64,000 bases of DNA from Candidatus Tayloriibacteriota bacterium. GTDB taxonomy: Bacteria; Patescibacteriota; Minisyncoccia; Phycocordibacterales; PALSA-1337. The notes beneath the pieces are model-generated. The model saw nothing but the letters and a program-made list of their open reading frames with translations. It did not search any database and was not told the DNA's origin. How positions within the stretch are numbered: position 1 is the stretch's first letter; each line of letters opens with the position of its first letter. The DNA is taken from the NCBI GenBank assembly GCA_903857825.1, contig CAIOGI010000009.1, positions 7,203 to 71,202 of the forward strand, written 5' to 3'. Position numbers and translations under genes: made by a program. This document shows positions 1-64,000 of this stretch, one piece after another.

Positions 1-523
1 TATTCTCAGTACCACCATCTTTAGGTCTTTCTCCTTCTTGAGTAATTATAACGTCAAAATCTGATTCAGGGAACCAGCCAATTTCATGAGATTCTATTCT
101 AAATATCTGGCGTGAACCAAGTGTATCTTTTTTAGAAAGTCGTTCTATAACAAGCTTAAGTAACTCAGGAGATTTAAGACTTTTTGATGCATGGATAAAG
201 ACCGCCTTTCTTGAATTTCGTTCAACATATTGAGCAATAAATACCCTGGTACAAACTTCGCCAGTAAGACCAGTACTCTTAAGGTCCGCCTTGTCCTCTA
301 TTGTCACGCATTCATTTCTCACGTCAACATTCGTCGGATTATTTAATGATATTTGGTAGTCCTCAATAATATCTGGAAATAATGATTCTAGACGAGCAGA
401 TTCTTTCGTATCTTTTTCTTCCTGTGAAATATACAAACTACTAACAAGAACAGATTCTCTTGCGTAGATAAACACTCCCACTATAACAATTATTACTAGC
501 GCTATAATTAGTATTTTTTTCAT
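1..523 (-). CDS. hypothetical protein with N-terminal signal-anchor/TM helix; C-terminus runs off the window
   Basis: Minus-strand ORF starting at ATG 521-523 (MKKILIIALVIIVIVGVFIYARES...) and continuing to the window edge. Its ATG overlaps the TGA of the GAPDH-tail fragment ORF (ATGA). Confidence 0.4.
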   Translation of the reverse strand, partial: MKKILIIALVIIVIVGVFIYARESVLVSSLYISQEEKDTKESARLESLFPDIIEDYQISLNNPTNVDVRNECVTIEDKADLKSTGLTGEVCTRVFIAQYVERNSRKAVFIHASKSLKSPELLKLVIERLSKKDTLGSRQIFRIESHEIGWFPESDFDVIITQEGERPKDGGTEN

Positions 524-645
524 ATAATTTTAATTATTAAATAATTCTCCCCCGCCTTCACCAAATGCTCCACCAAAATATTCGTATACCCCATTTCATA
601 TCGGTACCATGCTGGCAGATTTTTCATGTTTTTCGACTTTTTCAT
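520..645 (-). pseudogene. displaced GAPDH C-terminal fragment A (att remnant)
   Basis: Translates to MKKSKNMKNLPAWYRYEMGYTNILVEHLVKAGENYLIIKII. The intact gap at 48030-49022 ends ...LAWYDNEMGYTNTLVRHVIEAGKLI. The 21 nt tattcgtataccccatttcat (578-598) are identical to 48071-48091. Confidence 0.7.
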
Positions 646-975
646 AACTTTATTTTAACACGAGATTCAATTTGATTTAAATTCCTAGTACGCTCGTCTT
701 TCAAAATAGCAATAACATTGTGACCTTGAAAGGCGAGCGAGGATTGGAAATTTAGCTGTCAAAGTTCGTTAACATCATCATAAACAAACGCTTGTTTAAT
801 AGCAAGCGTCAAAATACGGCCTTTTTTATGGCCTTAATTCGCCTTTTCTTTCCACTCAACTTCCCCATCAAGCTGAAGTGTTTTTTGCCATATTTGCGGA
901 TCGTTGTTGATCCACCCTTACGACCTAGCTGTTGCGCTGCCTTGTTTTTCACATGTTTATTATAACAGACATAAA

Positions 976-1968
976 CTAGTAGTGAAGTGCTTTAGTTCTT
1001 GGCATTTTGTATTTTCGCATTCTTTGATTCCTTGGTACATTTCTGAATGCATCATATCGTCTCTGCAAATCGGGACCAGTCATCATGGTATAAATCATCG
1101 AGCTCTCCAAGCTGGAATGGCCAAGAATATTTGAAACATCTGAATTCGATCCGCCTTTGTTTACAATATCACGACCCATGAAATGTCTCATAGAGTGAGC
1201 ATTCAGAGTTGGTATGCCAGCACGGTTAGAATTTGTGCGTAACATTTCAGCAACTCCTACCACGGACATTCTTCGTCCTCTTACTGCATTTTGTCCACAT
1301 TTAGAGATCGATATAAATAAGGCATCAAGATCTTCAAAAGTAAAAAGTGAAAACAAATGTCTTCGTTTTTTGACCCATCTCTTTAGAAGAGCATTCGTGC
1401 TTGGTGTCCAGAATATTTCTCGGATCGGACGACGGCCACGAGATTTTTCAGTTCTGATCAGGGCTGTTCTCTTGCTCAAATTTAGGTCGCTTACATTGAG
1501 TGATAGTATTTCTCCATTTCTCGCGCCAGTATCCCATAGCAATGCCATCAGAGCACGATTTCTAATATGATGCGGTTTATTATCCTTCGGTATGGAGTTA
1601 ATAAGTTTTCTATATCCCTGTTCTGTTGCAATACGTGGTATGTTGTACTCCTTACGAGGAGTAGGTATAAGTGATTCGTTAATCACATTGAATTTCTGTA
1701 GGTTATAAAATTCAAAGAATTTCTTAAGCGCTAATGTGACAATAATTATGCCGTTCCGCTTCCAGCCGAGATCTTTCATCATATTCAAATAGTTCATCAC
1801 GTCATTGAGCGTGATGGATTCGATATGCGGATTACGCAAGTAGAGGCAAAATATTTTGAGAACCTTGTCATATCTAACTACGGTATGACTGGATACCTTG
1901 ATCTGTCTCCAATTGCTAAATTCATTTATTGCGTCTTTGAATAACATAATGGCAACCAAAAAGTCCAC
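976..1968 (-). CDS. int: tyrosine recombinase / phage-type integrase (XerC/D family)
   Basis: C-terminal catalytic motifs HSMRHFMGRDIV ... LGHSSLESSMIYT (R..H..R..Y). The ORF track uses GTG at 1968; an in-frame ATG at 1948 (MLFKDAINE...) is the more likely start. Confidence 0.85.
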   Translation of the reverse strand: MDFLVAIMLFKDAINEFSNWRQIKVSSHTVVRYDKVLKIFCLYLRNPHIESITLNDVMNYLNMMKDLGWKRNGIIIVTLALKKFFEFYNLQKFNVINESLIPTPRKEYNIPRIATEQGYRKLINSIPKDNKPHHIRNRALMALLWDTGARNGEILSLNVSDLNLSKRTALIRTEKSRGRRPIREIFWTPSTNALLKRWVKKRRHLFSLFTFEDLDALFISISKCGQNAVRGRRMSVVGVAEMLRTNSNRAGIPTLNAHSMRHFMGRDIVNKGGSNSDVSNILGHSSLESSMIYTMMTGPDLQRRYDAFRNVPRNQRMRKYKMPRTKALHY

Positions 1969-1996
1969 TCGATGCTACTCAAAGTGGACTTTTGGT
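1956..1996. promoter_or_regulatory. strong hairpin (14-15 bp stem, 12 nt loop) at the integrase 5' end
   Basis: accaaaaagtccact-cgatgctactcaa-agtggacttttggt. No T-run follows, so it is not a terminator. It overlaps the integrase start region. Confidence 0.4.
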
Positions 1997-2296
1997 GGCT
2001 GTCAGCTCAACGAGCATCTTGCCATTCCCTAGCTAGGGAGACGTAGTCTTACGACCACATCATTTACATTTTCCCCTATCCTTTCGGAAATAGCAAGGCA
2101 ATGTTAATCAAAAGTCCATTGGTAGCATCTGGCTAGAATAGCCTGATCCCTTTCGGGTACAATGGAATAATATTCGGTTGTCACTACATCCTAGTGTAGT
2201 GTCTAGCCATTGTCAAGAAGGATTATTCATTATGTAGTGTTGTTAAAGCAAAAATACTATATTGTCAATCAAAATAAGGGTATTTTGACCATTCCA

Positions 2297-2331
2297 TAAA
2301 AAAGTCGCAACGGTTTTTAGGCGTTGCGACA
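2297..2331 (-). terminator. rho-independent terminator downstream of ORF 2356-3372
   Basis: On the minus strand: GTCGCAACG-cctaaaaac-CGTTGCGAC followed by TTTTTTAT. Confidence 0.5.
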
Positions 2332-2355
2332 GATTTTTGACGGAATAGACACAGA

Positions 2356-3372
2356 TTAATCCAGTCTTTTCCGCATTTCCTTCAAGAACCAGATTACCTC
2401 GGTATTTAGGGTCGGCAGAGGCTCATTTGTGCCCACCTTTACTGGTATAGAGACCCTTGGATGGATTCCCAGAAGATCCCCTATCACGATGATCCGACCA
2501 CTTTCTTTGCTGATACGGTTGAATAGGTCGATTGCAACATTCAGGAAGGTGACTGATAGCTCCCGAGCATTCTCGGCAGGCATGCTTGTCCACTTTTCCA
2601 TCATACCAAATGGTAAAATGTAAGGATAGGCACAACTGTGGCTTTCCGCTGTTTGAACCGGCGCGAAGCTATGAGCTACATGCACACCGACAACACGTCC
2701 GCATCCAGGAACGAATGGGATAAGGTCGCGGTCGGCGATCCACTCGAACAGATTTTCGAAAGCATGAACGATCACGAGCTCGCCTTTGAAGGCTTTCTCG
2801 ATGACCGCCTTAGCCCCGATATCACAGAAGCCAACGATGACTGTAACAACATTTACGCCACGGGCTTCGAGCTCCTTGAGAATGTAAAGACAGGTATTGC
2901 CCCTGAATGCCCCTTCCTTGGCAAGAATCACGGGGCGGCCTGCAATTCTAAGGGTCAGATCGTCAAACTGCTTGTCGAGGTAATCAAAGCCTGGACGCGG
3001 ACCGTACCCGAGCATTTTGCCGTCCCTATCAAAGAGCCGGTTAATGCTTAGGTTCAGACCTTCCTGATTCGGATTCAAATCGTCCATCTCTGAGCAGGTG
3101 ACCAGAACGGCATGCCGATTATTCACAGCGATACATTCATGGACTTGATCCCAGATTTCTAACCTGAGATCATTCTTGTCGACGGGGTGAATCGCAGCAT
3201 TCGGAAATGCACGAGTTACCCTCTCGAGAAGACTTTGGTGCAGATGTCCGAATATTGGATCATCCAGATTCGGGACCGTCAGACCTTTCGATAGGAACGA
3301 TTGTAGACCGCTTGCTACGTCAAAGGAAACCACGCAGGTTCCCTGACGAGCTACTGGACTGGCAGATTGCAT
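2356..3372 (-). CDS. hypothetical protein (higher-GC gene next to the integrase); function not recognised
   Basis: 338-aa ORF with coding-like composition. No motif assignable with confidence. Confidence 0.45.
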   Translation of the reverse strand: MQSASPVARQGTCVVSFDVASGLQSFLSKGLTVPNLDDPIFGHLHQSLLERVTRAFPNAAIHPVDKNDLRLEIWDQVHECIAVNNRHAVLVTCSEMDDLNPNQEGLNLSINRLFDRDGKMLGYGPRPGFDYLDKQFDDLTLRIAGRPVILAKEGAFRGNTCLYILKELEARGVNVVTVIVGFCDIGAKAVIEKAFKGELVIVHAFENLFEWIADRDLIPFVPGCGRVVGVHVAHSFAPVQTAESHSCAYPYILPFGMMEKWTSMPAENARELSVTFLNVAIDLFNRISKESGRIIVIGDLLGIHPRVSIPVKVGTNEPLPTLNTEVIWFLKEMRKRLD

Positions 3373-3461
3373 AGGAACCTCCCTTTCTTGTGGTTGTTGA
3401 GTTGACTACGTTGAAAGAACACATCTGCTCTAGTCTATATTGGAATCAGCGAGAATGCTAC

Positions 3462-3779
3462 TTATTTATCCTCACCCTTGAGTCGCTCAATCATCATCTT
3501 GTATCCTCCACATCCTTCCTTCAGCCAGCGGTTGATCTTTGTAATGGTTACTGGAGATTCACCTGTTTCTTCTTGAATCTGTGTAAAAGGCACACCAGCG
3601 TAGAGTTTTTTAGCGACTTCCCAACGCATAGCGAATTCTCGGAGATCCCGTTCGCTCATAAGGTCTCGAAAAAAAGCTTTAAGTTCATCCTCGTTTTTGA
3701 TAGATAAAAAAGCCTTGAGCAAATCAGGAGATTTATTCTCTAATTCAGACCATATTCCATTTTTTTCTTCTTCAGTCAT
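3462..3779 (-). CDS. TrpR-like DNA-binding protein (YerC/YecD family)
   Basis: FRDLMSERDLREFAMRWEVAKKLYAGVPFTQIQEETGESPVTITKINRWLKEG matches the YerC/YecD TrpR-like fold. Confidence 0.6.
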   Translation of the reverse strand: MTEEEKNGIWSELENKSPDLLKAFLSIKNEDELKAFFRDLMSERDLREFAMRWEVAKKLYAGVPFTQIQEETGESPVTITKINRWLKEGCGGYKMMIERLKGEDK

Positions 3780-3884
3780 AGATACATTTTATCACTTGTT
3801 ATTAATCAAGCAAAGCCGACATGTTCAAATCGATATGAAATGAGGACATTACTCAATTTTTTATATATATGGTAATTATACCCT

Positions 3885-4187
3885 ATGCCCATATATAAAA
3901 TAGATCCGTTCAAGGAAGCAAGAAAGAACGCCCATATCTGGCGTGGCGAGAATGCCACCATCTGGTACAACGAAAAGCTTGATGGATCGTTCTCTGTTCT
4001 GGTGCTATACGAATTCGGGGATAAAAAACGCAGGCTTTTTTTGGAAATCAACGATCAGGATCGGCTTATAGAATTCAAAAATGATGATTTGCTATCGGAA
4101 CAATTTTCATCATTACTACAAGAAATTCTCACTATAGAAAAGTTAATTTCAAATTCAAAAGATTTGACTGGGTCTTTACCCTTCTGA
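3885..4187 (+). CDS. hypothetical protein
   Basis: 100-aa ORF, the only plus-strand gene in this block. No recognisable domain. Confidence 0.3.
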   Translation: MPIYKIDPFKEARKNAHIWRGENATIWYNEKLDGSFSVLVLYEFGDKKRRLFLEINDQDRLIEFKNDDLLSEQFSSLLQEILTIEKLISNSKDLTGSLPF

Positions 4188-4198
4188 TTCCATCACCC

Positions 4199-5233
4199 CT
4201 ACTGAGTCTGCTCAAATGAATAATTGACGCTCTGGCTAATCGAAGTATTTTTATTGCTAAAATAATTGTTAAATATAAATACTGCACCGATAATAGCCAC
4301 AACTGCAAGTCCGTTGGTGATAAGATCAGGATGTTTTAAATTAAAATTAATGGCAGTATGCAGAACCAACGCCAATAACACTATACCGAGAATAATATAC
4401 AATATAATATTGAATGAATGATGTGGTGAAGCGACGATCCGTTCAAAAAACGAAGGTTCATTTTGATTTTGAGAAGAGACTTGGGCATTATCTGAAGATT
4501 CAGAAATAACCTTATCAGGTATCGTCTGGGTCTTATCATTTGCTTCGGGAATAGCTGTTTCAGCACCTAGAACATTTTCTGTAGGCATATCAATAGCTAC
4601 CGATTGCGTAATAGCTTGAGTATGCACTTCGTCTTTATATGCCATAGCTACTGTTTTAGTTGGCTTTGGGTTTGCGTACACTTGGGCGATAAATACCGTC
4701 TCCCTGCCTTCAAACATCCCGGTTGCCACCCCTGTTCCGACCTCTCGGTATGATGCTTTTACGATGTTTGCCCGATGGGTCGGCGAATTCATCCAGGCTT
4801 TAGTGACATCTTCCGAATCAGTAAAATTAATAGCCAAATTTTCGCCGGCATAATCATATTGATACCCGACAGTATTTAGCCAGTGCCAGGGCGTTATTCC
4901 TTCTGGGCTCGTATGTGCAAAATATCCTTTTTTGGCCATGTCATCGGCTTTCAATTGAGCCGCTTCAGTCAAAAGCGGACTTACAACGAGATCAGGAAGT
5001 TTATTGTGTTCTCTTTCTTCATTTGTCAGGGTGGCAAGAACGGCTGGCAGAACACTAGCGAGATTGGAATTTTGAACAATAGCAACAAATGTTATAGTCG
5101 GTACAATGAAAGCAAGAAGTTCAAGAACCAAAACAATGCCGACTATAGATTGAGCGTTTTTCCCATGCAAAAAATGCGGCCGAAAGTCGTTTCCATGATG
5201 AGGTATAAAATGTTTTTTCAACCAGGAAATCAT
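4199..5233 (-). CDS. CAP/SCP/PR-1 domain protein with N- and C-terminal TM segments
   Basis: GYFAHTSPEG...WMNSPTHRANIVKASYREVGTG is the CAP (YkwD-like) signature. Hydrophobic N- and C-termini. Confidence 0.6.
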   Translation of the reverse strand: MISWLKKHFIPHHGNDFRPHFLHGKNAQSIVGIVLVLELLAFIVPTITFVAIVQNSNLASVLPAVLATLTNEEREHNKLPDLVVSPLLTEAAQLKADDMAKKGYFAHTSPEGITPWHWLNTVGYQYDYAGENLAINFTDSEDVTKAWMNSPTHRANIVKASYREVGTGVATGMFEGRETVFIAQVYANPKPTKTVAMAYKDEVHTQAITQSVAIDMPTENVLGAETAIPEANDKTQTIPDKVISESSDNAQVSSQNQNEPSFFERIVASPHHSFNIILYIILGIVLLALVLHTAINFNLKHPDLITNGLAVVAIIGAVFIFNNYFSNKNTSISQSVNYSFEQTQ

Positions 5234-5300
5234 ATCGTGTTCAATTATACAACAATCCCCCGCCCTTATAAAGATGCGGGGGATTGTATATAAAGCCTTA

Positions 5301-5732
5301 CTATCCGTTGATCTCTGCTCTGGTCAGAGGACCAAAGAATCCAGTGACATATCCGATGCCTGGATGTGCTGCTTGAAACGCTTTCAGCGCCGCAAAGGTG
5401 ACTGGACCGAAATAGCCAGTATCAGTGGGATGCTTGAAAAAGCCTTCAGCGCGGAGGAGTTTCTGGAGCTCCATCACCTCATTGTCTTGCATGCCCATAC
5501 GCAAGTCTTTTGTGAAGAGGAATGTCTCCGCTCCCAAGACTCGAGGGGTTGCAACTGTTACAACGGGCACAGGAACATACCAACCTCCACCACCGCCACC
5601 ACTACTGTAACTACCACTGCTGCTGCTACTGCCACTACTTCCGTAGCCGTACGCCGTACCAAAACCAACTGCTGAAATCAGCACAAGGCTAAGTGCTGTT
5701 AGAGTTGATTTTATGAATATTTTTTTGTTCAT
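5301..5732 (-). CDS. secreted peptidoglycan-binding domain protein with a Gly/Ser-rich linker
   Basis: Signal peptide, then a poly-G/S stretch, then a PG_binding_1-like region (MELQKLLRAEGFF...GYFGPVTFAALKAFQ). Confidence 0.6.
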   Translation of the reverse strand: MNKKIFIKSTLTALSLVLISAVGFGTAYGYGSSGSSSSSGSYSSGGGGGGWYVPVPVVTVATPRVLGAETFLFTKDLRMGMQDNEVMELQKLLRAEGFFKHPTDTGYFGPVTFAALKAFQAAHPGIGYVTGFFGPLTRAEING

Positions 5733-5854
5733 AATTTTTTATTTGGCGATATTATTAAAGCCAAACATTTATTAATAATAATTATACTATAGACCAAACG
5801 CGAAGTTAAGGCTTTTATTCACGTTCCAAACATGTTACCATAAAAGAAAGTTAT

Positions 5855-7363
5855 ATGCAAGAGTCAACTTATCCACAAACAAAAAGGACAAATCTAACAT
5901 ATGGCCTACTGGCTGTGTTCTCTGCCGTTCTGATCTTGGGCGGTTTTTTTCGACTCTATAATCTGGGATCTCAGTCATATTGGATGGATGAAGGATATAC
6001 AATCAACGCGGTCAAGGCGATCCAAGAAAAGGGTTCGACAATTCTTGATTCAGGTCTTCCTTATTTTTGTCCTATGTACTGTTATCCGACGGCACTTATA
6101 TCAAACGCCTTAGGTGCTTCGCCGACAAGTTATCGCTTACTTTCAGTTTTGACAGGTCTGGCATTCATTGTAGCAATGTTTTTTATTACGCGAAAATTGT
6201 TCAATCAGAATGTAGCCATGTTAACATCTGTAGCACTGACTTTTTCATATTGGCAGATCGCATGGTCGCGCCAAGCTCGCTGGTACACCCTGTTTGCTTT
6301 ATTCTTCTGGGTTGCGCTTTATTTTTTTCATCAATCACTTTATGGAGAAAAGAACAGAGCTTGGCATGGTATTTTTGCTGTCGTTTTCACTATCTTCGCA
6401 ATTATGACTCATGGCTTGGGATACCTCTTGCCCTTGATATTCATCGGCTGGATCCTGATTGATCGAATATTCTTAGGCAAAAAAATGAACTTTGGATACC
6501 TGATCAAGGTGATCAGTACCATAGTTGTCTTGGCTACAATCTCGCTAGTATTTCTATCGCAAAAGTTTGGAATTCATTATGAGCTTCCCTACTATGTCAG
6601 TTTTTACATAAGAGCTTATTGGCTTTTCTTGATATTTTTGATAATCGGATTCTTTGCGATTACGCATTCAATGAAACGAGAAATGTATTTCTTACTTTTT
6701 GTTCTATTATCGTATCTTATTCCTCTCTCATTTCTAACAAACATAGTCCATTACAGATACCTTTTTCATGTCACTCCAGTATTCATACTGCTTGGCACAG
6801 CTGGCATGTTAGCGATCAATGATAATTTGAAAAATAACTACACGAAATCATCATTTTGGATCGTACTCACTATCCTATTCTTTACTATCGGCGGCGGAGT
6901 CTTTATTCCACGTACTGAATATTTTTTGGAATCCGATAATCCAGAAACAATCGGTGAGAGACCATCGTACGCCTATACACCGCAACCAGATTGGAATGCT
7001 GCATATGAATTTCTCGAGATAAACAGAGAGGAGGGAGACATTGTCATATCAAGTCAGCCGCAATTTACCAAGATTTTTCTTAATGATCCAGGATATTGGA
7101 TCAAGTACGACTATCTTGGTTTTGCAGACCAGGTAAAGGAACCTACAGGCGACACTGAATACTATGTTGGAGCAAAAGTAATTGATGATCTACAGGAACT
7201 TCAGGTAATTGCTTCGTCTGCGCATGGTTTTGTTATATTCGATCATATGTCCGCGGATGGAAAGATTGCGGAAAATATTATCAGCTACATTCGAGACAAT
7301 TTCAAGTTGGTGTTTGAAAAAAAGACAAACCCTTGGTCAGAGGTGTGGATTTATAAATTCTAA
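5855..7363 (+). CDS. GT-C fold integral membrane glycosyltransferase-like protein (ArnT/PMT, GT39/83-like)
   Basis: Eleven or more predicted TM helices. The N-terminal loop YWMDEGYTINA resembles the polyprenyl-P-sugar dependent GT-C transferases. Confidence 0.5.
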   Translation: MQESTYPQTKRTNLTYGLLAVFSAVLILGGFFRLYNLGSQSYWMDEGYTINAVKAIQEKGSTILDSGLPYFCPMYCYPTALISNALGASPTSYRLLSVLTGLAFIVAMFFITRKLFNQNVAMLTSVALTFSYWQIAWSRQARWYTLFALFFWVALYFFHQSLYGEKNRAWHGIFAVVFTIFAIMTHGLGYLLPLIFIGWILIDRIFLGKKMNFGYLIKVISTIVVLATISLVFLSQKFGIHYELPYYVSFYIRAYWLFLIFLIIGFFAITHSMKREMYFLLFVLLSYLIPLSFLTNIVHYRYLFHVTPVFILLGTAGMLAINDNLKNNYTKSSFWIVLTILFFTIGGGVFIPRTEYFLESDNPETIGERPSYAYTPQPDWNAAYEFLEINREEGDIVISSQPQFTKIFLNDPGYWIKYDYLGFADQVKEPTGDTEYYVGAKVIDDLQELQVIASSAHGFVIFDHMSADGKIAENIISYIRDNFKLVFEKKTNPWSEVWIYKF

Positions 7364-7366
7364 AAA

Positions 7367-8497
7367 ATGAATTTGCTTAAATATCTGAACAGAGGTAAAT
7401 TAATCGTAATGAAACAATTTTGGAATAATGTCAAAGATGGTCAATGGCTCAAATCACATGCTTTTTGGTTAAGATTTTTTGCATACGGGATACCATTTGC
7501 TTTTCTTCTATATATGCTTTATTGGAACTTTTTGCCTTTCGGATACGATAAAGAGTTTGTTATAGATGTCGGATCACCTTCTGATATGTCTGGAGAATTT
7601 AGGCTTAAGCCGTCAGAGTACCTGTCGGATCGAATGTCTACCACTACCATGAATGGTTTTGTAGAGACTTGGAGAGAAATTAGTGGACCAATTTATGCAG
7701 TGTATAACCCTTCAGGAGTTCTTCGCGATAAACGCATGTATATTGATGTTGAAGGTGACAATGTTACAGTAATGCCGTTAGAAATTAGTGACGATTATAG
7801 TAGATATGACTGGGATTATATATGGGATTTCACACATGGTTCCAAACCAGCTGAATTTTATGGTAAAGCAGATTTTTTCTCAGATAACAGTACTCAAGCA
7901 TGTGCTTACTTTGACGGAAATTCGGGAGACCGGCTCGAGTTGTCAAATTCTGCCGATCTTTTTGAAGATCAGGCATTCTCTGTATATGTAAACTGGCAAC
8001 CAGATAACGACGCAACGAGTTCTCAACAAATTGTCGGACATTATAATTGGGAACTCTTTCAAAATCGTGATAGCGTTGTCTTCCAAGTAGGCAGAATGAG
8101 TAATCAGAATGGCCCTTTTTTCTCCATTCGGTATCCTGTCACTCCTGATTTTTTTGGGAGGAAACATGCAGCATTGGCTATATATAATCCCTCCAATGAA
8201 GACGGCCGTATTGATCTGTATATTGACGAACGATATGTTGGCAGGACATATTTTCAGCGGTTGAGAATATGGCCTGGCTATAATAGTAATCGAGATCTTT
8301 CTTTTGGTAAGAGCGAACATGGAAATGGTACATATTTTACAGGATGTATATTTAGATCCGCTATTATGAATGGAGTAGCAATCAGCGATAGAAAAAACTT
8401 ATCATATCGCATAAATGGTATGGGTGAAATCTCCATACCACTAATGACCACAGGAAGATCAGTAATCCGATCCGTAATTTTACGCGTCAATAATTAG
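7367..8497 (+). CDS. membrane-anchored LamG/concanavalin-A-like lectin domain protein
   Basis: One N-terminal TM segment. FSVYVNWQPDN...ALAIYNPSNEDGRIDLYIDERYVG matches the LamG jelly-roll pattern. Confidence 0.4.
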   Translation: MNLLKYLNRGKLIVMKQFWNNVKDGQWLKSHAFWLRFFAYGIPFAFLLYMLYWNFLPFGYDKEFVIDVGSPSDMSGEFRLKPSEYLSDRMSTTTMNGFVETWREISGPIYAVYNPSGVLRDKRMYIDVEGDNVTVMPLEISDDYSRYDWDYIWDFTHGSKPAEFYGKADFFSDNSTQACAYFDGNSGDRLELSNSADLFEDQAFSVYVNWQPDNDATSSQQIVGHYNWELFQNRDSVVFQVGRMSNQNGPFFSIRYPVTPDFFGRKHAALAIYNPSNEDGRIDLYIDERYVGRTYFQRLRIWPGYNSNRDLSFGKSEHGNGTYFTGCIFRSAIMNGVAISDRKNLSYRINGMGEISIPLMTTGRSVIRSVILRVNN

Positions 8498-8498
8498 A

Positions 8499-10442
8499 AT
8501 GACTAACATCTCCACAATTAACAGAAAATCATATAGAGCATGGATCGTATTTCGTACATACTTTGTTACGCCTTTTTGTCTCACTTCGTTTTCAATTGGT
8601 ATAGGACTTTATATCTATTCTTTTTTTTCAAATTCCTTTATTTGTCCAAGCTGGGTATTAATTATTTCATCGATACTCGGATATATAGCGATCCTTAACC
8701 GCATTCATGATAGATTTAGAATATCACTACTGATCTTCATTTCTTGCTTGTTCTATTTGCTGATAATAATTCTAACTGGGGCTGATGGAGTTTTTCTGAA
8801 AATCACAAACTCAGTTGCATTTTCGGTTATGATTTCCTCTTTGGCTTATCTTTGCATTAGTAAAATTTTTTATCACTCAGAGAATAGTTCAGGTCTTGAG
8901 GCCATCAGTAAAAGTAAGAAGGGTCTATACATATTTCCATGTCTGCTGGTCATCCTAATTTCATTTGGAATATTTATACGTATGAAAGGTGTTGCTTCAC
9001 TTGGTTTTTGGTTCGATGAATCGATTTCAGCGCTAGTGGCACAGCGCATCTCCGGTGGATGGTCGGACACATTCCTATCCGGAATTCATTATGGACGGGG
9101 ACTTTTCTATCACTATATACTTTCCCTATTTACTGGATCATTCGAAAATATATATTTTGCCAGTCGACTAGCTAATGTAGTCTTCTTCATTCCAACAAGT
9201 ATTGTTGTTTATCTCTGGACTAAGAGAATTCGTGGCGAATACGCGGCTACTATAGCCACGAGCATATTTTGCTTAGCACCATTTAATATAGCAATGTTTC
9301 GCGAAGCTAGATTCTATGAATTCTTATCACTACTAGTAATTTTGATTGGATTCTTTTCGTATATTCTCATTGAGAAGATCATTAAACAAAATAAAGGGAA
9401 AATACTGATATCTAAAATTAAAATTGACCTGGAAACTATTTTGCTATTCGCAATGATTGTGGTACTGGGTATCTTAGCATTACAAACTAATGAAATTGTC
9501 GCCTATCTGATTTATTTTCCAATTGTTTTTGGTCTATATATGCTGGTAATCTTTCGAGAAAAATTTGGAATTTATCTTATCCTTTCCTTTTTTTCACTAT
9601 TAATCGCAGCACTGCTTATTAAATATGGTCTAGATTTCAAATATATCTATATATTCAAACAACCACAAATACCATGGAAGGCTTTGACATCAGCAGAAAG
9701 TTTCTCGGCTTTCTTTCACTATTTTCTCAGTATTGCCGATCCATATTTTCGAATCATTATTCCAATCGGCTTTCTATGGATTACGACAAGATTAAAGGAT
9801 TGGAAGGCTCAGTATGTATTCCTGTTTGTGATCTGTATCTACTCAATTATAAGCATACAAGGATATGGATTGGCCGGTTTGAGATATTACTATTTTTTAA
9901 TGCCCTTCGTTGCCATTATTATCGGATTAAGTTTATGGAACCTCTTTTTGTTTTCAAATAATAAAATCGTTAGAATTTTTTCATCATTACTAATTATAAT
10001 GATACTTAGCGGCTATTTTATTGCAGGTATAAAAGAATCTAACGCTGTGGTAAATAGTGATTCAGTTGTTGATATTAAAAACGTTCAGCTAAATGATTCG
10101 TTTGCTTATTTACTTAGCCGGCCAGATATCCAAACATCAACAATCATTTCTGATCTGCATAGTTCAGTTCCATTCTACATTTATTCATCACGTATTCCGG
10201 ATTTCTTAATAGCTGAAGATCCTAAAATCGAACCAAACATTGTTCGTAACGGAAAAGATATATACCTTGGTATGAAAACAATAAACTTCACCGATATCGC
10301 TTCCATAAGTGATCAAAATACTTATGTTATTAACTGGTATTCTCCATCCCTGACTCCTAAAAACATGCAGGAGTTTTTACAAAATAATGGTGAATTAATT
10401 TACAAGCATGGACCAGAACGTATTTATCTTATTAGGAAATGA
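8499..10442 (+). CDS. GT-C fold integral membrane glycosyltransferase-like protein (ArnT/PMT-like)
   Basis: 647 aa and polytopic. GFWFDESISALVAQRISGGW loop. Large C-terminal periplasmic domain. Confidence 0.5.
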   Translation: MTNISTINRKSYRAWIVFRTYFVTPFCLTSFSIGIGLYIYSFFSNSFICPSWVLIISSILGYIAILNRIHDRFRISLLIFISCLFYLLIIILTGADGVFLKITNSVAFSVMISSLAYLCISKIFYHSENSSGLEAISKSKKGLYIFPCLLVILISFGIFIRMKGVASLGFWFDESISALVAQRISGGWSDTFLSGIHYGRGLFYHYILSLFTGSFENIYFASRLANVVFFIPTSIVVYLWTKRIRGEYAATIATSIFCLAPFNIAMFREARFYEFLSLLVILIGFFSYILIEKIIKQNKGKILISKIKIDLETILLFAMIVVLGILALQTNEIVAYLIYFPIVFGLYMLVIFREKFGIYLILSFFSLLIAALLIKYGLDFKYIYIFKQPQIPWKALTSAESFSAFFHYFLSIADPYFRIIIPIGFLWITTRLKDWKAQYVFLFVICIYSIISIQGYGLAGLRYYYFLMPFVAIIIGLSLWNLFLFSNNKIVRIFSSLLIIMILSGYFIAGIKESNAVVNSDSVVDIKNVQLNDSFAYLLSRPDIQTSTIISDLHSSVPFYIYSSRIPDFLIAEDPKIEPNIVRNGKDIYLGMKTINFTDIASISDQNTYVINWYSPSLTPKNMQEFLQNNGELIYKHGPERIYLIRK

Positions 10443-11697
10443 TAGGTGCCTTCACCTCTGATCGAACAAGGGCTTTAATTCTCATGAAATAAATAACTCG
10501 GACAGTTACAAGCATGCATATAGATGCTATCAAAGTTGCGTATATCGGTCCCATATATCCCATAAGACGTAATAATATAATACTGAGAACAACATTAAAA
10601 ATGGCAAGTACGGAATAAAATATCGTCATAATTTTTGCATGGCCAGTGGGAATGATGATACCTAAATCAACTGTTAGGGCAGAAGCATAGAAAACAAAAA
10701 TCATTACTGAAAACGGTAAAATTTGAAATAATAGATCATTGTAATATGCCGGATAAAATTGCTTAACGAAAATAGGAATGAGAAACATGCTTATAGTTCC
10801 GATTGTTACTGCCGCCAACATAGTCAGTAGCGTATATTTTTTTAGATGTGAGTGGATACTTTTATATTCCCCCCGCATATTCAAATGAGTGAAGTTTGGT
10901 GCAATTACCTGGGCCAAGATCGCAAAAGGACCCGATAAAATCATAAAGATGCGATTCAAAAAGTCATAGGTGGCAATTTGGTCAAGATACCCGTAGTGAC
11001 CAAGTAAAACTATATCTGTGCGAGAAAAGATCTGGTAACCAACTGCAGCAACCCCACAAATAAATGAATAGGTGGCAATATTCTTTAGGACAGACCGGTC
11101 TATTCTAAAACTCAATTCTTTATGTGCAATCGCTAGTGCGATAATCAGAATGGAATAAAATACAATTTGGCTTACCATCGCTCCGTATATGCCATATTTC
11201 TGGACTAGAAAATATATAGGAATAACGAAAACAATCCCTATACCCATAGTGATCAGTGATAAATATTTAAATCTTTTTAAACCGCGAAAAATCCCATCAT
11301 AAAGATAGGAGATCGGGATTAGAAATGTGAGAATGACTATGAATAAAACATAACTCACTTGCATATGTAGGATGTATGTATTTATAACAATAAAGCCTAG
11401 TGAGAGCGTGGCTGCTACTGTCGCAATCAGTATAAATGAACTTGCTACAATTGATTTTAGTTTTGTCTGGTCGGTTTTCGAGTACTCAGCGACATACTTA
11501 CTTGTGGCTGTCGATATCCCGAAGTCCCCCACTAACCCAAGTAGAACGGCAATTGATGATACATAGCTATAAAGACCCACCTTCCCAGGATCTACAAGAT
11601 GCGCCACGATGAAGAATATGAATATATTCATTCCTTGTTTTACGATTAATTGCGCACCTCTCCAAATGGAGGATTTGATTATATTATTCATGTTCAT
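10432..11697 (-). CDS. Wzx-like oligosaccharide flippase / polysaccharide biosynthesis protein (MOP superfamily)
   Basis: 12-14 TM helices with a polysacc_synt-like layout. Lies next to the GT genes. Confidence 0.55.
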   Translation of the reverse strand: MNMNNIIKSSIWRGAQLIVKQGMNIFIFFIVAHLVDPGKVGLYSYVSSIAVLLGLVGDFGISTATSKYVAEYSKTDQTKLKSIVASSFILIATVAATLSLGFIVINTYILHMQVSYVLFIVILTFLIPISYLYDGIFRGLKRFKYLSLITMGIGIVFVIPIYFLVQKYGIYGAMVSQIVFYSILIIALAIAHKELSFRIDRSVLKNIATYSFICGVAAVGYQIFSRTDIVLLGHYGYLDQIATYDFLNRIFMILSGPFAILAQVIAPNFTHLNMRGEYKSIHSHLKKYTLLTMLAAVTIGTISMFLIPIFVKQFYPAYYNDLLFQILPFSVMIFVFYASALTVDLGIIIPTGHAKIMTIFYSVLAIFNVVLSIILLRLMGYMGPIYATLIASICMLVTVRVIYFMRIKALVRSEVKAPIIS

Positions 11698-12649
11698 TTT
11701 GGAAATAACGATATGAAATCATCGCTGTGTTAATTGTTACAAGTGACAAAGTGTCCATCCAGGGTTTAACAAGGAAACTTTCAAAAAACATTCCTGTCTC
11801 TATAAATGATTTGGCTGACAGACCAAACACGGCCACAATATATGAGATCAATAGTACATTCGATATAAAGGGGGCAATAAATATAGATACCAATAAAAAT
11901 GCTAGTCCAATCAAGGGAATATTATATTTAAATAGAAGACTAAAAGGGTCCTTCTTGTTATTTTTTATCAGAAAATTTCTTGATCTAGCCCCTTTTATCC
12001 ATACCCTGAATAATTCACCAAACTCTGAACGATTTTTATGCAGCAACTTTGCTTGTGGGTTATATTGAATTAAGTAACCAACTTTTCTTACTCTCTGGCA
12101 TATTTCCTTGTCTTCGGATCGAGGTATCTCAATTGATCCATTCTCAAACTTCTCGAGAAAATATCCAGATTCCTCTAACACAGCTCTCCTTATTGTAAGG
12201 TTGCACCCAGGATATGTTTGGACTTTCCTGGTTTTCAGATATCGGGGATATCCCTCAAACAGAGAAACTCCTAAGTAATCAGATACCCATGTTTTTATCA
12301 TAGGCATAACCATTCCTCCCCCAGCCCCCACATTCGGGTTCCTAAATGTCTCCTCATGATATTTCAGATAGTCTTTGTCTAGTTTTAAGTCTACATCCAA
12401 AAAAACCAGTATTGCTCCTGATGAATTAATTATTCCACAATTTCTTGCCTCAGAAAGTCCTCGTCTTTTTTCAGTTAGCACTTTAATAGGATATTTTGAC
12501 GCAACTTTCAGGGAGTTATCAGTCGAATCATTGTCAACATACACTATTTCATACTGATCTTTTGGGTAATCCTGTACAAGACAGGATTCAATGCACGAAT
12601 CCAAATTTTCTTGTTCATTATATCCACAAATAATTAAGCTGAATTTCAT
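11684..12649 (-). CDS. family 2 glycosyltransferase
   Basis: LIICGYNEQENL...VDNDSTDNS...FLDVDLKL, the GT2 DXD pattern. C-terminal TM segments. Confidence 0.75.
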   Translation of the reverse strand: MKFSLIICGYNEQENLDSCIESCLVQDYPKDQYEIVYVDNDSTDNSLKVASKYPIKVLTEKRRGLSEARNCGIINSSGAILVFLDVDLKLDKDYLKYHEETFRNPNVGAGGGMVMPMIKTWVSDYLGVSLFEGYPRYLKTRKVQTYPGCNLTIRRAVLEESGYFLEKFENGSIEIPRSEDKEICQRVRKVGYLIQYNPQAKLLHKNRSEFGELFRVWIKGARSRNFLIKNNKKDPFSLLFKYNIPLIGLAFLLVSIFIAPFISNVLLISYIVAVFGLSAKSFIETGMFFESFLVKPWMDTLSLVTINTAMISYRYFQNEHE

Positions 12650-13767
12650 AAATATTTACTATATTGCCTCGATATAATTTCTCTGTCATAAAACTTAATC
12701 GCTCTTTGCCGTCCTTCGTCTCCGAGAGCGGATATCCTATTCCAGTCCAAAACTAGAAGATTAATCGTCTTACCGATGGTTTGATCGTTTTCAGGAGGAA
12801 CAACTAATCCTGAACCGTTTATTATTTCCACGCAGCCAGAAGAATTACTTGTAATCACAGCACACCCTGCTAACATTGCCTCAAGTAATACCATTCCAAA
12901 ACTCTCATATTTAGATAAAAGACAAAATATGGCCGCCTGCTCCAATAAATCCTTATATTCTTTTCCATTGTTATCAAGCCAGCCATGAAAAATAATTTTT
13001 GTTTTAGATCTTTCAGCGAGTTGCTTGAGTTCATTCATCATCGGACCGTCGCCCGCTATATGGACTTCCCATTTTATATCTTCGTCTGATACAGCCCTGA
13101 TCAAATGCTGAAAACCTTTACTTCGCAATAATCGTCCTGAAGAAAATATTATTTTCCTTTTCGATTGAGGGTGAAACTTTTCAATATCAATTCCATTGGG
13201 AATTATTATTATTTTTTTACGATCAAACCTAGGATATACCTTTACTATCTTATTTCTAAGAAAGTCTGATGGTGAAATAACAATCTTCGCATTGTCCAAT
13301 ATAATTTTCCATATTTTTACAAGAAATGGATATATCATTTTGAATCTAGAATTATACCCAATAACATCGCTTCCATGAGCCGTTACTATAAATGGCAGAC
13401 CAAACTGTTTTTTAAGTATATATGACAAAATTCCTGTAGGAATGATGAAATGGGAGTGGCAGATATCGTAATAATTTTGCTTAAGCAAACTTCTACACTT
13501 TAAATATCCAAACAGTAAATATGTGAGTTGTTCCCAAGGATGACAGATTTCCTTTCTACTTCGTAGAGACTTTACTCGATAGATTCTAAATGAATCGTTA
13601 ATTTTTTCATACGCCGGCAGGAGCTTATAACTCATAGTGACCACATCGATGTCAAATTCTCCAGTTTCGCTCAATCCTTCAGCAATATCATAAGACACTG
13701 GACTTGCTCCGCCACCTAGAGGCGGAAATTCGTAATTTAGCAGAAGTATCCTTTTCTTGGTTGCCAT
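12646..13767 (-). CDS. family 4 (group 1) glycosyltransferase
   Basis: GT4 C-terminal signature ESFGMVLLEAMLAGCAVITSNSSG... Confidence 0.8.
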   Translation of the reverse strand: MATKKRILLLNYEFPPLGGGASPVSYDIAEGLSETGEFDIDVVTMSYKLLPAYEKINDSFRIYRVKSLRSRKEICHPWEQLTYLLFGYLKCRSLLKQNYYDICHSHFIIPTGILSYILKKQFGLPFIVTAHGSDVIGYNSRFKMIYPFLVKIWKIILDNAKIVISPSDFLRNKIVKVYPRFDRKKIIIIPNGIDIEKFHPQSKRKIIFSSGRLLRSKGFQHLIRAVSDEDIKWEVHIAGDGPMMNELKQLAERSKTKIIFHGWLDNNGKEYKDLLEQAAIFCLLSKYESFGMVLLEAMLAGCAVITSNSSGCVEIINGSGLVVPPENDQTIGKTINLLVLDWNRISALGDEGRQRAIKFYDREIISRQYSKYL

Positions 13768-14705
13768 TATTTTCTTATAATTTCGCGCACATAATAACGC
13801 TTTTCATATGGTGAGTTATTCAGATGAATCCGGATCAGGAAATCCATGATGATACCAAAGCTGAAAAACATGATACCCGCGATAAAGAGAAAAGCTGTGA
13901 GAAAGAACCATCCATTTCTATTGAGGGAAAGTCCAAAAACAACTTTTCCATATATAGTCCAGAAACCGGAGAGGAAACCTACAAAAAAAGAGGCGAGACT
14001 AAGGTATCCGAAAAGATGAAGGGGGCGCTGTGAATATTTCTGGATGAACCAGATCTTTATTAGGTCAATAAAGCCACGAATGGCTTTCGTGCAGTTATAT
14101 TTACTTTTTCCGTTAACCCTGGGTCGATGATTTACTATGATCTCACCTATTCTGAAACCTTTCCATTTCAGGATCGGCAGGATATAGCGATGCATCTCAC
14201 CGCCGATATCAAGACTTTTTGCGGCTTCTCTTTTATAAACACGCAGAGTGCAACCAGTATCATGTACAACGTCTGAGATAATAAGCCGACGCATGAGTCT
14301 TCCCATGCGAGTAAGAATATTTATGCTTCCATTATCCTTTCTTTTCTTGCGCCAACCTGCCACAACATCAAGATCGTCCTGTGTCAGTTTCTCAACAAGT
14401 TTGGGAATATCAGCAGGATCATTTTGTCCGTCTCCATCAAGAGAAATTATGAAATTACCGTCCGCCGCCTTGAAGCCAGCATCCAACGCCACAGCTTGTC
14501 CGTAGTTTCGGTTCAAATTGATTATAGTGACACCGTGAAGGGATTTCAGCTCTCCTAGAGTAGAATCGGTACTTCCATCGTTGATATAGATAATCTCGGA
14601 ATAGCCACGAAGATGGCTCATTGCCGACTTTATTTCACTGTCTAGATTTGTTATGTTTCCTGCTTCGTTAAAGACTGGAACAATGACTGAGTATTCATTT
14701 TTCAT
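13767..14705 (-). CDS. polyprenyl-phosphate sugar synthase (GtrB/DPM1/ArnC-like GT2)
   Basis: SVIVPVFNEAGNI...INDGSTD...LDGDGQND, plus two C-terminal TM helices as in GtrB. Confidence 0.8.
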   Translation of the reverse strand: MKNEYSVIVPVFNEAGNITNLDSEIKSAMSHLRGYSEIIYINDGSTDSTLGELKSLHGVTIINLNRNYGQAVALDAGFKAADGNFIISLDGDGQNDPADIPKLVEKLTQDDLDVVAGWRKKRKDNGSINILTRMGRLMRRLIISDVVHDTGCTLRVYKREAAKSLDIGGEMHRYILPILKWKGFRIGEIIVNHRPRVNGKSKYNCTKAIRGFIDLIKIWFIQKYSQRPLHLFGYLSLASFFVGFLSGFWTIYGKVVFGLSLNRNGWFFLTAFLFIAGIMFFSFGIIMDFLIRIHLNNSPYEKRYYVREIIRK

Positions 14706-14779
14706 GTTTTAAAGTATAACACATAATATATTGGTTGTCTATTTATCGTGACTAAGGCTTTTGATTTTAAATCATCTAC

Positions 14780-15148
14780 TTATTCCAAGTGTAAATATAT
14801 TTTTTGCTCCCGAATTTTTGATGCCTCAGCTAGAGCTGATGAAATTTCATTTAAATGAAGTCGGATCATCTCGTTTGGTATGTGCATTGTATCGAATCCA
14901 CTTTTATGTGAGTAGTAACCACGACTTAAATCAGACACAATTTGCTCGGGGTTTGTAAGATGTTGTATACCATCGACCTCGATATTAATTTTTGCCTTAG
15001 GAATCGCTAGATCTATGTGCTTAAATCCATCATGAAGTTCTACCAAAACACGAACTCCCTTTTCCTCCAGAGCATTTTTTAAATCGGATGCTTCCTTTGT
15101 TGGAGTTCGATATTTTTTTATTATAATTTTCTGATTTGTTTCTTCCAT
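14780..15148 (-). CDS. DUF559 endonuclease-domain protein (Vsr/restriction-endonuclease-like fold)
   Basis: HIDLAIPKAKINIEVDGIQH matches the DUF559 D...E.DG..H core. Confidence 0.5.
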   Translation of the reverse strand: MEETNQKIIIKKYRTPTKEASDLKNALEEKGVRVLVELHDGFKHIDLAIPKAKINIEVDGIQHLTNPEQIVSDLSRGYYSHKSGFDTMHIPNEMIRLHLNEISSALAEASKIREQKIYLHLE

Positions 15149-15191
15149 AATAAATCTATAATTCTTCTGCTAATCTATTAACATTTTTTTA

Positions 15192-15947
15192 TTAATAATT
15201 TGGGTCAGCGGCATTTGCTGCTTTTCTATAATTACAATGATCACAATCCTGAGCTGCAATTGGCATTTTTCCATCAAGACATTTTTTGATATCGAACAAA
15301 GATTTTTCAACCCATGTACTGTCACCAGTATAGGGTAAAATATCTATATCAAAATCTATTTTTGCGTCAAAGGCTTCGCGGTCTGTCTTACCGTTGCAAT
15401 ACACGAAATATCCTGTATTTGAAACTTTGAATCCTGTTTGGCGTAATAGCCACTGATACATTTCCATTTGACGTTTATAACCCATCTGCCATTCTGCATC
15501 GAGAGTCACTTTAGCTGGCTTACTAGTCGCTTTATAGTCTACAACCACAATCTCACCAGTTTTATCTACCCATAGGTCATCTACAGCTCCTGTCATTATA
15601 AAATTCGTTGGCTTATGATGGTATTGAACCCCTTTGAAGTTCTCTCGCCATTCATTGATCTTTTCATGCTTAAAGGGGACCATATCGAGGCTATAAGCCT
15701 TCATTAGGGGGTGTGGAGTCCCCTTCGCTCGATGTATGTCAAACTCCTTCTTTAGAAGAGTATCTACAGCCGAATTTATGGCAAATGGAAATGGTGGAAT
15801 CTGGCCTACCCCAAGTCGACGATCGATATAAAAACATTTGGGGCATTTTGTGTATAGTTCGATTTTTGATCGAGACAATTTGAAAGGCTCCGTGCTTGCC
15901 GGATCATAGAGGTTTCGTATTCTGTTCGCCTTATAATATTCTGACAT
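15192..15947 (-). CDS. Cas4-like PD-(D/E)XK nuclease (DUF83, RecB family) with a four-Cys cluster
   Basis: CPKC at the N-terminus and CDHC at the C-terminus. GAVDDLWVD, VVVDYKAT (D-x-K) and the QxxxY motif KRQMEMYQWLL. Confidence 0.6.
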   Translation of the reverse strand: MSEYYKANRIRNLYDPASTEPFKLSRSKIELYTKCPKCFYIDRRLGVGQIPPFPFAINSAVDTLLKKEFDIHRAKGTPHPLMKAYSLDMVPFKHEKINEWRENFKGVQYHHKPTNFIMTGAVDDLWVDKTGEIVVVDYKATSKPAKVTLDAEWQMGYKRQMEMYQWLLRQTGFKVSNTGYFVYCNGKTDREAFDAKIDFDIDILPYTGDSTWVEKSLFDIKKCLDGKMPIAAQDCDHCNYRKAANAADPNY

Positions 15948-15950
15948 GTT

Positions 15951-16847
15951 TTATAGGCTATACTGGTAAGATTGGCTGATATAGTCAAGTGCTGCAACTA
16001 TTTCTTCAGGTTTCTCTATTCTAAACTTCGTTTCTCCGGTTCCCCAGTGTCCTTTTTGACTTACATCATGTAATTCGATTCCATTCCTCTTGATCCTGTC
16101 TACAGGCATCGTTATGTGAATCCATAATCCTTTTGCCTGAGGAATAATCTCGCAAAAAATATTTTCAATTTTATAACTGATATATAGTTTGGTAAACTTT
16201 TCCTCTATGTTGGTATCGAGTTCAAAAATCTTCTCTTTTAGTTGATCATAAAGTTCTCGACTTTCTTTCCAACTATCACGAAATAAATGATTTATCGTGT
16301 ATTCTTTTCCGTATTCCCGGACAGGTTTTTCATCGTCTTCACTTACTAGTTTCTTTGATCCACTTAGTTTGAATCCCTTCTGAAAGTTTTCTACATCAAC
16401 CGAAAGAAGGTCGTCATAGAGACGATATTTTAGAAGCTCGATTGTGAACGGCAAAAACTTCACAAGTCCAAGATCAAATTTGTTATAACTTTCAGCTACA
16501 CAAATGACTCGAGGAGATGACCAATCAACTATTATCTCCAGTTTTTTAGCTTGAACAAGTTTTTCAAACTTCTCCTTATGATCAAGAAGCCATTCAAGAT
16601 ACCATGTAGCTTGATTTATTACAGAATCATTCTGAGTACGCTTATATTCAATTATAACGGGAGATCCATTTTGATCAATTCCGATTGTATCGATTCTACC
16701 TTCATTGGTAGTGAACTCAGTATCAAGAAAATAAATACCTAGAATCTCCTTCAGGTTTTCCTCTATTAATCGTTGAATGTCTCGTTCAACAACGCTTCGC
16801 TTTTCGATCTTCACCGCTTTATTATTTTGTATTTTGAATAGAGGCAT
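15951..16847 (-). CDS. NucS/DUF91-like PD-(D/E)XK nuclease domain protein with C-terminal extension
   Basis: GRIDTIGIDQNGSPVIIEYKRTQNDSVINQATWYLEWL parallels the NucS motif G.IDILA.D..G.LVVIELKR...Q..RY..W. Confidence 0.45.
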   Translation of the reverse strand: MPLFKIQNNKAVKIEKRSVVERDIQRLIEENLKEILGIYFLDTEFTTNEGRIDTIGIDQNGSPVIIEYKRTQNDSVINQATWYLEWLLDHKEKFEKLVQAKKLEIIVDWSSPRVICVAESYNKFDLGLVKFLPFTIELLKYRLYDDLLSVDVENFQKGFKLSGSKKLVSEDDEKPVREYGKEYTINHLFRDSWKESRELYDQLKEKIFELDTNIEEKFTKLYISYKIENIFCEIIPQAKGLWIHITMPVDRIKRNGIELHDVSQKGHWGTGETKFRIEKPEEIVAALDYISQSYQYSL

Positions 16848-16940
16848 ACAATGTGGATGTTCTCAATATGATAACATGCGAAAAGAATTAATTGAAGGCC
16901 TGATATAGATTTCGAACCGTAACTCTGATATAATTATTTA

Positions 16941-18323
16941 ATGAAAAATATCTGGCTTCTCACCGAAGAACGACCTAAAAACGATGTCATTCTCACTATT
17001 TTGAATAAGGTCGGGACAGACAATAATTTTAAAGTTCAATCTGAGGGTGCGAAGGTTATACCTATTATGAAAGATGGTTGTTTTACTTTTTTATACAAAG
17101 TTGAAGATGTTAAATGCGAAGGATTTGAAAATATATTTATTAAAATAGCCAGTGGTAATTCTAGCTTCGTCGATTTTTTGATATTTCTCCAAGAAGCAGA
17201 GCCTGATCAAAGTTCAAAACCTCTCTATGCAATAGAAGAAACGAAAACCGATGATTCAGAATCTCGTAACACAGGAGTCTACCAACGCTGTAGTAAGTTT
17301 GTATATGTAGAATTCTATTATCCGGGCATTAGGAAAATAATGCTCTACAGTTTGCAGATCAAGCAAAAAATAAAACCAACAGTAACCAATATTTTCGGCA
17401 CACGAATGCTACGAACGATAGGCGTTGAAATTCTTGGCAAAACATTTGATGAGGAAGTCATGAGACCATTCACGAGCCTCGATGAGCTAGTTCAAGCAAA
17501 GAGTGCTATGAGAATGCCCCCGACCGGTAATGTCCCTATTCAAATCGAGGTGCACCCTGACAAAATCACAGTATCAGGAAGGCTTTTTAAAGCTGGTGGG
17601 ATAGGCCATGACCCTAATATCGGCGCACTCACCATCATAGCTCTCTGTATTAGACGTTGGGAAAAAGAAAAGCCAATCATCATAACCAAACATGGTTTAT
17701 CTCAAGAACATCTTGGAAGAGGAAACAAATTTATTCAGATCGCCAACAGGCTCAATATCGGGCTTGATGGTTTAAATGTCCAAATTGCAACTCAACATGA
17801 GCTTTATTGGCATTATGAAATGTCCCAAGAAAAGCTAGCCACTATATTTCTCCACGTCCTATTACTCAATTACACGAAAGCAGAAGTCATCTATGCCAAC
17901 CATGGAGGCACGGAGAGAGGATACTTTATGCACAAAGTTCAGGGACCGATCGTGATTGAGAAATATCAAGAAGGAAAACGAGCCGCATATAAGCTTGGCG
18001 ACAAATCTCTGATTATTCACTTACCAGACATGATCATTTTTGATACTGCTAGAAATCAGATCATCAATGTCGAGGGTAAAAAGTATAGTACACGAGCAGC
18101 TGGTATCGAGGAGTTGGCAAACTATTCCTACATTGAAGAAAAAGTGATTCTACCTTCACATAGTCCTTCGGCTTTTATCAGGACCGTTGTTGTTTTTGGT
18201 AGCAAAGAAACTGAACTTAAGGAAAAAGAGATCGGATTTATGCTAAATGAAAATGGAGATCTTGTGTTGGGTAAATATGCTCCTGAAATATTTAAAGAAG
18301 TAGTATCAAAAGCTACAGCCTAG
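16941..18323 (+). CDS. candidate type II restriction endonuclease (context only)
   Basis: 460-aa ORF convergent with the adjacent adenine MTase and overlapping it tail-to-tail by 4 nt. No conserved motif; this is the usual R-M layout. Confidence 0.3.
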   Translation: MKNIWLLTEERPKNDVILTILNKVGTDNNFKVQSEGAKVIPIMKDGCFTFLYKVEDVKCEGFENIFIKIASGNSSFVDFLIFLQEAEPDQSSKPLYAIEETKTDDSESRNTGVYQRCSKFVYVEFYYPGIRKIMLYSLQIKQKIKPTVTNIFGTRMLRTIGVEILGKTFDEEVMRPFTSLDELVQAKSAMRMPPTGNVPIQIEVHPDKITVSGRLFKAGGIGHDPNIGALTIIALCIRRWEKEKPIIITKHGLSQEHLGRGNKFIQIANRLNIGLDGLNVQIATQHELYWHYEMSQEKLATIFLHVLLLNYTKAEVIYANHGGTERGYFMHKVQGPIVIEKYQEGKRAAYKLGDKSLIIHLPDMIIFDTARNQIINVEGKKYSTRAAGIEELANYSYIEEKVILPSHSPSAFIRTVVVFGSKETELKEKEIGFMLNENGDLVLGKYAPEIFKEVVSKATA

Positions 18324-19441
18324 GCCTCTTGTAACGCCAAGTCTTTTTTCTTTAGCTTCCCCACCCTTTTATTTCCAACCTGAGAATTCTCTAGAATATA
18401 TAATTGCTCCTGAATAGTTTTCATATGCTTCGAGTCTCCGTTGCTATTGCTTTTAAACCTGAGGTAATCAATATTCTGCAATGTTACTCGTCCATACTTC
18501 TCTAGAGTTGCAATGATATCTTTCTCAGGCATTGCACCTTCAGAATTGTAGCTCAAAATCAGATAGCGGTATTTAGCTGTTTTTGCCACCTTATCTAAGG
18601 CAAGAAGTGCTGTATTTTTATTACAAAAATCAGATTTTTGATTCTTGTAATCTCTCATTCCTGTTACACCCTTAATCGCAGGACTGTCGTATCGTGCGAT
18701 TGTTTCCAAGAGATGATAGTTCGGTGCATATTGCCGATGGTTATAAGGAGGATCCATATAGAGTATGTCTACATCTAAATCTTCCACTAGATCCATACTG
18801 TTCCTGTTGAACACAGTATGCTCTTTGTCGCCTGAATAAAAACTCATTTCTTTAATTTGAAGCGGCTTTAACGCTCTAGGGTCATACTCCTTAAGAAAAG
18901 CTGCATAGACACCTGAAATATTTGCATAGAAAGGTACACTTTCAATAAGAGAAGCGAGAAGTACAAAATACTCATTTTCATTTATTAATTTTTCTTTCCA
19001 CCATTCTTCTATCAAAAGTCTTATAGCATCAATCTTCTTACCATTCTCGGGTAGAAAGAATTTTCTTTTATGTTCCTGATCCTTAGTTCCTTCATCAGTA
19101 TAATTTTTGTAAATAAAACCTTTAACACCTTTCAATTCGTTCAAATAACTTCTTACAGAATCAAAAGGAGAAGCAAAAAGAATGTTCGATGAGACATCAA
19201 GTGTTTTCAGCAGTTTTTTAAACTCAGGTTCACCATTATTTTCTATATAAGCTTTTTGGAGTACATAAGAAAAATAGAGTAAATCAGAAGACACAATCTC
19301 AAATCCTTTTTCCTTAAAGAATCTTCCAACATTTGAAGTACCAGAAAAGAAATCGCAAAAAACCCCATCTTTTACGCCAGTCGAGGTTACGGCTTGGTAG
19401 ATTCGATCCAGCAATTTTTCTTTGTTGCCAATAAATCTCAT
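18320..19441 (-). CDS. N6-adenine DNA methyltransferase, D12/alpha class
   Basis: Motif X RFIGNKEKLL, motif I FFSGTSNVG, motif IV YMDPPY. Confidence 0.75.
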   Translation of the reverse strand: MRFIGNKEKLLDRIYQAVTSTGVKDGVFCDFFSGTSNVGRFFKEKGFEIVSSDLLYFSYVLQKAYIENNGEPEFKKLLKTLDVSSNILFASPFDSVRSYLNELKGVKGFIYKNYTDEGTKDQEHKRKFFLPENGKKIDAIRLLIEEWWKEKLINENEYFVLLASLIESVPFYANISGVYAAFLKEYDPRALKPLQIKEMSFYSGDKEHTVFNRNSMDLVEDLDVDILYMDPPYNHRQYAPNYHLLETIARYDSPAIKGVTGMRDYKNQKSDFCNKNTALLALDKVAKTAKYRYLILSYNSEGAMPEKDIIATLEKYGRVTLQNIDYLRFKSNSNGDSKHMKTIQEQLYILENSQVGNKRVGKLKKKDLALQEA

Positions 19442-19442
19442 A

Positions 19443-21008
19443 TTAATAGTTTGTGATTAACAGCTCTGCCACCTTGCCGCGCTGATCTTTTTTACTATTC
19501 AAAGTTCGACCAGAGAAAACTTGCTGAATTTTATAACCCTTATAAAGATCCCGAATGAATTCACAATCTGAATTGGAGAGCATCACTTTACAGCCCTTCT
19601 TATCCAAATGATCAATTTTTTCCTTCAGTCTTATTTGATCCTCTTTATGGAATTTCTCTTTAGTATAACGAGTGAAATCAGAATAAACTGATATAGGATA
19701 GTAAGGAGGATCGAGATAAACAAAATCATTAGTGCCAGCATCATTTACCGCCATCTCAAAATCTACTTCTTTTATTGCCACATTTTTTAGAACCGCACTA
19801 GCACTTCTGATTGTATGTTCATCACATATAAGCCGATTGAGAGAGCTGCCTATTGGTACATTAAACTGCCCTTTTTGATTGACCCTATAGATACCATTAA
19901 AACAGGTCTGATTTAGATAAATCATTCTTGCAGCAATTTCAGCTGAATTCAATTTTTGGAAAATATCAATTTCCCGATCTAAATTTCTTACTAAAGGATA
20001 TAATTCTTTTGAGTGTTTTGATCGTAACTCCTTAAGCAGTCTGATCACTTCTTCTGGATTGTCTCGTATACCCTCATACGCCCTGATCAATTCAGTATTG
20101 TTGTCGGCCAGAATCGCCTTTTGAGGTTGGAGATGGAAAAACATTGCCCCTCCACCGAGAAAAGGTTCGTAGTAAGAATTGAATTTTTTAGGTAGAAACT
20201 GTTCGTATTGAGAAATCATCCCTCTCTTGCCTCCTACCCATTGAAGAAAAGGTGTTGCCTTCTCATCTGGTGAAGAATTTGTCTCTCTTTTTACATTTGC
20301 AGTCAGAGGCATGCGTTTCAATAATTTCGTCAATTCGCTTTCATGCGTGTGTACTGATTCAAGCTCTCTAATAATTTTTACAACTACGCCTCTGATCTCA
20401 ACTTCAGTTCTAAAAAAAGGAAGTAGGTTTTGATTTGCCGGTTGCAAACGGAATCTCCCCTTTTCCTTGTAAATCTTTTTTAAGGTTGCCTGATTATCAT
20501 CAATAATTGCGACTACAGTTTGACCATCTTCTGCACTTTGCTGTTCTCGTATAACGACAATATCACCATCAAATATTCCATCATCGATCATGCTGCTTCC
20601 AGCCACCTTTAAAGCGTAGTGCTTTCCTGCATTGGGTATTTCACCCTGAGACAGTACCAACATCTCACCGTGCCTTTCTACTGCTTCAATAGGCAATCCG
20701 GCAGCAATAGTACCTAGAATTGGGACATGAACACTGCCAAGAGCCTTTTTAGGGGCAACAGCTCGAGGTTGATTGATCTCTTTATAAATCAAGCCAGCTT
20801 CCTCAAGTTTTTTTACATGATGATGAGCTGTAGATACCGAAGAAAGTTTTAAATGTCCTTTTATTTCTTCAAGAGAAGGGGCGAACCCATGCTTTTTACT
20901 ATAGGTAGTAAGAAAATCTAATGTCTGTTTTTGTCTTTTAGTTATCATATTACACTTTCGATTTATTTTCGATATCATAATTATAGCGCCACCTAAATTA
21001 AGAAGCAA
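19443..21008 (-). CDS. LexA-like autocleavable repressor (wHTH + S24 peptidase) fused to a Dam-type GATC adenine methyltransferase
   Basis: N-terminal half: MITKRQKQTLDFL..., cleavage site IAAGLP, GSSM (Ser nucleophile), ATLKK (Lys). C-terminal half: FLQWVGGK, FLGGGAMFF, FVYLDPPY, collinear with E. coli Dam. The likely true start is the ATG at 20948 (MITKRQ). Confidence 0.75.
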   Translation of the reverse strand: MLLNLGGAIIMISKINRKCNMITKRQKQTLDFLTTYSKKHGFAPSLEEIKGHLKLSSVSTAHHHVKKLEEAGLIYKEINQPRAVAPKKALGSVHVPILGTIAAGLPIEAVERHGEMLVLSQGEIPNAGKHYALKVAGSSMIDDGIFDGDIVVIREQQSAEDGQTVVAIIDDNQATLKKIYKEKGRFRLQPANQNLLPFFRTEVEIRGVVVKIIRELESVHTHESELTKLLKRMPLTANVKRETNSSPDEKATPFLQWVGGKRGMISQYEQFLPKKFNSYYEPFLGGGAMFFHLQPQKAILADNNTELIRAYEGIRDNPEEVIRLLKELRSKHSKELYPLVRNLDREIDIFQKLNSAEIAARMIYLNQTCFNGIYRVNQKGQFNVPIGSSLNRLICDEHTIRSASAVLKNVAIKEVDFEMAVNDAGTNDFVYLDPPYYPISVYSDFTRYTKEKFHKEDQIRLKEKIDHLDKKGCKVMLSNSDCEFIRDLYKGYKIQQVFSGRTLNSKKDQRGKVAELLITNY

Positions 21009-21130
21009 GTGTGGTGATCAACACCTCAATATGTCAAAGGAAGAAAAAATTAATATTAGAATGATGCAAAAAAACAAAAACGAACAGAGGAAGCTGTAGA
21101 GATACGCAAACGAGGATTTGGTCAGCAATT

Positions 21131-21307
21131 ATTTCCCTGCGAACGGTTCAGATGTTTCTCCTTTATTGGCAAAGTAGAATGAGAAGGCCATAGAAGCCAG
21201 AATCATGAAATCCTTGGGATCTATCTTGCTATAAAACATGCCGATAATTGTTGCCACTGCCATCAGAATAAAGACTATTTTCGATGCTGATGAATATATA
21301 CTTTTCA
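21131..21307 (-). CDS. small membrane protein (59 aa), possible lysis accessory
   Basis: Hand-translated: MKSIYSSASKIVFILMAVATIIGMFYSKIDPKDFMILASMAFSFYFANKGETSEPFAGK. Lies just downstream of the endolysin. Confidence 0.25.
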
Positions 21308-21338
21308 TAAATTTATTTTAATTGATTAATAATTCGAC

Positions 21339-22394
21339 CTAGATCGCAAATTGCGCATTGAGTGCGGCTCTCGTCTTCGGACCGATATGATTTGGCGAGG
21401 GTGCAATCTTATGTGCCTGCTGATACCTGGCATTCGCTGACGCCGTCTTCGGACCGAAGATACCGAGCTCGTCGGCTGGGACGGGTGCGAGAAATCCAAG
21501 TATCATGTACGCTATCTGAGCAAGCTTTACATCTTCATTATTGTCACCGAGAGTAAGGTTCTTCTGCCAAGTGCAATGGAATGCTGATGGGGAGGGCAAA
21601 GCCTTCAGGAAGTCCTGCACATTTGGAGGAATTTCTGCAACCGCCCATTGCTCTATAATATAAGGAGACCATGCTTTCGGATCGTATTTTGCCCTTCCGT
21701 AATTAGCCCAGGACGCACTCCATTCGTTCTGAAGATCGTTATAGATATCGTCTTCCCAACCGAAAGGAGTCATTTGATGTCCTGAAACTATAGTTTTTGG
21801 TATTCGAAGTGGATCTATATCTTTATCTGCCCACGATGGAGTCCATAATTCGTTACCAATTTCAAAGAGTGCGGAAACTGCACCATAAAGATATATGGCT
21901 TCTCGTGTTCTTTGAAAATCGAGAGGAACAGAAACGTAGCCGGGAATTTTATACTTAGCTGCTTCATCAAAAACTTCCTTAGTAAGTTTGTTGTCGTTTC
22001 GATATTCAAGAACCGACAGCGAGGTATCGTTTGGAAGAGTTGCGGTTGTGGCACAGCCATAGAGAACTGCGAGTTTAAATACGAGACGGGGATAAGTTCC
22101 GCCCATTGCTCGATCCTGAAGATCGAACCGTTTTGCAAGTATATCGAGAAAGCGAGGAGAGAAATCGATCATCTTCCCTGTTTTCTTGAGCCAGTAGAGT
22201 TTAAGAGTATCTACGGCACTATGCGATACGCACGCGGGCACGAGTGCTTGCATCATGGGAGATGCGAGTGCTGTTTTGTGTGTAGGAGGAAGTTGTATTC
22301 GTGTTGGAAGTGCTTCGGCTACTGCGGAAGCAACATATCCGTCTCGATAGTCGGGAGGTGAAATAATAGCGCCTGTTGAAAATTGCTCATTCAT
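21339..22394 (-). CDS. endolysin: papain-like cysteine peptidase domain + C-terminal peptidoglycan-binding domain
   Basis: The N-terminus has Q...C (QALVPACVSHSAV), like C1 peptidases. The C-terminus has a PG_binding_1 pattern (LAQIAYMILGF...GIFGPKTASANARYQ). A holin sits immediately upstream. Confidence 0.55.
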   Translation of the reverse strand: MNEQFSTGAIISPPDYRDGYVASAVAEALPTRIQLPPTHKTALASPMMQALVPACVSHSAVDTLKLYWLKKTGKMIDFSPRFLDILAKRFDLQDRAMGGTYPRLVFKLAVLYGCATTATLPNDTSLSVLEYRNDNKLTKEVFDEAAKYKIPGYVSVPLDFQRTREAIYLYGAVSALFEIGNELWTPSWADKDIDPLRIPKTIVSGHQMTPFGWEDDIYNDLQNEWSASWANYGRAKYDPKAWSPYIIEQWAVAEIPPNVQDFLKALPSPSAFHCTWQKNLTLGDNNEDVKLAQIAYMILGFLAPVPADELGIFGPKTASANARYQQAHKIAPSPNHIGPKTRAALNAQFAI

Positions 22395-22398
22395 AAAT

Positions 22399-22599
22399 TT
22401 ATTTGATCATTAAGTTAATAATTCCGGTGATTAATCCGGCAACCGATGCTGTAGCCACAATCCAGAAAAACTTCATAAGCCATTGCTGGTTTGTCTTTAC
22501 GACTGCCATATCCTCTTCAATATGGCTCAAGTGGTTGTCCTTGATTTCTTTGATATCCAACTCAATTTTTTCTATTCTTTTTTCCATATTGTTAGACAT
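22399..22599 (-). CDS. holin-like small membrane protein
   Basis: 66 aa, charged N-terminus and a single C-terminal TM segment. Directly precedes the endolysin. Confidence 0.45.
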   Translation of the reverse strand: MSNNMEKRIEKIELDIKEIKDNHLSHIEEDMAVVKTNQQWLMKFFWIVATASVAGLITGIINLMIK

Positions 22600-23356
22600 A
22601 TGTTATGGCTTTGATTATGAATAGAACGACCGCATACGGTGGCATGTTGTTATGCGCCCCGTTGCTTCCCGCCGTGCCGCTATTCTGCGTGGCATCCTGT
22701 CCACCGCTCGATCTCATGGCGTTCGTAGTACTTCCGGATCCTGACGACGACATGGCTATCGGATGCGAATGCGAAGCCAATTCCGCGGCGGTAAGCTGGT
22801 GCGCCTTTTCTCCTACATAGGCGTTCGGAACGTTGATGTTGTCGAAGTTCGTATCCGATATTTTCTGTCCGTAGGGCGTATAACCACGGAGATCTGGAAG
22901 ATTGAATGTGCTTGAACCGTCCCCTTTGCCCCAGTTCGAGTAATAGACCGTGTGAATGCCGGACTGTGATCCGGAAGTATTTACCGCCGCCCCGCCTCGG
23001 GTCGTCGATACTCTGAAATCATTGGTGCCCAGTCCTGCAGCAATCACGAAGTAATCGGTATTCACTGCAAGTCCCGTCGGCAATGCTCCTGTCGTTTTGA
23101 AGTGAACTTTATCTCCCGTCATAAATCCGTGATTTGAAAATGAGATGACTGTAGGAGAGGCGATAGAGATAGTGCACTGCCCTGATGGACAAAGTGCAGC
23201 GAAGAGTCCGGGATATGCACTTCGCAATACCGCCGATCCGTCACAAGGCAGGAAATCAGCCGGCACCGTCTTGCCCGCAAACGGAATTATGCTTCCTTCG
23301 GGAAGTATCCGATTCATGTCGACTGCAAGTGCTTGTTGTCCTTGTTGAATGGCCAT
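22592..23356 (-). CDS. tail fibre protein with phage tail-collar domain
   Basis: LPCDGSAV..YPGLFAAL...GDGSSTFNLPDLRG...HQLTAAELASHSH...HNNMPPY (Phage_collar/MdpB-like). Confidence 0.8.
   Translation of the reverse strand: MAIQQGQQALAVDMNRILPEGSIIPFAGKTVPADFLPCDGSAVLRSAYPGLFAALCPSGQCTISIASPTVISFSNHGFMTGDKVHFKTTGALPTGLAVNTDYFVIAAGLGTNDFRVSTTRGGAAVNTSGSQSGIHTVYYSNWGKGDGSSTFNLPDLRGYTPYGQKISDTNFDNINVPNAYVGEKAHQLTAAELASHSHPIAMSSSGSGSTTNAMRSSGGQDATQNSGTAGSNGAHNNMPPYAVVLFIIKAITYV
23324..23356 (-). repeat. conserved 5' segment of the tail-fibre genes (MAIQQGQQALA), copy 1
   Basis: ggccattcaacaaggacaacaagc recurs at 24520-24552 and 25370-25402. Confidence 0.6.
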
Positions 23357-23361
23357 GTTTT

Positions 23362-23517
23362 ACTTTTCTTTAAGCTGATGCTCATCACAAAGAGTCAGAT
23401 GTTTAAGATATAGCTCGTTCAAGTCGACCGTTGATTCTGGAGAAAAAGTGATAGAGCCACAGATTTTTCTGCATACAACACATTTCAAATCGTATGTGAT
23501 TTCTTTGTCTTTCATGA
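23362..23517 (-). CDS. small Cys-rich protein (51 aa), possible fibre assembly factor
   Basis: MKDKEITYDLKCVVCRKICGSITFSPESTVDLNELYLKHLTLCDEHQLKEK. Sits between fibre genes. Confidence 0.2.
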
Positions 23518-23520
23518 TGA

Positions 23521-24552
23521 TTATATAAATTCTGTATTAGGAGCTATTAATGAAAAACCATTGCCTCCAGCGCCTCCGTTATAATATCCACCATTTGCAC
23601 CCGAGTTGAATACGCTTCCACCACCTGCGCCTCCAAAGGCTGCACCACCTGAGCTCATTGAAGCAGTACCACCTGTTCCGCCGGCACAGAGGAATGTTCC
23701 AGAATTGGCGACCAAGGTGTTGTAAAGAGCGAGGCCGAAGCCACCGCCACCCCCACCTCCTCCGGCTACAGTAGTATTACCACCCCCTCCTGAATTTCCG
23801 TTGCTTCCTGCAGATCCTGCAACAGAGATGCCACCTGCGGTAGTGAAATTCCAAGCACCACCGCATTCGATTAGAAGTGCACCTCCACCAGTACCACCTG
23901 CCGCAGTATTGCCGTTAAATGATCCTGCATTACCAGTACTGACTCCACCAGCACCACCGCCAGCTCCTGCAAATGTCAGGAAGTTAAATTTCGATAAAAT
24001 AAATGAAAAGATATTTGCTGATATTCCGAAAACTGTCGGTATAGCACCACCGACCGCCGGATTATGTACCCAACCACCTTCACCTGCATTGGTTTGCAAA
24101 GATGATATTTGTGCCGAGTGTCCGCTATTACCAGTTATATAGGACAACGTCCCAATACTTCCTGCGGCACTTGCACCTCCCCCGCCACCAGTATTTCTGC
24201 AATCAATCATCGGAGCCGATGATGAAGTAAGTGTTACATCACCCTGAGATTTCAAAATGACAAATGTCCCGTTTGCATTCGGATTTGTGAATGCTAGTTT
24301 ACCTGTCCCTGTAATCGAGATGGAAGTGTAATTTTTCACGACTACCGAGGCGCCTCCCAGATTGATCGATGTCGTTCCTGAGGAAATAGAGAGTGAACCA
24401 TCAGAACCATTTCCACCAAATTTAACAGTCATAAATGAATTATCAATTTTCCCGCTCGAGTTGAGTTTTGGTACTTTGCCAGCATCATTAGTACCGCCAG
24501 ATGTACTGACGAAATCCGAAGCCAGAGCTTGTTGTCCTTGTTGAATTGCCAT
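23521..24552 (-). CDS. glycine-rich tail fibre protein
   Basis: Shares the MAIQQGQQALASDFV...DNSF N-terminus with its neighbours. Long Gly/Ala/Ser/Asn-rich repeats. Confidence 0.65.
   Translation of the reverse strand: MAIQQGQQALASDFVSTSGGTNDAGKVPKLNSSGKIDNSFMTVKFGGNGSDGSLSISSGTTSINLGGASVVVKNYTSISITGTGKLAFTNPNANGTFVILKSQGDVTLTSSSAPMIDCRNTGGGGGASAAGSIGTLSYITGNSGHSAQISSLQTNAGEGGWVHNPAVGGAIPTVFGISANIFSFILSKFNFLTFAGAGGGAGGVSTGNAGSFNGNTAAGGTGGGALLIECGGAWNFTTAGGISVAGSAGSNGNSGGGGNTTVAGGGGGGGGFGLALYNTLVANSGTFLCAGGTGGTASMSSGGAAFGGAGGGSVFNSGANGGYYNGGAGGNGFSLIAPNTEFI
24520..24552 (-). repeat. conserved 5' segment of the tail-fibre genes, copy 2
   Basis: MAIQQGQQALASDFV. Confidence 0.6.
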
Positions 24553-24553
24553 G

Positions 24554-25402
24554 TTATGTTCTGATTAAGAAATTCACCACCTTGTATGGAGGCATGTTGT
24601 TATGTGCCGCGTTCGAGCCGACCGTCGCCATGCTCATCGGCGTATTTCGAGTGGCCGCGTTGTTTGTCAGAGTCGTGCTGTTTGCGACATACGGAATCGA
24701 CGCTCCGCCCGAACCGTCCTGCCAGGTGATCGGCGTATGGGAGTGCGCCGCCAATTCCGCCACGCTCAATTGATGATTCTTTTCTCCGACGTATGTATTC
24801 GGAGTATCGAGCGTGTCGAAATTGGCATCACTTACGTCATAGCCGAATACCGTCCTGCCCTTGAGATTCGGAAGATTGAACGTGGTCGATCCGTCTCCGG
24901 CACCGGAGTTGAAGACCTGCCACGCATGAATACCAGACTGTGAGCCGGAAGTATTCACAGCGGGACCGCCTCTCGTTGCGGAAACTCGGAATTCATTGGC
25001 GTTCAACCCTGCCGAAATTACATAGTAGTCCGTATTTATAAGGAGTCCTGTCGGCAAAGCGCCTGTGGTTGTGAATCGGATCTTGTCTCCTGCTACAAGG
25101 ACATGGCCGCTTGAAGCGAAGACTGCTGGTGAGGCGATGCTTACCGTAAATCCGGCCGAAGGACACAGGACAGCGAAAAGCGCCGCATATGCGATTCTCG
25201 AAACTGCTTGTCCGTTGCAGAGAAGCCAACCTGTCGGAAATGTTCGACTCATGCTCGGCACGATCATTCCCGTAAGTCCGAGGAAGCTGTTATCAAGGAG
25301 TCCATTTGCATCAGTCTTGACTCCTTTTCCGGCATCAACAGCACCCGCCGTTGATGCGACGAAATCTGAAGCCACTGCTTGTTGTCCTTGTTGTATCGAC
25401 AT
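24554..25402 (-). CDS. tail fibre protein with phage tail-collar domain (paralog of 22592-23356)
   Basis: Collar-domain motifs LLCNGQAV...GDGSTTFNLPNLKG...HQLSVAELAAHSH...HNNMPPY. Central region about 60% identical to ORF 22592-23356. Confidence 0.8.
   Translation of the reverse strand: MSIQQGQQAVASDFVASTAGAVDAGKGVKTDANGLLDNSFLGLTGMIVPSMSRTFPTGWLLCNGQAVSRIAYAALFAVLCPSAGFTVSIASPAVFASSGHVLVAGDKIRFTTTGALPTGLLINTDYYVISAGLNANEFRVSATRGGPAVNTSGSQSGIHAWQVFNSGAGDGSTTFNLPNLKGRTVFGYDVSDANFDTLDTPNTYVGEKNHQLSVAELAAHSHTPITWQDGSGGASIPYVANSTTLTNNAATRNTPMSMATVGSNAAHNNMPPYKVVNFLIRT
25370..25402 (-). repeat. conserved 5' segment of the tail-fibre genes, copy 3
   Basis: MSIQQGQQAVASDFV. Confidence 0.6.
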
Positions 25403-25403
25403 A

Positions 25404-25889
25404 TCAGTTTATTGTTACCTGCATTTCTATGGTCGTGTCTTCCCCACTACCCTTCGTATATGGAACGCCAAACAAGGCATGATTGAATATCTTCCCTGTA
25501 CCAACGCCGGAGCTTCCGTCCACAAATGATCCAAATTCAGTATATGTGCCGTTTGGAAGTACGTTGTCGGCAAAGAAGAACTGCATCGTTGCTATAGCAC
25601 CCGATACTGAGCCAGAGCCGACCGACGCTCTGGCTTGAGGAGTCTGGAGTACTGTATCCGAAGCGTCAGGAGGATTGGTTCCAGTACCCATATCGGCGTG
25701 GGTGAGATTGAGGGAATATGTGTTAATACCAGCCAGTCTCTCCAATATGAGAGTCTTTCCCGTATTAACACCGAGCATGATTAGATTCGAGTACCAATCG
25801 CTTCGTCGCACGATTTCATTCGTACCAGCTTTCTTGGTTAAAATTCGGAATCTTCCCTTCGGTTGTATTTTTTCTTTTTGATTATTCAT
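25404..25889 (-). CDS. phage tail/baseplate-associated hypothetical protein
   Basis: Position between the distal tail protein and the fibres. Confidence 0.3.
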   Translation of the reverse strand: MNNQKEKIQPKGRFRILTKKAGTNEIVRRSDWYSNLIMLGVNTGKTLILERLAGINTYSLNLTHADMGTGTNPPDASDTVLQTPQARASVGSGSVSGAIATMQFFFADNVLPNGTYTEFGSFVDGSSGVGTGKIFNHALFGVPYTKGSGEDTTIEMQVTIN

Positions 25890-25898
25890 ATATTTTTA

Positions 25899-27332
25899 TT
25901 ATCCCCACGTTCCCAATCCCCAATAGAGAGCATTGGGATCCGGTCCCCATTTGTACGGGCCGACTGCTCTTTGTGCTGTAACCGAATCGCCCATAACTGC
26001 GGACTCAGCGAAGATCTCAAGCCTTTGAAGAACTTCGTTGGAGGCGATTGTGATATTTTTCTTATTGCCAGTAAGAAGTTCGACCATAATATCGGTAAAC
26101 GAAACTTGACCTGAAGCAATGAGATAGACCGTGTATTCCATAGACACGCTATCTCTCACCTTTCCAGTGATCTTGTTTATTTTGAATGTCTTATCAACAT
26201 TCCTGATTACGCTGTGCACTCTAATCCTCTGCCCAACCTTGAGGCCGGTCTGGATTGTTTTGAACGAGGCTTCGTAGACACTCTCGGAGTATTTCTTAAG
26301 TTCGGTTTGCGCCCTGGTTTGAGCTTCGCTTATTGATGTAATACTCTTATCAATGACCGCTGCTTGATACTCTCCGTATGTCGATATCGATATCTGATCT
26401 CGAACTTGGGCTATAATAGGAATATACGCATCGCCAAAAACTTTGACCGTATGTCCGGTAATTGGAGCGGTGGTATATTTGATAAATTTCTCGTTGAAGT
26501 TATAGAGCACATCGACCTGGGCAGGATTGGATTGTTGATCTGTACCCACGGTATTTACAGTCGTATTGTCCTTGACAGTAATATTGTCGTACTTGTACGA
26601 GAGCGGAAATACTTTCTGTACGCCATCGCCGACGAATATGTCCTGGGCGTTTGCTTCGGCAATTGTTTTTTTATATTCTCCCCCTCGGACGAATACTGAA
26701 TTCTTTATCTGAGTAATCGTATTATTGACCTCGAGCGAATCCCATTCGTATTTATCTCCGGCATCCGAAAGCTCGAAGGGTGCCGAAAGATTTTCGCTGT
26801 CGAAGAAATGAATATCTTTATCAGCATCGACATACCAATCCCAGCCGATCTGATCTGCCAGCTGTGTGAGACATCTCGTGACTTGCTCGTAGTTAAACTT
26901 AATGGAACCAATCGACGGTGTAGACTGTGCCACGTTGTTTGTGGTGAACCCTGATGTGTATATAGAGACGAGCTCAAGGACAATAGACCGTGCCGTCACA
27001 TTTGTATAGCTTCGGACAACCACTTTGCGGTCGAGATATTGCGAATAATCTTTACAGCGTATATCGTAGGCGATCAATAGCCCTCCTTTAATGATCTGAT
27101 TCCTCTCAGTGATGACCCCGCCGAATATTTTAGTTCCATTTTCTTCAAGCTCTACATCATCGTTTACCGATGGAATCGTTTTTGCTGGCGTCTTCATTAT
27201 TTGAAATTCCAGACGATCAACTTCTTTGGAAAGAACTTCAGTCACTACCAAGGAATCCCATTTCACATGGTCTGTTCGATCTATGTTGTTTATTCTTAGT
27301 ATCAATGCCATGTGATTATGCTCGGATTCCAC
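25899..27332 (-). CDS. phage distal tail protein (Dit/Sipho_tail-like), candidate
   Basis: 477 aa, immediately downstream of the tape measure gene. Confidence 0.4.
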   Translation of the reverse strand: MESEHNHMALILRINNIDRTDHVKWDSLVVTEVLSKEVDRLEFQIMKTPAKTIPSVNDDVELEENGTKIFGGVITERNQIIKGGLLIAYDIRCKDYSQYLDRKVVVRSYTNVTARSIVLELVSIYTSGFTTNNVAQSTPSIGSIKFNYEQVTRCLTQLADQIGWDWYVDADKDIHFFDSENLSAPFELSDAGDKYEWDSLEVNNTITQIKNSVFVRGGEYKKTIAEANAQDIFVGDGVQKVFPLSYKYDNITVKDNTTVNTVGTDQQSNPAQVDVLYNFNEKFIKYTTAPITGHTVKVFGDAYIPIIAQVRDQISISTYGEYQAAVIDKSITSISEAQTRAQTELKKYSESVYEASFKTIQTGLKVGQRIRVHSVIRNVDKTFKINKITGKVRDSVSMEYTVYLIASGQVSFTDIMVELLTGNKKNITIASNEVLQRLEIFAESAVMGDSVTAQRAVGPYKWGPDPNALYWGLGTWG

Positions 27333-28671
27333 CGAGGTTTATCTGATTTTTAATAATGCGTGCCAATTCGTTTCCGAATTCTTCAGCCACTTCTGTAGAT
27401 GTGTAAAAGTCCCCGCTCAGATTTATCGTTATTCCTCCAGCTCCACCCATTCTACTCAATGGGATGATTGCCTCAGGACCAGCTTCGCCAACAAGACCGA
27501 GAGTAGGGCCGGTGACAATACCGCCGTCTGCAAACTTCGACACAACCGTCTTTACGGCGTTCACAGCCCCTTTTATTGGAGCACTTACGGCTGATACCAC
27601 GCTGTTATATGCACTCTGAATCGAGGCTATGGCACTCTTGATCTTCTCTATGCCCGCGTTGAATAGATCAACAATTCCATTCCATATCGAGGTAAAGAAA
27701 TCTTTGATACCATTCCATGCTTCGACAAATACACCCTTGATGTTTTCCCATTGTGTTTTCCAGAGCGTATAGAAAAAGATAATCACCGCACCTATGGCGG
27801 CGATCGCAGCAATGATGAGACCTAAGGGACCTAGAAGTGTGAGAGCAGCTGCGGCAGCAACAATAAGTCCCGCAACAAAGAGTGCGGTCAGAAGACTTCC
27901 AACAACAATCAGAAGAGTACGGTTGTCCTCAAGAAATTTATTTATTCCACCTTGTGCTCCAATCCAGTTTTGTATTCCTTTTGTAACCATTTCAATTGCC
28001 GGTGCAAAAAGACTTCCCAACGCTTCAGCACCTTCACCTCCAAGCTGTCGCGTAATATCGAGCTGACCTTTCAGAGTTTCTGAATATGCAGCAGCCTGAC
28101 CATGAACAGTTTTCATGATGGCAGCAAGGATAGTTTCCTTAGATGCGTGATCATCGACTTCGATTCCGAATTGTTTCAGAAGTCGTGCATTACCTTGAAA
28201 GGCAAGAATCAAAGCCTGGGTCGACTCCTCGAGTCCAATACCCTTATAACGTGCCAGATCCATGGCTGCAGTAAATGCTTCAAAGGCAAAAGGGCCGTCA
28301 TTAGTTGCTTGAAGAAGTTTGGCAATCGAGACAGCCGCTTCCTCATTGTCGAAACCGAACTTATTGAGCGCCTCATCTGCAACCGCAAGTATCTGGCCTC
28401 TCAAAGCTTGCAGGTTTGGAGGAAGGGTTTTGAGAATTGCATCAAAGCGAGTCATCTGTACTTCTGCCTCAGCAAAGGCACCGATCACACTTTTCAATAT
28501 TGCCCCTGCGCCAATCGTCTGAAGCACTCCCGCCAATGCACCGACCTTGTCGCCTGCAAAACCAAACTGCCCACCAAGATCTGATAGGCTATTACTCATA
28601 CTTCGGATTGCAGTACTTGCTTCATCCCGAAGTTGAACCAATATTTGTAGTTTGCTTATTGACTCTGCCAT
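27316..28671 (-). CDS. tail tape measure protein
   Basis: Coiled-coil N-terminus, central hydrophobic segment, C-terminal NGIKDFF/NGIVDLF repeats. Follows the frameshifted chaperone pair. Confidence 0.7.
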   Translation of the reverse strand: MAESISKLQILVQLRDEASTAIRSMSNSLSDLGGQFGFAGDKVGALAGVLQTIGAGAILKSVIGAFAEAEVQMTRFDAILKTLPPNLQALRGQILAVADEALNKFGFDNEEAAVSIAKLLQATNDGPFAFEAFTAAMDLARYKGIGLEESTQALILAFQGNARLLKQFGIEVDDHASKETILAAIMKTVHGQAAAYSETLKGQLDITRQLGGEGAEALGSLFAPAIEMVTKGIQNWIGAQGGINKFLEDNRTLLIVVGSLLTALFVAGLIVAAAAALTLLGPLGLIIAAIAAIGAVIIFFYTLWKTQWENIKGVFVEAWNGIKDFFTSIWNGIVDLFNAGIEKIKSAIASIQSAYNSVVSAVSAPIKGAVNAVKTVVSKFADGGIVTGPTLGLVGEAGPEAIIPLSRMGGAGGITINLSGDFYTSTEVAEEFGNELARIIKNQINLGGIRA

Positions 28672-28883
28672 GATGATTTATTCTTTTTCTTTATCTCTGC
28701 ACTCTCCGCTTTGAGCATTTCGATAATAGTGTCAATGAAAGTTGTGGGTTGATTTTCATACTCTTGTAACGTCCACTTCATTTCTCTGCATATCATCGCC
28801 GCTACCATTTCATCAGTGAGAGAGGCTTTCAAACCTGCGAAGTACCTCTCCCACGCATACCCTACTTCGCCGACTGAAAATTT
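28656..28883 (-). CDS. -1 frameshift extension of the tail assembly chaperone (gpGT-like)
   Basis: Slippery heptamer A_AAT_TTT in the zero frame at 28877-28883 (minus strand), 6 codons before the stop. The -1 frame continues for 74 aa (SVGEVGYAWERYFAGLKASL...KKKNKSSWQSQ) and ends 15 nt inside the tape measure start. Confidence 0.5.
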   Translation of the reverse strand, partial: KFSVGEVGYAWERYFAGLKASLTDEMVAAMICREMKWTLQEYENQPTTFIDTIIEMLKAESAEIKKKNKSSWQSQ

Positions 28884-29206
28884 CCCTTCGTGACTTTATT
28901 CAACTCCGCAACCACGAAGTCATATTCCGCAGGCGTTGCTTGCTCAAGCCTGTCGGCAATGTTCTCCGAGCTACCGGCATACGAGACAATGAGCTGTTCA
29001 AAGGTTCTATTCTCGGCTTTGAGCATGATTGAAGCATCGACATCCTTCATAATACTTTCGCCTTCACTTGCGATATCATTCGGGTCGATCTTGATGCCTT
29101 CAAGGAAGGCGCTTTTAATAGCATTTCTTTCCTTGGCGTTCATGAAAGACTTGATAACGAGTTCTTTTCCGAGAGGCGTTGTGAGTTTTATTGTTTCTCT
29201 TTCCAT
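28862..29206 (-). CDS. tail assembly chaperone (gpG-like)
   Basis: 114-aa acidic protein between the major tail and tape measure genes. Ends at a slippery site. Confidence 0.55.
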   Translation of the reverse strand: MERETIKLTTPLGKELVIKSFMNAKERNAIKSAFLEGIKIDPNDIASEGESIMKDVDASIMLKAENRTFEQLIVSYAGSSENIADRLEQATPAEYDFVVAELNKVTKGNFQSAK

Positions 29207-29224
29207 AATGGTTAATTATTTTGA

Positions 29225-30214
29225 TTAATATGATGCGACTGCATTTGTTGCTAATGCTGAAATCATCAAGGTGTCGCTAATACTGTAGTGAGCCTTGAAT
29301 GAAAGTGTCTGACGGACCAAGTCATTGACCTTCACTGGTCGTGTGATTTCTTTAAAGATCACTTTGGCAAGATCAATACGGATTTCAGGGTTGGCAGCAC
29401 TACCGATCGTGACATCAGAGTTTACGAGGTCGAGTCTCATAGCTTTAGCGGTTGTCGCAAGTGCAGCAGTCTTGTAATCAGATTCGTTTTGCCACAATGC
29501 CTCAAAGGTTCCTTCAATTGAAAACTGCTTGTTAAGGAAATCAGATGGCGTAGCGCTTCCGAGAACATCATCGTCTTCAATATTTTGGTCAATCTTCAAG
29601 GTTAGAGACTTGATACTCATGGCTGAAGCTGCACCGAGACCAGAATATGATGATGCGAGCTTGAAGGTGAGGTGTTGAGGGAGGAATCTGTTCTCAGTTG
29701 TAGCTGCAGGAGTCAGAGTAGCCGTTGCTCCCTTCTTTGCCTTGAGTCCGAGAGTGTAATCAAGGAACTTATTGAGCTCATACGAGATCTCAAGAGAGGT
29801 CACTGCTCCGTTACCATGCTTGTAGTCCTGCGCTCCGAGTGGATCGTCAATAAAGAGCGAGAGTGCCTGATGTTGAGAGCTTTGAGCAACTGTAATGGTG
29901 TGATCTTTGATGGTCGCATCGGAGTCTGCGTTATCTCCGGTTGAAAGCGAACCGAGAATCGAATAAAGAATGAGAGGAAAGTGCTTATCACCAATTGGTG
30001 CTTTGACTGATCCTTCTGCCCACTCCTTTACTTTGCTCTGGCCGACCGAATCCTCAATCACCCCACGTGACTGATCGTCGGTCACGAGCGAAAATTTCTC
30101 ATTGATATCGAGTTCTGAAAATGGAATCCAGTAGGTTGCAGCCGATTCCGGCGTACCTCGGGAGGTTTCCTTTGCGATTCCGAACTGTATTAATCTTCCT
30201 ATTCCTTTTGACAT
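29225..30214 (-). CDS. major tail (tube) protein, candidate
   Basis: 329 aa, upstream of the G/GT pair. Ser/Thr/Ala-rich beta-type composition. Confidence 0.5.
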   Translation of the reverse strand: MSKGIGRLIQFGIAKETSRGTPESAATYWIPFSELDINEKFSLVTDDQSRGVIEDSVGQSKVKEWAEGSVKAPIGDKHFPLILYSILGSLSTGDNADSDATIKDHTITVAQSSQHQALSLFIDDPLGAQDYKHGNGAVTSLEISYELNKFLDYTLGLKAKKGATATLTPAATTENRFLPQHLTFKLASSYSGLGAASAMSIKSLTLKIDQNIEDDDVLGSATPSDFLNKQFSIEGTFEALWQNESDYKTAALATTAKAMRLDLVNSDVTIGSAANPEIRIDLAKVIFKEITRPVKVNDLVRQTLSFKAHYSISDTLMISALATNAVASY

Positions 30215-30416
30215 ATATTTTTATAATTAATTATTTTCTTGTAATGGCTTTTCGACTTTCACTCTCGACTCACTCCACACTCTCTCCGCTTCTTCCTGAC
30301 TATCAGCTCGGATGGTCTGAGGAAGATATTCCTGCCCTCCGGAGAAGAAGTATTCCTGCTTGTTTTTCGCATCCTCCTTCCCTATCATTTTGTTTTTATT
30401 ATTTGTTTGCATAAAT

Positions 30417-30860
30417 TTAGAATGATAAATTTTTAATAGCTTTGGCTTTTACTGAGACCGTAAAGACAATGAATGTACCGTCACCTGAAGTGATACTCTC
30501 GGGAGTCGAGGAAGATGGCTCAACACCGCCGTTTGCTGTACCTCCTAATGTTGGATCCTCATCGAAGGCGTTAATGATAGTTTCCATGAGCTCCTCGATG
30601 TTGTTTGCAGAGGCAACATTCTCTCCCTTTTGAATGATTCCGATCGTAAAGTTGTGAGTACGGAGATTATCACGGTTGGTTTCAGCAGCTCCCTCAAGAG
30701 AGGGTGAGGCAAGGATAGCTGCAGGAAAAGTTCCAATATCCTTGTATGCAAATCCATCCTGCTTGAAGTCATCAACAATGACTTGACCGAGCGTAGTCGG
30801 GACCAAGGAGTCGAGCTTTGCCTTCACTGCATTTTTAATTGTGGTTACAATTGCTGTCAT
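30417..30860 (-). CDS. tail completion/terminator-like protein, candidate
   Basis: Position only. Confidence 0.25.
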   Translation of the reverse strand: MTAIVTTIKNAVKAKLDSLVPTTLGQVIVDDFKQDGFAYKDIGTFPAAILASPSLEGAAETNRDNLRTHNFTIGIIQKGENVASANNIEELMETIINAFDEDPTLGGTANGGVEPSSSTPESITSGDGTFIVFTVSVKAKAIKNLSF

Positions 30861-31243
30861 AGTCGTGTTTGATTAGCTATCTGCCTATTCACTATGTCCT
30901 GGGCTTCACGAAATATTTTGTTTACCTCAGGCTCAGCTTTTTTGATAATCTTGAGCATGAAAGGGTTGGCTTTTATATATTTCGTACCGTCATGCACAAA
31001 GATTGCGTAATGAGCTGTCGGATACCAAGCAGCTTGAAGCCTTGCTGTTTTGTATCGAAACGATTGCAGAAGATTTCCTGTCCTCCACGGGACCGGATTA
31101 TCTTTCAAAGTATTTTTTGCGAAGATTGCCCCGGTTGCCATGACTGCTTTCTGAAATATCGGTTCAGAAATCTTCGGGTAATTTCTAAAAGCGAAGTTAA
31201 GCTCCTTAAGTCCTCGTATTTCAATTTTGAAATCTCCAGCCAT
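30857..31243 (-). CDS. HK97 gp10-like head-tail joining protein, candidate
   Basis: Size (128 aa) and position between the connector and tail genes. Confidence 0.35.
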   Translation of the reverse strand: MAGDFKIEIRGLKELNFAFRNYPKISEPIFQKAVMATGAIFAKNTLKDNPVPWRTGNLLQSFRYKTARLQAAWYPTAHYAIFVHDGTKYIKANPFMLKIIKKAEPEVNKIFREAQDIVNRQIANQTRL

Positions 31244-31247
31244 ATGA

Positions 31248-31871
31248 TTAAAAGAAATTTACCCTCCTGTATTTATTAATCGTCTCTTGGTCTTCCGTAT
31301 TAAGAAGATCTTTCCAGGTGATCGACCCACCGTTAAAGTCCTCTCGTGCTTTCCCTTCCGCTTCCCGTCTTTTAAAGAGCTTTATAACAAGCCTCTCAGC
31401 AAGATCTGTAAGATCTGCCGGTAGGGTATGCGTACTACTGTCTCCGTAATTAGCGAAGTTAATTTTGTAGCCTGCTGTATATGTCGCACGGACATTATTT
31501 GTCCCGTGAATAACGGCACCACGAAACTCGATGATTCCTGATGTGCCATCATCCAACAATTCCCAATCATCTGCTATAAAATCTGTCCAATTCGGATTAC
31601 TTTTCAAGCCAGCTCTAAATTGAAGATATGAAATGGCAGAGACCGGAGATTGTTTTAATACGAGAAGGTTATTACCATTGCTTTGCATCGAATACAATTC
31701 ATTCATATAAACTGCTACTTTGAATCGTCTATTGCATTCACCTTCAATGAAATCCGTCACACTGTTTATCAAATACAAAAGTATCGTGTCGTGAGTGGAC
31801 ACAGTGATTGTGAGTCGAGTCTTTACTCGAGCTACGGTTGTAAGAGCGTATGTTAGTAATGCTTCTGCCAT
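31248..31871 (-). CDS. head-tail connector (gp6-like), candidate
   Basis: N-terminal ALTTVARVKTRLTIT...LINSVTDFIEGECNRRF resembles Phage_connect_1. Confidence 0.45.
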   Translation of the reverse strand: MAEALLTYALTTVARVKTRLTITVSTHDTILLYLINSVTDFIEGECNRRFKVAVYMNELYSMQSNGNNLLVLKQSPVSAISYLQFRAGLKSNPNWTDFIADDWELLDDGTSGIIEFRGAVIHGTNNVRATYTAGYKINFANYGDSSTHTLPADLTDLAERLVIKLFKRREAEGKAREDFNGGSITWKDLLNTEDQETINKYRRVNFF

Positions 31872-31937
31872 AAATATTTTATTCGGGTTAAATCCCCGCT
31901 TCTTCCTCCCATGTAAATGAGAGGAAGTGGCTGGAAC

Positions 31938-32360
31938 TTAAGCAGCAGTCGAGCTGTTGCCCACTGGTTCCTTGAACGCATGTCCAAGGAGAGCAGTTGC
32001 TCCGATAAGTGCCGCCGGTGATGTACCGCCGACAAATGCAGGAGTCAGACTGATCTTCAAGTATCGCAAGCGAGATGTACCTAGTCCTTCGACTCGGATC
32101 TGCGCATGTTTACCGTCAGCTGCAAGCGTAGCTGTCGCTCCGCTCACATCGGTGTATGAACCACCTGAAGTGGCGCATTCCGTAACCTTGCACGCCACTG
32201 AATATGAATCAGGTGTACCTGTTGCCGCACCCGTATTCACTTCAATGAGCGCGCTGTTGTAACCGAGCGTATCGATTGCAGCAGAAAGTTTTTCTGAGGC
32301 TCCCTGTGCAATCGGAGCAATGCCGAGCACTGCTTTTATTCCGTCATATACTGAACGCAT
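31938..32360 (-). CDS. phage head-associated hypothetical protein (Gly/Ala/Thr-rich)
   Basis: Position between the capsid and connector genes. Confidence 0.3.
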   Translation of the reverse strand: MRSVYDGIKAVLGIAPIAQGASEKLSAAIDTLGYNSALIEVNTGAATGTPDSYSVACKVTECATSGGSYTDVSGATATLAADGKHAQIRVEGLGTSRLRYLKISLTPAFVGGTSPAALIGATALLGHAFKEPVGNSSTAA

Positions 32361-32469
32361 ATGTATGATGTTTCCCTATTGGCTTGTCAGCCCTTTCAAG
32401 TTCGACTTGAGTTGGAATCGGACGATCCCGTCTCAACAAGAAAGCTATGGTGTAGAAAAGGGTTAGCCT

Positions 32470-32748
32470 TTAATCCTCGTGACTCTCATTGGCAGGGTCG
32501 GTCGCCTGACCTGGCTCCTTTTCAAAGGAACCCTCACCGTTTCCATCCGTAGATGGAACAGATGCACCCTCGCTTGCCCCTTCCTCTTTTGGAGGTTCAA
32601 TTTGCTCGGTTTGAGCGTGGGCGAGCTCCACATCGAGACCAATGTTTGCTGCTTCTTCGTCAGTCAGATTCACAGTTGCACCTTTTTCAAGGCGGTCACC
32701 ATTGAATCCAATCGGACGAACAACAGTATATTTTTTTGTATCGCTCAT
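32470..32748 (-). CDS. hypothetical phage protein
   Basis: 92-aa ORF immediately downstream of the capsid gene. Confidence 0.3.
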   Translation of the reverse strand: MSDTKKYTVVRPIGFNGDRLEKGATVNLTDEEAANIGLDVELAHAQTEQIEPPKEEGASEGASVPSTDGNGEGSFEKEPGQATDPANESHED

Positions 32749-32829
32749 ACGTTATATTGCTTAATTGATAAAATCTGATATTTGTTTTTACTTTTCGGAA
32801 TGAAGGTAAAAACATACTCAGAGAAAGAA

Positions 32830-34029
32830 CTATGACGCTGCGGTCTTCACGACCACGAATGCAGCAGGCAGTGCCACGACCAAAGCCACACGTTTCTTGT
32901 AAACGAGTGCTCTCTGATCGGCAAGCGCAATTTCCTTTCCTCCGAAGGTACCTGACTCGTGTTGTGACACGGTCATCTCGCCTTTTTCACCGAAGGCCAA
33001 AGCCTTCAAGTTTCCAAAGACGATGTACTTCGTCGAAACGGCAGTCGCGCTGTTTGCAGGCAAGTGCTTTGAGGTAAAGACTGGGAAGCCACCGAGCTCT
33101 CCCATAGGCTTGATGCCTCCGCCAGTTGGGTTGTTCGCAAGAACTCCCGCAGAAACAGCTCCTGCCTGAGGCAAGATAAATGCTCCTGCTGAATCCTTTT
33201 GTGTGCGAACTTTTGCCCAGACAGTGCGGTTCATGTACCACGCAGCACCGTCAAGCACTGATTCCTCAACCTGTGCGATTGTGTCAGCCGTATCAATGAC
33301 AGCATCGAATTCAGCAAAGGTGTCTTTGCCGGATGCAAGCGTAAATACAGTAACGTCAGGATGATTCAAGACTCCGACGAACGGAGCTCCTGTACCAACC
33401 AATCCCTGCTTGTCAGTCATGTTAGCGAGTGCTTCGCCTCCAAGAGCAAGCAGCCAATCCGCAAGCTGAACGTCAGCGTCAACCAAGAGGTCGTTTCCGA
33501 CCACGAAGGCGAGCTGCCATTTCTTGGCGATGAGGTTGGCCGCACCGAATGTGATTCCGGTAACAGAGCCAGCGGCATCAACGCCGAGGAATTCTCCTTC
33601 AAGGAATGCGCCAGTGTAACTTGGGATTGCCTTCTCATCAGTGCCCATAGGCCACTTCTGAGCTTGGCTCATCACAAGACCGACGGAAGCTGCGATTCGA
33701 AGAATTGCAGATTCGACTTCCTTGGAAACGAGGTAACCTCCACGGTTATCCTGTTCAGAGATCAATGCTTCATTTGCCTTGACCTTGAGACCTGCGGCGG
33801 CACGGACAACGTCGACAAACTGAGACTTCTGCTCTCCGGAGAGACCAGTCATATCCTTGCCGAAAATTGCACGCTCCATCTGCATCTTCTCCACGATTGC
33901 ACGAGTTTCCTTGGCAACGAGAGGCGACACAGCTTCGCCGAGACGCTTCTCCATGACCTCCTCAACGGCGGTCTGAAGCTGGCTCTTGATCAATTCCAAT
34001 TGTTTTTGATCCATACTATTTTGTGTCAC
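32830..34029 (-). CDS. major capsid protein, HK97 fold
   Basis: 399 aa, directly after the protease/scaffold gene. Length and composition are typical of HK97-family capsid proteins. Confidence 0.65.
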   Translation of the reverse strand: MTQNSMDQKQLELIKSQLQTAVEEVMEKRLGEAVSPLVAKETRAIVEKMQMERAIFGKDMTGLSGEQKSQFVDVVRAAAGLKVKANEALISEQDNRGGYLVSKEVESAILRIAASVGLVMSQAQKWPMGTDEKAIPSYTGAFLEGEFLGVDAAGSVTGITFGAANLIAKKWQLAFVVGNDLLVDADVQLADWLLALGGEALANMTDKQGLVGTGAPFVGVLNHPDVTVFTLASGKDTFAEFDAVIDTADTIAQVEESVLDGAAWYMNRTVWAKVRTQKDSAGAFILPQAGAVSAGVLANNPTGGGIKPMGELGGFPVFTSKHLPANSATAVSTKYIVFGNLKALAFGEKGEMTVSQHESGTFGGKEIALADQRALVYKKRVALVVALPAAFVVVKTAAS

Positions 34030-35137
34030 GAGCGGTGTTATCGTTGATTTTTCTCAACGCTTCGCTCGTGATGTTGTTGATCATCCGCAAGACCTGACGG
34101 TTTACATTGAAGCTCTTTAAAGCCTCGATGACTTCCGACCCTGCGGCATTCGACCTTTTCTTCAGGGCATCTCCATCGAGATGTTCCTTCCCTTCGGCAC
34201 CCTCGAGCAGTTCCTCTAAGGCGGCGATTGTGGCTTTCATGCCATTGATGGCTATTTTGATTTTTGTGCGACTCATCAGTTGTCGCACTCGTGCTGTCTT
34301 TTCTGCCTTTGCTTCATCGCTCTCATCTCCGGATTCCACCGTGATCAAACTTATGATCTCTTTGGAATGAGCGATGATGCTTGCATCCGTCTCTGACTGA
34401 ATTGCGGAAAGTTCAGCACCGATTTTCTGAACAAGTTCCGGTTCTTCCGCCTTCGCTTCAACTGGAGCTTCGGCTTTCGCTTCCTCCTTTATCGTACACA
34501 CGAGCGCACCGGAACCATCAGGAAGCATCGTGCCTTCCTTGTCGTCACCAGTTGTACACGGATCCCCTTCCTGGGGTTCAGCTTTTACAAAGAGTCCTTT
34601 TGTCATGAGTTCAGAAGCATTGAGGTTAAGTTCCTTTGCCAAGGAGAGAGCCATTGGGTTTGCAGGGACCGGAACGAATGAGAACTCAAGCAATTCTGCT
34701 TTTGTAATCACATTCCCTTCCATCTCCCGAGCAATGAATCCTACGGAGGTAGTCTTCACAATCTTTGCATCATAGAGTCGGCGCACTTGCTGAGCAAAAG
34801 GATTGGCTTCTTCAGGTGCGAATCGTCCTTTTGCAATCGTCTGACCTTTGTCATTGGTGAAAATCTCATCAGTTACTCCGATTGGAAGTTCGTAGTAGTT
34901 GTGGCCCCAGAGGACAACGGGGTTATTCTTATAGTTGATGAAATCCCAACCATCTTGATCAATGACTTCTCCCTGTCTATCTTCGTCAGCTGTGGAAATG
35001 ATGACCTCGAAGGTTCCTGAGTCGGTTGCGGCTTTGGTCTTCTCGATCGCATCCTTGAATTCCTTTGTGGCGAACGCCAACGAGACCTTCTCGAGGATTT
35101 CATTATTTATTTTTTGAAATGTTGCTTCTTTTTTCAT
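34016..35137 (-). CDS. prohead protease (HK97/U35 family) fused to a coiled-coil scaffold domain
   Basis: N-terminus FEVIISTADEDRQGEVIDQDGWDF...PVVLWGHN is the prohead protease pattern. The C-terminal 150 aa are Ala/Glu/Lys-rich coiled coil. Confidence 0.6.
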   Translation of the reverse strand: MKKEATFQKINNEILEKVSLAFATKEFKDAIEKTKAATDSGTFEVIISTADEDRQGEVIDQDGWDFINYKNNPVVLWGHNYYELPIGVTDEIFTNDKGQTIAKGRFAPEEANPFAQQVRRLYDAKIVKTTSVGFIAREMEGNVITKAELLEFSFVPVPANPMALSLAKELNLNASELMTKGLFVKAEPQEGDPCTTGDDKEGTMLPDGSGALVCTIKEEAKAEAPVEAKAEEPELVQKIGAELSAIQSETDASIIAHSKEIISLITVESGDESDEAKAEKTARVRQLMSRTKIKIAINGMKATIAALEELLEGAEGKEHLDGDALKKRSNAAGSEVIEALKSFNVNRQVLRMINNITSEALRKINDNTARDTK

Positions 35138-35159
35138 GGTTTTATTTATTTTTTATTAA

Positions 35160-37382
35160 TTACCCCTCGATACTTATCTCCTCCGGCCTCGTGTAGCACC
35201 TACAACTCACATGGAGTGGCGGAGATCCAACATCGCTGTATGAAATATCAAGCTGTGATCCGTCAGCACCCGTGTGGGTATCGCCTTTATCATAGAAATT
35301 GTCATCGATGCCAATCACTTTGCCATTCATGTTCTCGCACCAAGGGCAGACCATTTCATCAGCTGCTGTGTACCACTTAATGGTCTTCACTACTCCTGTC
35401 TGCTTCCATGCTTCCTTGGTTGAATCATTGGCAATTCGGAATGTTTCCGTTCGAGCAACCTGAGCAGCGCGGACCTCATCACTAAATGCGTAAATATTTG
35501 AGATTTTACTTGTAAGTTCAGGAAGTGACGCACCTTCAGCCAAGCCTTCCTCAATTCCATCTTTCAAAAGTCCGAGAGTTGTGTCGTTGTAGCTTTCTGC
35601 AAGAAGTTTCATAGCTCGCTCAAGAGCAAGGCGTACTTCGGAGGTGAGTCTGAATCCGCTTGAGCCAAGAAGTTGCATTGCTTCAGCTCCTTCGTTTGTA
35701 TATAGATCTGTTAGTATTGGATTGGAAAGGTCAATCATTGCACCTACCCACGTCTCACGATTAAATATATCCTCTACTACTATTTTCCAGCCCTTCTTAT
35801 CAAAGAATCTGTTTAGATTTGCGATAACCACTGCTTTCTGATTATTGTTAAACTTCTTGATCCCCTCGATCATTAAATTCTCATAGCGAGTAACTCGAAG
35901 TACAAAACCTTTATAAAGAACTTCATATTCAGCGTGAGATAGATTTGATAAATCCTTGCGAGCTTTCTGCTTTACTTCTTCAAATTGCTTTTTACTTGCA
36001 TCAATGGAATCAGCCACTCGTTTTGCAATTTCTTCAGACATAACTTTTCGTGCTTTTGTATTCTTTGCACCCCGAGTCGAAGGTTTCTTGTCTCCCGTAC
36101 TTGTTTTTCTACCTGAACGATTGACTGACTTAGGTTTTGGCTTACCGAGAGCAATCTTTGAGAAATCAGTCATAACATTTTCCCCGTTATCAATTCCATC
36201 GAGTCCGAAGTATTCTTCACGGGCTTCGTTAACACTCATGACTGGCTGACCTGCAAGAGCTGCTTTCATTTCTTCAGTCTTCTGTAGCCTGTCCTCTGGG
36301 ACCGGATCTACAAAATCGAGATATAGGTTGTCACCATATCGAGGCACAAGAAATTCATTGAGTTGTTGAACGATCATTTCCATCTTCGGTTTTATGGTTC
36401 GAGCTGCAAAAACATAATTTGAGGTTTCTGCGGTCGCTCGATTGGTTTCTGATTCTGATCCTCCGAGAATTGTTTTGGGAACACGGAAACCCGCAAGGAT
36501 TTTGTCTCGCATAACTTGCTGGAGATTGGCGAAGTCCATATCTTTCGGATTACTTGAGGCTTCGTCATACTTCACACCTTTCGGAAGTACTGCTACTCGA
36601 TATGCATTGCCTGCACCTTTGTAAAGATTCTCAAATGAGGCACGGAGTACCTTCATCTGTGCATCAGTAATTGCGTTCTCGGAACTCAAGAGTCCACCGA
36701 GACGCGCACCATTTTTGAAATAGTTGAGATTAACCTCAGATGCAAAATTATCAGAATCTATCCAATCGAGAATTGCCTGGACTGTACCGATACCTTGATA
36801 CGGATCATTGGGATCTGGATATTTCAAATGCAGAATTTGCGCCTGCTTGTATGTAACAGTTTTTCCATCTATCGAATAACTGTATCCCTTAATGAATTCT
36901 GGAAGCGGTGCAGGAATCGGATTTGTATATCGAGGATTCAAAAGAAATATTGCTTTTGGTTTATCAGTATCTTTTTCAACCCCATCCAATAGCCAATATG
37001 AATTACCTGAAAGCTCAAGATGTGATCCTGTAAGATACCGAAGTTCGTATCCAGTTTGGAAGGGATTCACCCCATCGAGTAAATCAAGAAGCTCATGATC
37101 AAATATTTCTTCATGCACTCCATCCTTATTCACCTGGAACAGCCGGAAGGAAATCTTTGCAAGTTCTTCTGCAATCGCACGGATAGCGGCATACGTCCAT
37201 GCGTTATATGTACCCATCGCTTTATCAATCGACACTTTTCTTGAGCGACTCCAAAGAGTGAACGGATCATCGTTTGAAAGACCAGAAGCAAGCGGGGGAT
37301 TTAATCCTTTGCGAGTGAGACCTATGAGTTTTAATGTCTTATCGAAAATATTCATACAAATAAAAAAGGGCTTGCGGTGCAA
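35160..37382 (-). CDS. portal protein fused to a C-terminal MuF/SPP1 gp7-like head morphogenesis domain
   Basis: The N-terminal 450 aa are portal-like. The C-terminus ...ARTETFRIANDS...WYTAADEMVCPWCENMNGKVIGID is the Phage_Mu_F motif. Confidence 0.7.
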   Translation of the reverse strand: MHRKPFFICMNIFDKTLKLIGLTRKGLNPPLASGLSNDDPFTLWSRSRKVSIDKAMGTYNAWTYAAIRAIAEELAKISFRLFQVNKDGVHEEIFDHELLDLLDGVNPFQTGYELRYLTGSHLELSGNSYWLLDGVEKDTDKPKAIFLLNPRYTNPIPAPLPEFIKGYSYSIDGKTVTYKQAQILHLKYPDPNDPYQGIGTVQAILDWIDSDNFASEVNLNYFKNGARLGGLLSSENAITDAQMKVLRASFENLYKGAGNAYRVAVLPKGVKYDEASSNPKDMDFANLQQVMRDKILAGFRVPKTILGGSESETNRATAETSNYVFAARTIKPKMEMIVQQLNEFLVPRYGDNLYLDFVDPVPEDRLQKTEEMKAALAGQPVMSVNEAREEYFGLDGIDNGENVMTDFSKIALGKPKPKSVNRSGRKTSTGDKKPSTRGAKNTKARKVMSEEIAKRVADSIDASKKQFEEVKQKARKDLSNLSHAEYEVLYKGFVLRVTRYENLMIEGIKKFNNNQKAVVIANLNRFFDKKGWKIVVEDIFNRETWVGAMIDLSNPILTDLYTNEGAEAMQLLGSSGFRLTSEVRLALERAMKLLAESYNDTTLGLLKDGIEEGLAEGASLPELTSKISNIYAFSDEVRAAQVARTETFRIANDSTKEAWKQTGVVKTIKWYTAADEMVCPWCENMNGKVIGIDDNFYDKGDTHTGADGSQLDISYSDVGSPPLHVSCRCYTRPEEISIEG

Positions 37383-37976
37383 ACCTTCTTCGTGAGAAGA
37401 AGACTTACATCACAAGCCCTCTGGGGTATCCAGTCGGACTATACGAACACAATTTTGAAAGGTACTGTTACATCATATCGGACCAACAACATTCACACCA
37501 GAGAGTGTGTGGATAAATAATTTCATTGAAAAATGTTGCTGTTCCTATATCGTGACATGTTCCTGATCATCAATATCCATGCTTTTACGAAGTAGTTCAT
37601 TTCTCCTATCTCCCAACTTCTTCTCAAGACGAATTATTTCTTCATCGGTTCCATGAGCAAGTGTTTGACTGATATATTCCATGTCAGGATTTTCACCATA
37701 TGCATTACTAAGTTCGGCCACATGATTCATCACTTCTTTTTTTGTATCTTCTATATTCATAACAATATTGTACCAATAATTTATTTTTTTTGCATTCCTA
37801 TAGTTCCTTTACCTCAAAATCATTCGGATCAGTTGGCTTCTTCTGGACTGTATATTCTACTAGAGTGACTTTCTTTTCATTAACTCTAAGAACAATCTGA
37901 CCATGTGGAATTTTATCGGCAAGCTCCATGATGTCCTGCCATTCTTTCGTTATTTCTTTCATAATTCTGGTTGGTA

Positions 37977-39440
37977 TCATATAAGTCCGATTACTTCTGG
38001 ATTCTGCATTCCCTGCTGCACCAAGCCGAGAATAAGATACACGAGCGCATCGACGAGGTCGTCGTGTTCTTCGATTCCGAATCCGAGAAGCTGGATAATG
38101 AGATCTTCACAACCTGTGTGTGGAAAGACTACTGTCCCGTTTTGAATGTAGACGGCAACTGCTCGAAGCCTAGCCCTCTTGTCGCCCCCTGCCGTCATCG
38201 CAATTACTGGTAGGAGTGCACGCTCCATTTCTTCTATGGCCGCTTTCTGATATGCCACATTTTCCACAAAGAAAAGTGAGAAAGGATTCGCTGTAGACAT
38301 CGCTTTAGTTGTTTCTATCGTTTCATGGAATGAGAGACGTGCATTGAGCGGATTCGGCCTAATATATATTTTTGGTATACCGTCTTTTACGAATGAAGTG
38401 CCCGATACCATCGCAGTACAATCCGCGGTTTCTTTCTTGCTGATTGCCAAGTCGACTCCTGTCCCAGAGAGTCCAGTTTGCAGTTCCGGAGGCTCAATAT
38501 CATAATACTGAATCCATTCCTCTTTAATATCTGAACCTTCTTCAGGAACAATCTTGAGAAGATACTCCCTTTGCCATGCGGTTGCTCCCACCTTATCGCG
38601 CTGATCATCGAGTGCTTGCTTGGTAGGATATTTTGCTGACCATCTCGTTTTTTCATTCTTAATAAGTGCATACTCAAGATGTTTGAATGATTTGTATCTA
38701 TTCAGCCGTGCCATGAGTGCATCAGTATGGAGTTGGTTTCCGATAACGATAAGCCTTCCCTGTGCTTCGTCTATTGCAGGGATAATTTCCCCTCTCAGCC
38801 ATCTTTCCGTTTTATCTCTATTTTCTTTTGTACGAACCCATTCCAAATCTTCAGGGTCATCAATGATCACAAGACTCGGTCTGTTTTGTCTGTGACGAAG
38901 ACCTCTGACTTTCTGTCCTCTCGATCGGGCTAGAATGCGGACACCATTGGAGAGCAGCATGTTTTTTGCCTGCCATTCTTCTTCGCTTTCAAGAGTGAAG
39001 TCCTCACCGAACTTTCCCTTGATCTCTCCGTAGTCCTGCATAATGAGTGTATTATTTTCAAGCTCCTCCTTGATGTTTGCAATATTGATAGCCGACTGAA
39101 GTCCCGTATCAGCAATAGGTAGGATGAACGGATACAGGTCAGGATGTTCAAGAGCCGCCCACAACGGCAGAGCCAGGGACCCGAACGTTGATTTTGCACT
39201 TCCACGAAATCCCAAGACCTCGATCATTTTTTCTCTATGATCTCCTAGTGCTGTTAGAAGCTCATCATGGAAATCGGCGGGGGCTATGGTTAAATAATGC
39301 GGAAGATAAATTAAACAAAAGCCTTTGAGCGTACGCGCCATCTTACGGCGCATCTCATGATCATCAAGAAAACTTTTATTTTGCCACCACGATTGCAGTG
39401 GTTGGATTGGATCCATTGTTAGTGTTTTTTGTTTCTGCAT
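37977..39440 (-). CDS. terL: terminase large subunit
   Basis: Walker A GFRGSAKST, Walker B LVIIDDPE, C-terminal nuclease region. Confidence 0.85.
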   Translation of the reverse strand: MQKQKTLTMDPIQPLQSWWQNKSFLDDHEMRRKMARTLKGFCLIYLPHYLTIAPADFHDELLTALGDHREKMIEVLGFRGSAKSTFGSLALPLWAALEHPDLYPFILPIADTGLQSAINIANIKEELENNTLIMQDYGEIKGKFGEDFTLESEEEWQAKNMLLSNGVRILARSRGQKVRGLRHRQNRPSLVIIDDPEDLEWVRTKENRDKTERWLRGEIIPAIDEAQGRLIVIGNQLHTDALMARLNRYKSFKHLEYALIKNEKTRWSAKYPTKQALDDQRDKVGATAWQREYLLKIVPEEGSDIKEEWIQYYDIEPPELQTGLSGTGVDLAISKKETADCTAMVSGTSFVKDGIPKIYIRPNPLNARLSFHETIETTKAMSTANPFSLFFVENVAYQKAAIEEMERALLPVIAMTAGGDKRARLRAVAVYIQNGTVVFPHTGCEDLIIQLLGFGIEEHDDLVDALVYLILGLVQQGMQNPEVIGLI

Positions 39441-39951
39441 CTTCTTTTGAAATAATTCCCCAATTTACAAGGGCATCAAACATTCTCTGTTTTTGTTCAG
39501 GTTCGAGAGGTCTTGAGCGAGCCTCAAGTGCTATCTTTCCTATGTGTCGCTCGAAGATTCCCGCATCCATTTCCGCTCCAAGTATCGCAAGATCGAGTTT
39601 GATGATTGAATTGAGTGCTGCGATCTGGTCCTTGTAGCTTGGTGGAGGCATCCCTTCCTTTTTCAAATCGTCGGTATAGAAAGCGATGCGGACCAACCTA
39701 TCAACAACAATCCTTTGTCGCTCTTTGAGCTGTGCTATGCGACCCGACATTTGTTGCCTATCTACCTGTCGCGCCAAGTCTCCATTAATCTTCCAAATTA
39801 TTCTTGAAAGGTAGTGGAGATTGGCGATTCGTATGCCTTTTTTCTCAAGCGCATCTTGAAGCGAACGCAGGGAAATAAGAGGGTCGATGACGATAGCGTC
39901 TCGCACCGCCCGCATTATTTTTTCTTCTGCCGGTTTGAGAATCTTTGGCAT
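39376..39951 (-). CDS. terminase small subunit, candidate
   Basis: 191-aa HTH-like protein immediately upstream of terL and overlapping it. Confidence 0.4.
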   Translation of the reverse strand: MPKILKPAEEKIMRAVRDAIVIDPLISLRSLQDALEKKGIRIANLHYLSRIIWKINGDLARQVDRQQMSGRIAQLKERQRIVVDRLVRIAFYTDDLKKEGMPPPSYKDQIAALNSIIKLDLAILGAEMDAGIFERHIGKIALEARSRPLEPEQKQRMFDALVNWGIISKEDAETKNTNNGSNPTTAIVVAK

Positions 39952-39967
39952 GTGTATCTTTGTGTAT

Positions 39968-41095
39968 CTATTTTCGTTTGACCCTTGTAAATACTAGCTT
40001 TTCCACGATCGCCTGAACGACGTTTACCGTTACCGCATTACCCAAGCACTTGTACCTTTGAGTGTCGCTTGCACCGAGAGTCCACTCGTCAGGAAAGCCT
40101 TGTAACCGTTCACACTCCATAGGCGTAAGGCGACGAATTTTCTGTAGCCCTTTGACGGCATACAGTCCCGTCTTCGCCCCAAGGCCTCCTGCTTGGCTTG
40201 CAAGAGTCGTGGCTATACCTCTTGCATCATATATTCGACTTCCTTGTGGAAAGTTACGACTAAGTTGTTTCCCATCATCAAGCCATTTCTTATTCTTCTC
40301 GCTCATGACAGCTCCGATATATTTCAAATCTTTATGTGCCGGTCTTTTACCAACATAAGTTCCGTTCGAGTCTGCGGTAACACGTGTCGTGATGGTTGGT
40401 AGGATAATATCCTCGCTTGCGTTTTGGGAGAGAGGAAATACTTCCGGTCTGGGCGTGCCTCTAAGATGTCCGACAATGAAGACTCGCTCTCTGTTCTGGG
40501 GTACTCCGAAATTCTTGCTGTTAAGCACCTGCCATTGGAGGTCATACCCAAGACCATCCAGTGTGCGGAGGATAATGCCGAAGGTACGCCCTTTCTCGTG
40601 AGAGAGAAGCCCTTTAACATTCTCAAGGAGTAGAAGCCGTGGTCTTTTGGTAGCGATAATGCGAGCAATCTCAAAGAACAATGTCCCTCGAGTGTCTTCA
40701 AAGCCCTTTCTCTTGCCGGCAATAGAGAAAGATTGGCAAGGAAAACCTCCAATGAGTAGGTCGAAATCGGGTAGATCTCTTGATTTGATTTTTCTGATGT
40801 CTCCATAATTTGTGTGCTTGAAATATTTTTCATAAATTTTGATTGCGTGTTTGTCGATCTCGGAGTAACCCACGCAAGTAAGCGATTCTTGTCGTAAGCC
40901 GTCGCAGTGATGGTGTTTGCAAGATAGTCCTCCCTCGGTACCAACTTCTTTAGACTTCTTGTATCCTTTACCACCCCGAGCCTTCGAAGTCGCTTTGCCT
41001 CCTCTGTCCTTCTTTCTGTTAACTGTTTCCACATATGCGTTGTGTATGCCGAGTTCGAAGCCTCCAATTCCCGAAAAGAGACTGAAGTACCTCAT
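39968..41095 (-). CDS. DNA cytosine-5 methyltransferase
   Basis: FSGIGG (I), GGFPCQSFS (IV), LLLENV (VI), QNRERVFIVG (VIII). A ~50-aa Lys/Gly-rich insertion with CKHHHCDG follows motif I. Confidence 0.9.
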   Translation of the reverse strand: MRYFSLFSGIGGFELGIHNAYVETVNRKKDRGGKATSKARGGKGYKKSKEVGTEGGLSCKHHHCDGLRQESLTCVGYSEIDKHAIKIYEKYFKHTNYGDIRKIKSRDLPDFDLLIGGFPCQSFSIAGKRKGFEDTRGTLFFEIARIIATKRPRLLLLENVKGLLSHEKGRTFGIILRTLDGLGYDLQWQVLNSKNFGVPQNRERVFIVGHLRGTPRPEVFPLSQNASEDIILPTITTRVTADSNGTYVGKRPAHKDLKYIGAVMSEKNKKWLDDGKQLSRNFPQGSRIYDARGIATTLASQAGGLGAKTGLYAVKGLQKIRRLTPMECERLQGFPDEWTLGASDTQRYKCLGNAVTVNVVQAIVEKLVFTRVKRK

Positions 41096-42402
41096 TGCTT
41101 TATTTTATTAATTCTCTCCCATCTATTGCGTATAACATCGCAGAACTTAGGATCAAGCTCGATCATGTATGCCCGTCGGCCGACCTTTTCCGCTGCAGCC
41201 ATTGTGCTGCCGGACCCTCCGAATGGATCGAGAACGATGTCATTTCTTTTTGTGGAATTGCGAAGCGCTCTCATTGCAAGCCAGTCTGGTTTCTCTGTCG
41301 GATGGAGATAATGAGCTACTGCCTTTCTTGGCATTTCCCAGACGTCGTATTCATTGTCGCCGTAAAATTTATGAGTGCCTTCTTTCCAGCCGTAAATGAT
41401 GCTTTGTGCCGTTTTTGGATCAGGCTTTTTTGCACGAGCTATCCATTCATGCTTGTAGCGATAATCATTCCATCCCATACTCGGCACGTTCTTCACCCAG
41501 ATGATCACTCCGGAATGCTGGAAACCATTTTGAAACATGCTTTGGAGAAATTGTGGATACGAGCTCCAACCTGAGCAGATGTAGAAGGAAGATCCCTCTT
41601 TAGTGTTGAAGAACATCTCATGGAAGGCTCCGTCTATAAATGTCTTGAAATCGGCGTCGTTCATATTGTCGTTTTTGATTGATTCATTGCCTTCGTCTTT
41701 TAATTTCTCGCCACGACTTTTATAGTTGACGTTGTACGGTGGATCAGTGAAGACCATATCAGCTTTTTCCTTTCCGAGAAGTTTTCTATACGTCTCTGGG
41801 TCGGTCGAATCTCCGCAAATCAACCTATGTGACCCGAGCTCATAAATTTCGCCAAGCTTTGAGCGTGGTTCCTTTTCAGATTCATCGCCTTCACCCTCAT
41901 CTTCCTCCTCGTCCTCAAGAGTCTGATCGAGTATCCGACTAATCTCGTCGTCTCGAAATCCTGAGGCGGGAATTGATGGAGATTCTTTGAGATCAACAAT
42001 TATTTCAAAGAGCTTTTTTTCATCCCACTTTCCCTTTATTTTATTTAGTGCAAGATTGAGGAGCTTTTCTTCTGCAAGGTGCAAATCCACGAGATTTGCG
42101 GGAATATAGGCCACTCCATCCTTGGTTTCTATGCCCTTTATAGCCTCACTTTGGGCCACAAGCCCCTCTACGGCGGTAGTTCTTTGGTGACCTCCTACCA
42201 GGACCCATTTTCGGTCGCCACATTCGTCACAGGTGTGAGTGTTTACCACAACAGACTCCACAAAGCCGAAGGTCTTGATACTTGTCTTCAAGGCCGCCAT
42301 TTCGATCTCTGGCATGATGCGGGGATTGTATTCAGCGCGCCTCAGGTCGGTTATTTTAATTTTGGTCGCTTCCATAGGTTTCTGCGAATTTGATTCGCGC
42401 AT
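41092..42402 (-). CDS. ParB-like nuclease domain fused to a beta-class N6A/N4C DNA methyltransferase
   Basis: N-terminus VLVGGHQR (ParBc). MVFTDPPYN (motif IV) precedes LDPFGGSGST (motif I), which is the beta-class order. Confidence 0.8.
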   Translation of the reverse strand: MRESNSQKPMEATKIKITDLRRAEYNPRIMPEIEMAALKTSIKTFGFVESVVVNTHTCDECGDRKWVLVGGHQRTTAVEGLVAQSEAIKGIETKDGVAYIPANLVDLHLAEEKLLNLALNKIKGKWDEKKLFEIIVDLKESPSIPASGFRDDEISRILDQTLEDEEEDEGEGDESEKEPRSKLGEIYELGSHRLICGDSTDPETYRKLLGKEKADMVFTDPPYNVNYKSRGEKLKDEGNESIKNDNMNDADFKTFIDGAFHEMFFNTKEGSSFYICSGWSSYPQFLQSMFQNGFQHSGVIIWVKNVPSMGWNDYRYKHEWIARAKKPDPKTAQSIIYGWKEGTHKFYGDNEYDVWEMPRKAVAHYLHPTEKPDWLAMRALRNSTKRNDIVLDPFGGSGSTMAAAEKVGRRAYMIELDPKFCDVIRNRWERINKIKQ

Positions 42403-42733
42403 TGATCTGGTCGACCTTTTCTTTTTCCTTACTTGTATTCACCTTGATTGCAGTAATTGTCTCATCACACGAAAGCGTAAATTCTTCGGCAGCCGCAATC
42501 TTTTTCTCGAGGTCTTTTCTTTTGACCCGAGTGACCTTCGTGGTATCGGCAAGATCGATCTTTTTGAATTCTCCATTGAGCTCATCGAGTTGCTGGAACC
42601 TGTCATCTCGGAGCTTTTCAATATCAGGAATCTTGGAGAGATCAAAGGCGATATTCATCTCCTTGCGCCAGACTTGTTCTTCAAGTTCTGCTAGGAATTC
42701 TTTTTTGTAAACTTTTATATTTTCTTTTGTCAT
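42356..42733 (-). CDS. hypothetical phage protein (coiled-coil)
   Basis: 125-aa ORF. Confidence 0.3.
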   Translation of the reverse strand: MTKENIKVYKKEFLAELEEQVWRKEMNIAFDLSKIPDIEKLRDDRFQQLDELNGEFKKIDLADTTKVTRVKRKDLEKKIAAAEEFTLSCDETITAIKVNTSKEKEKVDQINARIKFAETYGSDQN

Positions 42734-42738
42734 ATTTT

Positions 42739-43152
42739 TTAATTAATTGTGATAATTATTTCGACCCGACCTTTCCCATCCTTGGCGATTTCGCTTTTGA
42801 ATGAGCCGTCGAGATTCTTGTCGTTGTAAAAGAGAGCGTCAGCGATTGAGCCAAAGATATTCTCGGGATCGCCATGAGTGTTGTCTTTCCAGAAAATACG
42901 GATATCCATGACTGCTTTCTGACCCTCATCGAGCTTGATTGGTTTTTTGGCGACCCGCAGGGACCGCACGTAGACTTTGAAATCGATGCTTACGAGGGAT
43001 CGGAGGAATTCATCTTGGACATATACTTTCCATGCAGTGTATCTCTGAGCTTCTGGCGTCCACTGCTGCCGATATGTTTTTCTGATCTTCGGTATGGCAT
43101 TTCCCAGCCTGTCTTCCTGATTGCCGTTTAGTGTAAATGAGAATTGCTTCAT
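42739..43152 (-). CDS. RusA-like Holliday junction resolvase, candidate
   Basis: 137 aa. GDPENIFGSIADALFYNDKNL resembles the RusA catalytic D-x-DN region. Confidence 0.35.
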   Translation of the reverse strand: MKQFSFTLNGNQEDRLGNAIPKIRKTYRQQWTPEAQRYTAWKVYVQDEFLRSLVSIDFKVYVRSLRVAKKPIKLDEGQKAVMDIRIFWKDNTHGDPENIFGSIADALFYNDKNLDGSFKSEIAKDGKGRVEIIITIN

Positions 43153-43715
43153 GGTTTTTGATTAGTGGTTTTTAAAGAGAACCGATCCGTGAGATCCGCC
43201 CTGAGCCTTAAAAACTCAGGGCGGTTATCCACAGGTGGATCGGTCGAACCCCTAATACTAGGTTTCTCTTTGTTTCCTTGGTTTTGTGTGTCTACTAGGT
43301 AGACCGATTTTGGTCTATTCTTTAGACCACTTTTGGTCAATTTTCTAGACTGGTCTACTAGATTGACTACTTTATCCACAGCCATTTCGAGATTAATTTT
43401 ATAGAAATTCCCTTTGCTGTTTTTGATCGAAATGACTACCCCTGCACGGACCAGATTTTTGAGCCCTTGTGAGACTGACTGGCGGGACAATCCAGTGCCA
43501 TAATCAAGAACCACACCTCTCCGGTCCTTGATCCCTTCCATAAATTGCGAAAAACTAATGCGATCCGATTCCTTTTGAAAACCAAAGGTGCGACGGCATA
43601 TGTAAATTAAGCATCGTGCTTCAGCTTCAGGAATAAGAGGAATAATTTTGTCGAGAAGAATATTTGGTAACTGAGTGCTATTCGGTATTAAATTGTATTT
43701 TTTGTGTTCTTCCAT
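43149..43715 (-). CDS. replication initiator (phage replisome-organiser N-terminal-like wHTH); coding region contains ori-like iterons
   Basis: N-terminal YNLIPNSTQLPNILLDKIIPL..EARCLIYICRRTFG pattern. GGTCTA/TAGACC repeats and a 10-bp hairpin lie in its 3' third (43197-43370). Confidence 0.5.
   Translation of the reverse strand: MEEHKKYNLIPNSTQLPNILLDKIIPLIPEAEARCLIYICRRTFGFQKESDRISFSQFMEGIKDRRGVVLDYGTGLSRQSVSQGLKNLVRAGVVISIKNSKGNFYKINLEMAVDKVVNLVDQSRKLTKSGLKNRPKSVYLVDTQNQGNKEKPSIRGSTDPPVDNRPEFLRLRADLTDRFSLKTTNQKP
43285..43370. repeat. iteron-like cluster of GGTCTA/TAGACC direct and inverted repeats (candidate phage origin)
   Basis: tctactaggtagacc, ttttggtcta-ttcttt-agacca, ttttggtcaa, ctagactggtctactag. 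Confidence 0.45.
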
Positions 43716-43828
43716 TTTGATGAAGAAAGAAAGCGCCGGTAGGCGTTATCTTCCCTTGGCCTTCTGATCTCAATCCTCGTGCCGCTGCGGCGAGGACTGA
43801 GTCAGCGGCCAAAGTCAGCGCTTTCTCT

Positions 43829-44974
43829 CTATTTTGTTTTTGCCTTGGCCTCTGTTTTCTTGGCTGGCTTTTCGACCTTTGGTTCCGCTTGTTTCACCTC
43901 CGCAGCTTGTATCTGAATATGCTTCTGCACGAAGTCCTGGACTCTCTTGAATCCAGCTTCCAATGCTTCAGGTCGCAATGATTCGACTACCGTCCAGCTC
44001 ATGGTATCGAATGCGTATTTGATAGCGTCGATTTTGAGCTTCTTCTGGTCAGCAGATTGTCCTGGCCAAACAGAGACAAGATAGTTCTCGATCTCCTCAA
44101 GCCAACGCTTTTTCATCTGCTTCCACTCGTACTTCTCTTCCTCTGTTCGGAAGAGCGTTCCTGCATCACGTTCAGCGGTAGTCTCAAGTTTTTCGGGAGC
44201 TTCGAGCATCACATCGATCGCTGGTGCAAAGTCTTTGAAGTCAGGATTTTCGAATACCTTGCCATCGATTACTGTTGAACGGTCTTTGATGACAATGCCC
44301 TGTCTTGTTACCTTTTTAATCGAACCTCCTTCCATCTCCTGCATGCGTTCCATGAGGACAAGGAGATCTGGCTCGTAGGCTGTCTCTCCCTCGACCTTCA
44401 TCTTTATTCCCGACTTATAAATTTCTCTTTTTCCAGTTTCCTTATTGATCTCATTCTCATATTCATATCCGGCACGTCCGGTCATGATGATGTGATAAGG
44501 ATCGCGAACGAAGACATCGGAGAACTCTGTTTTCCATGTGGGTTTAATCACACCCCAGTCTTGGAATTCCAATCTGGTGCGTCGGACTTTCTCTGCGTAT
44601 GATTTGAGGAAGTCCTCCCAGACATGACTGATAGAGTCGATGATGAGAACATCGCTTGCGCCTTCTCTCATGCGGGTCATCGTTTCTTTGAGGTCGGCGA
44701 GGGATTTTGATTCGCGGACCATTACCTCGATTCCTTCCGCTGCAAACATGGATTTGAGGAACTTAGCCGCTTTCTCGGTGTCAAAGATAATGACTGGTTT
44801 CTTTGATCCGACTCTCTTATGTAGACCTATGGCAACTTTCGCTGCCGTGTAGGTTTTCCCCGTTCCGGCGAAGCCTTCGAAGGCTGCCTTGAAGTAGGGC
44901 TTGGTGTTGCCAATCAATGCGAAGAAGTTATCTTGCACTCTTGGCTTACCTGTTGTTAAATTTTGTGTGTTCAT
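43829..44974 (-). CDS. RecA-fold AAA ATPase (Sak4-like phage replication/recombination protein)
   Basis: Walker A GFAGTGKT, Walker B LIIDSISH. Lys-rich tail. Confidence 0.55.
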   Translation of the reverse strand: MNTQNLTTGKPRVQDNFFALIGNTKPYFKAAFEGFAGTGKTYTAAKVAIGLHKRVGSKKPVIIFDTEKAAKFLKSMFAAEGIEVMVRESKSLADLKETMTRMREGASDVLIIDSISHVWEDFLKSYAEKVRRTRLEFQDWGVIKPTWKTEFSDVFVRDPYHIIMTGRAGYEYENEINKETGKREIYKSGIKMKVEGETAYEPDLLVLMERMQEMEGGSIKKVTRQGIVIKDRSTVIDGKVFENPDFKDFAPAIDVMLEAPEKLETTAERDAGTLFRTEEEKYEWKQMKKRWLEEIENYLVSVWPGQSADQKKLKIDAIKYAFDTMSWTVVESLRPEALEAGFKRVQDFVQKHIQIQAAEVKQAEPKVEKPAKKTEAKAKTK

Positions 44975-45052
44975 TTTGGTTATTGACTTCCCGAGAGGTA
45001 TTTGAGAGAATGGATTTATCTTACGAATCCTATCTCTCCTCGCGGGGAGATT

Positions 45053-45346
45053 TTATTTTTTGAATAATTTAGTAATTCTTTTGTCTGCTGCGGTAAGCTG
45101 AACTTTTGTGGTCTGACCGATGATCTCACTTAACAATCCGTCATAGATGATTCCATGAGCCATAGTTATAGCTTTGTCATCTTCAGCATCGAGGTTAGTT
45201 AGCTTACCCATAAGTTCGCCCGTGTAATGGGCTACCTCGTCTAGTGCTTCAGGAAGGATCCGCTCATCAACTATCGACGGCGCTCTATCCTTCACTAGTT
45301 TCAATGCTTCTCTGGCCAATGCTTTCATTTGTGCTTGTGTTTTCAT
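45053..45346 (-). CDS. hypothetical phage early protein
   Basis: 97-aa ORF. Confidence 0.3.
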   Translation of the reverse strand: MKTQAQMKALAREALKLVKDRAPSIVDERILPEALDEVAHYTGELMGKLTNLDAEDDKAITMAHGIIYDGLLSEIIGQTTKVQLTAADKRITKLFKK

Positions 45347-45632
45347 GTGCGTATCCTATGATTCTCCGTCTGCGGATTTCTGCTTTCTCTCTGAGCATGG
45401 CTTGTCGCTCCTTACTGAGAGATGGGTTCTTCCGTAGTCGAATTTCTTTAGGTTGATAATCTATATCGATAACATCACCTATGTTCAATCGATATTTTCC
45501 TGTGAGCCATTTTCCTTCGAGGATGAGGGCGGGGATGCCATATCTTCTATAGGTAACTGCTCGAGTACTTTTATTTTTGTTTTTCATTGGTAGCATCTGC
45601 CGTTGTACATCGGCTGATCCCGTTAGGGACAA
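45285..45632 (-). CDS. SpoVT/AbrB-like swapped-hairpin DNA-binding protein, candidate
   Basis: GIPALILEGKWLTGKYRLNIGDVIDIDYQPKEIRL resembles AbrB/MazE-type barrels. Confidence 0.3.
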   Translation of the reverse strand: MSLTGSADVQRQMLPMKNKNKSTRAVTYRRYGIPALILEGKWLTGKYRLNIGDVIDIDYQPKEIRLRKNPSLSKERQAMLREKAEIRRRRIIGYAHENTSTNESIGQRSIETSEG

Positions 45633-45638
45633 TGATGA

Positions 45639-45998
45639 TTAGATTCCCTTTCCCTCTACCGCTTCATTAGCAAAATGGTTTTTAAGGAACTGATCTACAA
45701 GTTCACGCTTTCCTTTGCTACCTATGTGCCAAGTTGTAATCTCACAAATTGGCTGATCACTTTTGTATTCGTAGATTGTGACAATGGTTGGTTTTTTCAC
45801 ACCTCCAGTTTTGAAAGCCCATTCAACACGAACTTTACCGTCACCAGATTTCCACTCACCTTCTTGCGTGCAGTCATGTGGCTCTCCAAACTTTTCGACA
45901 AGCTGTTCATATGTAGCTTTTATGTAGCAGTAGAAACCAGATCCCCATACTTCCTTAAATTTAGCTTTTGCGAATTTAGAGTTAATTTTCATAATCAT
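45639..45998 (-). CDS. hypothetical protein (first gene inside the prophage boundary)
   Basis: 119-aa ORF. Confidence 0.35.
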   Translation of the reverse strand: MIMKINSKFAKAKFKEVWGSGFYCYIKATYEQLVEKFGEPHDCTQEGEWKSGDGKVRVEWAFKTGGVKKPTIVTIYEYKSDQPICEITTWHIGSKGKRELVDQFLKNHFANEAVEGKGI

Positions 45999-46039
45999 TT
46001 ATTGGTTAATAATTTCGACCTTTGTAGACGATTCCCGGA

Positions 46040-46066
46040 TATAGAAAAGACCCGGTGTTACCAGGT
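46040..46066 (-). terminator. rho-independent terminator ending the gap-cassette transcript before the prophage
   Basis: Minus strand: AAAGACCTGG-taacac-CGGGTCTTT then TTCTATAT. Located ~40 nt after the stop of fragment B. Confidence 0.45.
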
Positions 46067-46102
46067 CTTTAAATCAAATTATTAAGTTGTGAATCTTTGT
46101 CG

Positions 46103-46177
46103 CTAGACTAATCTACCCGCAGCAATGACATGATTTACGAGGGTGTATGTGTACCCCATTTCATCAATATGCCACGT
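46103..46177 (-). pseudogene. displaced GAPDH C-terminal fragment B
   Basis: Translates to TWHIDEMGYTYTLVNHVIAAGRLV*. Shares taccccatttcat with the gap 3' end. Abuts the stop of ORF 46177-46515. Confidence 0.65.
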
Positions 46178-46515
46178 CAATCTCCATCATATTTTTTATC
46201 GTACTTTCGCGAACCGAAGATCGTAATTAGAATTGGAATTAAAATTAATATCCACGTCCATGAGTCTATGGCTCTAATTGTAAGTTTTTCAACATTGCAA
46301 ACTACTCCACCATAATAACCACAAGGTGATCCTTTGATCATGAACAATATATTTGTGTGAAAGAAATTATCAGTAACATAGAAGATTCCCACCAAAACGA
46401 TTCCAACTGTCATAACAACTGATATGCAGTAAGTAATAAAACCAAGAAAGCTCAAAGAAAAAATCCACTTTATTAGCTTTTTTGTTGGATCACTATTATT
46501 TGTTTTCATATTCAT
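46177..46515 (-). CDS. small integral membrane protein (112 aa), cargo of module 2
   Basis: Three predicted TM helices. Its start lies 6 nt after the stop of fragment C. Confidence 0.45.
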   Translation of the reverse strand: MNMKTNNSDPTKKLIKWIFSLSFLGFITYCISVVMTVGIVLVGIFYVTDNFFHTNILFMIKGSPCGYYGGVVCNVEKLTIRAIDSWTWILILIPILITIFGSRKYDKKYDGD

Positions 46516-46521
46516 TGATTA

Positions 46522-46572
46522 TTAAACTACCCTCCCCGCCTTCACCACATGCTCCACCAACATATTCGTATA
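46522..46572 (-). pseudogene. displaced GAPDH C-terminal fragment C (17 codons)
   Basis: YTNMLVEHVVKAGRVV**. Nucleotides 46531-46572 are ~95% identical to 546-587 of fragment A. Confidence 0.6.
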
Positions 46573-46705
46573 CTTTACATAATTATTATAACACTTAATT
46601 CTAATGTTTCTAATATCATCATGAAAATATATGCTTAATACATGTGGGAATTTATGATTATTTTGTTTCAAAGAATTAGCAAATTATATACAAACACTTT
46701 AAAAA

Positions 46706-47149
46706 CTATTTTAGACTAGTGGTTAAATAACACCTAAAAACATGTTGCTCAATAACACTAAGGTGAAGATAAATATTACCAACACCCCAAGATTGAGATT
46801 TTTCATTTAATTCATTCTCGGTTTCTATTTCCGAAGGTTTGCCAAAAATTTTAATGAGATGCTCTGACACTTTATCAAATCCAGACAATGAGAGCTTGTC
46901 CTCCCACAAACCCTCTGGGTTCAATCCAATGTACGCAGTGATTGATTTAAAAGATTCGTCCTTTGCTATTCCATTATCCGAATAAAGAGGATACTCCAAT
47001 CCCTGTAAGTAAGTTACAGAATTCCAGGAGTACCTGTCTCCAAACCAAATTCCACCAGTATCTTTCGCTAATTCATTTAATGGCTTCCCCCATTCTAAAA
47101 TAATATCGGGTTTTTCTAAAGGAAAACCTTTTAAAAAAGGATTATTCAT
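46706..47149 (-). CDS. hypothetical protein (147 aa), cargo of module 3
   Basis: Clean ORF with no recognisable domain. Its start lies 5 nt after the stop of fragment D. Confidence 0.4.
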   Translation of the reverse strand: MNNPFLKGFPLEKPDIILEWGKPLNELAKDTGGIWFGDRYSWNSVTYLQGLEYPLYSDNGIAKDESFKSITAYIGLNPEGLWEDKLSLSGFDKVSEHLIKIFGKPSEIETENELNEKSQSWGVGNIYLHLSVIEQHVFRCYLTTSLK

Positions 47150-47154
47150 TGTAT

Positions 47155-47241
47155 TTATTTAACAAGTTCATTAGTTCCTATTACACACCTCACCAATGTA
47201 CGGGTGTACCCCATCTCATTGTCGTACCAAGCCAGCTTCAT
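47155..47241 (-). pseudogene. displaced GAPDH C-terminal fragment D
   Basis: MKLAWYDNEMGYTRTLVRCVIGTNELVK*. Differs from the intact gene at synonymous positions (GAC/GAT, GAG/GAA), so it is a diverged mimic, not a recent duplicate. Confidence 0.65.
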
Positions 47242-47351
47242 GGACTTATTATATCACAATCTTAGAAAAAACATCCCGCGCTCACCTCTTCCAAACTCGA
47301 TAGTTCAAGTGCAAACCAATCATAAATCCACCCCTGACGAATAGCAAGGAG

Positions 47352-48026
47352 TTAGGCTTTGGGTGTATAAGTTATCTGCTGCCATATTTCCGTCATTTTG
47401 GGCATATTAAATGTTATACTCTTCTGCTGCTTATTCCAATTTTTGTTCCACTCATCGATTGACACGCTGAAAACTTTTTGAATAATTGCATCCTCATCAC
47501 CTTCCATTTTTACTCTCAAACTAACACCATTAAAAGTCACGGTCCCATCGTAATAAATGCTTCCAATTTTTTCTCCCCATTTTCCTTCTGATACCCATGT
47601 AGTAATATTTGCAGACCAATCCACTATAAACCCTTCCGAACTATACTTCTTAAAGGAAATATCATTGCCAGTGAGACATCCATCAAGATCATTACCTAAG
47701 ACACCTTCCCAATAAAAGCGATAATCATCTTTAAAAGGATCCTTCCAAGTTTCTACACAATGAACACCCACAAGATTATGAATTGAAGAAAACTTTTCAA
47801 AATTTTCTAAAACAGGAAACATGAGGTTTGGTGCAGCAAAACCATCTTCACCAGAGTTTTTTGAAATATCAACACCTATTGTTCCCTGTGCATAATTGTT
47901 ATAATTTGACCCATATTCCTCCCAAGTTCCCGTGTGTATGAATATAGATAATTGAGCTTTTGAGGATTCAAAAGTTCCGTTGATTTCTTTGCTGTATGGG
48001 TAATCTTGAATTTTGAAAGTATTCAT
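47352..48026 (-). CDS. hypothetical protein (224 aa), cargo of module 4, immediately downstream of gap
   Basis: Clean ORF starting 4 nt after the gap stop. No recognisable domain. Confidence 0.4.
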   Translation of the reverse strand: MNTFKIQDYPYSKEINGTFESSKAQLSIFIHTGTWEEYGSNYNNYAQGTIGVDISKNSGEDGFAAPNLMFPVLENFEKFSSIHNLVGVHCVETWKDPFKDDYRFYWEGVLGNDLDGCLTGNDISFKKYSSEGFIVDWSANITTWVSEGKWGEKIGSIYYDGTVTFNGVSLRVKMEGDEDAIIQKVFSVSIDEWNKNWNKQQKSITFNMPKMTEIWQQITYTPKA

Positions 48027-48029
48027 ATA

Positions 48030-49022
48030 CTAAATTAGTTTTCCTGCTTCAATTACGTGTCTAACCAACGTATTCGTATACCCCATTTCATTATCGTACC
48101 AAGCCAATACCTTTACCAAATTCCCCCCAACTACTCGTGTAAACGCAAGATCTGCAATAGATGCATGCAGATTACCCTTTATATCTGAAGAAACCAAATC
48201 TTCTTCTGTAACTGTAAATATACCTTTCCAACGTGCTTCACTGGCAGCTTTCTTTAGGATTGCATTTACTTCTTCTGTTGTTGTATTTTTCTTTGAAATG
48301 AAAGTAATATCCACAATAGAACCTGTAACAACTGGAACTCGTATAGAAATACCATCAAAAAGTCCATTCAAGCTAGTCATAATCTTCGTGACAGCGATAG
48401 CTGCACCAGTCGATGAAGGAACTATGTTCTGAGCAGCTGCACGGCCTTCTCGCATGTCCTTCTTGCTTGGACCATCAACTATAGCTTGGCTGGCTGTATA
48501 GGCATGTACAGTGTTTAATAAAGCTTTTTCTACGCCAATAGCTTCATCAAGAATAGCAAGCAGAGGACTTCCAGCGTTTGTGGTACATGAGGCATTTGAT
48601 GAAATCTGACATGTGCTAAGTTTCTCCTCATTCATTGCCATTAAAACAGTTTCACCCTTTATAACTGAAGCTGGATCATCTTTTAATGGAGCTGTAACGA
48701 CAACTCTCTTTGCGCCAGCAGTGATATGAGCTTGTGCTTTATCACTAGATGTAAACAAACCAGTTGATTCAACAACAACATCAACACCAAGATCACCCCA
48801 AGGAAGTTTTGTTGGATCTTTTTCACTTAAATATTTCACTCCTTCTAATGTGCAGTCGCTCTTTCCATAAACTGAATCGTATTTTAATAGATAATTTACA
48901 TTTTCTAGAGATGTTAAATCATTTACAGCAATAACTTCTATATTTTCATTTTGCTTTGCTAATTTATAAAAAGCACGTCCTATGCGGCCGAAGCCATTAA
49001 TTGCTACTTTAATTTTTTTCAT
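48030..49022 (-). CDS. gap: glyceraldehyde-3-phosphate dehydrogenase
   Basis: NGFGRIGR NAD-binding motif, active site SNASCTTN, C-terminal WYDNEMGYTN. Confidence 0.95.
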   Translation of the reverse strand: MKKIKVAINGFGRIGRAFYKLAKQNENIEVIAVNDLTSLENVNYLLKYDSVYGKSDCTLEGVKYLSEKDPTKLPWGDLGVDVVVESTGLFTSSDKAQAHITAGAKRVVVTAPLKDDPASVIKGETVLMAMNEEKLSTCQISSNASCTTNAGSPLLAILDEAIGVEKALLNTVHAYTASQAIVDGPSKKDMREGRAAAQNIVPSSTGAAIAVTKIMTSLNGLFDGISIRVPVVTGSIVDITFISKKNTTTEEVNAILKKAASEARWKGIFTVTEEDLVSSDIKGNLHASIADLAFTRVVGGNLVKVLAWYDNEMGYTNTLVRHVIEAGKLI

Positions 49023-49315
49023 AAGAAAGGAATTATATTAAAATCAGATGTAGATGCAAAATATCCTAACAAGAATACCGTCATTATAGTTAGCAGTAAA
49101 TTGGTTATGCCCCAAACATAATTTCTTTGTTTAAATGATTTTATACTAAAAATAATTGAAAAAATTATTAAAATTGGTAAAAATACAATAGAAAATAATA
49201 TAAGTAAAATAATTACGATTACATATATACTATTATGAACTAATATAAAACGAACAAATAAAGTAATACAAGACCAAATCACAAAAGAAACTAATGGTAT
49301 TTTAAAATTTGTCAT
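49019..49315 (-). CDS. small polytopic membrane protein
   Basis: 98 aa with three hydrophobic helices. Overlaps the gap start by 4 nt. Confidence 0.3.
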   Translation of the reverse strand: MTNFKIPLVSFVIWSCITLFVRFILVHNSIYVIVIILLILFSIVFLPILIIFSIIFSIKSFKQRNYVWGITNLLLTIMTVFLLGYFASTSDFNIIPFL

Positions 49316-49381
49316 AATAATTAATTATAAGTATACCACCATAATCACTTTTTACAAATATATAAGTCTATATACAATCAA

Positions 49382-50419
49382 TTATTGAGTCTCAACACCC
49401 TTACACATTTTTTTCACCAGTCCTGGTCCCACAAAGATTAATCCGCTGATAATCTGTATGAGGTCGGCACCTGCATCAAGTTTTTCTTGTGCGGTTTCAA
49501 CTGACATTACTCCACCACATCCAATAATAGTAAATCTTTTCCCATATAGTTCTTTTGTCTTTTTTATCAGTTCTGTTGATAATTTTTGACATGGTTTGCC
49601 ACTTAATCCTCCTCGGTATTCAATTGGCGCCTCATCACGATATTCCAAATCATCATAATTTTTATTTAAATTCCCTATTATTACTCCTTGTAAACCATGT
49701 TTATCTATTACATTTAATAATTTACTAAATTCATCCCAAGGCTTATTTATTGGCATCTTTATATATATCGGCTTTGAACAACTATTTTTTTTAATTTCTA
49801 TCAGAAGTCTTTCTAGTAGAACAGGGTCTGAGAATGACTCGCCTCCAAATGCATTTGGGCAAGAAATATTGATAGTATAGTAATCACCGACACTCTCTTC
49901 ATTTAATCTTTTAAATGAATAAACGTAATCGGCAATACCAGCTTCAACAGAAACTGACTTATCGTCATTTGTCCTTGCGATACTGACTCCAATGACAAAA
50001 TCAATATTTCTTTTGTATCTCTTAATTCTTTCAATTATTCTATCGACTCCTTCATTTTTCAGACCTTTATTTACAAGAATACTTTTAGATTTCTTTAGAC
50101 GAGTTAGTCTTGGTTTTTCATTTCCACCACATGGCCTAGCCGTAACTGAACCTATCTCCTCTCCACCAAGCCCTATGGAAGGTAGAATATTGGCCAGTCT
50201 TCCATTGTAGTCAAAACCAGCAGATAGAAGAAATGGCGTCCTGTACTTTATTCCATCAACAGTTTTTGATATATCTTTGCCTCTATAGTTATACATCAAA
50301 CCAATTTTCCATCTACCAATACATGTTTTTCCAGCAAATTCTCCAAATGACACAAAGAGATTGTGTACATTCTCAGGATTAAACATGAATAATATAGGTT
50401 TTAATACTTTTTCATACAT
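49382..50419 (-). CDS. pyrD: dihydroorotate dehydrogenase (quinone), class 2
   Basis: GLGGEEIGSVTARP, NISCPN, GGLSGKP, IIGCGGV; collinear with E. coli PyrD. Confidence 0.9.
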   Translation of the reverse strand: MYEKVLKPILFMFNPENVHNLFVSFGEFAGKTCIGRWKIGLMYNYRGKDISKTVDGIKYRTPFLLSAGFDYNGRLANILPSIGLGGEEIGSVTARPCGGNEKPRLTRLKKSKSILVNKGLKNEGVDRIIERIKRYKRNIDFVIGVSIARTNDDKSVSVEAGIADYVYSFKRLNEESVGDYYTINISCPNAFGGESFSDPVLLERLLIEIKKNSCSKPIYIKMPINKPWDEFSKLLNVIDKHGLQGVIIGNLNKNYDDLEYRDEAPIEYRGGLSGKPCQKLSTELIKKTKELYGKRFTIIGCGGVMSVETAQEKLDAGADLIQIISGLIFVGPGLVKKMCKGVETQ

Positions 50420-50440
50420 AATATTTATAGTATATAACTC

Positions 50441-50836
50441 TCATTCCGTTGTCTTTCCATCGAAATGTTCTTCAACAGCATCAGCTTTTGTCTTGTGTAC
50501 TGTTCCATCAATATGATTTGCCGGAGAGTAAACTGTATAAAGCTGAAGATTTATTGTTGTAGAAGTGTTAATTACATTATGTTCAGAACCTGCTGGCACA
50601 ATGACTACGTCGCCATTAGAAACTGAGTATTCAAATCCATTGATAATCACCTTCCCTGTCCCCAATTCAAAACGAAAAAACTGATCAACTGTGTCGTGAA
50701 CTTCCACCCCTATCTCTTCACCAGGTTTCAATGACATTAAAACGAGCTGACTGTGCTCACCAGTGTAAAGCACGCGACGAAAGTCTGTATTCTGCATTGT
50801 TAAGTCTTCAATATTTACGTGAAATCCTTTTTTCAT
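50441..50836 (-). CDS. cupin domain protein
   Basis: GEEIGVEVHDTVDQFF...GDVVIVPAGSEHNV, the cupin_2 motifs. Confidence 0.7.
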   Translation of the reverse strand: MKKGFHVNIEDLTMQNTDFRRVLYTGEHSQLVLMSLKPGEEIGVEVHDTVDQFFRFELGTGKVIINGFEYSVSNGDVVIVPAGSEHNVINTSTTINLQLYTVYSPANHIDGTVHKTKADAVEEHFDGKTTE

Positions 50837-50849
50837 ATTATTTTATTTA

Positions 50850-51551
50850 TTATTTTTTATAAAAATCCTTCTCTTTATTTGAGAAATGCTCTATAGCATA
50901 TGATAACATAATCCTTGGCATTTTTTTAGCATGTTTATCTAGGAATTTCATTTCTATAGGTCTAGAAATGCGTTTACCCACCTCACGCAACATCCAACCC
51001 GTGGCTTTGTATATTAAATCATGCTTATCACCTAGCAATATCTCGCAAATTTTGAAAGTATCCTCATATTGCCCTTCCTTTATAAATGCATGTGTTGAAA
51101 TAATAGAAATCCTCCTTTCCCACAAGTTCTTTGACTTTACCAATTTATACAAAATACCCCTATCTCTTTTCAGCAAATAATCACCAACGATATAACTTGC
51201 GGAGAGATCAACCAAATCCCAGTTATTTATAGATTTAGTATTTTTTAAGTAGAATTTATAGATTTTCTCTTTCAACTTTTCATCTTTAGTCTTTTCATAT
51301 TTCGCTACAAGTATTTCAAGGGCTGTAAGGCGATACTCATGTATTTTACTATCAAGCAATTCTTGAATAGTCTCAAAATCTGCATCTATAAACTGATGTG
51401 CAACTTTTCTTATTTTCGGCACTACAATTCCAATGAATATATCACCTTCTCCATATTCACCCTTACCAGTTTTAAAGTACCCTGAAAGAATCTTGGCTTT
51501 TTCTGGGTCTGCCACTGCCTGTAGCTCTTTTGATATTTGAGTGAAATTCAT
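50850..51551 (-). CDS. DNA alkylation repair protein (AlkD/AlkC HEAT-like repeat family)
   Basis: DPEKAKILSGYFKTGKGEYGEGDIFIGI, NNWDLVDLSA, WERRISIIST pattern. Confidence 0.7.
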   Translation of the reverse strand: MNFTQISKELQAVADPEKAKILSGYFKTGKGEYGEGDIFIGIVVPKIRKVAHQFIDADFETIQELLDSKIHEYRLTALEILVAKYEKTKDEKLKEKIYKFYLKNTKSINNWDLVDLSASYIVGDYLLKRDRGILYKLVKSKNLWERRISIISTHAFIKEGQYEDTFKICEILLGDKHDLIYKATGWMLREVGKRISRPIEMKFLDKHAKKMPRIMLSYAIEHFSNKEKDFYKK

Positions 51552-51865
51552 AGTTATGTATTATAGCAATATTTGACTGTGGATATCTAATTTGACACAC
51601 TGTGCTTAGTATTATACTATTATAAACATGAAAAATTGGAGAAATAACACGAATATGCATTGCAAGCCGCAGTCCCTTACTGTCGGATCAATTTTCGCGT
51701 ATGCCAGAACAGGCACACTTACGCTCAGTCGTGATATTTCTCATATACTTATGAACTAATCTATTCATTAAAATGTACTCTAGAAAAATCCCGACTGGAC
51801 GCAAGTTGGGATTTTTTCTAATTCCACGTCCAGGGTAGTTAATACGGTTCATCGAAAACAAAACA

Positions 51866-53059
51866 ATGAAGACGAAAATCATTAGACAGTACTATGTCCT
51901 GTCCTGTTTATTCAGTGCAGGTGGTCTATCATTCATCAGTGCGGTATATGTTACCTATCTGATGAAGCACGGTCTCGACTTGTTCGAGGTAAACATCGTA
52001 AATGCAATGTACTTCCTCACCTTGTTCCTCTGTGAAATACCAACTGGAGCATTTGCCGATATTTTCGGCAGGAAGACATCGTTCGTAATGGCTTGTGCAT
52101 TGATGGGTATCAGCATGTTCGTCTACGGGCTTTCAGATAGCATGGCTGGCTTTATCATCGCAGAGATGATCGGCGCAGTAGGTATGACATTTAAAAGTGG
52201 TGCTTTCAAAGCATGGCTTGTTGATAGCCTTAAACATCACGGTGATCATGGTCCATATACGAAAGTGTTCGCACGTGAAAATCTTATTTGTCAAATCGTT
52301 GGAGGGTTCGGTGCGGTACTTGGTTCATACCTTGCAGTAAAAAATCCTTCATTGCCGTGGATTGCCGGTGGCATTTCCCTGCTCATCACCACGGCCATTG
52401 CCATACTCACAATGAAAGAAGAATACTTCAAGAGAAGCACTCTGTCATTCGCCAAAGGTCTCAAGTCTATGCGAGACATTGCAGCTTCGAGTATTCGCTA
52501 TGGTAAGGAGCACTCGGCAGTACGCTTCATCCTGATGATCACAGCTATTCAGATCTTTGCTATTCAAGCACTTAACATGTATTGGCAGCCGTTCTTCAAC
52601 AAAAGAGGAGTCGCTGAAAAGAATTATGGTTACTTGTTTGTTGGTATCTTGATTTGCACAGCCTTCGGAGCATATGTCATCTCAAAAATGAATACAAAAA
52701 ACAATGAAAGAAAGATTATCATTAAATCCTATATCATTGTCGGCATCTTGATCATTGCGATGGCACTTTCACCAGGATTGTCTCTTCCCGTCATGTTCTT
52801 CCTTTTGCACGAGATTGTTCGTGGTACGTGGAATCCGATGATTGATAGTTACTTGCAAGTTCGTATCCCATCTGATGAGCGCGCAACGATTTCTTCGTTC
52901 TGTGCCATCGCCCCGCATATCGGTGGGGCTATCGGTCTCGTTGTGAGTGGAATCATTGCCAAATTCTTTGGCCCAGAGACAGCGTGGGTTGTCTCCGGAG
53001 TTTCGTTTGTTCTTGCGTCTGTGCTTGTTGCTAGAAATGGCAAAGGTAAATCAGATTGA
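51866..53059 (+). CDS. MFS transporter
   Basis: 12 TM helices. The loop between TM2 and TM3 is GAFADIFGRK. Confidence 0.8.
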   Translation: MKTKIIRQYYVLSCLFSAGGLSFISAVYVTYLMKHGLDLFEVNIVNAMYFLTLFLCEIPTGAFADIFGRKTSFVMACALMGISMFVYGLSDSMAGFIIAEMIGAVGMTFKSGAFKAWLVDSLKHHGDHGPYTKVFARENLICQIVGGFGAVLGSYLAVKNPSLPWIAGGISLLITTAIAILTMKEEYFKRSTLSFAKGLKSMRDIAASSIRYGKEHSAVRFILMITAIQIFAIQALNMYWQPFFNKRGVAEKNYGYLFVGILICTAFGAYVISKMNTKNNERKIIIKSYIIVGILIIAMALSPGLSLPVMFFLLHEIVRGTWNPMIDSYLQVRIPSDERATISSFCAIAPHIGGAIGLVVSGIIAKFFGPETAWVVSGVSFVLASVLVARNGKGKSD

Positions 53060-53080
53060 CGGTTTGAATTGAATAACTAC

Positions 53081-53119
53081 AGCGGCTGGGCCCTTCAAGG
53101 TCCCAGCCGCTTTTTTTAT
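53081..53119 (+). terminator. rho-independent terminator of the MFS gene
   Basis: AGCGGCTGGG-cccttcaaggt-CCCAGCCGCT followed by TTTTTTTA. Confidence 0.7.
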
Positions 53120-53190
53120 TCTGATGTATTTACTTGCTTGACCGCCCAATAGTACATATTATTGTATAAATTTTCTGCTATAATATATAT

Positions 53191-53859
53191 ATGAAAGGTT
53201 TCTTTCACAAACTACCAAAAAATATTATTCGTATTTTTTCTCTACACAAACTTATTTATCATTTAGTTGCAATTGCCTCTACCTACATACTAGTTGTCTC
53301 TGGCTTTGATTGGTTTTGGTTTACTACTATGAATGACAAAACTATTCATGATATTCTTTTCCCATCAATTATAATAGGTGCAGTAGTTCCAATTTTAATT
53401 CCTCTCGGCTTACTACTAATTGGTAAAATTAGAAAGAGTAAAAGTATATGGGAAGGTAAAAAAATTATGAATACTGCATGGGCGATTGGACAAGCGGCTT
53501 TGCTTGGCTCGATTATCTCTTCTTTATATAAAGCATTCACAGGAAGGATTCAACCTGATCTATCGAATTTTGTTACAGACATAAGTAACAATTTCCAATT
53601 CGGTTTTTGGAATCATGGTATATTTTGGGGATGGCCATCTTCACACACTACAATAGCATTTGCAATGGCTGTCACACTTATAATCCTCTACCCACGAAAT
53701 AAAATAATTAAATATCTAGCATTATTATATGCCCTGTATATCGGTGTAGGTGTATCTATAGACATACATTGGTTTTCTGAATTCATCGCCGGAGCAATAA
53801 TTGGATCAGTCATAGGAGTAGTTGTTGGAAAGTCTTTTAAGGAAAAATTGAATAATTAA
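53191..53859 (+). CDS. polytopic membrane protein, PAP2-like
   Basis: PSSHT and IDIHWFSE partially match the PAP2 SxH and H motifs. Confidence 0.35.
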   Translation: MKGFFHKLPKNIIRIFSLHKLIYHLVAIASTYILVVSGFDWFWFTTMNDKTIHDILFPSIIIGAVVPILIPLGLLLIGKIRKSKSIWEGKKIMNTAWAIGQAALLGSIISSLYKAFTGRIQPDLSNFVTDISNNFQFGFWNHGIFWGWPSSHTTIAFAMAVTLIILYPRNKIIKYLALLYALYIGVGVSIDIHWFSEFIAGAIIGSVIGVVVGKSFKEKLNN

Positions 53860-53862
53860 TTA

Positions 53863-54648
53863 TCAATCGATTCCCTTAGCTCTAGAATATAGAGTCGCGG
53901 TTGTTGCTTCATCTTGCTTACTTTCCATAAAAATCTTGGCATTGGGACAAAACCTAGTTGCCAAACTTAAAGCAGTTTCTTGTTTTTTTATAAAACTTGG
54001 ACTTTCTCCTGAGGGAACATACATATGAATAACTTTTATATAATCTCTAAATTTCATAAACCATGGTTCTAGCACCATTCCGTATTTATCACCTTCATAA
54101 CCATGTAAAGCATGATTAATATCCAAGGTAATACCAATAGACTTTTTCACTGTCGACTGCTCAAGACCAAGAGCTAACATTAGTTTTTCCATCTCAGTGA
54201 TTAATAACATAAGTTCTTCCGGATTCTGTCCCCAAGCACCTTCCTCACCCTTGGTTGGCATATTTTCAATCGCGACAGTAAGAGTTTTACCACCAATAAT
54301 CGCCTTTTGAATTGATCCGACATATAAGGCAAGATAATTAATTATAATTGCCTTTCCGACCGACTCTTCAAGTCCAGAAAACATTTTAGTATTGATATGT
54401 GGTGGATGTACAGTACAAAGACTTCCATCAATTTCTTGCAGAATACTTAATTCTCGAAGTAATCGCTCAGCATTCTTCATCGCCAAACTTGATTCATCAA
54501 TTTCGGATGTACTTCCATGTATCAAAATTATCATGTCAGGATTTCTTTTGTGAAATTCGACTAGCTCGCCAAGGGCCGCATCAATCTCCTCAACTCCTCT
54601 ATTCCTAAAATCAAATTGTACGCTTTTTAGACCCATTCTCTCTGCCAA
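53863..54648 (-). CDS. xylose-isomerase-like TIM-barrel (sugar-phosphate isomerase/endonuclease IV fold) protein
   Basis: LTVAIENMP and ITLDINHALHGYEGD, the metal-site pattern of this fold. Confidence 0.45.
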   Translation of the reverse strand: MAERMGLKSVQFDFRNRGVEEIDAALGELVEFHKRNPDMIILIHGSTSEIDESSLAMKNAERLLRELSILQEIDGSLCTVHPPHINTKMFSGLEESVGKAIIINYLALYVGSIQKAIIGGKTLTVAIENMPTKGEEGAWGQNPEELMLLITEMEKLMLALGLEQSTVKKSIGITLDINHALHGYEGDKYGMVLEPWFMKFRDYIKVIHMYVPSGESPSFIKKQETALSLATRFCPNAKIFMESKQDEATTATLYSRAKGID

Positions 54649-54654
54649 TATTAT

Positions 54655-55098
54655 CTACTCACTTAATGGGCGAGTAGCACCTTCTTTATTTTTTGTGCAT
54701 AAAGTCACACCAAGACCTTCTACCAAGCTCTTTCTTTTTCTCATTTGAATTTCTAGAGCATCTTGCATATATTCCCATTCTCCACTCTCATCATTGAATT
54801 CAGCAATATTATGACCACTCACAGGAAAATCGTCTTCATAAAAAGTTACTAATACTATACTAGTCTTAGCCTTATCCCCACCTGGGTCATCTCCTTTCCT
54901 TTGAAAACGATATTCGCAATATTCTCCAGACTTTTCTCCATTAACCCTAACTTCATATATGCGTAATCCTCTCTCGTCAACAACTTCACGAGTAAATTCA
55001 GGAACAACTTCAGCGTCATTTGTCCAGTCAGAAATTATATTGACGACTTTTTCTTTTGTGGGTACTCTCTCATTTGATTGTTCAATTGGGTTCTCCAT
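54655..55098 (-). CDS. hypothetical protein
   Basis: 147-aa ORF. Confidence 0.3.
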   Translation of the reverse strand: MENPIEQSNERVPTKEKVVNIISDWTNDAEVVPEFTREVVDERGLRIYEVRVNGEKSGEYCEYRFQRKGDDPGGDKAKTSIVLVTFYEDDFPVSGHNIAEFNDESGEWEYMQDALEIQMRKRKSLVEGLGVTLCTKNKEGATRPLSE

Positions 55099-55103
55099 TT
55101 TTA

Positions 55104-55691
55104 TTATTTTAAGTTCAATATTAACTCCTTTGCCCTTTGATAGTCTTCTCTTATTTCATCTCTAATTTCATCAAAGAATATCTTATTATTTAAGTCTCTT
55201 TCTATCTTTGCCAATGCCCAAGATCGAACCTGCTCTACAGGTTCATCTTTCGTCTTCATTTCAAGTGAAAAATCGTAAAAACTACTCTGAAGGTGCGCCC
55301 TTGCATCTGCGCTTGCCATAATCTTCCCTTCGACAGTCTTTGGTAAATTACCGTTTTTGCATCCATGATATTCAATGGCATCATCAATTACTATTTTCGA
55401 TTCTTCATCACTGTATCCACACATCAACAGAAACTCTCTAGCAATTTCCTTACTTTTATTTTCATGTTCTGGATTTTCTCTGGCCATAACGGAATCGGCA
55501 ATATCGTGTAGCATTGCAGCTGCAATAGCTAAATCATTTTTTACTCCAAGTCTAATTGACAGTTCATCAGCGAACTTTGCTACAAGAAATACGTGGTTAG
55601 CAGACAGCCAATCAGCCCACTCCTCTCTTGTACTCTCCTTCCTATCGTAAATTTCATGAACCATTTTTTCTAATTTTTGAGTTCTGTTCAT
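55104..55691 (-). CDS. HD-domain phosphohydrolase
   Basis: AAMLHDIADS (H..HD motif). Confidence 0.65.
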   Translation of the reverse strand: MNRTQKLEKMVHEIYDRKESTREEWADWLSANHVFLVAKFADELSIRLGVKNDLAIAAAMLHDIADSVMARENPEHENKSKEIAREFLLMCGYSDEESKIVIDDAIEYHGCKNGNLPKTVEGKIMASADARAHLQSSFYDFSLEMKTKDEPVEQVRSWALAKIERDLNNKIFFDEIRDEIREDYQRAKELILNLK

Positions 55692-55716
55692 AAAGATAGT
55701 ATATCACTCTGAATAA

Positions 55717-56325
55717 TCAAATCCACCCGATTTTCTCTAATTCTCCCTTAATTTTCTCAAAGTATTTCCTATGACCCTCAGCATTTGGATGTATACCATC
55801 ATCTAAATCTGCAATATCTAGTAAACCGAAGACATCTATAAATGTAATCATGTTTTTATCACAAACAGCTTTCATGATTGTATTATATTTTACAATATTC
55901 TCATTGGTAAAAAACACATTTGCCCACGCAATAGGCATAGTTCTTGACTCATCACAGTTTTCTGCACCGATAAATATTATTTTATCCATTATCTTTCTAG
56001 CCTTGTCAATAATTTCTTGTATATTTTTCTCAAATTTTTCTACAGAAATCCATTGATTATGTGAGGCATCCTTATATGAACAATCATTAGCACCTGATTG
56101 AAAGATCAGTGCATCTGCCTTTCTAATTTTTGCTTCAGATTCAAAGCGAGCTAGTATTGTATCAGTGGTAGCTCCAGAGATACTTAGATTGTGAAGTTCT
56201 ACATAATCCTCATCTCTATTTCCAATGTATAACCAAAGACGATTTGGCCATCCACCTTTTTCATGATCCCATGCACCCCACGAAGTACTATCTCCAAATA
56301 TGCAAATTGATTCTGGTTTTTTCAT
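55717..56325 (-). CDS. SGNH/GDSL hydrolase
   Basis: ICIFGDSTSWG (block I) and DGIHPN (block V). Confidence 0.75.
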   Translation of the reverse strand: MKKPESICIFGDSTSWGAWDHEKGGWPNRLWLYIGNRDEDYVELHNLSISGATTDTILARFESEAKIRKADALIFQSGANDCSYKDASHNQWISVEKFEKNIQEIIDKARKIMDKIIFIGAENCDESRTMPIAWANVFFTNENIVKYNTIMKAVCDKNMITFIDVFGLLDIADLDDGIHPNAEGHRKYFEKIKGELEKIGWI

Positions 56326-56334
56326 ATACGTATA

Positions 56335-56868
56335 TTATACCAAATACCCCCTCAATTTCTTCAATGCTTTGTTTCTCATTGATATTGGCACATGTTCTTC
56401 ATTTGTCATTTCTGCATATGTTTTACTATATCCGTCTGGAATAAACACCGAAGACCAACCGAAACTATTATCACCTTTCGGAGACATGGCCACCGTCCCC
56501 TCCATTGATCCGCTAAATAGCTTTATTTCTTTTCCATCATGTAATCCATAGCAAACAGTAGCTACACATTTACGATCTTTACGATGCAATAGATTACAGA
56601 GGCCTTCATTTCCAAGCTCTTTCAAAAACCATTTTATAAGTGGTCCTGGCAACTTATTGTACGCATGAAAAACAAAAGATACATCTTCAACGATTACAGG
56701 TTTTTTTATGATTTCGTAAGCCCTCGTTACTTTATCCTTAACAATTTCCTCTAAATCAAGAGATTGAATTTCATCCAAATCAAGCTTTTCATGATCAATC
56801 GGTATGCCTAGATATCTAGACATTTCCTCTGCCTTTCCTGCATTACCCGTTATAAAAGTGAGCTTCAT
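56335..56868 (-). CDS. non-canonical purine NTP pyrophosphatase (Ham1/RdgB)
   Basis: FITGNAGKAEE, FGWSSVFIPDGYSKTYAEM, ISMRNKA. Confidence 0.85.
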   Translation of the reverse strand: MKLTFITGNAGKAEEMSRYLGIPIDHEKLDLDEIQSLDLEEIVKDKVTRAYEIIKKPVIVEDVSFVFHAYNKLPGPLIKWFLKELGNEGLCNLLHRKDRKCVATVCYGLHDGKEIKLFSGSMEGTVAMSPKGDNSFGWSSVFIPDGYSKTYAEMTNEEHVPISMRNKALKKLRGYLV

Positions 56869-56872
56869 AAAA

Positions 56873-57421
56873 TTAAACCGTTTTAAACACCCTCTTCAAC
56901 TCAAACTTCGGATTCTCCATAACCTTCGTATAGAACCAAGGTGCAAGTATCGAGGCAAAAGCAATATTTCCAACTAAATGTCTTAGGGTAAATGGTATCT
57001 GGCCAACAATAGCTTGCATCCAAGGCTGTCCGTACAATAATGGCCCCATAAGTACACCAGTTATCAAATCAAAAAATAATGTTCCCACAATACTCATCAC
57101 CACAAAGTTCCTTGCTGTTGCACTTTTATTCTTCAAGAAGTACCCAGCAGCTATTCCAACAATTCCATATGTTATAGAAGTAATTAGTGTCCACAAACCA
57201 ACCTTCCCCATAATAATATCGAGCAAGGCAATACTTAGTGCGCCATATAAACCACCGACTAGAGGACCATAAGCCTTGGATCCTGCCAGTTCCGTAGCCA
57301 TCAAAGGTGATACATTCCACAAGCCAAAAAAGGGCGATAACAGTCTAAAAATCAAGGTTCCTATAAAGCCAAGTGTATATTTTGGAATTCCAAGCAAAGG
57401 TTTTGATATTTGATTATTCAT
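56873..57421 (-). CDS. ECF-transporter S-component-like membrane protein
   Basis: Five or six TM helices with Gly-rich helix packing. Confidence 0.35.
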   Translation of the reverse strand: MNNQISKPLLGIPKYTLGFIGTLIFRLLSPFFGLWNVSPLMATELAGSKAYGPLVGGLYGALSIALLDIIMGKVGLWTLITSITYGIVGIAAGYFLKNKSATARNFVVMSIVGTLFFDLITGVLMGPLLYGQPWMQAIVGQIPFTLRHLVGNIAFASILAPWFYTKVMENPKFELKRVFKTV

Positions 57422-57529
57422 GTCCCGTATTATACCTCAACTCGTAATTCAAGAATAGGAAGACGTAAAAAAACAAAACCATCAATATTTTTTGATGGTT
57501 TTATTTTGACCCTCACTATGACTCCCGCC

Positions 57530-58039
57530 TTAGTGTATCATCTCCATACCCATGTTCTGCTGCAATATCTCTGGCTGTTTCCAACCGAGTATTGAAGGGT
57601 TCAACATGCCGAATATCATGGCAATATGAGCAACGATTAGAAACACAGCAACAAATATTGCATGTGTCTTTAGTTTTTCCTCAGGACTCTTACCTTTCTT
57701 GATAAGACCAAACTCCAATAGTGCCAAACCAGCCAAAGGAATGACCCCTGCAAGATAGAATCCGACTGCGATTATGTCTCCTATCCCCCTCCACTCTCCT
57801 CCTAACGTTAATGGAATAACGGCATTGATAAATAGATATATGAATACACCGACGAAATATACACCAACCATCATACCTGCGATTGAATTCACTTTTTTCC
57901 ACCAATTAGAGAATTTTCTAGTAAACAAAAGATAAAGCTCTGTAACGGCTATTGTCTCGGCAAGAATAACTGGTATCGCCATGAATAATATTAGATTCCA
58001 AGGCTGATTATCAGCCAAGAGCTGCATATAATGTGTCAT
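57530..58039 (-). CDS. polytopic membrane protein
   Basis: 169 aa with four or five TM helices. Confidence 0.4.
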   Translation of the reverse strand: MTHYMQLLADNQPWNLILFMAIPVILAETIAVTELYLLFTRKFSNWWKKVNSIAGMMVGVYFVGVFIYLFINAVIPLTLGGEWRGIGDIIAVGFYLAGVIPLAGLALLEFGLIKKGKSPEEKLKTHAIFVAVFLIVAHIAMIFGMLNPSILGWKQPEILQQNMGMEMIH

Positions 58040-58076
58040 TTTTTAATTAATTAGAATTAGTAATAGAAGCAAAAAA

Positions 58077-58448
58077 CTAATTCGTAGGAGGTGATCGTAA
58101 ATTTATTGCTTGCCATTTCAATTCCCCACGTTTGAGTACAAAGTAACTAAAAAAGGTTTCTGCATTAAGTAGACCACTTCTAAGAACTTTTAAATTAGAA
58201 AAGTATAAAACCAATAAAAGCAATATTGAAGTCGCGAAAAGTACAATAGATATAATGGTGGCGAGAGAAAGTGAACCAGCATGATCAATGTGTGAATTTG
58301 CTGAGATAGGAACATTATGAGTATGACCAGCGTGACCAGTGTGAGCTGTTGGCAAACTGATATGTGAACATAGGATAAAAGACAGGCTAAGTGAGAGAAT
58401 TATTATTGCGGAAAAAGTATTATTAAATCTAAAATTCCTAATGTTCAT
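58077..58448 (-). CDS. membrane protein with His-rich periplasmic segment
   Basis: HTGHAGHTHNVPISANSHIDHAGS lies between two TM helices. Confidence 0.35.
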   Translation of the reverse strand: MNIRNFRFNNTFSAIIILSLSLSFILCSHISLPTAHTGHAGHTHNVPISANSHIDHAGSLSLATIISIVLFATSILLLLVLYFSNLKVLRSGLLNAETFFSYFVLKRGELKWQAINLRSPPTN

Positions 58449-58487
58449 ATTCAGATTTTATCACAAACAATCATTCCTACCAATCAC

Positions 58488-58871
58488 CTATATAATATAA
58501 TGCCCAAAAACTAGAATACCAATAACAACAGCTACTGTGGCTGAAATAAGAACAGCACCCGCAGCAACGTCCTTTGTATCACGAGCATATGGATGATATG
58601 AGGGTGAAGTAAGGTCTATATCTATTTCAATAGCAGTATTAAATGCCTCAGAAACGAAAACAAAGCCAACTGCAAATACCAACATCATCCATTCAAATTT
58701 TGTAATATTAAAATATATACCAAGAACAATTACCAATACTAAAGCCATTAAGTGTATCCATGCATTATGAGTAGTTTTTATAAAAATCCAAACTCCTCTT
58801 CCTGCATGCACGAAGCTCTTTGCCCTTTTTATAATTGAAAACTTTTTACTAATATCTGTAGTGTTTGTCAT
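58488..58871 (-). CDS. dgkA: diacylglycerol kinase (prokaryotic DgkA family)
   Basis: AFNTAIE...ARDTKDVAAGAVL and three TM helices. Confidence 0.7.
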   Translation of the reverse strand: MTNTTDISKKFSIIKRAKSFVHAGRGVWIFIKTTHNAWIHLMALVLVIVLGIYFNITKFEWMMLVFAVGFVFVSEAFNTAIEIDIDLTSPSYHPYARDTKDVAAGAVLISATVAVVIGILVFGHYII

Positions 58872-59392
58872 TGCTTAATCGTAACACAAATGGGTCAAAA
58901 TCACATTTAGATTATTCTGAGTACTAAAGGCTGGACATTATTAGTGCATTGTGTAATATATGAATGGAATTGCTTGCCTTGACAGAAGAAGGAGCAATCA
59001 GGAACAACAGAAGACCACTATTCGATGATAGTAGATAGTACTAGTGGCAACCCTCTGCCTGAAGCCTTCTTTCACTTAGGTCATATCCGCTGGAAATACG
59101 ACACTCTCGTGAATTCGGCGACAAGGCCTCTGTCCCTTAGGCTCAAACTGGGGCAGTGGTTAAAGTGAGGTGAATCGAGCACCTGAAAAAGGACAGAAGA
59201 GGCTGGCAAGGTTATCTGTAGCTTGGTAGTAATTGGATATACCACACAGACACGGCGTCGGTTTTCTCAGAGTCTGAAGCGTGGCATGTGAAAAGTGCTA
59301 AATTTACGCTATTGTCCTGAGGTGAGCAATTCCACCATCTTCTCCATAGGTACCGGACCTATGGAGATCTTCTTTTACTAAATTATCTATTT
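58872..59392 (+). ncRNA. candidate structured ncRNA locus (class unassigned), ORF-free and GC-rich with a 3' intrinsic terminator
   Basis: No ORF of 60 aa or more on either strand across 520 bp. GC ~47% against ~33% in the flanks. Ends at a terminator hairpin at 59356-59392. Confidence 0.35.
59356..59392 (+). terminator. intrinsic terminator hairpin
   Basis: CTCCATAGG-taccgga-CCTATGGAG followed by ATCTTCTTTT. Confidence 0.5.
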
Positions 59393-60070
59393 TCACTTAC
59401 TAGAGAAGGCATCATTTATTACCCGAAGTAATTCACCTGGTTTATAAATTATCTTAAATGGATTACCAATCTCTAGTCTTTCTTTCTCATGGAAACCCCA
59501 ACTGACCCCTATGCTTTTTACATTTAGAACGTTTGCTTCTCTGATATCTCCAAGTGTGTCGGTAACAAATACACAGTGCTCAGCATCAGTATTGTACTTT
59601 GAAAAAACCATTCTAATCTTTTCAACCTTGCTAGCATGTACATCATTACCCATTATTTCAATAAAGTATTGATCGATTTTATATCCTTTCAGTAAGTCTA
59701 CAATCATATCACTCATGGATGATGAAATAATGATCATTGAATATTCTTTCGACAATTCTTTAATTATCTCATCTATACCAGGTATCATTACTGCTGAATT
59801 TCGCATTCTAGGATTATATTCTTCAAAAAACTTTATATCGTGTCGGCATTTTTCATCATGCTTAATAGGATCAACTTTCACATCGTTAATATTGCCTTCA
59901 AAAATCTTTCTTTGTTCTTCTACGGTAACATTTGGGCACATCATTTTCTTTACTTCAAAGGCAATCTGAAATGAATCAACGATAACACCGTCAAAGTCGA
60001 AAAGTATAAATTTTGTTTTCATAATTAATTTATAATCCATCTGAACTTTCAACATCAAAACTCTAGCCAT
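59393..60070 (-). CDS. HAD-superfamily hydrolase
   Basis: ILFDFDGVIVDS, motif I. Confidence 0.75.
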   Translation of the reverse strand: MARVLMLKVQMDYKLIMKTKFILFDFDGVIVDSFQIAFEVKKMMCPNVTVEEQRKIFEGNINDVKVDPIKHDEKCRHDIKFFEEYNPRMRNSAVMIPGIDEIIKELSKEYSMIIISSSMSDMIVDLLKGYKIDQYFIEIMGNDVHASKVEKIRMVFSKYNTDAEHCVFVTDTLGDIREANVLNVKSIGVSWGFHEKERLEIGNPFKIIYKPGELLRVINDAFSSK

Positions 60071-60288
60071 AATATGATCACCTATTTCTCCACAGTCAAA
60101 GTATTTTCATTTTATGTATCAACGCTACTCGAATGCAATAACTTATTTTGCGAAATTGCTGCGGGACTTGGAATCGGACCAAGATTTTCTCCTTCAAAGG
60201 GAGACGTACTACCATTATACGATCCCGCAATTTTCTAAAATACCCTTAATCCAACCTGCAATCTTGCGATTCAAATCAGTACTTGCAA

Positions 60289-60906
60289 CTATATTAACCC
60301 GTAAAAGGCCAATATACAAGACTCCTGTATTTTTCGTCTAGTATTTATCTTATTCTTCTTAAAATAAATATTATTAAAGAAACTTAGTGGTAGATTGAGA
60401 TAATTACTCCACAATTTTTTAACCTCCATTATTCTATCACTGTGAGATTCATGTATATACAAACTTAATATTAAGTCATCATTTTTTAGTCCTATACATT
60501 CCTTAATCCATTTTATAAATAATGCAATCATTTTTGGATCAGAATTAGAGAAACTGACTCTACTTGATGGCCTATAGTCTTTCTCTTTAGCACCTTCTGC
60601 CCAGTATAGAGCAGTACCAATTAACCATAACTCCCTTTTGGATATAGATTTTATATCTTTTAATGCATTTTCGATCAAATCTGTTTGCTTTTTTATTCTC
60701 TTACTCCTCTGTGCATCTGCACCTCGCTTTTGTGCTTGTTGCCTTTTCACAGTTATGTTCTGTCTTTGAGCAACACTAAGACCGACCTCTCTTAGCCAGA
60801 GAGATATTGTAGATTTCGCAACAGGAACTTCTTTCATAATTTCAGAGTATGTTTTTCCTTGCTTGCGAAGAGTTATTGCTTTTTGCTTTAAGTCTTGCTT
60901 TACCAT
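60289..60906 (-). CDS. HTH + LAGLIDADG-like endonuclease-domain protein
   Basis: N-terminal HTH (GKTYSEIMKEVPVAKSTISLWL). LIGTALYWAEGAK resembles the LAGLIDADG helix. Confidence 0.4.
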   Translation of the reverse strand: MVKQDLKQKAITLRKQGKTYSEIMKEVPVAKSTISLWLREVGLSVAQRQNITVKRQQAQKRGADAQRSKRIKKQTDLIENALKDIKSISKRELWLIGTALYWAEGAKEKDYRPSSRVSFSNSDPKMIALFIKWIKECIGLKNDDLILSLYIHESHSDRIMEVKKLWSNYLNLPLSFFNNIYFKKNKINTRRKIQESCILAFYGLI

Positions 60907-61010
60907 TATCGAACAAAGATTGTTAGTATCATTATATTATATCTGGGTTCGAAGGCAAAAAGAAAACGCCAGATCTCTCCAGCGTGTTGTGATTTAGACA
61001 AAGACAACTC

Positions 61011-61745
61011 CTACTTTTCATCCTCCATACGATAGCAAACAATGAAATCCTTACCTCGGCAAAGGGTCCCTGGATCTTCCTCGGCACCATAGTATAATTG
61101 CAAATCTTGGCAATATTCGAACGCATACCGAGTGCCGCACTGAGATCTCAAGTATGGATATATTGTGCATTTAGCTTCACCACATCTCGGTATCGTAACC
61201 AACCTTACCTTTGGGAAGATAATCCGACCACCTTTATTGATGATTTCCCACCAAGACTTAGGAATAAATTCCTGATGATGCATTAACCATTCACCATGCC
61301 AGAAACTGCAGACTACTATCTTGGTGCTTGAAATGTCTTTCAACCCATCTAATACACTCTTAAGTGTTAGTGATTTTACTGGTGTATTTTTTGGGAATGG
61401 CGACATCAAGAATAGCGTTTCGAGATTAATCTGCTCATCAAACAGATGGAGATCTTCAGGCTCCACTTTGTAATGGTAGCGATTGCCTTCTCGGAATTTC
61501 CATGATTCCCCTTCGCCACATTTACTTGAATCATACATTTTAACAAGTCCAGACTGTAGCTGTAAATTGACCAGTCCTAAATGTGCCAAGTATGCCACAC
61601 GAGCCAAACCTTTACTAGCATCTCCGAATTTTGTATCAGGTAGTTGCCTGACAAATTCTTCAAACGAGCCGTCAGTAAAACCAGCAGCCTGCATTTTCTT
61701 TGAGAAATCTTCAAGAAGCCGAGCCGCATAGACGAATGTGTTCAT
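61011..61745 (-). CDS. hypothetical protein
   Basis: 244-aa ORF, Cys-rich C-terminus. Confidence 0.35.
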   Translation of the reverse strand: MNTFVYAARLLEDFSKKMQAAGFTDGSFEEFVRQLPDTKFGDASKGLARVAYLAHLGLVNLQLQSGLVKMYDSSKCGEGESWKFREGNRYHYKVEPEDLHLFDEQINLETLFLMSPFPKNTPVKSLTLKSVLDGLKDISSTKIVVCSFWHGEWLMHHQEFIPKSWWEIINKGGRIIFPKVRLVTIPRCGEAKCTIYPYLRSQCGTRYAFEYCQDLQLYYGAEEDPGTLCRGKDFIVCYRMEDEK

Positions 61746-61842
61746 TATTTTCTTCCTTATTCAATTGTAATTTGTTCAACCACTAAAACAAATAATATAC
61801 TTAATGAGTTAATCAAATATAGCGAAGGCGCCTTCGGTAAAA

Positions 61843-62469
61843 CTAAATCCCTAGAGCATCAGTAGATGCGTCGAGAAATGAATCATACTTAGTCATCTTC
61901 TTTTTCCAATCACTTACAAACTTTAACAATTCCCTTTTAGCAATCTTGTCTTTTATTTTTTGAATCTTCTCTTTGAGTTTTGGTGCAATCAACTCAATAT
62001 CATTCTTCTTCAATTGTCCATTAAACAATTTGTAATGTGTAACTTCTAGATAATCAGCAACTTTTGCTATATGTGCCTCATCTGATTCTGAATCTAGGAT
62101 TTCCCTTGTAAGGTCTTGAACGTCTTTTTGATTATTAAAATACTTAGAAAGAAATTTTTGATTTTCTTCTTCAAATTTCTTTGCGCATGTGCGAGCAGCT
62201 GGATTTGCCTTTGCATAGTACATGCCGATATCACCGCCAAATAGTTCTCCGATATCGTGTAGCAAGCAAAACTTTGTAACTTTATGTATATCAATATTTG
62301 CCCCTTTTGAATTTACGAATTCAGAAAGTTGCCAACCTAGCATGGTCACTAAATAGTGATGTTCAGCAAGATTTCCGATCCTGGTATTACCTCCAGCTAC
62401 AGCATAGCCATATTGAGGCTGTATTCGACTGATTTGTAATATGTTGGTTAATTCAATAATATTATTCAC
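61843..62469 (-). CDS. HD-domain phosphohydrolase (YfbR-like)
   Basis: HHYLVTML...LLHDIGELFGGD. Confidence 0.6.
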   Translation of the reverse strand: MNNIIELTNILQISRIQPQYGYAVAGGNTRIGNLAEHHYLVTMLGWQLSEFVNSKGANIDIHKVTKFCLLHDIGELFGGDIGMYYAKANPAARTCAKKFEEENQKFLSKYFNNQKDVQDLTREILDSESDEAHIAKVADYLEVTHYKLFNGQLKKNDIELIAPKLKEKIQKIKDKIAKRELLKFVSDWKKKMTKYDSFLDASTDALGI

Positions 62470-62600
62470 GAGTTAATAATACATTTTGAAAAATATAAAA
62501 AAAGTGAGGATATACTCGGCAAATGAAGGGCCAATTTGAACCAAAAAAAACCGCCACTCGAGGTGACGGCAGTTTCGCAAAACCAAAAGTGGAGATTCGC

Positions 62601-63173
62601 TCACTTTGGCCTCTTTGGCCTATAGCGAACAAAGATCTGGCAAATCGAGGAAAAGCTTTGCATCCTATACATGTCTCCGAAAAGTAGGCAAGTCTTCCCT
62701 TTTGCATCATTCTCAAAAGAGAATATTCCATCATCAAGTTCGCGAGACTTTAGTGGACGAATTCCGACCCAATGATCGGTCACTATGGGTACCTTCCCAA
62801 AGAGGTTTAGTAAAATGATGGCGTCATAAACTTTGCAAAACGAAACTTGTCCGTGATGTAGGTGCTGATTAATCGAATCAAAAGTATCATCGGACAATAA
62901 TTCTCCTCGACCAATGATTCTATCTCCTCCAAACATAGACCATGAGATGGACGCAAAATGTATGATGCTACTGCTATCTTCGTCGTCGAGCAGAAAGTGT
63001 CTATCATCAATTTCATCAGGCCGACTTACGAATTCAGCGCGCCCGACCAAGTATTCTACTTGATAAATCAGTGACCGCACTTTCAATTTATCCAATTCTG
63101 CTTGAGACATTCTCAGTGAATGTTCAGCAAAAATGCACTTATCTAGTTCAGGAACCGACGGTGTAACTTTCAT
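62601..63173 (-). CDS. hypothetical protein
   Basis: 190-aa ORF. Confidence 0.3.
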   Translation of the reverse strand: MKVTPSVPELDKCIFAEHSLRMSQAELDKLKVRSLIYQVEYLVGRAEFVSRPDEIDDRHFLLDDEDSSSIIHFASISWSMFGGDRIIGRGELLSDDTFDSINQHLHHGQVSFCKVYDAIILLNLFGKVPIVTDHWVGIRPLKSRELDDGIFSFENDAKGKTCLLFGDMYRMQSFSSICQIFVRYRPKRPK

Positions 63174-63271
63174 ATTGATAGATTTCTGTGATGTATTTGT
63201 TTTTGTGATACCAGCCTCAATAAATATATCCGTATTCGATGTTAAAACTAGTGAGCTATTACTCGGTAAAA

Positions 63272-63988
63272 CTATATCTTGTCACTCTTTATTACTTCTT
63301 CGAAAATAAATGGCATTTTATAAATTGAGCCATCTTTTATCGCTTTCAAAACTGTTACTATTGTGTTTATAGAATCATATTCGTCAATCTGTTCATTTTT
63401 AATAGCTTCATCTATCGGTACCCACATATTATGCCCAAAGTCGCTGTCCTCAATGAGGTCTCCAAAGTATTCATCAGCATGGGCAATTGGGAACATTACA
63501 TCAGAAAATATTTCACCCGCTTTATACATTATTCTTCTTTCACAACCGACAAGTCGAAAGTCTGCATCGAGTCCTGTTTCTTGCTTTAATTTCCTAGTAG
63601 CAGCAGGCTCTATAAGTTCCCCCTTCAAAACAACCCCGCCCATTACACCCACCTTGCCATATGAGGGATTGGACTTTCTAACTTGATTTAGAATCTCTAT
63701 TTTCTTATCAACAATGCGCGAGACTATTGTTATTACATTTATTTTGAACAAACTAGTTATGGCGTCATTGGTAGTATATGGATCCGCAACATGTTTTATG
63801 CCAGTTTCAGAAAGTGAGTATCCATCACCTGTTTTTATAACAAAATCTTTCTTGACCAAGAATTGAAGATGATAATTGTAAAGATCATTTGGAATCTTTT
63901 CAGGCTGCATTTCACTATAGCGAAGAGACTTAGCGTTCTTCAGCTTTGATAGTATGTGATTTTGAATTGGGGAGAAGTTGTGGAGCAT
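63272..63988 (-). CDS. NUDIX hydrolase with N-terminal winged-helix domain
   Basis: Nudix box GGVVLKGELIEPAATRKLKQETG, preceded by an HTH-like 90 aa. Confidence 0.65.
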   Translation of the reverse strand: MLHNFSPIQNHILSKLKNAKSLRYSEMQPEKIPNDLYNYHLQFLVKKDFVIKTGDGYSLSETGIKHVADPYTTNDAITSLFKINVITIVSRIVDKKIEILNQVRKSNPSYGKVGVMGGVVLKGELIEPAATRKLKQETGLDADFRLVGCERRIMYKAGEIFSDVMFPIAHADEYFGDLIEDSDFGHNMWVPIDEAIKNEQIDEYDSINTIVTVLKAIKDGSIYKMPFIFEEVIKSDKI

Positions 63989-64000
63989 TATGATTTATTA

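Follow-up and report, generated by a model that had tools for sequence, protein, structure and literature searches.

A candidate envelope-glycosylation module carried as mobile cargo by a Paceibacteria prophage

Introduction

The closest described systems to the locus analysed here are the gtrABC genes of Shigella flexneri phages SfI, SfII, SfV and SfX and of Salmonella phage P22. These three genes form a prophage moron between the late genes and int/att and encode a GtrB-type polyprenyl-phosphate-sugar synthase, a flippase and a polytopic GT-C-type transferase which acts outside the membrane. Flippases of the GtrA family are small proteins of about 120 residues with four transmembrane (TM) segments. 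In Shigella phages, gtrABC lies directly next to attP, with int on the other side, and the outcome of gtr modules is a surface change together with phage exclusion (PMC3636060).

Three-component systems consisting of a GT2, a flippase and a GT-C modify O-antigen and Gram-positive wall polymers (PMC8035078, PMC11127046). In the Gram-positive systems, the GT2 makes a C55-P-sugar which is handled by the flippase and transferred by the GT-C, outside the cell, onto teichoic acids or wall polysaccharide (PMC8035078, PMC7389260). Phage adsorption relies on these decorations.

CPR bacteria (Patescibacteria) represent a large share of bacterial diversity, are mostly uncultured and rely on cell-surface contact with other microbes. 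To our knowledge, little is known about how phages shape their cell surface. Two reports describe CPR phages carrying LamG/concanavalin and glycosyltransferase genes, read as cell-surface modification (PMC11310336, PMC12911398). For Paceibacteria prophages, PMC12455944 gives a mean size of 43.7 +/- 8.7 kb and lists a C5-methylase and 'glycosyl transferases group 1' as cargo.

Here, we analyse a window, i.e. the whole stretch of DNA under study (64,000 nucleotides), which contains an integrated element whose host is an ultra-small Patescibacteria/Paceibacteria (CPR) bacterium. In our main reading, to which we assign a probability of roughly 0.7, positions 600-46148 are a temperate tailed Paceibacteria phage whose cargo slot carries a mobile CPR envelope-glycosylation module, and the surface of the lysogen would change.

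The prophage and its boundaries

The prophage spans 600-46148 (45.5 kb), is bounded by att sites and lies at a relic which duplicates the 3′ end of gap. Its 16-bp att core, GTATACCCCATTTCAT, is present at 584-599 and 46149-46164. The chance expectation for this core is 0.61 in the whole window, and only the two end copies are observed for the element. Neither the core nor a gap relic was found between 600 and 46148, and a profile search detected a single integrase in this interval. The terminase, portal, protease, capsid, tube, tail-fibre, lysin, replication and integrase genes are all intact ORFs. The features which frame the module are the following:

584-599, no strand: att core at the integrase end; on the host side, an older relic of the gap tail comes next
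976-1968, minus: tyrosine integrase (Pfam Phage_integrase, 1.4e-24)
2356-3372, minus: 338-aa protein with no function assigned, integrase module (38%-identical homologue at the same place in L100)
3462-3779, minus: Trp-repressor-like small DNA-binding protein, integrase module (Pfam, 3e-15; 63% identical in L100)
3885-4187, plus: 100-aa phage backbone gene at the integrase-side edge of the cargo slot (homologues in L106 and L107)
14780-15947, minus: DUF559 (Vsr-like) and PD-(D/E)XK/Cas4-like nuclease genes (Pfam, PADLOC)
15951-21008, no strand: second cargo block with a PDC-S18 candidate defence gene, a Type II restriction enzyme, a Dam methyltransferase and a LexA-S24-Dam fusion
21339-22394, minus: endolysin-like protein with a C-terminal PG_binding_1 domain, last conserved late gene
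46149-46164, no strand: att core at the gap-proximal end; on the phage side, a 3′ tail that replaces the gap tail (L004 has the identical tail, which completes its gap)

The homologues of the 100-aa gene adjoin the integrase in L106 and lie near the contig end in L107. An ORF on the opposite strand (3806-4051) was rejected as spurious, the 100-aa gene being the called gene in L093 and L100.

Another species (L004) carries a closely related prophage (~85% nucleotide identity) at the 3′ end of gap; the junction there aligns to window positions 46180-45993 and includes the identical phage-supplied gap tail. Since gap of that species is only 75% identical to that of the window, versus ~85% for the phage at the same site, recent transfer is suggested. 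In a close relative (L001), gap is followed by a relic matching window positions 513-613. The gap locus of MAG nzgw482 from PMC12455944 (L025) contains, at the sequence end and about 1.1 kb after gap, a 28-residue match (75% identical) to a window phage gene. Also present at the gap locus are several gap-tail relics of older date, accompanied by single ORFs, which suggests that the site accumulates remnants.

Composition of the module

The initial annotation described an envelope-glycosylation cluster at 5855-14705 and named seven genes, each of which is an intact ORF in its proposed position. The conserved unit starts earlier, at 4199, which adds a CAP gene and a PG_binding gene; it thus comprises nine genes in 10.5 kb (4199-14705). 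The nine ORFs fill this interval, are intact and are tightly packed or overlapping, with gaps of only 122 bp and 74 bp:

4199-5233, minus: CAP/SCP-domain membrane protein (Pfam CAP, 1.2e-16)
5301-5732, minus: small secreted or anchored PG-binding protein (PG_binding_1, Pfam, 1.1e-10)
5855-7363, plus: GT-C glycosyltransferase, PMT_2 family (Pfam PMT_2, 8e-9, above the curated cut-off)
7367-8497, plus: membrane-anchored LamG/ConA-like lectin-fold protein (AF2 model, Foldseek, Pfam of homologues)
8499-10442, plus: second, divergent GT-C, PMT_2-related (hhalign to the first GT-C; W-F-D-E motif)
10432-11697, minus: MOP/Wzx-type lipid-linked glycan flippase, 421 aa (Pfam Polysacc_synt, 1e-19; WzxE structure 9G95, E 1e-4)
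11684-12649, minus: GT2 glycosyltransferase with a C-terminal membrane segment (Pfam/NCBIfam)
12646-13767, minus: GT4 glycosyltransferase (Pfam/NCBIfam)
13767-14705, minus: GtrB/ArnC/DPM1-type polyprenyl-phosphate glycosyltransferase (GT2) with a DGDGQ motif and a C-terminal TM hairpin

Full-length matches link the GtrB-like protein to the structures of ArnC and of GtrB from Synechocystis (E 6e-34 to 2e-30), and it also matches phrog_841, the PHROG 'GtrB-like O-antigen conversion' (8.5e-50); its match to NCBIfam ArnC (3.9e-41) is below the equivalog cut-off. The other GT2 is a variable member of the module, as a GT1 occupies its position in L103. The Polysacc_synt/Wzx-type protein is the sole flippase-like protein, a small flippase of the GtrA family being absent from the nine ORFs. 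Pfam and NCBIfam searches of the nine proteins returned no Wzy_C or O-antigen-ligase match for a Wzy polymerase or an O-antigen ligase, and no initiating phosphoglycosyl transferase of the WbaP/WecA type. The latter is likewise missing from the L091 and L103 modules and may be encoded elsewhere by the host.

The first GT-C contains a W-M-D-E motif in its first external loop. The second has no Pfam match of its own, and hhalign identifies it as a paralogue of the first (99.5%, E 9e-23, 438 columns including the W-x-D-E motif). Its structure model failed (pLDDT 47.8), so that its assignment to the GT-C class is one by profile comparison only; 9 of the 32 members of its family match PF13231. A hydropathy scan shows an extra N-terminal segment of ~150 residues with about four hydrophobic segments. 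The D-E motif is invariant in both GT-C families. Between the two genes, the LamG protein combines an N-terminal membrane helix with a LamG/ConA-like jelly roll (AF2 pLDDT 89.7). Foldseek relates this model to pentraxin, CBM40 and LNS domains, and many homologues match PF13385. In every context seen, the LamG gene is directly upstream of a GT-C gene.

The CAP protein is composed of an N-terminal TM segment, an external CAP domain, a low-complexity linker and two C-terminal TM segments. Its gene is syntenic in L100, L103 and L110 and is also found in L091. The small PG-binding protein consists of a signal/TM segment, a Ser/Gly-rich linker and the PG_binding_1 domain; its gene is syntenic in the same three loci (dN/dS 0.013), and the linker of the L103 homologue is Gly-rich, not Ser-rich. 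By virtue of their linkers, both proteins are candidate acceptors. Altogether, five of the nine module proteins span the membrane several times or are anchored in it, and have extracytoplasmic domains. Comparison of the module copies in the window and in L100 gives dN/dS values of 0.01-0.34. Among promoter-like matches in the region, the best falls within the 74 bp directly upstream of the GtrB gene, in a scan which overall was not above chance.

Cargo slot, distribution and base composition

The cluster had been placed between the lysis genes and the integrase/att site. This holds for the lysin (21339-22394) and the integrase (976-1968), with the addition that a Type II restriction-modification and defence block (14780-21008) separates the lysin from the glycosylation cluster. 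The slot itself extends in the phage backbone from the PD-(D/E)XK/DUF559 genes to the 100-aa gene and the integrase. On the lysin side, the PD-(D/E)XK nuclease is the backbone marker, with identities of 67-87% across seven loci of related phages (L089, L090, L104-L108), among which only L090 has a DUF559 homologue. The phages L105, L106 and L107 share the same flanking backbone genes, and their slot holds 1-3 kb of unrelated cargo without any glycosylation gene. In L087, L089, L090 and P0012, different and mostly defence-type cargo follows the lysin.

The module is also found outside this phage. The portion sequenced in L100 shares 90% nucleotide identity and has as its neighbour another integrase, which is 57% identical, at rpsL-rpsG-fusA; the 13.7-kb contig shows no phage genes. 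Because the L100 sequence stops short of the far end of that element, an integrase-plus-module unit could also travel without a phage. Synteny is conserved in L091, L092, L103, L110 and the P0123 contig. The distant copies are located in chromosomes without an integrase, those of L103 and L092 without any phage. A LamG-profile scan of IMG/VR yielded only one 6-kb contig, so the module does not seem to be commonly phage-borne.

The GC content of the cluster (5855-14705) is 0.367 (0.367-0.375), compared with 0.362 for the host and 0.452 for the phage core. It had been described as host-like at ~32%; the likeness stands and the value is 36.7%. The restriction-modification cargo is as low in GC. 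The L103 copy forms a low-GC island (0.363 versus 0.467 in its flanks), and since it is equally low in a genome of 46.7% GC, low GC is a property of the module and not of this host.

Given the other cargo in the slot of related phages, the L100 copy at rpsL and the distant integrase-free copies, the module is, as judged from its genomic contexts, mobile cargo and not host core. The paired att cores, the single integrase, the L004 prophage, the module-free slot in relatives and the L100 copy bear out the original proposal of prophage cargo.

Alternative explanations

A cluster conserved as host core in strains without the element, with the true prophage boundary between 14705 and 21339, had been named as the scenario opposed to prophage cargo. 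The likeness of cluster and host GC, unlike the phage core, and the chromosomal contexts of the distant copies would agree with it. However, the second GT-C has only five cluster representatives among 5.8 billion non-redundant proteins, its nearest non-self relative is 38% identical and nothing closer occurs outside the element; the cluster is thus not conserved core in close relatives. In addition, the cluster is enclosed by att cores with the integrase beyond it, the restriction-modification cargo and the L103 copy share its low GC, and no window phage gene was matched in the 1.5 kb of the L001 contig which follows gap and its relic. We regard host core as the least probable of the explanations. 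A further, quite unlikely arrangement is a composite in which the integrase, the small genes and the module (~600-14779) form a separate, unpackaged integrative island beside the prophage, using the same gap-derived att. L100, with its related integrase and the same module on a contig devoid of visible phage genes, the phage-free copies in L103 and L092 and the near absence of the module from IMG/VR are all compatible with such an island. Against it stand the lack of an internal att core or gap relic, the one integrase found in 45.5 kb and the flanking genes, which are phage backbone in independent viral contigs (PD-(D/E)XK in L104-L108, the 100-aa gene in L106 and L107). Furthermore, the length of the element fits the Paceibacteria prophage sizes reported in PMC12455944.

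Alternatively, the prophage may be decayed or domesticated, its excision lost and the module a fixed genomic island of the lineage instead of a converting-phage trait. Searches of IMG/VR and of JGI metagenome contigs yielded neither an excised (attP) nor an empty-site (attB) junction, and every contig long enough to cover both sides shows the integrated state, so that current mobility is unproven. The identical arrangement recurs in many samples, and the gap-tail relics attest to remnant build-up at the locus. Nevertheless, decay is unlikely in view of the intact structural, lysin, replication and integrase ORFs and of the recent transfer indicated by L004. Finally, the glycosyltransferases could serve the phage itself by acting on virion proteins or DNA, and phage enzymes which modify DNA or capsids exist (bioRxiv 10.1101/2023.12.21.572611). 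This is very improbable, as five of the nine proteins are membrane-embedded or anchored with extracytoplasmic domains, the same module is conserved in phage-free chromosomes and related phages do without it.

Proposed pathway

Judged by the encoded protein families, the nine-gene module of this temperate phage most likely glycosylates the cell surface, and by analogy with gtr modules we infer lysogenic conversion. At the cytoplasmic face, the GtrB-like GT2 would move a sugar from a nucleotide sugar to polyprenyl phosphate. The GT4 and the membrane-anchored GT2 would probably lengthen this product to a short lipid-linked glycan, which the Wzx-type flippase would carry across the membrane. The two PMT_2-type GT-Cs, each with its W-x-D-E loop motif, would then pass the glycan to an extracytoplasmic acceptor, with the LamG lectin-like membrane protein encoded between them as their presumed partner. 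The acceptor may be a polymer of the wall, or else two proteins of the module itself, namely the Ser/Gly-rich PG-binding protein and the CAP membrane protein. It is probably not an LPS O-antigen, since the host is a CPR bacterium, for which we assume that this polymer is not the target. As the flippase is of the Wzx and not of the GtrA type, a simple one-sugar Gtr model may not apply. In the lysogen, adsorption of related phages is expected to be blocked, alongside the neighbouring restriction-modification cargo, and episymbiont attachment might be altered. The identity of sugar and acceptor, the sequence of the reactions, the expression of the module in lysogens and phage exclusion are all predictions of this scheme.

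More tentatively, and with some doubt, the module could be imagined as a phage-transmissible 'glyco-coat' cassette which supplies glycan machinery together with its own acceptors (the PG-binding and CAP proteins), the new glycoprotein layer masking phage receptors and re-tuning partner attachment.

Comparison with known systems

Like gtrABC, the module lies between the late genes and int/att of a temperate phage, is missing from related phages and pairs a GtrB-type synthase with a flippase and polytopic GT-C-type enzymes predicted to act outside the membrane. It differs by having nine genes where gtrABC has three, a flippase of the MOP/Wzx type in place of the small GtrA and two PMT_2-type GT-Cs rather than one Gtr(type). 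It further contains a GT4, a GT2, the membrane protein with the LamG fold and the co-conserved CAP and PG-binding proteins. The proposed correspondence to the gtrABC position is only approximate: in this prophage, int and three small genes separate the module from att, unlike the arrangement in Shigella phages.

The same GT2, flippase and GT-C logic is found in the CsbB/GtcA/YfhO, GtlA/GtlB and lactococcal Csd systems of Gram-positive bacteria. In contrast to the module, these systems are chromosomal, use a GtcA/GtrA-type flippase, single sugars and YfhO-like GT-Cs, and include neither a LamG partner nor CAP or PG-binding genes. Protein O-mannosylation in actinobacteria and eukaryotes (PMT with Ppm1/DPM1) likewise combines a DPM1/GtrB-like synthase with a PMT-superfamily GT-C whose first external loop bears an acidic D-E motif, and the Ser-rich secreted protein encoded adjacently here is a possible acceptor. 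However, the GT-C match is to PMT_2 (PF13231) rather than PMT (PF02366), no solved structure of a PMT or of ArnT was detectable from the GT-C sequences, and PMT pathways do not include Wzx, GT4 or GT2. With the Wzx/Wzy pathway the module shares the MOP (Wzx) flippase but not a matched phosphoglycosyl transferase, Wzy or O-antigen ligase. Resemblance to the archaeal Agl pathway is sub-threshold (GtrB-like protein to AglJ, 1e-21; GT2 to AglG, 5e-14), and no module protein matched STT3 of the STT3/AglB oligosaccharyltransferases.

The Paceibacteria prophages of PMC12455944 come from the same host class, are of similar size and also carry glycosyltransferase cargo. In the excerpts of the CPR prophage reports, single annotated genes are listed; a nine-gene module, the GtrB-Wzx-GT-C logic, synteny outside phages, a cargo slot and a gap-tail att site were not found in these excerpts.

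Implications

As lysogenic conversion by glycosylation has long been established, no new principle is involved. By analogy, the module is most likely a counterpart, built from other parts, of the gtr genes through which Shigella and Salmonella phages convert serotype. The locus provides a bounded example of a temperate CPR phage in which both the att site, at the 3′ end of gap, and the cargo slot are defined. Its candidate envelope-glycosylation module, which also occurs in chromosomes and beside another integrase, is a complete and conserved example, and the nine-gene unit can now be searched for as a defined set. The observation that CPR phages carry glycosyltransferase and LamG genes may thereby be turned into a testable pathway model.

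Prophage boundaries and integration site

The host is a CPR bacterium, since the best relatives of the protein encoded by its GAPDH gene (gap) are all from Patescibacteria/Paceibacteria MAGs. Between 21339 and ~46000 lies a complete tailed-phage gene set, with genes for lysin, tail fibres, tube, capsid, protease, portal-MuF and large terminase, for two methylases, and for RepO-like and AAA_24 proteins. The sole integrase of the element is located at 976-1968. A 16-bp att core, GTATACCCCATTTCAT, corresponding to the codons for E-M-G-Y close to the GAPDH C-terminus, occurs at 584-599 and, with one mismatch, at 46149-46164. The genuine 3′ end of gap (48076) has a further copy, as does one relic, i.e. 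a degenerate copy of this end (47204). No copy is found between 600 and 46148, the chance expectation being 0.61 copies for the whole window. The prophage spans 600-46148 (45.5 kb) and the glycosylation cluster is well within it.

Related genomes inform on the integration mode. In L004 (MAG contig CAYOTK010000002.1), whose gap is only 75% identical, the prophage, compared over its gap-side part, is ~85% identical in nucleotides and 88-99% in proteins, and directly abuts gap. The gap tail of L004 is identical to the phage-side sequence at window 46149, which indicates that the 3′ end of gap is the insertion site and that the phage brings a replacement tail. In the related locus L001 (gap 88% identical), a relic matching window 513-613 comes after gap, and no match to window phage proteins was obtained in the 1.5 kb of contig past gap.

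The excised-phage (attP) junction would join 46148, the core and 600 (GAGGGTGTAT, GTRTACCCCATTTCAT and ATCGGTAC in succession); it had 0 matches in IMG/VR and 0 in JGI metagenome contigs. The search for the empty-site junction (CACCAAAATATTC, core, CAATATGCCAC) also gave 0 matches. The 112-aa ORF adjoining attL was found only in the occupied state or on contigs breaking at the junction. Samples containing the element include ERZ27313478, JGI 3300045653 and 3300045708, and the BUCK21 series. Two independent metagenome contigs (L098 and L099) both end shortly beyond this ORF, approximately at the attL junction (window ~46165-46177). These ends may mean that occupied and empty sites coexist in the population, or they may be mere assembly breaks where the gap relics repeat. 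In IMG/VR, scans with the integrase returned nothing and the lysin scan one truncated contig.

Downstream of gap, degenerate copies of its 3′ end form an array (window 46140-48110 and 540-640; comparison loci L093, 7357-7460 and 8342-8440, and L001, 5318-5418), in which every copy precedes a single small ORF (224, 147, 112 and ~200 aa). A further relic is located past the left end of the window, and a similar one occurs in a related genome. The array seems to consist of scars or mini-cassettes that piled up through repeated integrations at one site.

Two other regions of the prophage deserve mention. Between cargo and integrase (2356-3779, minus strand), a 338-aa protein without family match and a Trp-repressor-like protein are encoded. 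Weak counterparts (38% and 63%) occupy the same place in the metagenome contig L100 (JGI 3300027924 Ga0268731_1001402), and both may regulate lysogeny or excision in this group of phages. The early region (39968-42402, minus strand) encodes a C5 cytosine methylase and an N6/N4 methylase, the latter with a weak ParB-like match in gene calls of other samples. Together with the restriction-modification (R-M) cargo, this amounts to four methyltransferases within the 45.5-kb prophage.

Genes of the putative glycosylation module

The seven genes named in the initial annotation are all intact and tightly packed according to ORF listing and Pfam/NCBIfam scans:

5855-7363, plus: GT-C of the PMT_2 family (PF13231 above its cut-off)
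7367-8497, plus: membrane-anchored LamG-like protein (homologues, AF2 model, Foldseek)
8499-10442, plus: second GT-C (hhalign to the PMT_2 family)
10432-11697, minus: Polysacc_synt/Wzx-type flippase (Pfam; matches WzxE structure 9G95)
11684-12649, minus: GT2 (Pfam)
12646-13767, minus: GT4 (Pfam)
13767-14705, minus: GtrB/ArnC/DPM1-type GT2 (structure and PHROG matches)

The synteny shared by the homologue contexts extends the module to 4199-14705 and nine genes, including a CAP-domain membrane protein at its start (4199) and a small PG-binding protein in which a Ser/Gly-rich linker joins a signal/TM segment to a PG_binding_1 domain.

The GtrB-type enzyme matches the ArnC and Synechocystis GtrB structures over its full length (E 6e-34 to 2e-30) and the PHROG 'GtrB-like O-antigen conversion' (8.5e-50). 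The LamG-like protein itself has no Pfam match; many of its more than 140 homologues (40-50% identity) carry Laminin_G_3. Its AF2 model (65 sequences, pLDDT 89.7) predicts an N-terminal membrane helix and a jelly roll, for which Foldseek matched pentraxin, CBM40, LNS and legume-lectin domains. The second GT-C likewise lacks a Pfam or PDB match of its own. Its family aligns with the PMT_2 family over 438 columns (hhalign probability 99.5%, E 9e-23), an alignment which includes the invariant W-x-D-E loop motif, and 9 of 32 family members match PF13231. The AF2 model of this 647-aa protein (five sequences) was left out of the fold search because of its pLDDT of 47.8. Sequence and profile searches of the PDB matched nothing for either GT-C family, which leaves ArnT, PMT and YfhO unranked as nearest relative. 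The promoter scan yielded 43 matches versus 45.2 in shuffles, so that a single well-placed match is the only evidence of independent transcription.

The module as probable mobile phage cargo

The region behind the lysin varies among phages whose lysins are 76-86% identical:

Post-lysin cargo in the window and in related phage loci
L087: M78, DUF4411, methyltransferase
L089, L090: Fic, Type III-like R-M, AAA/UvrD protein, PD-(D/E)XK
P0012 contig: methylases
Window: DpnII-like Type II R-M (REase 5e-59, two Dam-type MTases), PDC-S18 candidate defence gene

The slot directly after the lysin (window 14780-21338; L087, L089 and L090 at 10-20 kb; P0012) is a defence-cargo hot spot, with a PD-(D/E)XK/Cas4-like nuclease conserved at its far edge. 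In the window, it contains:

19443-21008, minus: LexA-S24-Dam fusion (521 aa; LexA DNA-binding domain, S24 autopeptidase, Dam-type methyltransferase)
18320-19441: second Dam MTase of the DpnII-like R-M
16941-18323: REase of the DpnII-like R-M
15192-15947: PD-(D/E)XK gene (phage backbone; 67-87% identity across seven related phage loci)

The fusion is the first large gene past the lysin and heads the DpnII-like R-M. A self-cleaving repressor fused to a protective methylase is unusual and might make R-M control or phage immunity responsive to DNA damage. The DUF559 gene adjoining PD-(D/E)XK has a homologue in L090 only.

Past the PD-(D/E)XK nuclease, the integrase follows within about 1.5 kb in the IMG/VR phage L105 (40.6 kb), with a peptidase-like gene in the slot, and within about 3 kb in the IMG/VR phage L106 (36.9 kb). 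In L106, the int-proximal slot which harbors the glycosylation module in the window is occupied by a MetK-like S-adenosylmethionine synthetase (L106 11734-12732). The 100-aa gene at window 3885-4187 adjoins the integrase in L106 and lies close to the contig end in the comparison locus L107; the 10.5 kb of the module (4199-14705) fit exactly between the backbone markers PD-(D/E)XK and this gene. The L100 contig covers CAP, PG-binding, PMT_2 and LamG and breaks off within the second GT-C, of which it has the start; this stretch is 90% identical in nucleotides to window 3842-9981. Its integrase beside the module is only 57% identical and it is inserted next to rpsL-rpsG-fusA. The module moves. 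The variable post-lysin region, the other cargo in the slot of relatives and the copy beside a different integrase bear out the initial annotation, which had regarded the cluster as prophage cargo; both the observation and its interpretation hold.

That the cluster is conserved host core is contradicted by the rarity of the second GT-C: five cluster representatives in 5.8e9 non-redundant proteins, the nearest non-self being 38% identical. A complete HMM search through 1.84e9 cluster representatives yields only 44 at E<=1e-30. IMG/VR matches to the second GT-C and to the LexA-Dam fusion were marginal. Direct or inverted repeats flanking the module, as for its own transposition, were limited to short chance-level matches.

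The GC content of 5855-14705 had been described as host-like at ~32%; it is host-like, but at 36.7% (cluster 0.367, host 0.362, phage core 0.452). As the module copy in the comparison locus L103 has a GC content of 0.363 versus 0.467 in its flanks, low GC travels with the module and is here no evidence for host origin.

Conservation of the nine-gene unit

Module copies in other contexts
L103: CAP, PG_binding, PMT_2, LamG, GT-C, Wzx, GT1, GT4, GtrB; between YchF and G6PD, no integrase
L091: GT-C, Wzx, GT2, GT4, GtrB, CAP; short contig
L092: PMT_2, LamG, GT-C; among housekeeping genes
L110: CAP, PG_binding, PMT_2, LamG; short contig
P0123 contig: LamG, GT-C, Wzx, GT2; short contig

A GT-C gene immediately follows LamG in each of five contexts outside the window (L091, L092, L100, L103 and the P0123 contig). 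The dN/dS values between the window and L100 copies (0.01-0.34) indicate purifying selection. The GT2/GT4 positions differ, L103 having GT1 for GT2 and the L091 GT4 being only 31% identical, a pattern expected if the copies make different glycans. The chromosomal nine-gene copy of L103 (6753-17628, GCA_040384245.1) is a low-GC island adjoining a Fic gene. No integrase is present within 10 kb; as a low-GC island, this copy, too, looks horizontally acquired.

Alternative explanations

The lack of attP and empty-site matches would fit a fixed prophage that no longer excises, but the gene set is intact and the phage crossed species recently, and we consider this reading unlikely. Quite improbable is a composite of an island plus a phage: phage backbone genes lie on each side of the module, and an internal att relic and a second integrase are both absent, although the far end of L100 is outside the sequenced contig and the module is rare in IMG/VR. 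Glycosylation of the virion or of DNA by the module has very little to recommend it, given the membrane topology of the module proteins and the chromosomal copies without phage. Cargo of an integrating phage is our preferred reading.

Proposed pathway and implications

By analogy, the module may work like gtrABC; however, its proteins include no GtrA and its size and composition differ, so that it is not a member of this group. Nor does it belong with the Wzx/Wzy or STT3 systems: domain scans detected no phosphoglycosyl-transferase, Wzy, O-antigen-ligase or STT3 domain in any module protein. CPR-phage surveys, including Paceibacteria prophages, report glycosyltransferase and LamG/concanavalin genes (PMC12455944, PMC11310336, PMC12911398), and the general phenomenon is therefore already known. 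The supplements of PMC12455944 give no details on its reported GT 'AMG'. The papers searched describe no defined nine-gene module, no slot for it in the phage, no synteny preserved both inside and outside mobile elements, and no gap-tail att site.

The inventory comprises a GtrB-type primer enzyme, two more cytoplasmic-face GTs, a MOP/Wzx flippase and two GT-Cs with an acidic loop motif. Judged from sequence, the most economical reading is a pathway of four putative steps. A polyprenyl-monophosphate-linked sugar would be made and then probably extended by GT4 and GT2. Wzx would flip the lipid-linked glycan, and on the outer side of the membrane the GT-Cs, with the LamG protein, would attach it to an acceptor. 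A wall polymer could serve as acceptor, following the example of the three-component systems of Gram-positive bacteria (PMC8035078). Alternatively, co-conserved secreted proteins could be modified, as in PMT/Ppm1 protein O-mannosylation.

The neighbouring anti-phage cargo (R-M, PDC-S18) fits a role of the module in superinfection exclusion through receptor masking. A change in episymbiont attachment would be an equally plausible consequence (PMC11310336, PMC12911398).

What the first reader, a model, noticed from the sequence alone, without database searches (positions are those of the whole stretch)
14780..19441. Nuclease/R-M cargo island: DUF559, Cas4-like Fe-S nuclease, NucS-like nuclease, candidate REase and a second Dam-family MTase
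Three different PD-(D/E)XK-type nucleases sit in a row next to a convergent REase-MTase pair, all within the prophage between lysis and int. The Cas4-like protein has CPKC...CDHC, DYK and QxxxY motifs. This looks like a phage-carried defence or anti-defence hotspot. The three-nuclease combination does not correspond to a named system I recognise.
Basis: partly seen in the sequence, partly recalled or inferred. Interest (0 to 1): 0.55.

Follow-up and report, generated by a model that had tools for sequence, protein, structure and literature searches.

The report
Prophage restriction-modification and nuclease cargo island
A prophage of a probable Saccharibacteria (CPR) bacterium carries a restriction-modification system, one of whose methylases is fused to a LexA repressor, next to three unrelated stand-alone nucleases, so this is a mosaic defence island and not a new multi-gene system.

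Summary
All five ORFs exist at the stated coordinates and their catalytic residues are intact.

They are not one system. The functional core is a three-gene Type IIS restriction-modification (R-M) system that extends beyond the finding:
- D12 methyltransferase M2, 18320-19441.
- The neighbouring gene 19443-21008, a full LexA fused to a Dam-family methyltransferase.

In about 95 related loci the REase always comes with M2 plus a second methyltransferase of one of three kinds. The LexA fusion was a single ORF in all 19 loci checked. GGATG/CATCC is specifically depleted around carriers of this system and not around controls, which fits the published prediction of BtsCI-like GGATG enzymes with split methylases.

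The NucS-like/DUF5655 protein is PADLOC candidate PDC-S18, a stand-alone gene found in many contexts. The Cas4-like nuclease and the DUF559-like protein are absent from the closest related element. They lie in a 12-kb insertion that also holds a glycosylation cluster.

The island does lie inside the integrated prophage. Two displaced gap (GAPDH) 3'-end copies mark the attachment sites at about 0.55 and 46.5 kb, and the integrase is at 976-1968.

Verdict: an ordinary mosaic defence island. The notable part is a LexA-fused methylase in a BtsCI/BsmI-group R-M system.

The parts
14780..15148 (-). 122-aa DUF559/Vsr-like small endonuclease-fold protein. It is variable cargo and is absent from the related element L005.
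   Evidence: Pfam DUF559 21.4 bits (cut-off 20.6) and MTES_1575 19.3 bits. PDB 3hrl aligns the motif IDL..INIEVDGIQH. An 85% identical homologue lies 650 bp downstream of a Cas4-like homologue in Campbellbacteria genome CP064977 (L017).
15192..15947 (-). 251-aa RecB/Cas4-like PD-(D/E)XK nuclease with a C-x2-C ... C-x2-C four-cysteine set. It is a stand-alone gene, not CRISPR-associated.
   Evidence: PDDEXK_1 E 7e-15. The TIGR00372 cas4 score is 26 against a cut-off of 65. C35, C38, C235, C238, D123/D124, D137-Y-K139 and Q160..Y164 are invariant. There are more than 8000 homologues, 67-80% identical across CPR lineages. It directly follows R-M or ATPase genes in L017 and L018-20.
15951..16847 (-). 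298-aa NucS-like nuclease domain, disordered linker and DUF5655 domain. This is PADLOC candidate PDC-S18.
16848..16940 (.). Divergent intergenic region. A conserved TGATATAAT-type extended -10 element ends 6 nt before the REase ATG, so the REase mRNA is probably leaderless.
   Evidence: The same TGATAT.. element lies 6-9 nt upstream of the start codon in 14 related loci. The LexA-type operator motif is absent here.
16941..18323 (+). 460-aa Type IIS restriction endonuclease of the BsmI/Mva1269I/BtsCI group, a monomer with two different active sites.
18320..19441 (-). 373-aa D12-class N6-adenine methyltransferase (M2), the methylase that always travels with the REase.
   Evidence: Pfam MethyltransfD12 E 1e-36. 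PADLOC MTase_II E 2.6e-94, aligned to the N-terminal half of a 646-position two-domain methylase profile. It lies next to the REase in essentially every locus long enough to show it.
19443..21008 (-). LexA fused to a Dam-family methyltransferase (M1). The likely start is the ATG at 20948, giving 501 aa. It is the second methylase and the likely autoregulator of the R-M system, and it lies outside the finding's coordinates.
   Evidence: TIGR00498 lexA scores 160 bits (cut-off 111) and TIGR00571 dam scores 267 bits (cut-off 115). A83-G84, S119 and K157 are read directly from the sequence. The gene is a single ORF in 19 of 19 related loci. It is separated from M2 by 1 nt. Its methylase domain aligns to the C-terminal half of the same 646-position PADLOC profile.
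20955..20973 (-). Candidate operator ATCGAAAATAAATCGAAAG, a direct repeat with an 11-bp period. It lies between the -10 box and the LexA-Dam start codon.
   Evidence: It is unique in the 64-kb window even with 3 mismatches allowed. It is conserved, in either orientation, at the promoter of the LexA-Dam gene in L005, L007, L032, L034, L035, L038, L041, L042, L064 and L070.
976..1968 (-). Tyrosine integrase of the element that carries the island.
   Evidence: Phage_integrase E 1e-24. It is 56% identical to the integrase that sits next to the same R-M block in L005.
533..603 (.). Displaced copy of the gap (GAPDH) 3' end, marking the left attachment junction next to the integrase.
   Evidence: Alignment of the three copies. 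The translation reads WYRYEMGYTNILVEHLVKAGEN. L005 also has a gap 3' fragment beside its integrase.
46519..46575 (.). Second displaced copy of the gap 3' end, marking the right junction of the prophage. The intact gap gene is at 48030-49022.

Best explanation
The region is a mosaic defence island in the accessory arm (lysis to integrase) of a tailed prophage. The prophage is integrated into the 3' end of the gap gene of a probable Saccharibacteria (CPR) bacterium. The island holds three independent modules.

(1) A three-gene Type IIS R-M system.
- The 460-aa REase is a BsmI/BtsCI-type monomer. It binds an asymmetric site, most likely GGATG, and cuts the two strands with two different active sites. 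The N-terminal site is E9/E10-D78-E99/E100..E107..Q115-R116. The C-terminal site is PD363-X14-E378-G-K380.
- Each strand of the site is protected by its own N6-adenine methylase. These are M2 (18320-19441) and the Dam-family domain of the neighbouring LexA-Dam protein (19443-21008). Together they are the split equivalent of the two-domain M.FokI/M.BtsCI methylase.
- The LexA part (winged HTH plus an S24 autoprotease with the A-G, Ser and Lys residues intact) probably binds the direct-repeat operator over its own promoter. That would autoregulate the M1-M2 operon, in the way that HTH-fused methylases and C proteins control other R-M systems. RecA-stimulated self-cleavage would then raise methylase expression after DNA damage.
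- The REase has its own promoter and is probably made from a leaderless transcript.

(2) PDC-S18. This is a stand-alone nuclease whose NucS/Shedu-like PD-(D/E)XK domain is tethered to a YjbR/double-wing-like DUF5655 domain, which probably binds nucleic acid.

(3) A Cas4-like RecB-family nuclease with a four-cysteine metal site, plus a small DUF559/Vsr-like protein. Both arrived with a 12-kb insertion that also carries a glycosylation cluster.

Shown: gene content, intact motifs, folds, co-occurrence statistics, integration junctions, GGATG depletion.
Inferred: the recognition sequence, the strand assignment of the methylases, LexA-operator binding and SOS coupling, and the defence role of modules 2 and 3.
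For: - Three-gene unit. In 80 metagenome loci and 15 viral loci, wherever the contig is long enough, the REase lies beside an M2 homologue plus a further methylase. That further methylase is a Dam-type domain, an L010-type D12 enzyme or a beta-class N6_N4 enzyme.
- Split methylase. M2 and the Dam domain align to the two halves of one 646-position PADLOC methylase profile. PMC2831314 describes 463-472-aa BtsCI-like ORFs with two separate methylases and predicts that they cut GGATG.
- Specificity. GGATG/CATCC ranks third of 512 in depletion in 333 kb of flanks around carriers (z -5.7), but 229th (z -0.2) in 226 kb of control CPR loci.
- LexA fusion. Curated LexA and Dam models are both exceeded. 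It is a single ORF in 19 of 19 loci, and unfused relatives carry an XRE-type HTH in the same position (P0363). A conserved promoter-proximal repeat is unique in the window.
- Modularity. L005 lacks the Cas4-like and DUF559 genes. PDC-S18 occurs in varied contexts.
- Prophage and attachment sites.
Against: - There is no biochemical evidence for cleavage, methylation or the recognition site.
- GGATG depletion is modest (observed/expected 0.73). In the window alone it is not significant (z -2.7 to -2.9).
- The N-terminal catalytic motif has a different spacing (E-X6-E-X7-QR) from the published BtsCI-type motif (X14). Sequence identity to BsmI is only about 12%.
- The second methylases of the three locus types are not orthologous. 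For example, identity between the Dam domain and the L010-type M1 is 27%. Specificities may therefore differ between subgroups.
- The candidate operator is a direct repeat, not the palindrome typical of LexA boxes. In some loci it overlaps the ribosome-binding region.
- NucS/DUF5655 lies directly beside other two-methylase R-M operons in L012 and L013. A functional link to R-M is therefore not excluded.
- The Cas4-like and DUF559 genes co-occur again in L017, so they may form a pair.
Confidence: 0.75

Rival explanations
1. The three nucleases and the R-M genes act together as one new multi-gene defence system.
For: The genes are tightly packed on one strand, with gaps of 3 nt and 43 nt between the three nuclease genes. 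NucS/DUF5655 is also directly adjacent to other two-methylase R-M operons in L012 and L013. The Cas4-like and DUF559 genes recur together in L017.
Against: L005 keeps the R-M block and NucS/DUF5655 but has no Cas4-like or DUF559 gene. Among 95 REase loci, only one has a distant NucS/DUF5655 relative and one a Cas4-like gene. Among 15 viral PDC-S18 loci, only one has an adjacent methylase. Cas4-like homologues follow quite different genes, namely a type IIG enzyme and an AAA_13 ATPase.
Confidence: 0.05
2. The R-M system is only the convergent REase-M2 pair. On this view LexA-Dam is an unrelated prophage repressor or orphan Dam that happens to lie next door.
For: Many phages carry orphan Dam methylases and LexA/CI-type repressors. 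This prophage has two further orphan methylases. The Dam domain is only 27% identical to the second methylase of the Capnocytophaga-type loci.
Against: Every REase locus long enough to judge has a second methylase. LexA-Dam is 1 nt from M2 and co-linear with it in 19 of 19 loci. The two methylases match the two halves of one fused methylase profile. The operator-like motif occurs only at the gene's own promoter and not in the phage early region. A two-active-site monomer that cuts an asymmetric site needs both strands modified (PMC2831314).
Confidence: 0.1
3. The Cas4-like and NucS-like nucleases serve the phage itself and are not defences of the lysogen. Possible roles are recombination, end processing, host-DNA degradation or anti-defence.
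For: The genes lie in a prophage. The Cas4-like protein matches phage families phrog_31195 and phrog_1706. Relatives occur in 13-15 viral contigs each.
Against: The genes lie in the integrase-proximal cargo arm, not in the replication or recombination module at 43-46 kb. There is no partner recombinase or SSB nearby. Nearly all homologues are in cellular CPR contigs, often beside R-M or ATPase defence genes. The NucS-like protein matches a defence-island candidate family.
Confidence: 0.12

Closest known systems
BtsCI / BsmI / Mva1269I group of Type IIS restriction enzymes, including the uncharacterised 463-472-aa 'BtsCI-like' ORFs Cup_ORF1489 and Nfl_ORF1032 (PMC2831314, PMC11889245)
   Different: Sequence identity to BsmI is about 12%. 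The protein is 200 aa shorter than BsmI. The motif spacing is E-X6-E-X7-QR rather than X14. One of the two methylases is fused to a complete LexA. The second methylase is exchangeable between three unrelated families.
M.FokI / M.BtsCI two-domain D12 methyltransferases
   Same: M2 and the Dam-type domain align to the N- and C-terminal halves of a 646-position two-domain PADLOC methylase profile. Both are D12-class enzymes with the DPPY motif.
   Different: Here the two halves are separate genes. The second half carries LexA at its N terminus, or an XRE HTH in relatives.
Methyltransferases with N-terminal HTH autoregulatory domains (such as M.SsoII and M.EcoRII-type) and C-protein-controlled R-M systems. 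This comparison rests on my own knowledge and was not tested here.
   Same: A DNA-binding domain is fused to, or encoded beside, the methylase, and there is an operator-like repeat at its own promoter.
   Different: The DNA-binding module is a full LexA with an intact S24 self-cleavage apparatus. This would add a DNA-damage input, and I found no report of it in the literature searched.
PADLOC candidate PDC-S18, NucS (EndoMS) and the Shedu SduA nuclease
   Different: It lacks the NucS N-terminal DNA-binding domain. The NucS equivalog scores are 32 and 26 bits against cut-offs of 216 and 252. It carries a DUF5655 domain instead. PDC-S18 has no experimentally shown function that I could find.
Cas4 / AddB-type RecB-family nucleases
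   Same: It has the RecB motifs (D, D-x-K, Q-x3-Y) and four conserved cysteines flanking the nuclease core.
   Different: The cysteines are arranged C-x2-C ... C-x2-C. From my own knowledge, the Cas4 pattern is C ... C-x2-C-x5-C. The score is below the TIGR00372 cut-off, and no cas genes were found among the annotated ORFs of the window.

Membership tests
Type IIS REase, BsmI/Mva1269I/BtsCI group | One polypeptide carrying two different catalytic sites, one per DNA strand | tested here: met
Type IIS REase, BsmI/Mva1269I/BtsCI group | Recognition of an asymmetric sequence with cleavage at or next to it | tested here: inconclusive
   The only evidence is indirect. GGATG/CATCC is specifically depleted around carriers (rank 3 of 512, z -5.7) and not in controls (rank 229).
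Type IIS REase, BsmI/Mva1269I/BtsCI group | Two methylase activities, fused or separate, one for each strand | tested here: met
   M2 plus a second methylase lie beside the REase in essentially all of the 95 loci that are long enough. The two match the two halves of a fused methylase profile. Strand assignment was not tested.
Type IIS REase, BsmI/Mva1269I/BtsCI group | Published N-terminal motif S/K-D/E-X6-E-X14-QR | tested here: inconclusive
   E99-E100-X6-E107 and Q115-R116 are invariant, but the spacing is X7 and not X14 (PMC2831314).
D12-class N6-adenine DNA methyltransferase (PF02086) | Profile match above the curated cut-off, and the DPPY catalytic motif | tested here: met
   The 373-aa protein scores 127 bits (cut-off 22) and has MDPPY. 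The LexA-Dam protein scores 189 bits and has LDPPY.
LexA (TIGR00498) | LexA winged-HTH domain plus S24 domain with the Ala-Gly cleavage site and the Ser/Lys dyad | tested here: met
   160 bits against a cut-off of 111. A83-G84, S119 and K157 are read from the sequence. Self-cleavage and a role as SOS regulator were not tested. The C-terminal methylase fusion is not a feature of the family.
PADLOC PDC-S18 (candidate single-gene defence) | Full-length match to the family HMM | tested here: met
   PDLC04946, E 1.7e-83, residues 2-295.
PADLOC PDC-S18 (candidate single-gene defence) | Protection against phage | not testable with these tools
   No paper mentioning PDC-S18 was found, and the single paper holding the term DUF5655 was not opened.
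NucS / EndoMS | Two-domain NucS architecture (N-terminal DNA-binding domain plus C-terminal nuclease) scoring above the equivalog cut-off | tested here: not met
   Only the NucS_C domain matches (26 bits). NF003270 scores 32 bits against a cut-off of 216, and NF002876 scores 26 bits against 252. It works like the NucS nuclease domain but is not a NucS.
Cas4 (CRISPR-associated) | Score above the TIGR00372 cut-off and association with cas genes | tested here: not met
   26 bits against a cut-off of 65. No cas families appeared among the ORFs scanned. Tandem Repeats Finder gave only four short rows, but no dedicated CRISPR-array search was run.
Cas4 (CRISPR-associated) | RecB nuclease motifs plus four metal-binding cysteines | tested here: met
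   D123/D124, D137-Y-K139, Q160..Y164, C35, C38, C235 and C238 are invariant. Whether the metal is Fe-S or Zn was not tested.
DUF559 / Vsr-like endonuclease fold | Profile match and the D..E-x-D-G..H motif | tested here: inconclusive
   The score of 21.4 bits is only just above the cut-off of 20.6. The motif aligns with the DUF559 structure 3hrl at E 0.3. Pfam Vsr is not matched.

The most novel reading that the evidence does not exclude
LexA-methyltransferase fusions may be a DNA-damage-sensing control device for R-M systems. The fusions found here include this LexA-D12 protein and LexA-N6_N4 proteins such as P0368 and P0428. On this reading the LexA moiety represses the methylase operon. RecA-stimulated self-cleavage, triggered for example by self-restriction breaks or by prophage induction, then raises methylase levels. 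That would protect host or progeny phage DNA. The recurrent neighbour NucS/DUF5655 could be an accessory nuclease of such two-methylase systems.
Probability: 0.3. Interest if true: 0.6.

Novelty: new variant of a known kind. Interest (0 to 1): 0.45.

Why it matters
CPR bacteria rarely carry CRISPR (PMC6509639), so R-M and stand-alone nucleases may be important antiviral tools for them.

- The region gives a concrete prophage-borne example of such a defence island.
- It assigns a fold to a large family that sources annotate only as 'hypothetical' (over 2300 proteins), and a probable recognition site (GGATG) and gene composition to its R-M system.
- It shows that the system's second methylase is modular. 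One version is fused to a complete LexA, which would couple methylation control to the SOS response.
- It also offers candidates for new GGATG-type nicking or Type IIS enzymes.
- It does not reveal a new class of defence system.

Tried and rejected
- The single-protein scan of genome contigs gave only 2 loci. An alignment query should have been used.
- PDB sequence searches with the REase and with M2 found nothing.
- tblastn of the Cas4-like protein against the phage collection found nothing.
- k-mer avoidance in the window alone was uninformative. It became informative only after pooling the flanks of many carrier loci and adding a control set.
- The consensus promoter and terminator scan was no better than shuffled sequence (29 promoter-like sites against 22 expected).
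- The operator motif was sought in the REase promoter and across the prophage and was not found. This argues against LexA-Dam being the prophage master repressor.
- An apparent truncation of the Cas4-like gene in L004 was only a different start call. The DNA is identical.
- A search for PDC-S18 found no paper. A search for DUF5655 found one unrelated genome paper, which was not opened. A search for LexA-methylase fusions listed nothing whose title or abstract described one.
- Rfam found only one tRNA, and Tandem Repeats Finder gave only four short rows.
- Compositional evidence argued against prophage membership: the island is 34-39% GC and the phage core 42-53%. I considered that the island might lie outside the prophage, and rejected this on the attachment-site and integrase evidence.

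Full report
OBSERVATION

- The 122-aa protein (14780-15148, minus strand) only just passes Pfam DUF559: 21.4 bits against a cut-off of 20.6. Its best PDB sequence match is the DUF559 structure 3hrl (E 0.3), which aligns the motif D..E-x-D-G-x-x-H.
- The 251-aa protein (15192-15947, minus) is a PDDEXK_1/RecB-family nuclease (E 7e-15). It scores below the curated Cas4 cut-off (26 against 65 bits). C35-x2-C38, C235-x2-C238, D137-Y-K139 and Q160..Y164 are invariant in 21 homologues.
- The 298-aa protein (15951-16847, minus) has a NucS_C nuclease domain and a DUF5655 domain. It matches PADLOC candidate PDC-S18 over its full length (E 1.7e-83). D53 and E67-Y-K69 are invariant in 56 homologues.
- The 460-aa protein (16941-18323, plus) has no Pfam or NCBIfam hit, but it matches a PADLOC Type II REase model (E 4.8e-59).
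- The 373-aa protein (18320-19441, minus) is a D12-class methyltransferase (E 1e-36). Its 3' end overlaps the REase 3' end by 4 bp.

None of the nucleases is degenerate.

CONTEXT

The window holds a tailed prophage.
- Structural and lysis genes: portal 35160-37382, large terminase 37977-39440, protease, major capsid protein, tape measure, tail fibres, holin 22399-22599 and lysin 21339-22394.
- Host genes begin at about 48 kb: gap, dihydroorotate dehydrogenase, an alkylation-repair enzyme, an MFS transporter and others.
- Three copies of the 3' end of gap are present. The intact gene is at 48030-49022, and displaced fragments lie at about 46519-46575 and 533-603.
- A tyrosine integrase (976-1968) sits beside the left fragment.

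The integrated element therefore spans about 0.6-46.5 kb. This holds although the island's GC content (34-39%) resembles the host more than the phage core (42-53%). The stretch 46.6-48.0 kb looks like the remnant of another element at the same site.

The same island is 100% identical in four metagenome contigs. The closest genome relative is a Candidatus Saccharibacteria MAG (L005). Most homologues of all the island genes come from CPR/Patescibacteria.

WHAT BELONGS TOGETHER

L005 has the same layout: integrase (56% identical), a 338-aa protein, a TrpR-like protein and a gap fragment. In L005 these are followed directly by NucS/DUF5655 (82%), REase (84%), M2 (85%) and a LexA-Dam fusion (90%). 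L005 lacks the Cas4-like gene, the DUF559 gene and the whole 12.2 kb (window 3768-15966) that also holds a glycosylation cluster.

I then collected 80 metagenome loci and 15 viral loci encoding REase relatives and mapped the neighbours. Wherever the contig allows, the REase is accompanied by an M2 homologue plus at least one further methylase. Three arrangements occur:
- (A) REase convergent with M2 and a Dam-type methylase, as here.
- (B) A different D12 methylase, then M2, then the REase, in one operon. Capnocytophaga canimorsus is an example.
- (C) M2, then a beta-class N6_N4 methylase, then the REase.

In type A the Dam-type methylase is fused to a complete LexA in a single ORF in 19 of 19 loci examined. 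The unfused relatives carry an XRE-type HTH at the same position (P0363 is HTH_26 plus D12).

NucS/DUF5655 appears near the REase only in the window, in L005 and, at 30% identity, in L050. A Cas4-like gene appears near the REase only in L066.

The functional unit is therefore REase + M2 + LexA-Dam (16941-21008). It is not the five genes of the finding.

THE R-M SYSTEM

An AlphaFold model of the REase, built from 65 homologues, is confident (pLDDT 92, pTM 0.90).
- Foldseek against the PDB finds only BsmI (probability 1.0, E 6e-7).

BsmI is a monomeric Type IIS enzyme with two different active sites that nick the bottom and then the top strand of the asymmetric site GAATGC (PMC11889245). Its metal ligands are Asp9, Asp91 and Glu109 in the N-terminal site, and it has a C-terminal PD-X17-E-X-K motif. 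The protein here has invariant E9/E10, D78, E99-E100-T-K102, E107 and Q115-R116 in the N-terminal half. It has invariant P362-D363-X14-E378-G-K380 in the C-terminal half.

The BtsCI paper (PMC2831314) places BtsCI (GGATG 2/0) in the same group. It notes uncharacterised 463-472-aa relatives that are each flanked by two separate methylases. Those methylases correspond to the N- and C-terminal halves of the fused M.BtsCI/M.FokI. The paper predicts that these enzymes cut GGATG.

Two results here fit that prediction.
- M2 aligns to positions 1-345 of one 646-position PADLOC Type II methylase profile (E 2.6e-94), and the Dam domain aligns to positions 365-641 of the same profile (E 2.4e-20).
- GGATG/CATCC is avoided around carriers. 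With the R-M genes masked, in 333 kb of flanks it is the third most depleted of 512 pentamers (325 observed against 445 expected, z -5.7). In 226 kb of control CPR loci without this system it ranks 229th (z -0.2). Generic targets such as CCAGG and GGACC are depleted in both sets.

The signal in the window alone is weak (z about -2.8). The N-terminal motif spacing also differs from the published one. I therefore rate the GGATG assignment as likely but not established.

THE LEXA FUSION

The neighbouring gene exceeds the curated cut-offs for LexA (160 against 111 bits) and for the Dam family (267 against 115 bits). Numbered from the likely start at 20948, it has the A83-G84 cleavage site, S119 and K157. 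Its stop codon is 1 nt from the M2 start, so the two methylases form an operon.

A 19-bp element lies between its -10 box and its start codon. The element is ATCGAAAATAAATCGAAAG, a direct repeat with an 11-bp period. It is unique in the window even with three mismatches allowed. It recurs, in either orientation, at the promoters of the orthologous genes in at least ten other loci. It is absent from the REase promoter. There, a conserved TGATAT-type -10 element sits only 6-9 nt from the start codon, which suggests a leaderless transcript.

A search of 1.84 billion cluster representatives found few full-length LexA-D12 fusions (P0361, P0366). It also found LexA fused to N6_N4 methylases (P0368, P0428). 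LexA-methylase fusion is therefore rare but recurrent.

My inference is that the LexA moiety autoregulates the methylase operon and could link it to RecA-mediated cleavage. Binding and cleavage are untested. The repeat is not a classical palindromic SOS box. I found no description of such fusions in the searchable literature.

THE OTHER THREE NUCLEASES

The protein lacks the NucS N-terminal domain and fails the NucS equivalog cut-offs. Its homologues (more than 2400) occur in the following places:
- directly after other two-methylase R-M operons (L012, with an S24 peptidase gene nearby, and L013);
- after an AAA_13/SMC ATPase beside an integrase (L114);
- between a helicase and a serine recombinase (L014);
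- alone among housekeeping genes (L116, L118);
- in 15 viral contigs, only one of which has an adjacent methylase.

This is the behaviour of a stand-alone defence-island gene. A looser link to R-M is not excluded.

Cas4-like nuclease. It has more than 8000 homologues, 67-80% identical across several CPR lineages, but only 13 in viral contigs. It sits immediately downstream of a type IIG R-M enzyme (L018-20) or of an AAA_13 ATPase next to two methylases (L017).

DUF559-like protein. In L017 a DUF559 homologue that is 85% identical lies 650 bp further on. The two genes may therefore travel as a pair. The prophage also encodes an orphan C5 methylase (39968-41095), so a Vsr-like repair role for the DUF559 protein is conceivable but untested.

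VERDICT

The interpretation as a single three-nuclease system is not.

The region is a mosaic of independent modules in prophage cargo. Its core is a BsmI/BtsCI-group Type IIS R-M system that is probably specific for GGATG. That core is a new member of a known kind. Its LexA-fused second methylase makes it a new variant.

Interest is moderate. The LexA-methylase coupling and the assignment of a large 'hypothetical' family are useful. No new class of system is revealed.

Noticed in passing
window 19443-21008 (-); operator 20955-20973: A full LexA, with the A-G cleavage site and the Ser/Lys dyad intact, is fused in one ORF to a Dam-family methylase. A conserved direct-repeat motif lies at its own promoter. 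Relatives carry an XRE HTH in place of LexA, and LexA is also found fused to N6_N4 methylases (P0368, P0428).
   Followed up: yes
window 5855-14705: A 9-kb glycosylation/polysaccharide cluster lies inside the prophage cargo arm. It contains a PMT_2-type glycosyltransferase, two unknown proteins of 376 and 647 aa, a Polysacc_synt flippase, and GT2, GT4 and GtrB-like GT2 enzymes. It may modify the cell surface (seroconversion-like) in a CPR host. It is absent from the related element L005.
   Followed up: partly
window 533-603, 46519-46575, 48030-48100: The gap (GAPDH) 3' end is present three times, which marks tandem integration at one site. The 46.6-48.0 kb stretch, with two ORFs of 147 and 224 aa and no Pfam hit, looks like the remnant of a second element. 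L005 has a gap fragment beside its integrase too.
   Followed up: partly
window 39968-42402 (-): The phage core holds two further orphan methylases. One is a C5 cytosine methylase (375 aa). The other is a 436-aa N6_N4 methylase whose N-terminal part matches PHROG ParB-like families. The element therefore encodes four DNA methylases in all.
   Followed up: partly
window 43149-43715 and 43290-43350: A Phage_rep_O-like gene contains 23-bp tandem repeats (2.1-2.2 copies), which are probably origin iterons.
   Followed up: no
window 16925-16940 and 14 related loci: A conserved TGATAT-type extended -10 element lies only 6-9 nt upstream of the REase start codon. This suggests leaderless REase mRNA, which could delay or limit REase expression.
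   Followed up: partly
flanks of L005-L100 compared with control loci L012-L020 and L101-L118: GGATG/CATCC is specifically depleted (observed/expected 0.73, rank 3 of 512) in DNA around this R-M family, but not in other CPR loci. CCAGG and GGACC are depleted in both sets.
   Followed up: yes
window 4199-5732 (-) and 3462-3779 (-): The integrase-proximal cargo holds a CAP/SCP-domain secreted protein (344 aa), a peptidoglycan-binding-domain protein (143 aa) and a TrpR-like regulator. The regulator is 75% identical to its L005 counterpart.
   Followed up: no
L005 15602-17008; L114 10397-10903: Diversity-generating-retroelement genes lie near related integrase-borne islands in other CPR contigs. 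L114 has a Pfam bAvd accessory protein and an RVT_1 reverse transcriptase. In L005 I judged the equivalent pair by reading the sequences.
   Followed up: no
L012 2767-6945: The same logic recurs with unrelated enzymes. The locus has an S24 peptidase (LexA/CI-like, 214 aa), an N6_N4 methylase, a PvuII-like REase, a second N6_N4 methylase and a DUF5655 protein that is 68% identical to the one here.
   Followed up: partly
L017 (Campbellbacteria CP064977) 731-6763: A D12 methylase and an N6_N4 methylase lie beside an AAA_13 ATPase, a Cas4-like gene (77% identical), two small ORFs and a DUF559 gene (85% identical). Identity this high in another CPR lineage suggests recent horizontal transfer of a Cas4-like/DUF559 pair.
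   Followed up: partly

What the first reader, a model, noticed from the sequence alone, without database searches (positions are those of the whole stretch)
19443..21030. LexA-type autocleaving repressor fused in frame to a Dam GATC methyltransferase, with a GATC-containing palindrome upstream
One 521-aa ORF combines a LexA-like wHTH, an Ala-Gly cleavage site (IAAGLP), and an S24 Ser/Lys dyad (GSSM...ATLKK) with a full Dam domain (FLQWVGGK, FLGGGA, FVYLDPPY). In LexA, RecA-stimulated self-cleavage separates the DNA-binding domain from the C-terminal domain. Here that would release an S24-Dam moiety from the operator-bound HTH, coupling the SOS/induction signal to adenine methylation. An imperfect palindrome, gtggtGATCaacac (21011-21024), lies ~65 nt upstream of the probable start (ATG at 20948). 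The protein's own promoter or operator would therefore carry its methylation target. I do not recall a described LexA-Dam fusion.
Basis: partly seen in the sequence, partly recalled or inferred. Interest (0 to 1): 0.7.

Follow-up and report, generated by a model that had tools for sequence, protein, structure and literature searches.

The report
LexA repressor fused to restriction-modification methyltransferase
The gene is a real and widely conserved fusion of a complete LexA-type self-cleaving repressor to the first of two methyltransferases of a restriction-modification system in candidate-phyla-radiation bacteria, which suggests that these bacteria use a DNA-damage sensor to control their restriction systems.

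Summary
ORF 19443..20948(-) encodes 501 aa with a LexA wHTH, an S24 autopeptidase (Ala83-Gly84, Ser119, Lys157) and a D12/Dam-family methyltransferase. It is not an assembly error: about 57 protein clusters share the architecture and all these residues are invariant.

Two parts of the interpretation fail.

1. The GATC palindrome at 21011-21024 is chance. It is absent from homologous promoters. The conserved element is a tandem direct repeat TTTC[G/T]-N6-TTTC[G/T] (window 20956-20971), found in 27 of 31 promoters.

2. The enzyme is probably not a GATC Dam. It is M1 of a conserved three-gene type IIS-like cassette: M1, a second D12 methyltransferase (18320..19441), and a convergent BsmI-like endonuclease (16941..18323). 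GGATG/CATCC is the most depleted 5-mer in cassette-bearing DNA, and a sister cassette carries a true FokI endonuclease.

The LexA module belongs to a clade dedicated to restriction-modification (R-M) systems. It occurs stand-alone directly upstream of type II methyltransferases or fused to four methyltransferase classes (44 of 44 long relatives), always with the same operator.

Best reading: an autorepressor of the methyltransferase operon that DNA damage inactivates by RecA-stimulated self-cleavage. Cleavage and binding are inferred, not shown. I found no published description.

The parts
19443..20948 (-). LexA-M1 fusion CDS, 501 aa (stop codon 19443-19445)
   Evidence: AF2 model shows three domains, mean pLDDT 79
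20760..20945 (-). LexA winged-helix DNA-binding domain (aa 2-63)
   Evidence: Pfam PF01726, E 3e-13; best solved relative is T. maritima LexA 3k2z, E 6e-28
20697..20702 (-). Ala83-Gly84 predicted self-cleavage site (codons gcc gga)
   Evidence: invariant in 39 D12 fusions and in 44 LexA-methyltransferase fusions of other classes
20379..20723 (-). Peptidase S24 domain (aa 76-190), with Ser119 (20592-20594) and Lys157 (20478-20480)
   Evidence: Pfam PF00717, E 3e-26; Ser119 and Lys157 invariant
19446..20312 (-). M1 methyltransferase module (aa 213-501). It includes the PxTxNxxR N-terminal extension, FLQWVGGK, the FxGxG motif and DPPY (19701-19712)
   Evidence: PF02086, E 1e-55; DpnM 2dpm, E 2e-72; PxTxNxxR is shared with HTH_26-M1 relatives
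20956..20971 (+). Predicted LexA operator: tandem direct repeat TTTCGATTTATTTTCG (11-bp period), lying between the -10 hexamer and the start codon
   Evidence: present in 27 of 31 non-redundant promoters against 0.1 expected; only 2 strict matches elsewhere in 1.4 Mb, one of them at another LexA-M1 promoter; the only exact match in the window; same repeat (TTTC[G/T] or TTCGG core; degenerate in L166) at 7 related LexA genes of other R-M systems
20980..21008 (-). Probable promoter: -35 TTGCTT (21003-21008), 17-nt spacer, -10 TATAAT (20980-20985)
   Evidence: read from the sequence and positionally homologous to TTGACT-16/17-TATAAT in L086, L087 and L112. The consensus scan did not list it because the -35 matches only 3 of 6
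18320..19441 (-). M2, a second D12-class adenine methyltransferase (373 aa). Its start codon lies 1 nt after the M1 stop
   Evidence: PF02086, E 1e-36; PADLOC MTase_II PDLC03287, E 3e-94; follows M1 in every locus
16941..18323 (+). Convergent restriction endonuclease R (460 aa). Its 3' end overlaps the 3' end of M2 by 4 nt
21011..21024 (.). It is not part of the system
   Evidence: not conserved, chance-level frequency

Best explanation
The ORF is the modification-and-control subunit of a mobile type IIS-like R-M cassette of Patescibacteria (CPR).

Shown:
- The cassette is M1 (LexA-fused D12 methyltransferase), then M2 (a second D12 methyltransferase), then a convergent two-domain PD-(D/E)xK endonuclease.
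- The cassette is conserved as a unit in different genomic contexts.
- The M1 promoter carries a conserved TTTC[G/T]-N6-TTTC[G/T] tandem repeat at or overlapping the core promoter or transcription start.
- The same LexA clade and the same repeat are found with many other type II R-M systems, either as a separate gene directly upstream of the methyltransferase or fused to N6_N4, gamma-class N6, C5 or D12 methyltransferases.

Inferred:
1. The LexA wHTH, dimerised through the S24 domain, binds the repeat and autorepresses the M1-M2 operon. This holds methyltransferase at a low set point, as the N-terminal HTH of M.SsoII-type methyltransferases does.
2. In a naive cell the promoter is open, so methylation is established first.
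3. DNA damage, including double-strand breaks made by the system's own endonuclease on under-methylated DNA, generates RecA-ssDNA filaments. These stimulate self-cleavage at Ala83-Gly84 by Ser119/Lys157.
4. The wHTH is thereby cut off from the dimeric S24-methyltransferase fragment, the operator is vacated, and M1-M2 transcription rises. That transcription runs head-on into the terminator-less convergent R gene.
5. The balance shifts toward modification. This would be a type II equivalent of restriction alleviation.

The likely target is the asymmetric site GGATG/CATCC, with one methyltransferase per strand, not GATC.
For: - Domains and thresholds.
- About 57 clusters share the three-domain architecture. 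Ala83, Gly84, Ser119, Lys157, the FxGxG glycines and DPPY are invariant.
- The M1-M2-R cassette is present in every locus with enough flank, next to a prophage here and next to CBASS genes in L003/L004.
- Operator: 27 of 31 promoters against 0.1 expected by shuffling, with only 2 strict matches elsewhere in 1.4 Mb. It lies after the -10 or overlaps the -35/-10 region.
- The closest stand-alone LexA relatives (58-71% identity) sit directly upstream of type II methyltransferase plus endonuclease pairs in L164-L167 and carry the same repeat, degenerate in L166.
- All 44 long relatives scanned are LexA plus S24 plus a DNA methyltransferase of four classes, with the cleavage site and dyad invariant.
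- CATCC/GGATG is the most depleted 5-mer in 416 kb of cassette-bearing DNA (O/E 0.64, z -8.2), against O/E 1.00 and 0.97 in controls.
- Sister cassette L173 pairs M1+M2 (about 66% identity) with a FokI endonuclease and an HTH_26 in place of LexA.
- Methyltransferases that regulate their R-M system through a fused N-terminal DNA-binding domain are established (PMC2760811, PMC3978073).
- LexA proteins that recognise direct repeats are documented, and the Patescibacteria study is cited among those cases (PMC7739468).
Against: - No experiment. DNA binding, cleavage, RecA dependence and methylation specificity are all inferred.
- No LexA operator was found upstream of R, so control of restriction would be indirect. 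Convergent interference is only suggested by the 4-nt overlap and the absence of a terminator between the genes.
- A conserved Ser/Lys dyad does not prove RecA dependence.
- I could not test whether the same genomes have a separate housekeeping LexA, or whether the repeat is also the host SOS box. The one study of the Patescibacteria SOS regulon (PMID 28618189) is not held.
- The GGATG assignment rests on k-mer depletion and on a sister system, not on methylome data.
Confidence: 0.6

Rival explanations
1. An orphan LexA-Dam(GATC) enzyme couples the SOS signal to genome-wide GATC methylation, and its own operator carries its GATC target as a feedback element.
For: - The fusion and the catalytic residues are real.
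- The methyltransferase domain passes the dam subfamily model, and its best solved relative is the GATC enzyme DpnM.
- A GATC palindrome does exist at 21011-21024.
Against: - The palindrome is absent from 30 of 31 homologous promoters and is at chance frequency.
- The gene is always followed by M2 and a convergent endonuclease.
- GATC is not avoided, whereas CATCC/GGATG is.
- A sister cassette carries FokI.
- The Lys9 equivalent is an invariant Gln.
Confidence: 0.07
2. The fusion is the cell's housekeeping SOS repressor. It represses the chromosomal SOS regulon and happens to be fused to, or encoded next to, a methyltransferase. The TTTCG repeat would then be the general Patescibacteria SOS box.
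For: - NCBIfam scores it above the equivalog cut-off for lexA, and NCBI names homologues 'transcriptional repressor LexA'.
- Patescibacteria LexA is cited among LexA proteins that evolved direct-repeat motifs (PMC7739468).
- One clade member, L168/L169, lies near dnaA/dnaN with a partner that is not a recognised methyltransferase.
- No other LexA gene is present in the 64-kb window.
Against: - The cassette moves between unrelated contexts and defence islands.
- The repeat occurs in the window only at the M1 promoter and almost nowhere else in 1.4 Mb of fetched loci.
- The clade is overwhelmingly linked to methyltransferases of four classes.
- Sister cassettes replace LexA by an Xre-type HTH, which is the behaviour of a system-specific controller.
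Confidence: 0.15
3. The LexA module serves only as a DNA-binding and dimerisation module, giving constitutive autorepression like M.SsoII. Self-cleavage would be non-functional or not driven by RecA, for example slow autodegradation that sets protein half-life.
For: - Sister cassettes do the same job with a plain HTH_26 and no protease, so a damage signal is not required for the cassette to function.
- RecA dependence cannot be read from sequence.
Against: - Ala-Gly, Ser119 and Lys157 are invariant across 39 plus 44 divergent fusions, down to about 30% overall identity.
- That invariance argues for selection on the cleavage chemistry itself, not only on the fold.
Confidence: 0.15
4. Artefact: a frameshift, a chimeric assembly, or a read-through of two adjacent genes (lexA and M1) that are separate in reality.
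For: - Related systems do have lexA and the methyltransferase as separate adjacent genes.
- Some database entries list a 289-aa M1 alone.
Against: - The identical 501-aa product is on record in 47 index blocks, and 15 carrying contigs were read, from ENA and JGI samples.
- About 57 clusters at 54-96% identity keep one continuous frame.
- The '289-aa' entry P0060 is an annotation undercall of a continuous fusion ORF.
Confidence: 0.01

Closest known systems
M.SsoII / M.Ecl18kI / M.EcoRII-type methyltransferases with an N-terminal regulatory DNA-binding region (PMC3978073, PMC2760811)
   Same: A DNA-binding domain is fused to the N terminus of the R-M methyltransferase. A specific operator lies in the system's own promoter region. 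The methyltransferase concentration therefore feeds back on transcription.
   Different: Here the regulatory module is a complete roughly 200-aa LexA (wHTH plus S24 autopeptidase with an intact cleavage site), not a roughly 70-aa HTH. The repressor is therefore predicted to be destroyed by a signal. The operator is a direct repeat. R is convergent, not divergent, and has no copy of the operator.
LexA, the SOS repressor (TIGR00498; structures 3k2z, 1jhh)
   Same: The domain order, the Ala-Gly site, the Ser/Lys dyad and autoregulation through a site in its own promoter are shared. The score is above the equivalog cut-off.
   Different: This protein is fused to, or in sister systems encoded directly upstream of, a DNA methyltransferase of an R-M cassette. 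No SOS regulon is evident. It belongs to a clade whose nearest members are almost all methyltransferase-linked.
M.FokI (a two-domain D12 methyltransferase for GGATG/CATCC) and the FokI R-M system
   Same: There are two D12-class adenine methyltransferase modules. PADLOC profiles of 643-646 aa cover M1 and M2 as the two halves of one protein. Sister cassette L173 carries a true FokI endonuclease. GGATG/CATCC is depleted.
   Different: The two modules are separate genes and M1 carries LexA. The endonuclease in the window is not FokI-like in sequence: it has no Pfam hit and its fold is closest to BsmI. The domain-to-strand assignment of M.FokI is recalled from memory, not tested.
Dam / DpnM (GATC methyltransferases)
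   Same: They share the D12 fold and motifs. DpnM is the best solved relative (E 2e-72). The Arg124, Pro134 and Asn120 equivalents of EcoDam are conserved.
   Different: The protein is part of an R-M cassette with a second methyltransferase. The Lys9 equivalent is Gln. GATC is not depleted. The specificity is probably CATCC or GGATG.
C (controller) proteins of type II R-M systems, and RptR (PMC2175313, PMC12255303)
   Same: They are dedicated transcription factors that time and balance methyltransferase and endonuclease expression in mobile R-M systems.
   Different: C proteins are small Xre-type HTH activator-repressors, usually co-transcribed with R, and have no protease or signal input.
DNA-damage-induced restriction alleviation of type I systems (ClpXP degradation of HsdR; reviewed in PMC12707154)
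   Same: The predicted outcome is the same: restriction pressure on the host chromosome is relieved when DNA is damaged or repaired.
   Different: The mechanism is entirely different. Here it would be transcriptional derepression of methyltransferases through repressor self-cleavage, in a type II system.

Membership tests
LexA family (SOS-type autocleaving repressor) | N-terminal LexA winged-helix DNA-binding domain | tested here: met
   PF01726, aa 2-63, 49.6 bits against a cut-off of 23.7
LexA family (SOS-type autocleaving repressor) | C-terminal S24 peptidase domain with a Ser/Lys dyad and an Ala-Gly scissile bond | tested here: met
   PF00717, aa 76-190. Ala83, Gly84, Ser119 and Lys157 are invariant in 39 and in 44 homologues
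LexA family (SOS-type autocleaving repressor) | Full-length match to the curated equivalog model | tested here: met
   TIGR00498, 159.4 bits against a cut-off of 110.95, model positions 4-202 of 203
LexA family (SOS-type autocleaving repressor) | Autoregulation through a specific box in its own promoter | tested here: met
   Met only as sequence conservation. The TTTC[G/T]-N6-TTTC[G/T] repeat is in 27 of 31 promoters against 0.1 expected. Binding was not tested.
LexA family (SOS-type autocleaving repressor) | RecA*-stimulated self-cleavage | not testable with these tools
   Needs a biochemical assay
LexA family (SOS-type autocleaving repressor) | Controls a regulon of DNA-repair genes | tested here: inconclusive
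   There are no other operator copies in the 64-kb window, and 2 strict matches in 1.4 Mb of loci, one of them at another LexA-M1 promoter. No CPR recA promoter was available.
Dam family, GATC-specific | D12-class motifs (FxGxG, DPPY) and a match to the dam subfamily model | tested here: met
   PF02086, E 1e-55; TIGR00571, 267 bits against a cut-off of 115
Dam family, GATC-specific | Equivalog-level match to E. coli Dam | tested here: not met
   NF008152, 140 bits against a cut-off of 441
Dam family, GATC-specific | GATC as the target | tested here: not met
   Indirect evidence only. GATC O/E is 1.02 in the window and 0.90 in cassette loci, while CATCC/GGATG is the most depleted 5-mer. There is a FokI partner in L173. 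The Lys9 equivalent is Gln236. A methylome is needed for proof.
Type II(S) R-M system with two strand-specific methyltransferases (FokI-like) | Two adenine methyltransferases plus a cognate endonuclease, conserved as one cassette | tested here: met
   M1, M2 and R are present in all loci with enough flank. PADLOC assigns MTase_II and REase_II.
Type II(S) R-M system with two strand-specific methyltransferases (FokI-like) | Endonuclease with a PD-(D/E)xK restriction fold | tested here: met
Type II(S) R-M system with two strand-specific methyltransferases (FokI-like) | Asymmetric recognition site GGATG/CATCC | tested here: inconclusive
   Supported by depletion (z -8.2 against about 0 in controls) and by the FokI sister system. 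There is no cleavage or methylation assay.
Methyltransferases with a fused N-terminal regulatory DNA-binding domain (SsoII-like control) | DNA-binding domain N-terminal to the catalytic domain, with an operator in the R-M promoter region | tested here: met
   Domain order and the conserved operator at or overlapping the core promoter
Methyltransferases with a fused N-terminal regulatory DNA-binding domain (SsoII-like control) | The same operator also controls the endonuclease gene | tested here: not met
   No tandem repeat lies upstream of R in 39 non-redundant loci
C-protein controlled R-M | Small Xre-type HTH controller with C-boxes | tested here: not met
   The regulator is a LexA wHTH plus S24. 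Xre-type HTH_26 occurs only in sister cassettes.

The most novel reading that the evidence does not exclude
A whole clade of LexA repressors in candidate-phyla-radiation bacteria has been recruited as the controller of type II R-M systems. It occurs fused to, or encoded directly upstream of, methyltransferases of four unrelated classes, with a portable TTTCG-N6-TTTCG operator. Self-inflicted or external DNA damage, sensed through RecA, would cleave the repressor and boost modification. This would be the first RecA/SOS-type signal input into type II R-M control, and a built-in autoimmunity brake.
Probability: 0.45. Interest if true: 0.8.

Novelty: new variant of a known kind. Interest (0 to 1): 0.66.

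Why it matters
R-M systems are toxic to their own host if modification lags behind restriction. The known safeguards are C proteins, methyltransferase-fused HTH domains, antisense RNAs and, for type I systems only, damage-induced restriction alleviation.

A LexA-type self-cleaving repressor as the controller would give type II systems a direct DNA-damage input. That mechanism does not appear in a 2025 review of R-M biology (PMC12707154, no mention of LexA).

The module is abundant: about 57 D12 clusters, plus at least 44 clusters at 50% identity with other methyltransferase classes. It comes with a simple predicted operator, so it can be tested with a gel shift, a RecA cleavage assay and a reporter.

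It also matters for annotation. These proteins are currently named either 'LexA' or 'DNA adenine methylase', which misleads SOS-regulon reconstructions in CPR genomes. The 'Dam' label probably hides a GGATG/CATCC specificity.

Tried and rejected
- GATC palindrome as operator: rejected. It is not conserved and is at chance frequency.
- GATC specificity: disfavoured.
- LexA operator upstream of R: none found. A subset of loci shows only a single TTTCG half-site near the -10.
- Sequence search of R and M2 against the PDB: no hits.
- Pfam and NCBIfam on R: no family.
- 'Stand-alone 289-aa M1' as the unfused ancestor: rejected for P0060, which is an annotation undercall.
- Phage carriage: no LexA-fused copy in IMG/VR; only Dam domains at 48% identity or less.
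- Search for recA in the fetched loci, to test operator sharing with SOS genes: only one recA, in a non-CPR locus.
- Literature: six searches and four papers read found no description of LexA-methyltransferase fusions or of LexA-controlled R-M. The key Patescibacteria SOS paper (PMID 28618189) is not held, so prior mention there cannot be excluded.
- The consensus promoter scan did not list the promoter I propose, because its -35 matches only 3 of 6. The assignment rests on positional homology.
Full report
**1. Observation**

The ORF on the minus strand at 19443..21008 is real. Homologues are all about 500 aa and begin MITKRQKQ, so the start is ATG 20948, giving 501 aa.

Domain searches give three domains in one frame:
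- LexA_DNA_bind, aa 2-63
- Peptidase_S24, aa 76-190
- MethyltransfD12, aa 237-477

The curated lexA equivalog model (159 bits, cut-off 111) and the dam subfamily model (267 bits, cut-off 115) are both passed. The E. coli Dam equivalog is not (140 bits against 441).

The identical protein is on record in 47 index blocks, and 15 carrying contigs were read, from ENA and JGI samples. About 57 clusters at 54-96% identity have the same three Pfam domains. A frameshift or chimera is therefore excluded.

In an alignment of 39 members the following are invariant: Ala83-Gly84, Ser119, Lys157, the FxGxG glycines and DPPY. An AF2 model shows three separate domains (pLDDT 79).

**2. The upstream palindrome**

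GTGGTGATCAACAC is at 21011-21024, but it carries no signal:
- Palindromes of this quality occur 106 times in the window, about 0.25 per 150 nt.
- Only 1 of 31 non-redundant homologous promoters, the window's own, has a GATC-centred palindrome.
- Only 6 of 31 have any GATC.

What is conserved is a tandem direct repeat TTTC[G/T]-N6-TTTC[G/T] with an 11-bp period:
- It is present in 27 of 31 promoters, against 0.1 expected from shuffles.
- There are only two strict matches elsewhere in 1.4 Mb of fetched loci, and one of these lies upstream of another LexA-M1 gene.
- In the window it is TTTCGATTTATTTTCG at 20956-20971, the only exact match in 64 kb.
- It lies between a TATAAT at 20980-20985 and the start codon.
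- In other subclades it is in the opposite orientation and overlaps the -35/-10 region.

Either position suits a repressor.

**3. Genomic unit**

M1 is followed one nucleotide later by a second D12 methyltransferase, M2 (18320..19441). M2 is met head-on by a 460-aa ORF, R (16941..18323), whose end overlaps the end of M2 by 4 nt.

Evidence on R:
- It has no Pfam or NCBIfam family.
- It matches a PADLOC type II restriction-enzyme model at E 5e-59.

The M1-M2-R arrangement is present in every related locus with enough flank. Its surroundings differ:
- Here it lies between the tail and lysis end of a prophage and candidate defence genes (PDC-S18 and a Cas4-like nuclease).
- In L003/L004 it lies beside a CD-NTase and a patatin.

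It is therefore a mobile R-M cassette. No LexA-fused copy exists in IMG/VR viral contigs.

**4. Specificity**

Several lines argue against GATC.
- The closest solved relative of the methyltransferase domain is DpnM (E 2e-72), but the system has two methyltransferases and a monomeric-type IIS-like nuclease. That points to an asymmetric site.
- PADLOC profiles of 643-646 aa cover M1 and M2 as the two halves of single proteins.
- GATC is not avoided in the window (O/E 1.02).
- In 42 non-redundant cassette-bearing loci plus the window (416 kb), CATCC/GGATG is the single most depleted 5-mer (O/E 0.64, z -8.2).
- In 820 kb of loci without the cassette its O/E is 1.00, and 0.97 in the low-GC subset.
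- The adjacent prophage is the most depleted part of the window (O/E 0.64).
- In L173 the same M1 and M2 (about 66% identity) are followed by an endonuclease with all four FokI Pfam domains.
- The residue aligned with EcoDam Lys9 is an invariant Gln. From memory of the EcoDam structure papers, Lys9 reads the first G of GATC. The Arg124 and Pro134 equivalents are kept.

The most likely target is GGATG/CATCC, one strand per methyltransferase. This is an inference, not a measurement.

**5. The LexA module**

- Sister cassettes carry an Xre-type HTH_26 or HTH_17 in place of LexA, or possibly nothing, in front of the same methyltransferase module. That module includes the PxTxNxxR N-terminal extension. 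One '289-aa' stand-alone entry is only an annotation undercall.
- The nearest relatives of residues 1-198 (55-71% identity) are of two kinds: Patescibacteria LexA proteins of about 196-205 aa, and LexA fused to other methyltransferase families.
- Four stand-alone members sit directly upstream of type II methyltransferases with cognate endonucleases. These include HinfI-type and two PADLOC REase_II families. One lies beside SMODS/SLATT and GmrSD genes.
- Two further fused members were seen, one C5 and one N6_N4.
- One member, near dnaA/dnaN, has an unidentified 344-aa partner.
- All seven promoters carry an 11-bp-period repeat of the same family, with a TTTC[G/T] or TTCGG core; the copy in L166 is degenerate.
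- An exhaustive search of 1.84 billion representatives shows that the best-scoring relatives are mostly long proteins with LexA at the N terminus.
- All 44 long relatives scanned are LexA_DNA_bind plus Peptidase_S24 plus a DNA methyltransferase: N6_N4_Mtase 31, Eco57I 7, N6_Mtase 5, D12 4 and C5 2; the Eco57I and N6_Mtase matches overlap on some proteins. Ala83, Gly84, Ser119 and Lys157 are invariant in all of them.

This is a LexA clade dedicated to R-M systems, with a portable repressor-operator pair.

**6. Mechanism**

The architecture and the conservation are shown. The following steps are inferred.
- The wHTH, dimerised through S24, binds the repeat and autorepresses M1-M2. The logic is that of M.SsoII/Ecl18kI-type methyltransferases (PMC3978073, PMC2760811).
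- The strictly conserved cleavage chemistry implies that the repressor is meant to be destroyed.
- By analogy with LexA, RecA-ssDNA filaments would trigger cleavage at Ala83-Gly84. These filaments form after external damage or after self-restriction.
- Cleavage would detach the wHTH from the dimeric S24-methyltransferase fragment and derepress the methyltransferases.
- M1-M2 and R converge without a terminator, so increased methyltransferase transcription may also interfere with R.
- No operator lies upstream of R.
- The net effect would resemble the restriction alleviation known for type I systems (PMC12707154).

LexA proteins that bind direct repeats are documented. The Patescibacteria SOS study is cited among those cases (PMC7739468), but I could not read it.

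**7. Rivals**

- The orphan GATC-Dam model is contradicted by sections 2 to 4.
- A housekeeping-LexA reading cannot be excluded without whole genomes. It is disfavoured by the mobility of the cassette, by the restriction of the operator to R-M promoters in the sequence available, and by the replacement of LexA with an HTH in sister cassettes.
- A cleavage-independent role is disfavoured by the invariance of the dyad and scissile bond.
- An artefact is excluded.

**8. Novelty**

Six literature searches and four papers read found no description of LexA-methyltransferase fusions or of LexA-type control of R-M. One of those papers is a 2025 review of R-M biology with no mention of LexA.

The proteins are in public databases, labelled either 'LexA' or 'DNA adenine methylase'.

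I classify this as a new variant of a known kind: methyltransferase-borne R-M control, here with a signal-cleavable LexA module. It is experimentally untested.

Noticed in passing
L007, L013, L101, L107, L164, L166-L168, L170 promoters; L009-L011, L100, L101 upstream of R (not in the window's own subclade): A DnaA-box-like motif TGTGGATAA/TTATCCACA (at most 1 mismatch) lies within 200 nt upstream of 18 of 31 non-redundant LexA-M1 promoters (2.0 expected, maximum 7 in shuffles). It also lies upstream of related stand-alone R-M LexA genes and of some R genes. It could couple the system to DnaA and replication, or it could be a CPR promoter element.
   Followed up: partly
window 21339-46000 (minus strand): This is a prophage with higher GC (44-50% against about 35-38% in the flanks). 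It has a tail fibre, minor tail, major head, portal, large terminase and a Sak4-like protein. It carries two methyltransferases of its own (39968..41095, and 41092..42402 as a ParB-methyltransferase fusion). It is the part of the window most depleted in GGATG/CATCC (O/E 0.64).
   Followed up: partly
window 15951-16847(-), 15192-15947(-): A PADLOC candidate defence protein PDC-S18 (E 2e-83; Pfam DUF5655) and a Cas4-like PD-(D/E)xK protein sit next to the R gene. The R-M cassette therefore lies in a small defence island at the prophage border.
   Followed up: no
L173 (= L016 contig CAZJJZ010000007.1) 4001-7975: A sister cassette has HTH_26-M1 plus M2 followed by a co-directional true FokI endonuclease (four FokI Pfam domains) and then a serine recombinase. 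The same methyltransferase pair is combined with different nucleases and different N-terminal regulators.
   Followed up: partly
L172 3356-4867 (LQBG01000056.1): The NCBI entry of 289 aa ('hypothetical protein', P0060) starts at an internal Met of what is a continuous 500-aa LexA-M1 ORF. Some 'stand-alone' M1 entries in databases are undercalls.
   Followed up: yes
L168/L169 4001-5745: A member of the same LexA clade (242 aa as called; TTCGG-N6-TTCGG repeat and a perfect TGTGGATAA box upstream) lies beside dnaN/dnaA and DciA. Its overlapping 344-aa downstream gene has no Pfam or PADLOC match. It may be the chromosomal LexA, or a system with an unrecognised partner.
   Followed up: partly
window, whole: Several short sites are strongly under-represented: CCCGG (O/E 0.34), GGCC (0.60), CGCG (0.63), ACGT (0.64) and CCGG (0.69). 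This suggests pressure from other R-M systems in this lineage.
   Followed up: no
window 18320-18323: M2 and R converge and their 3' ends overlap by 4 nt, with no terminator-like structure between them. Their transcripts must collide or overlap as antisense.
   Followed up: partly
window 60158-60229(-): This is tRNA-Gln(TTG), the only tRNA in the window. It is far from the prophage ends, so it is not an obvious attachment site.
   Followed up: no
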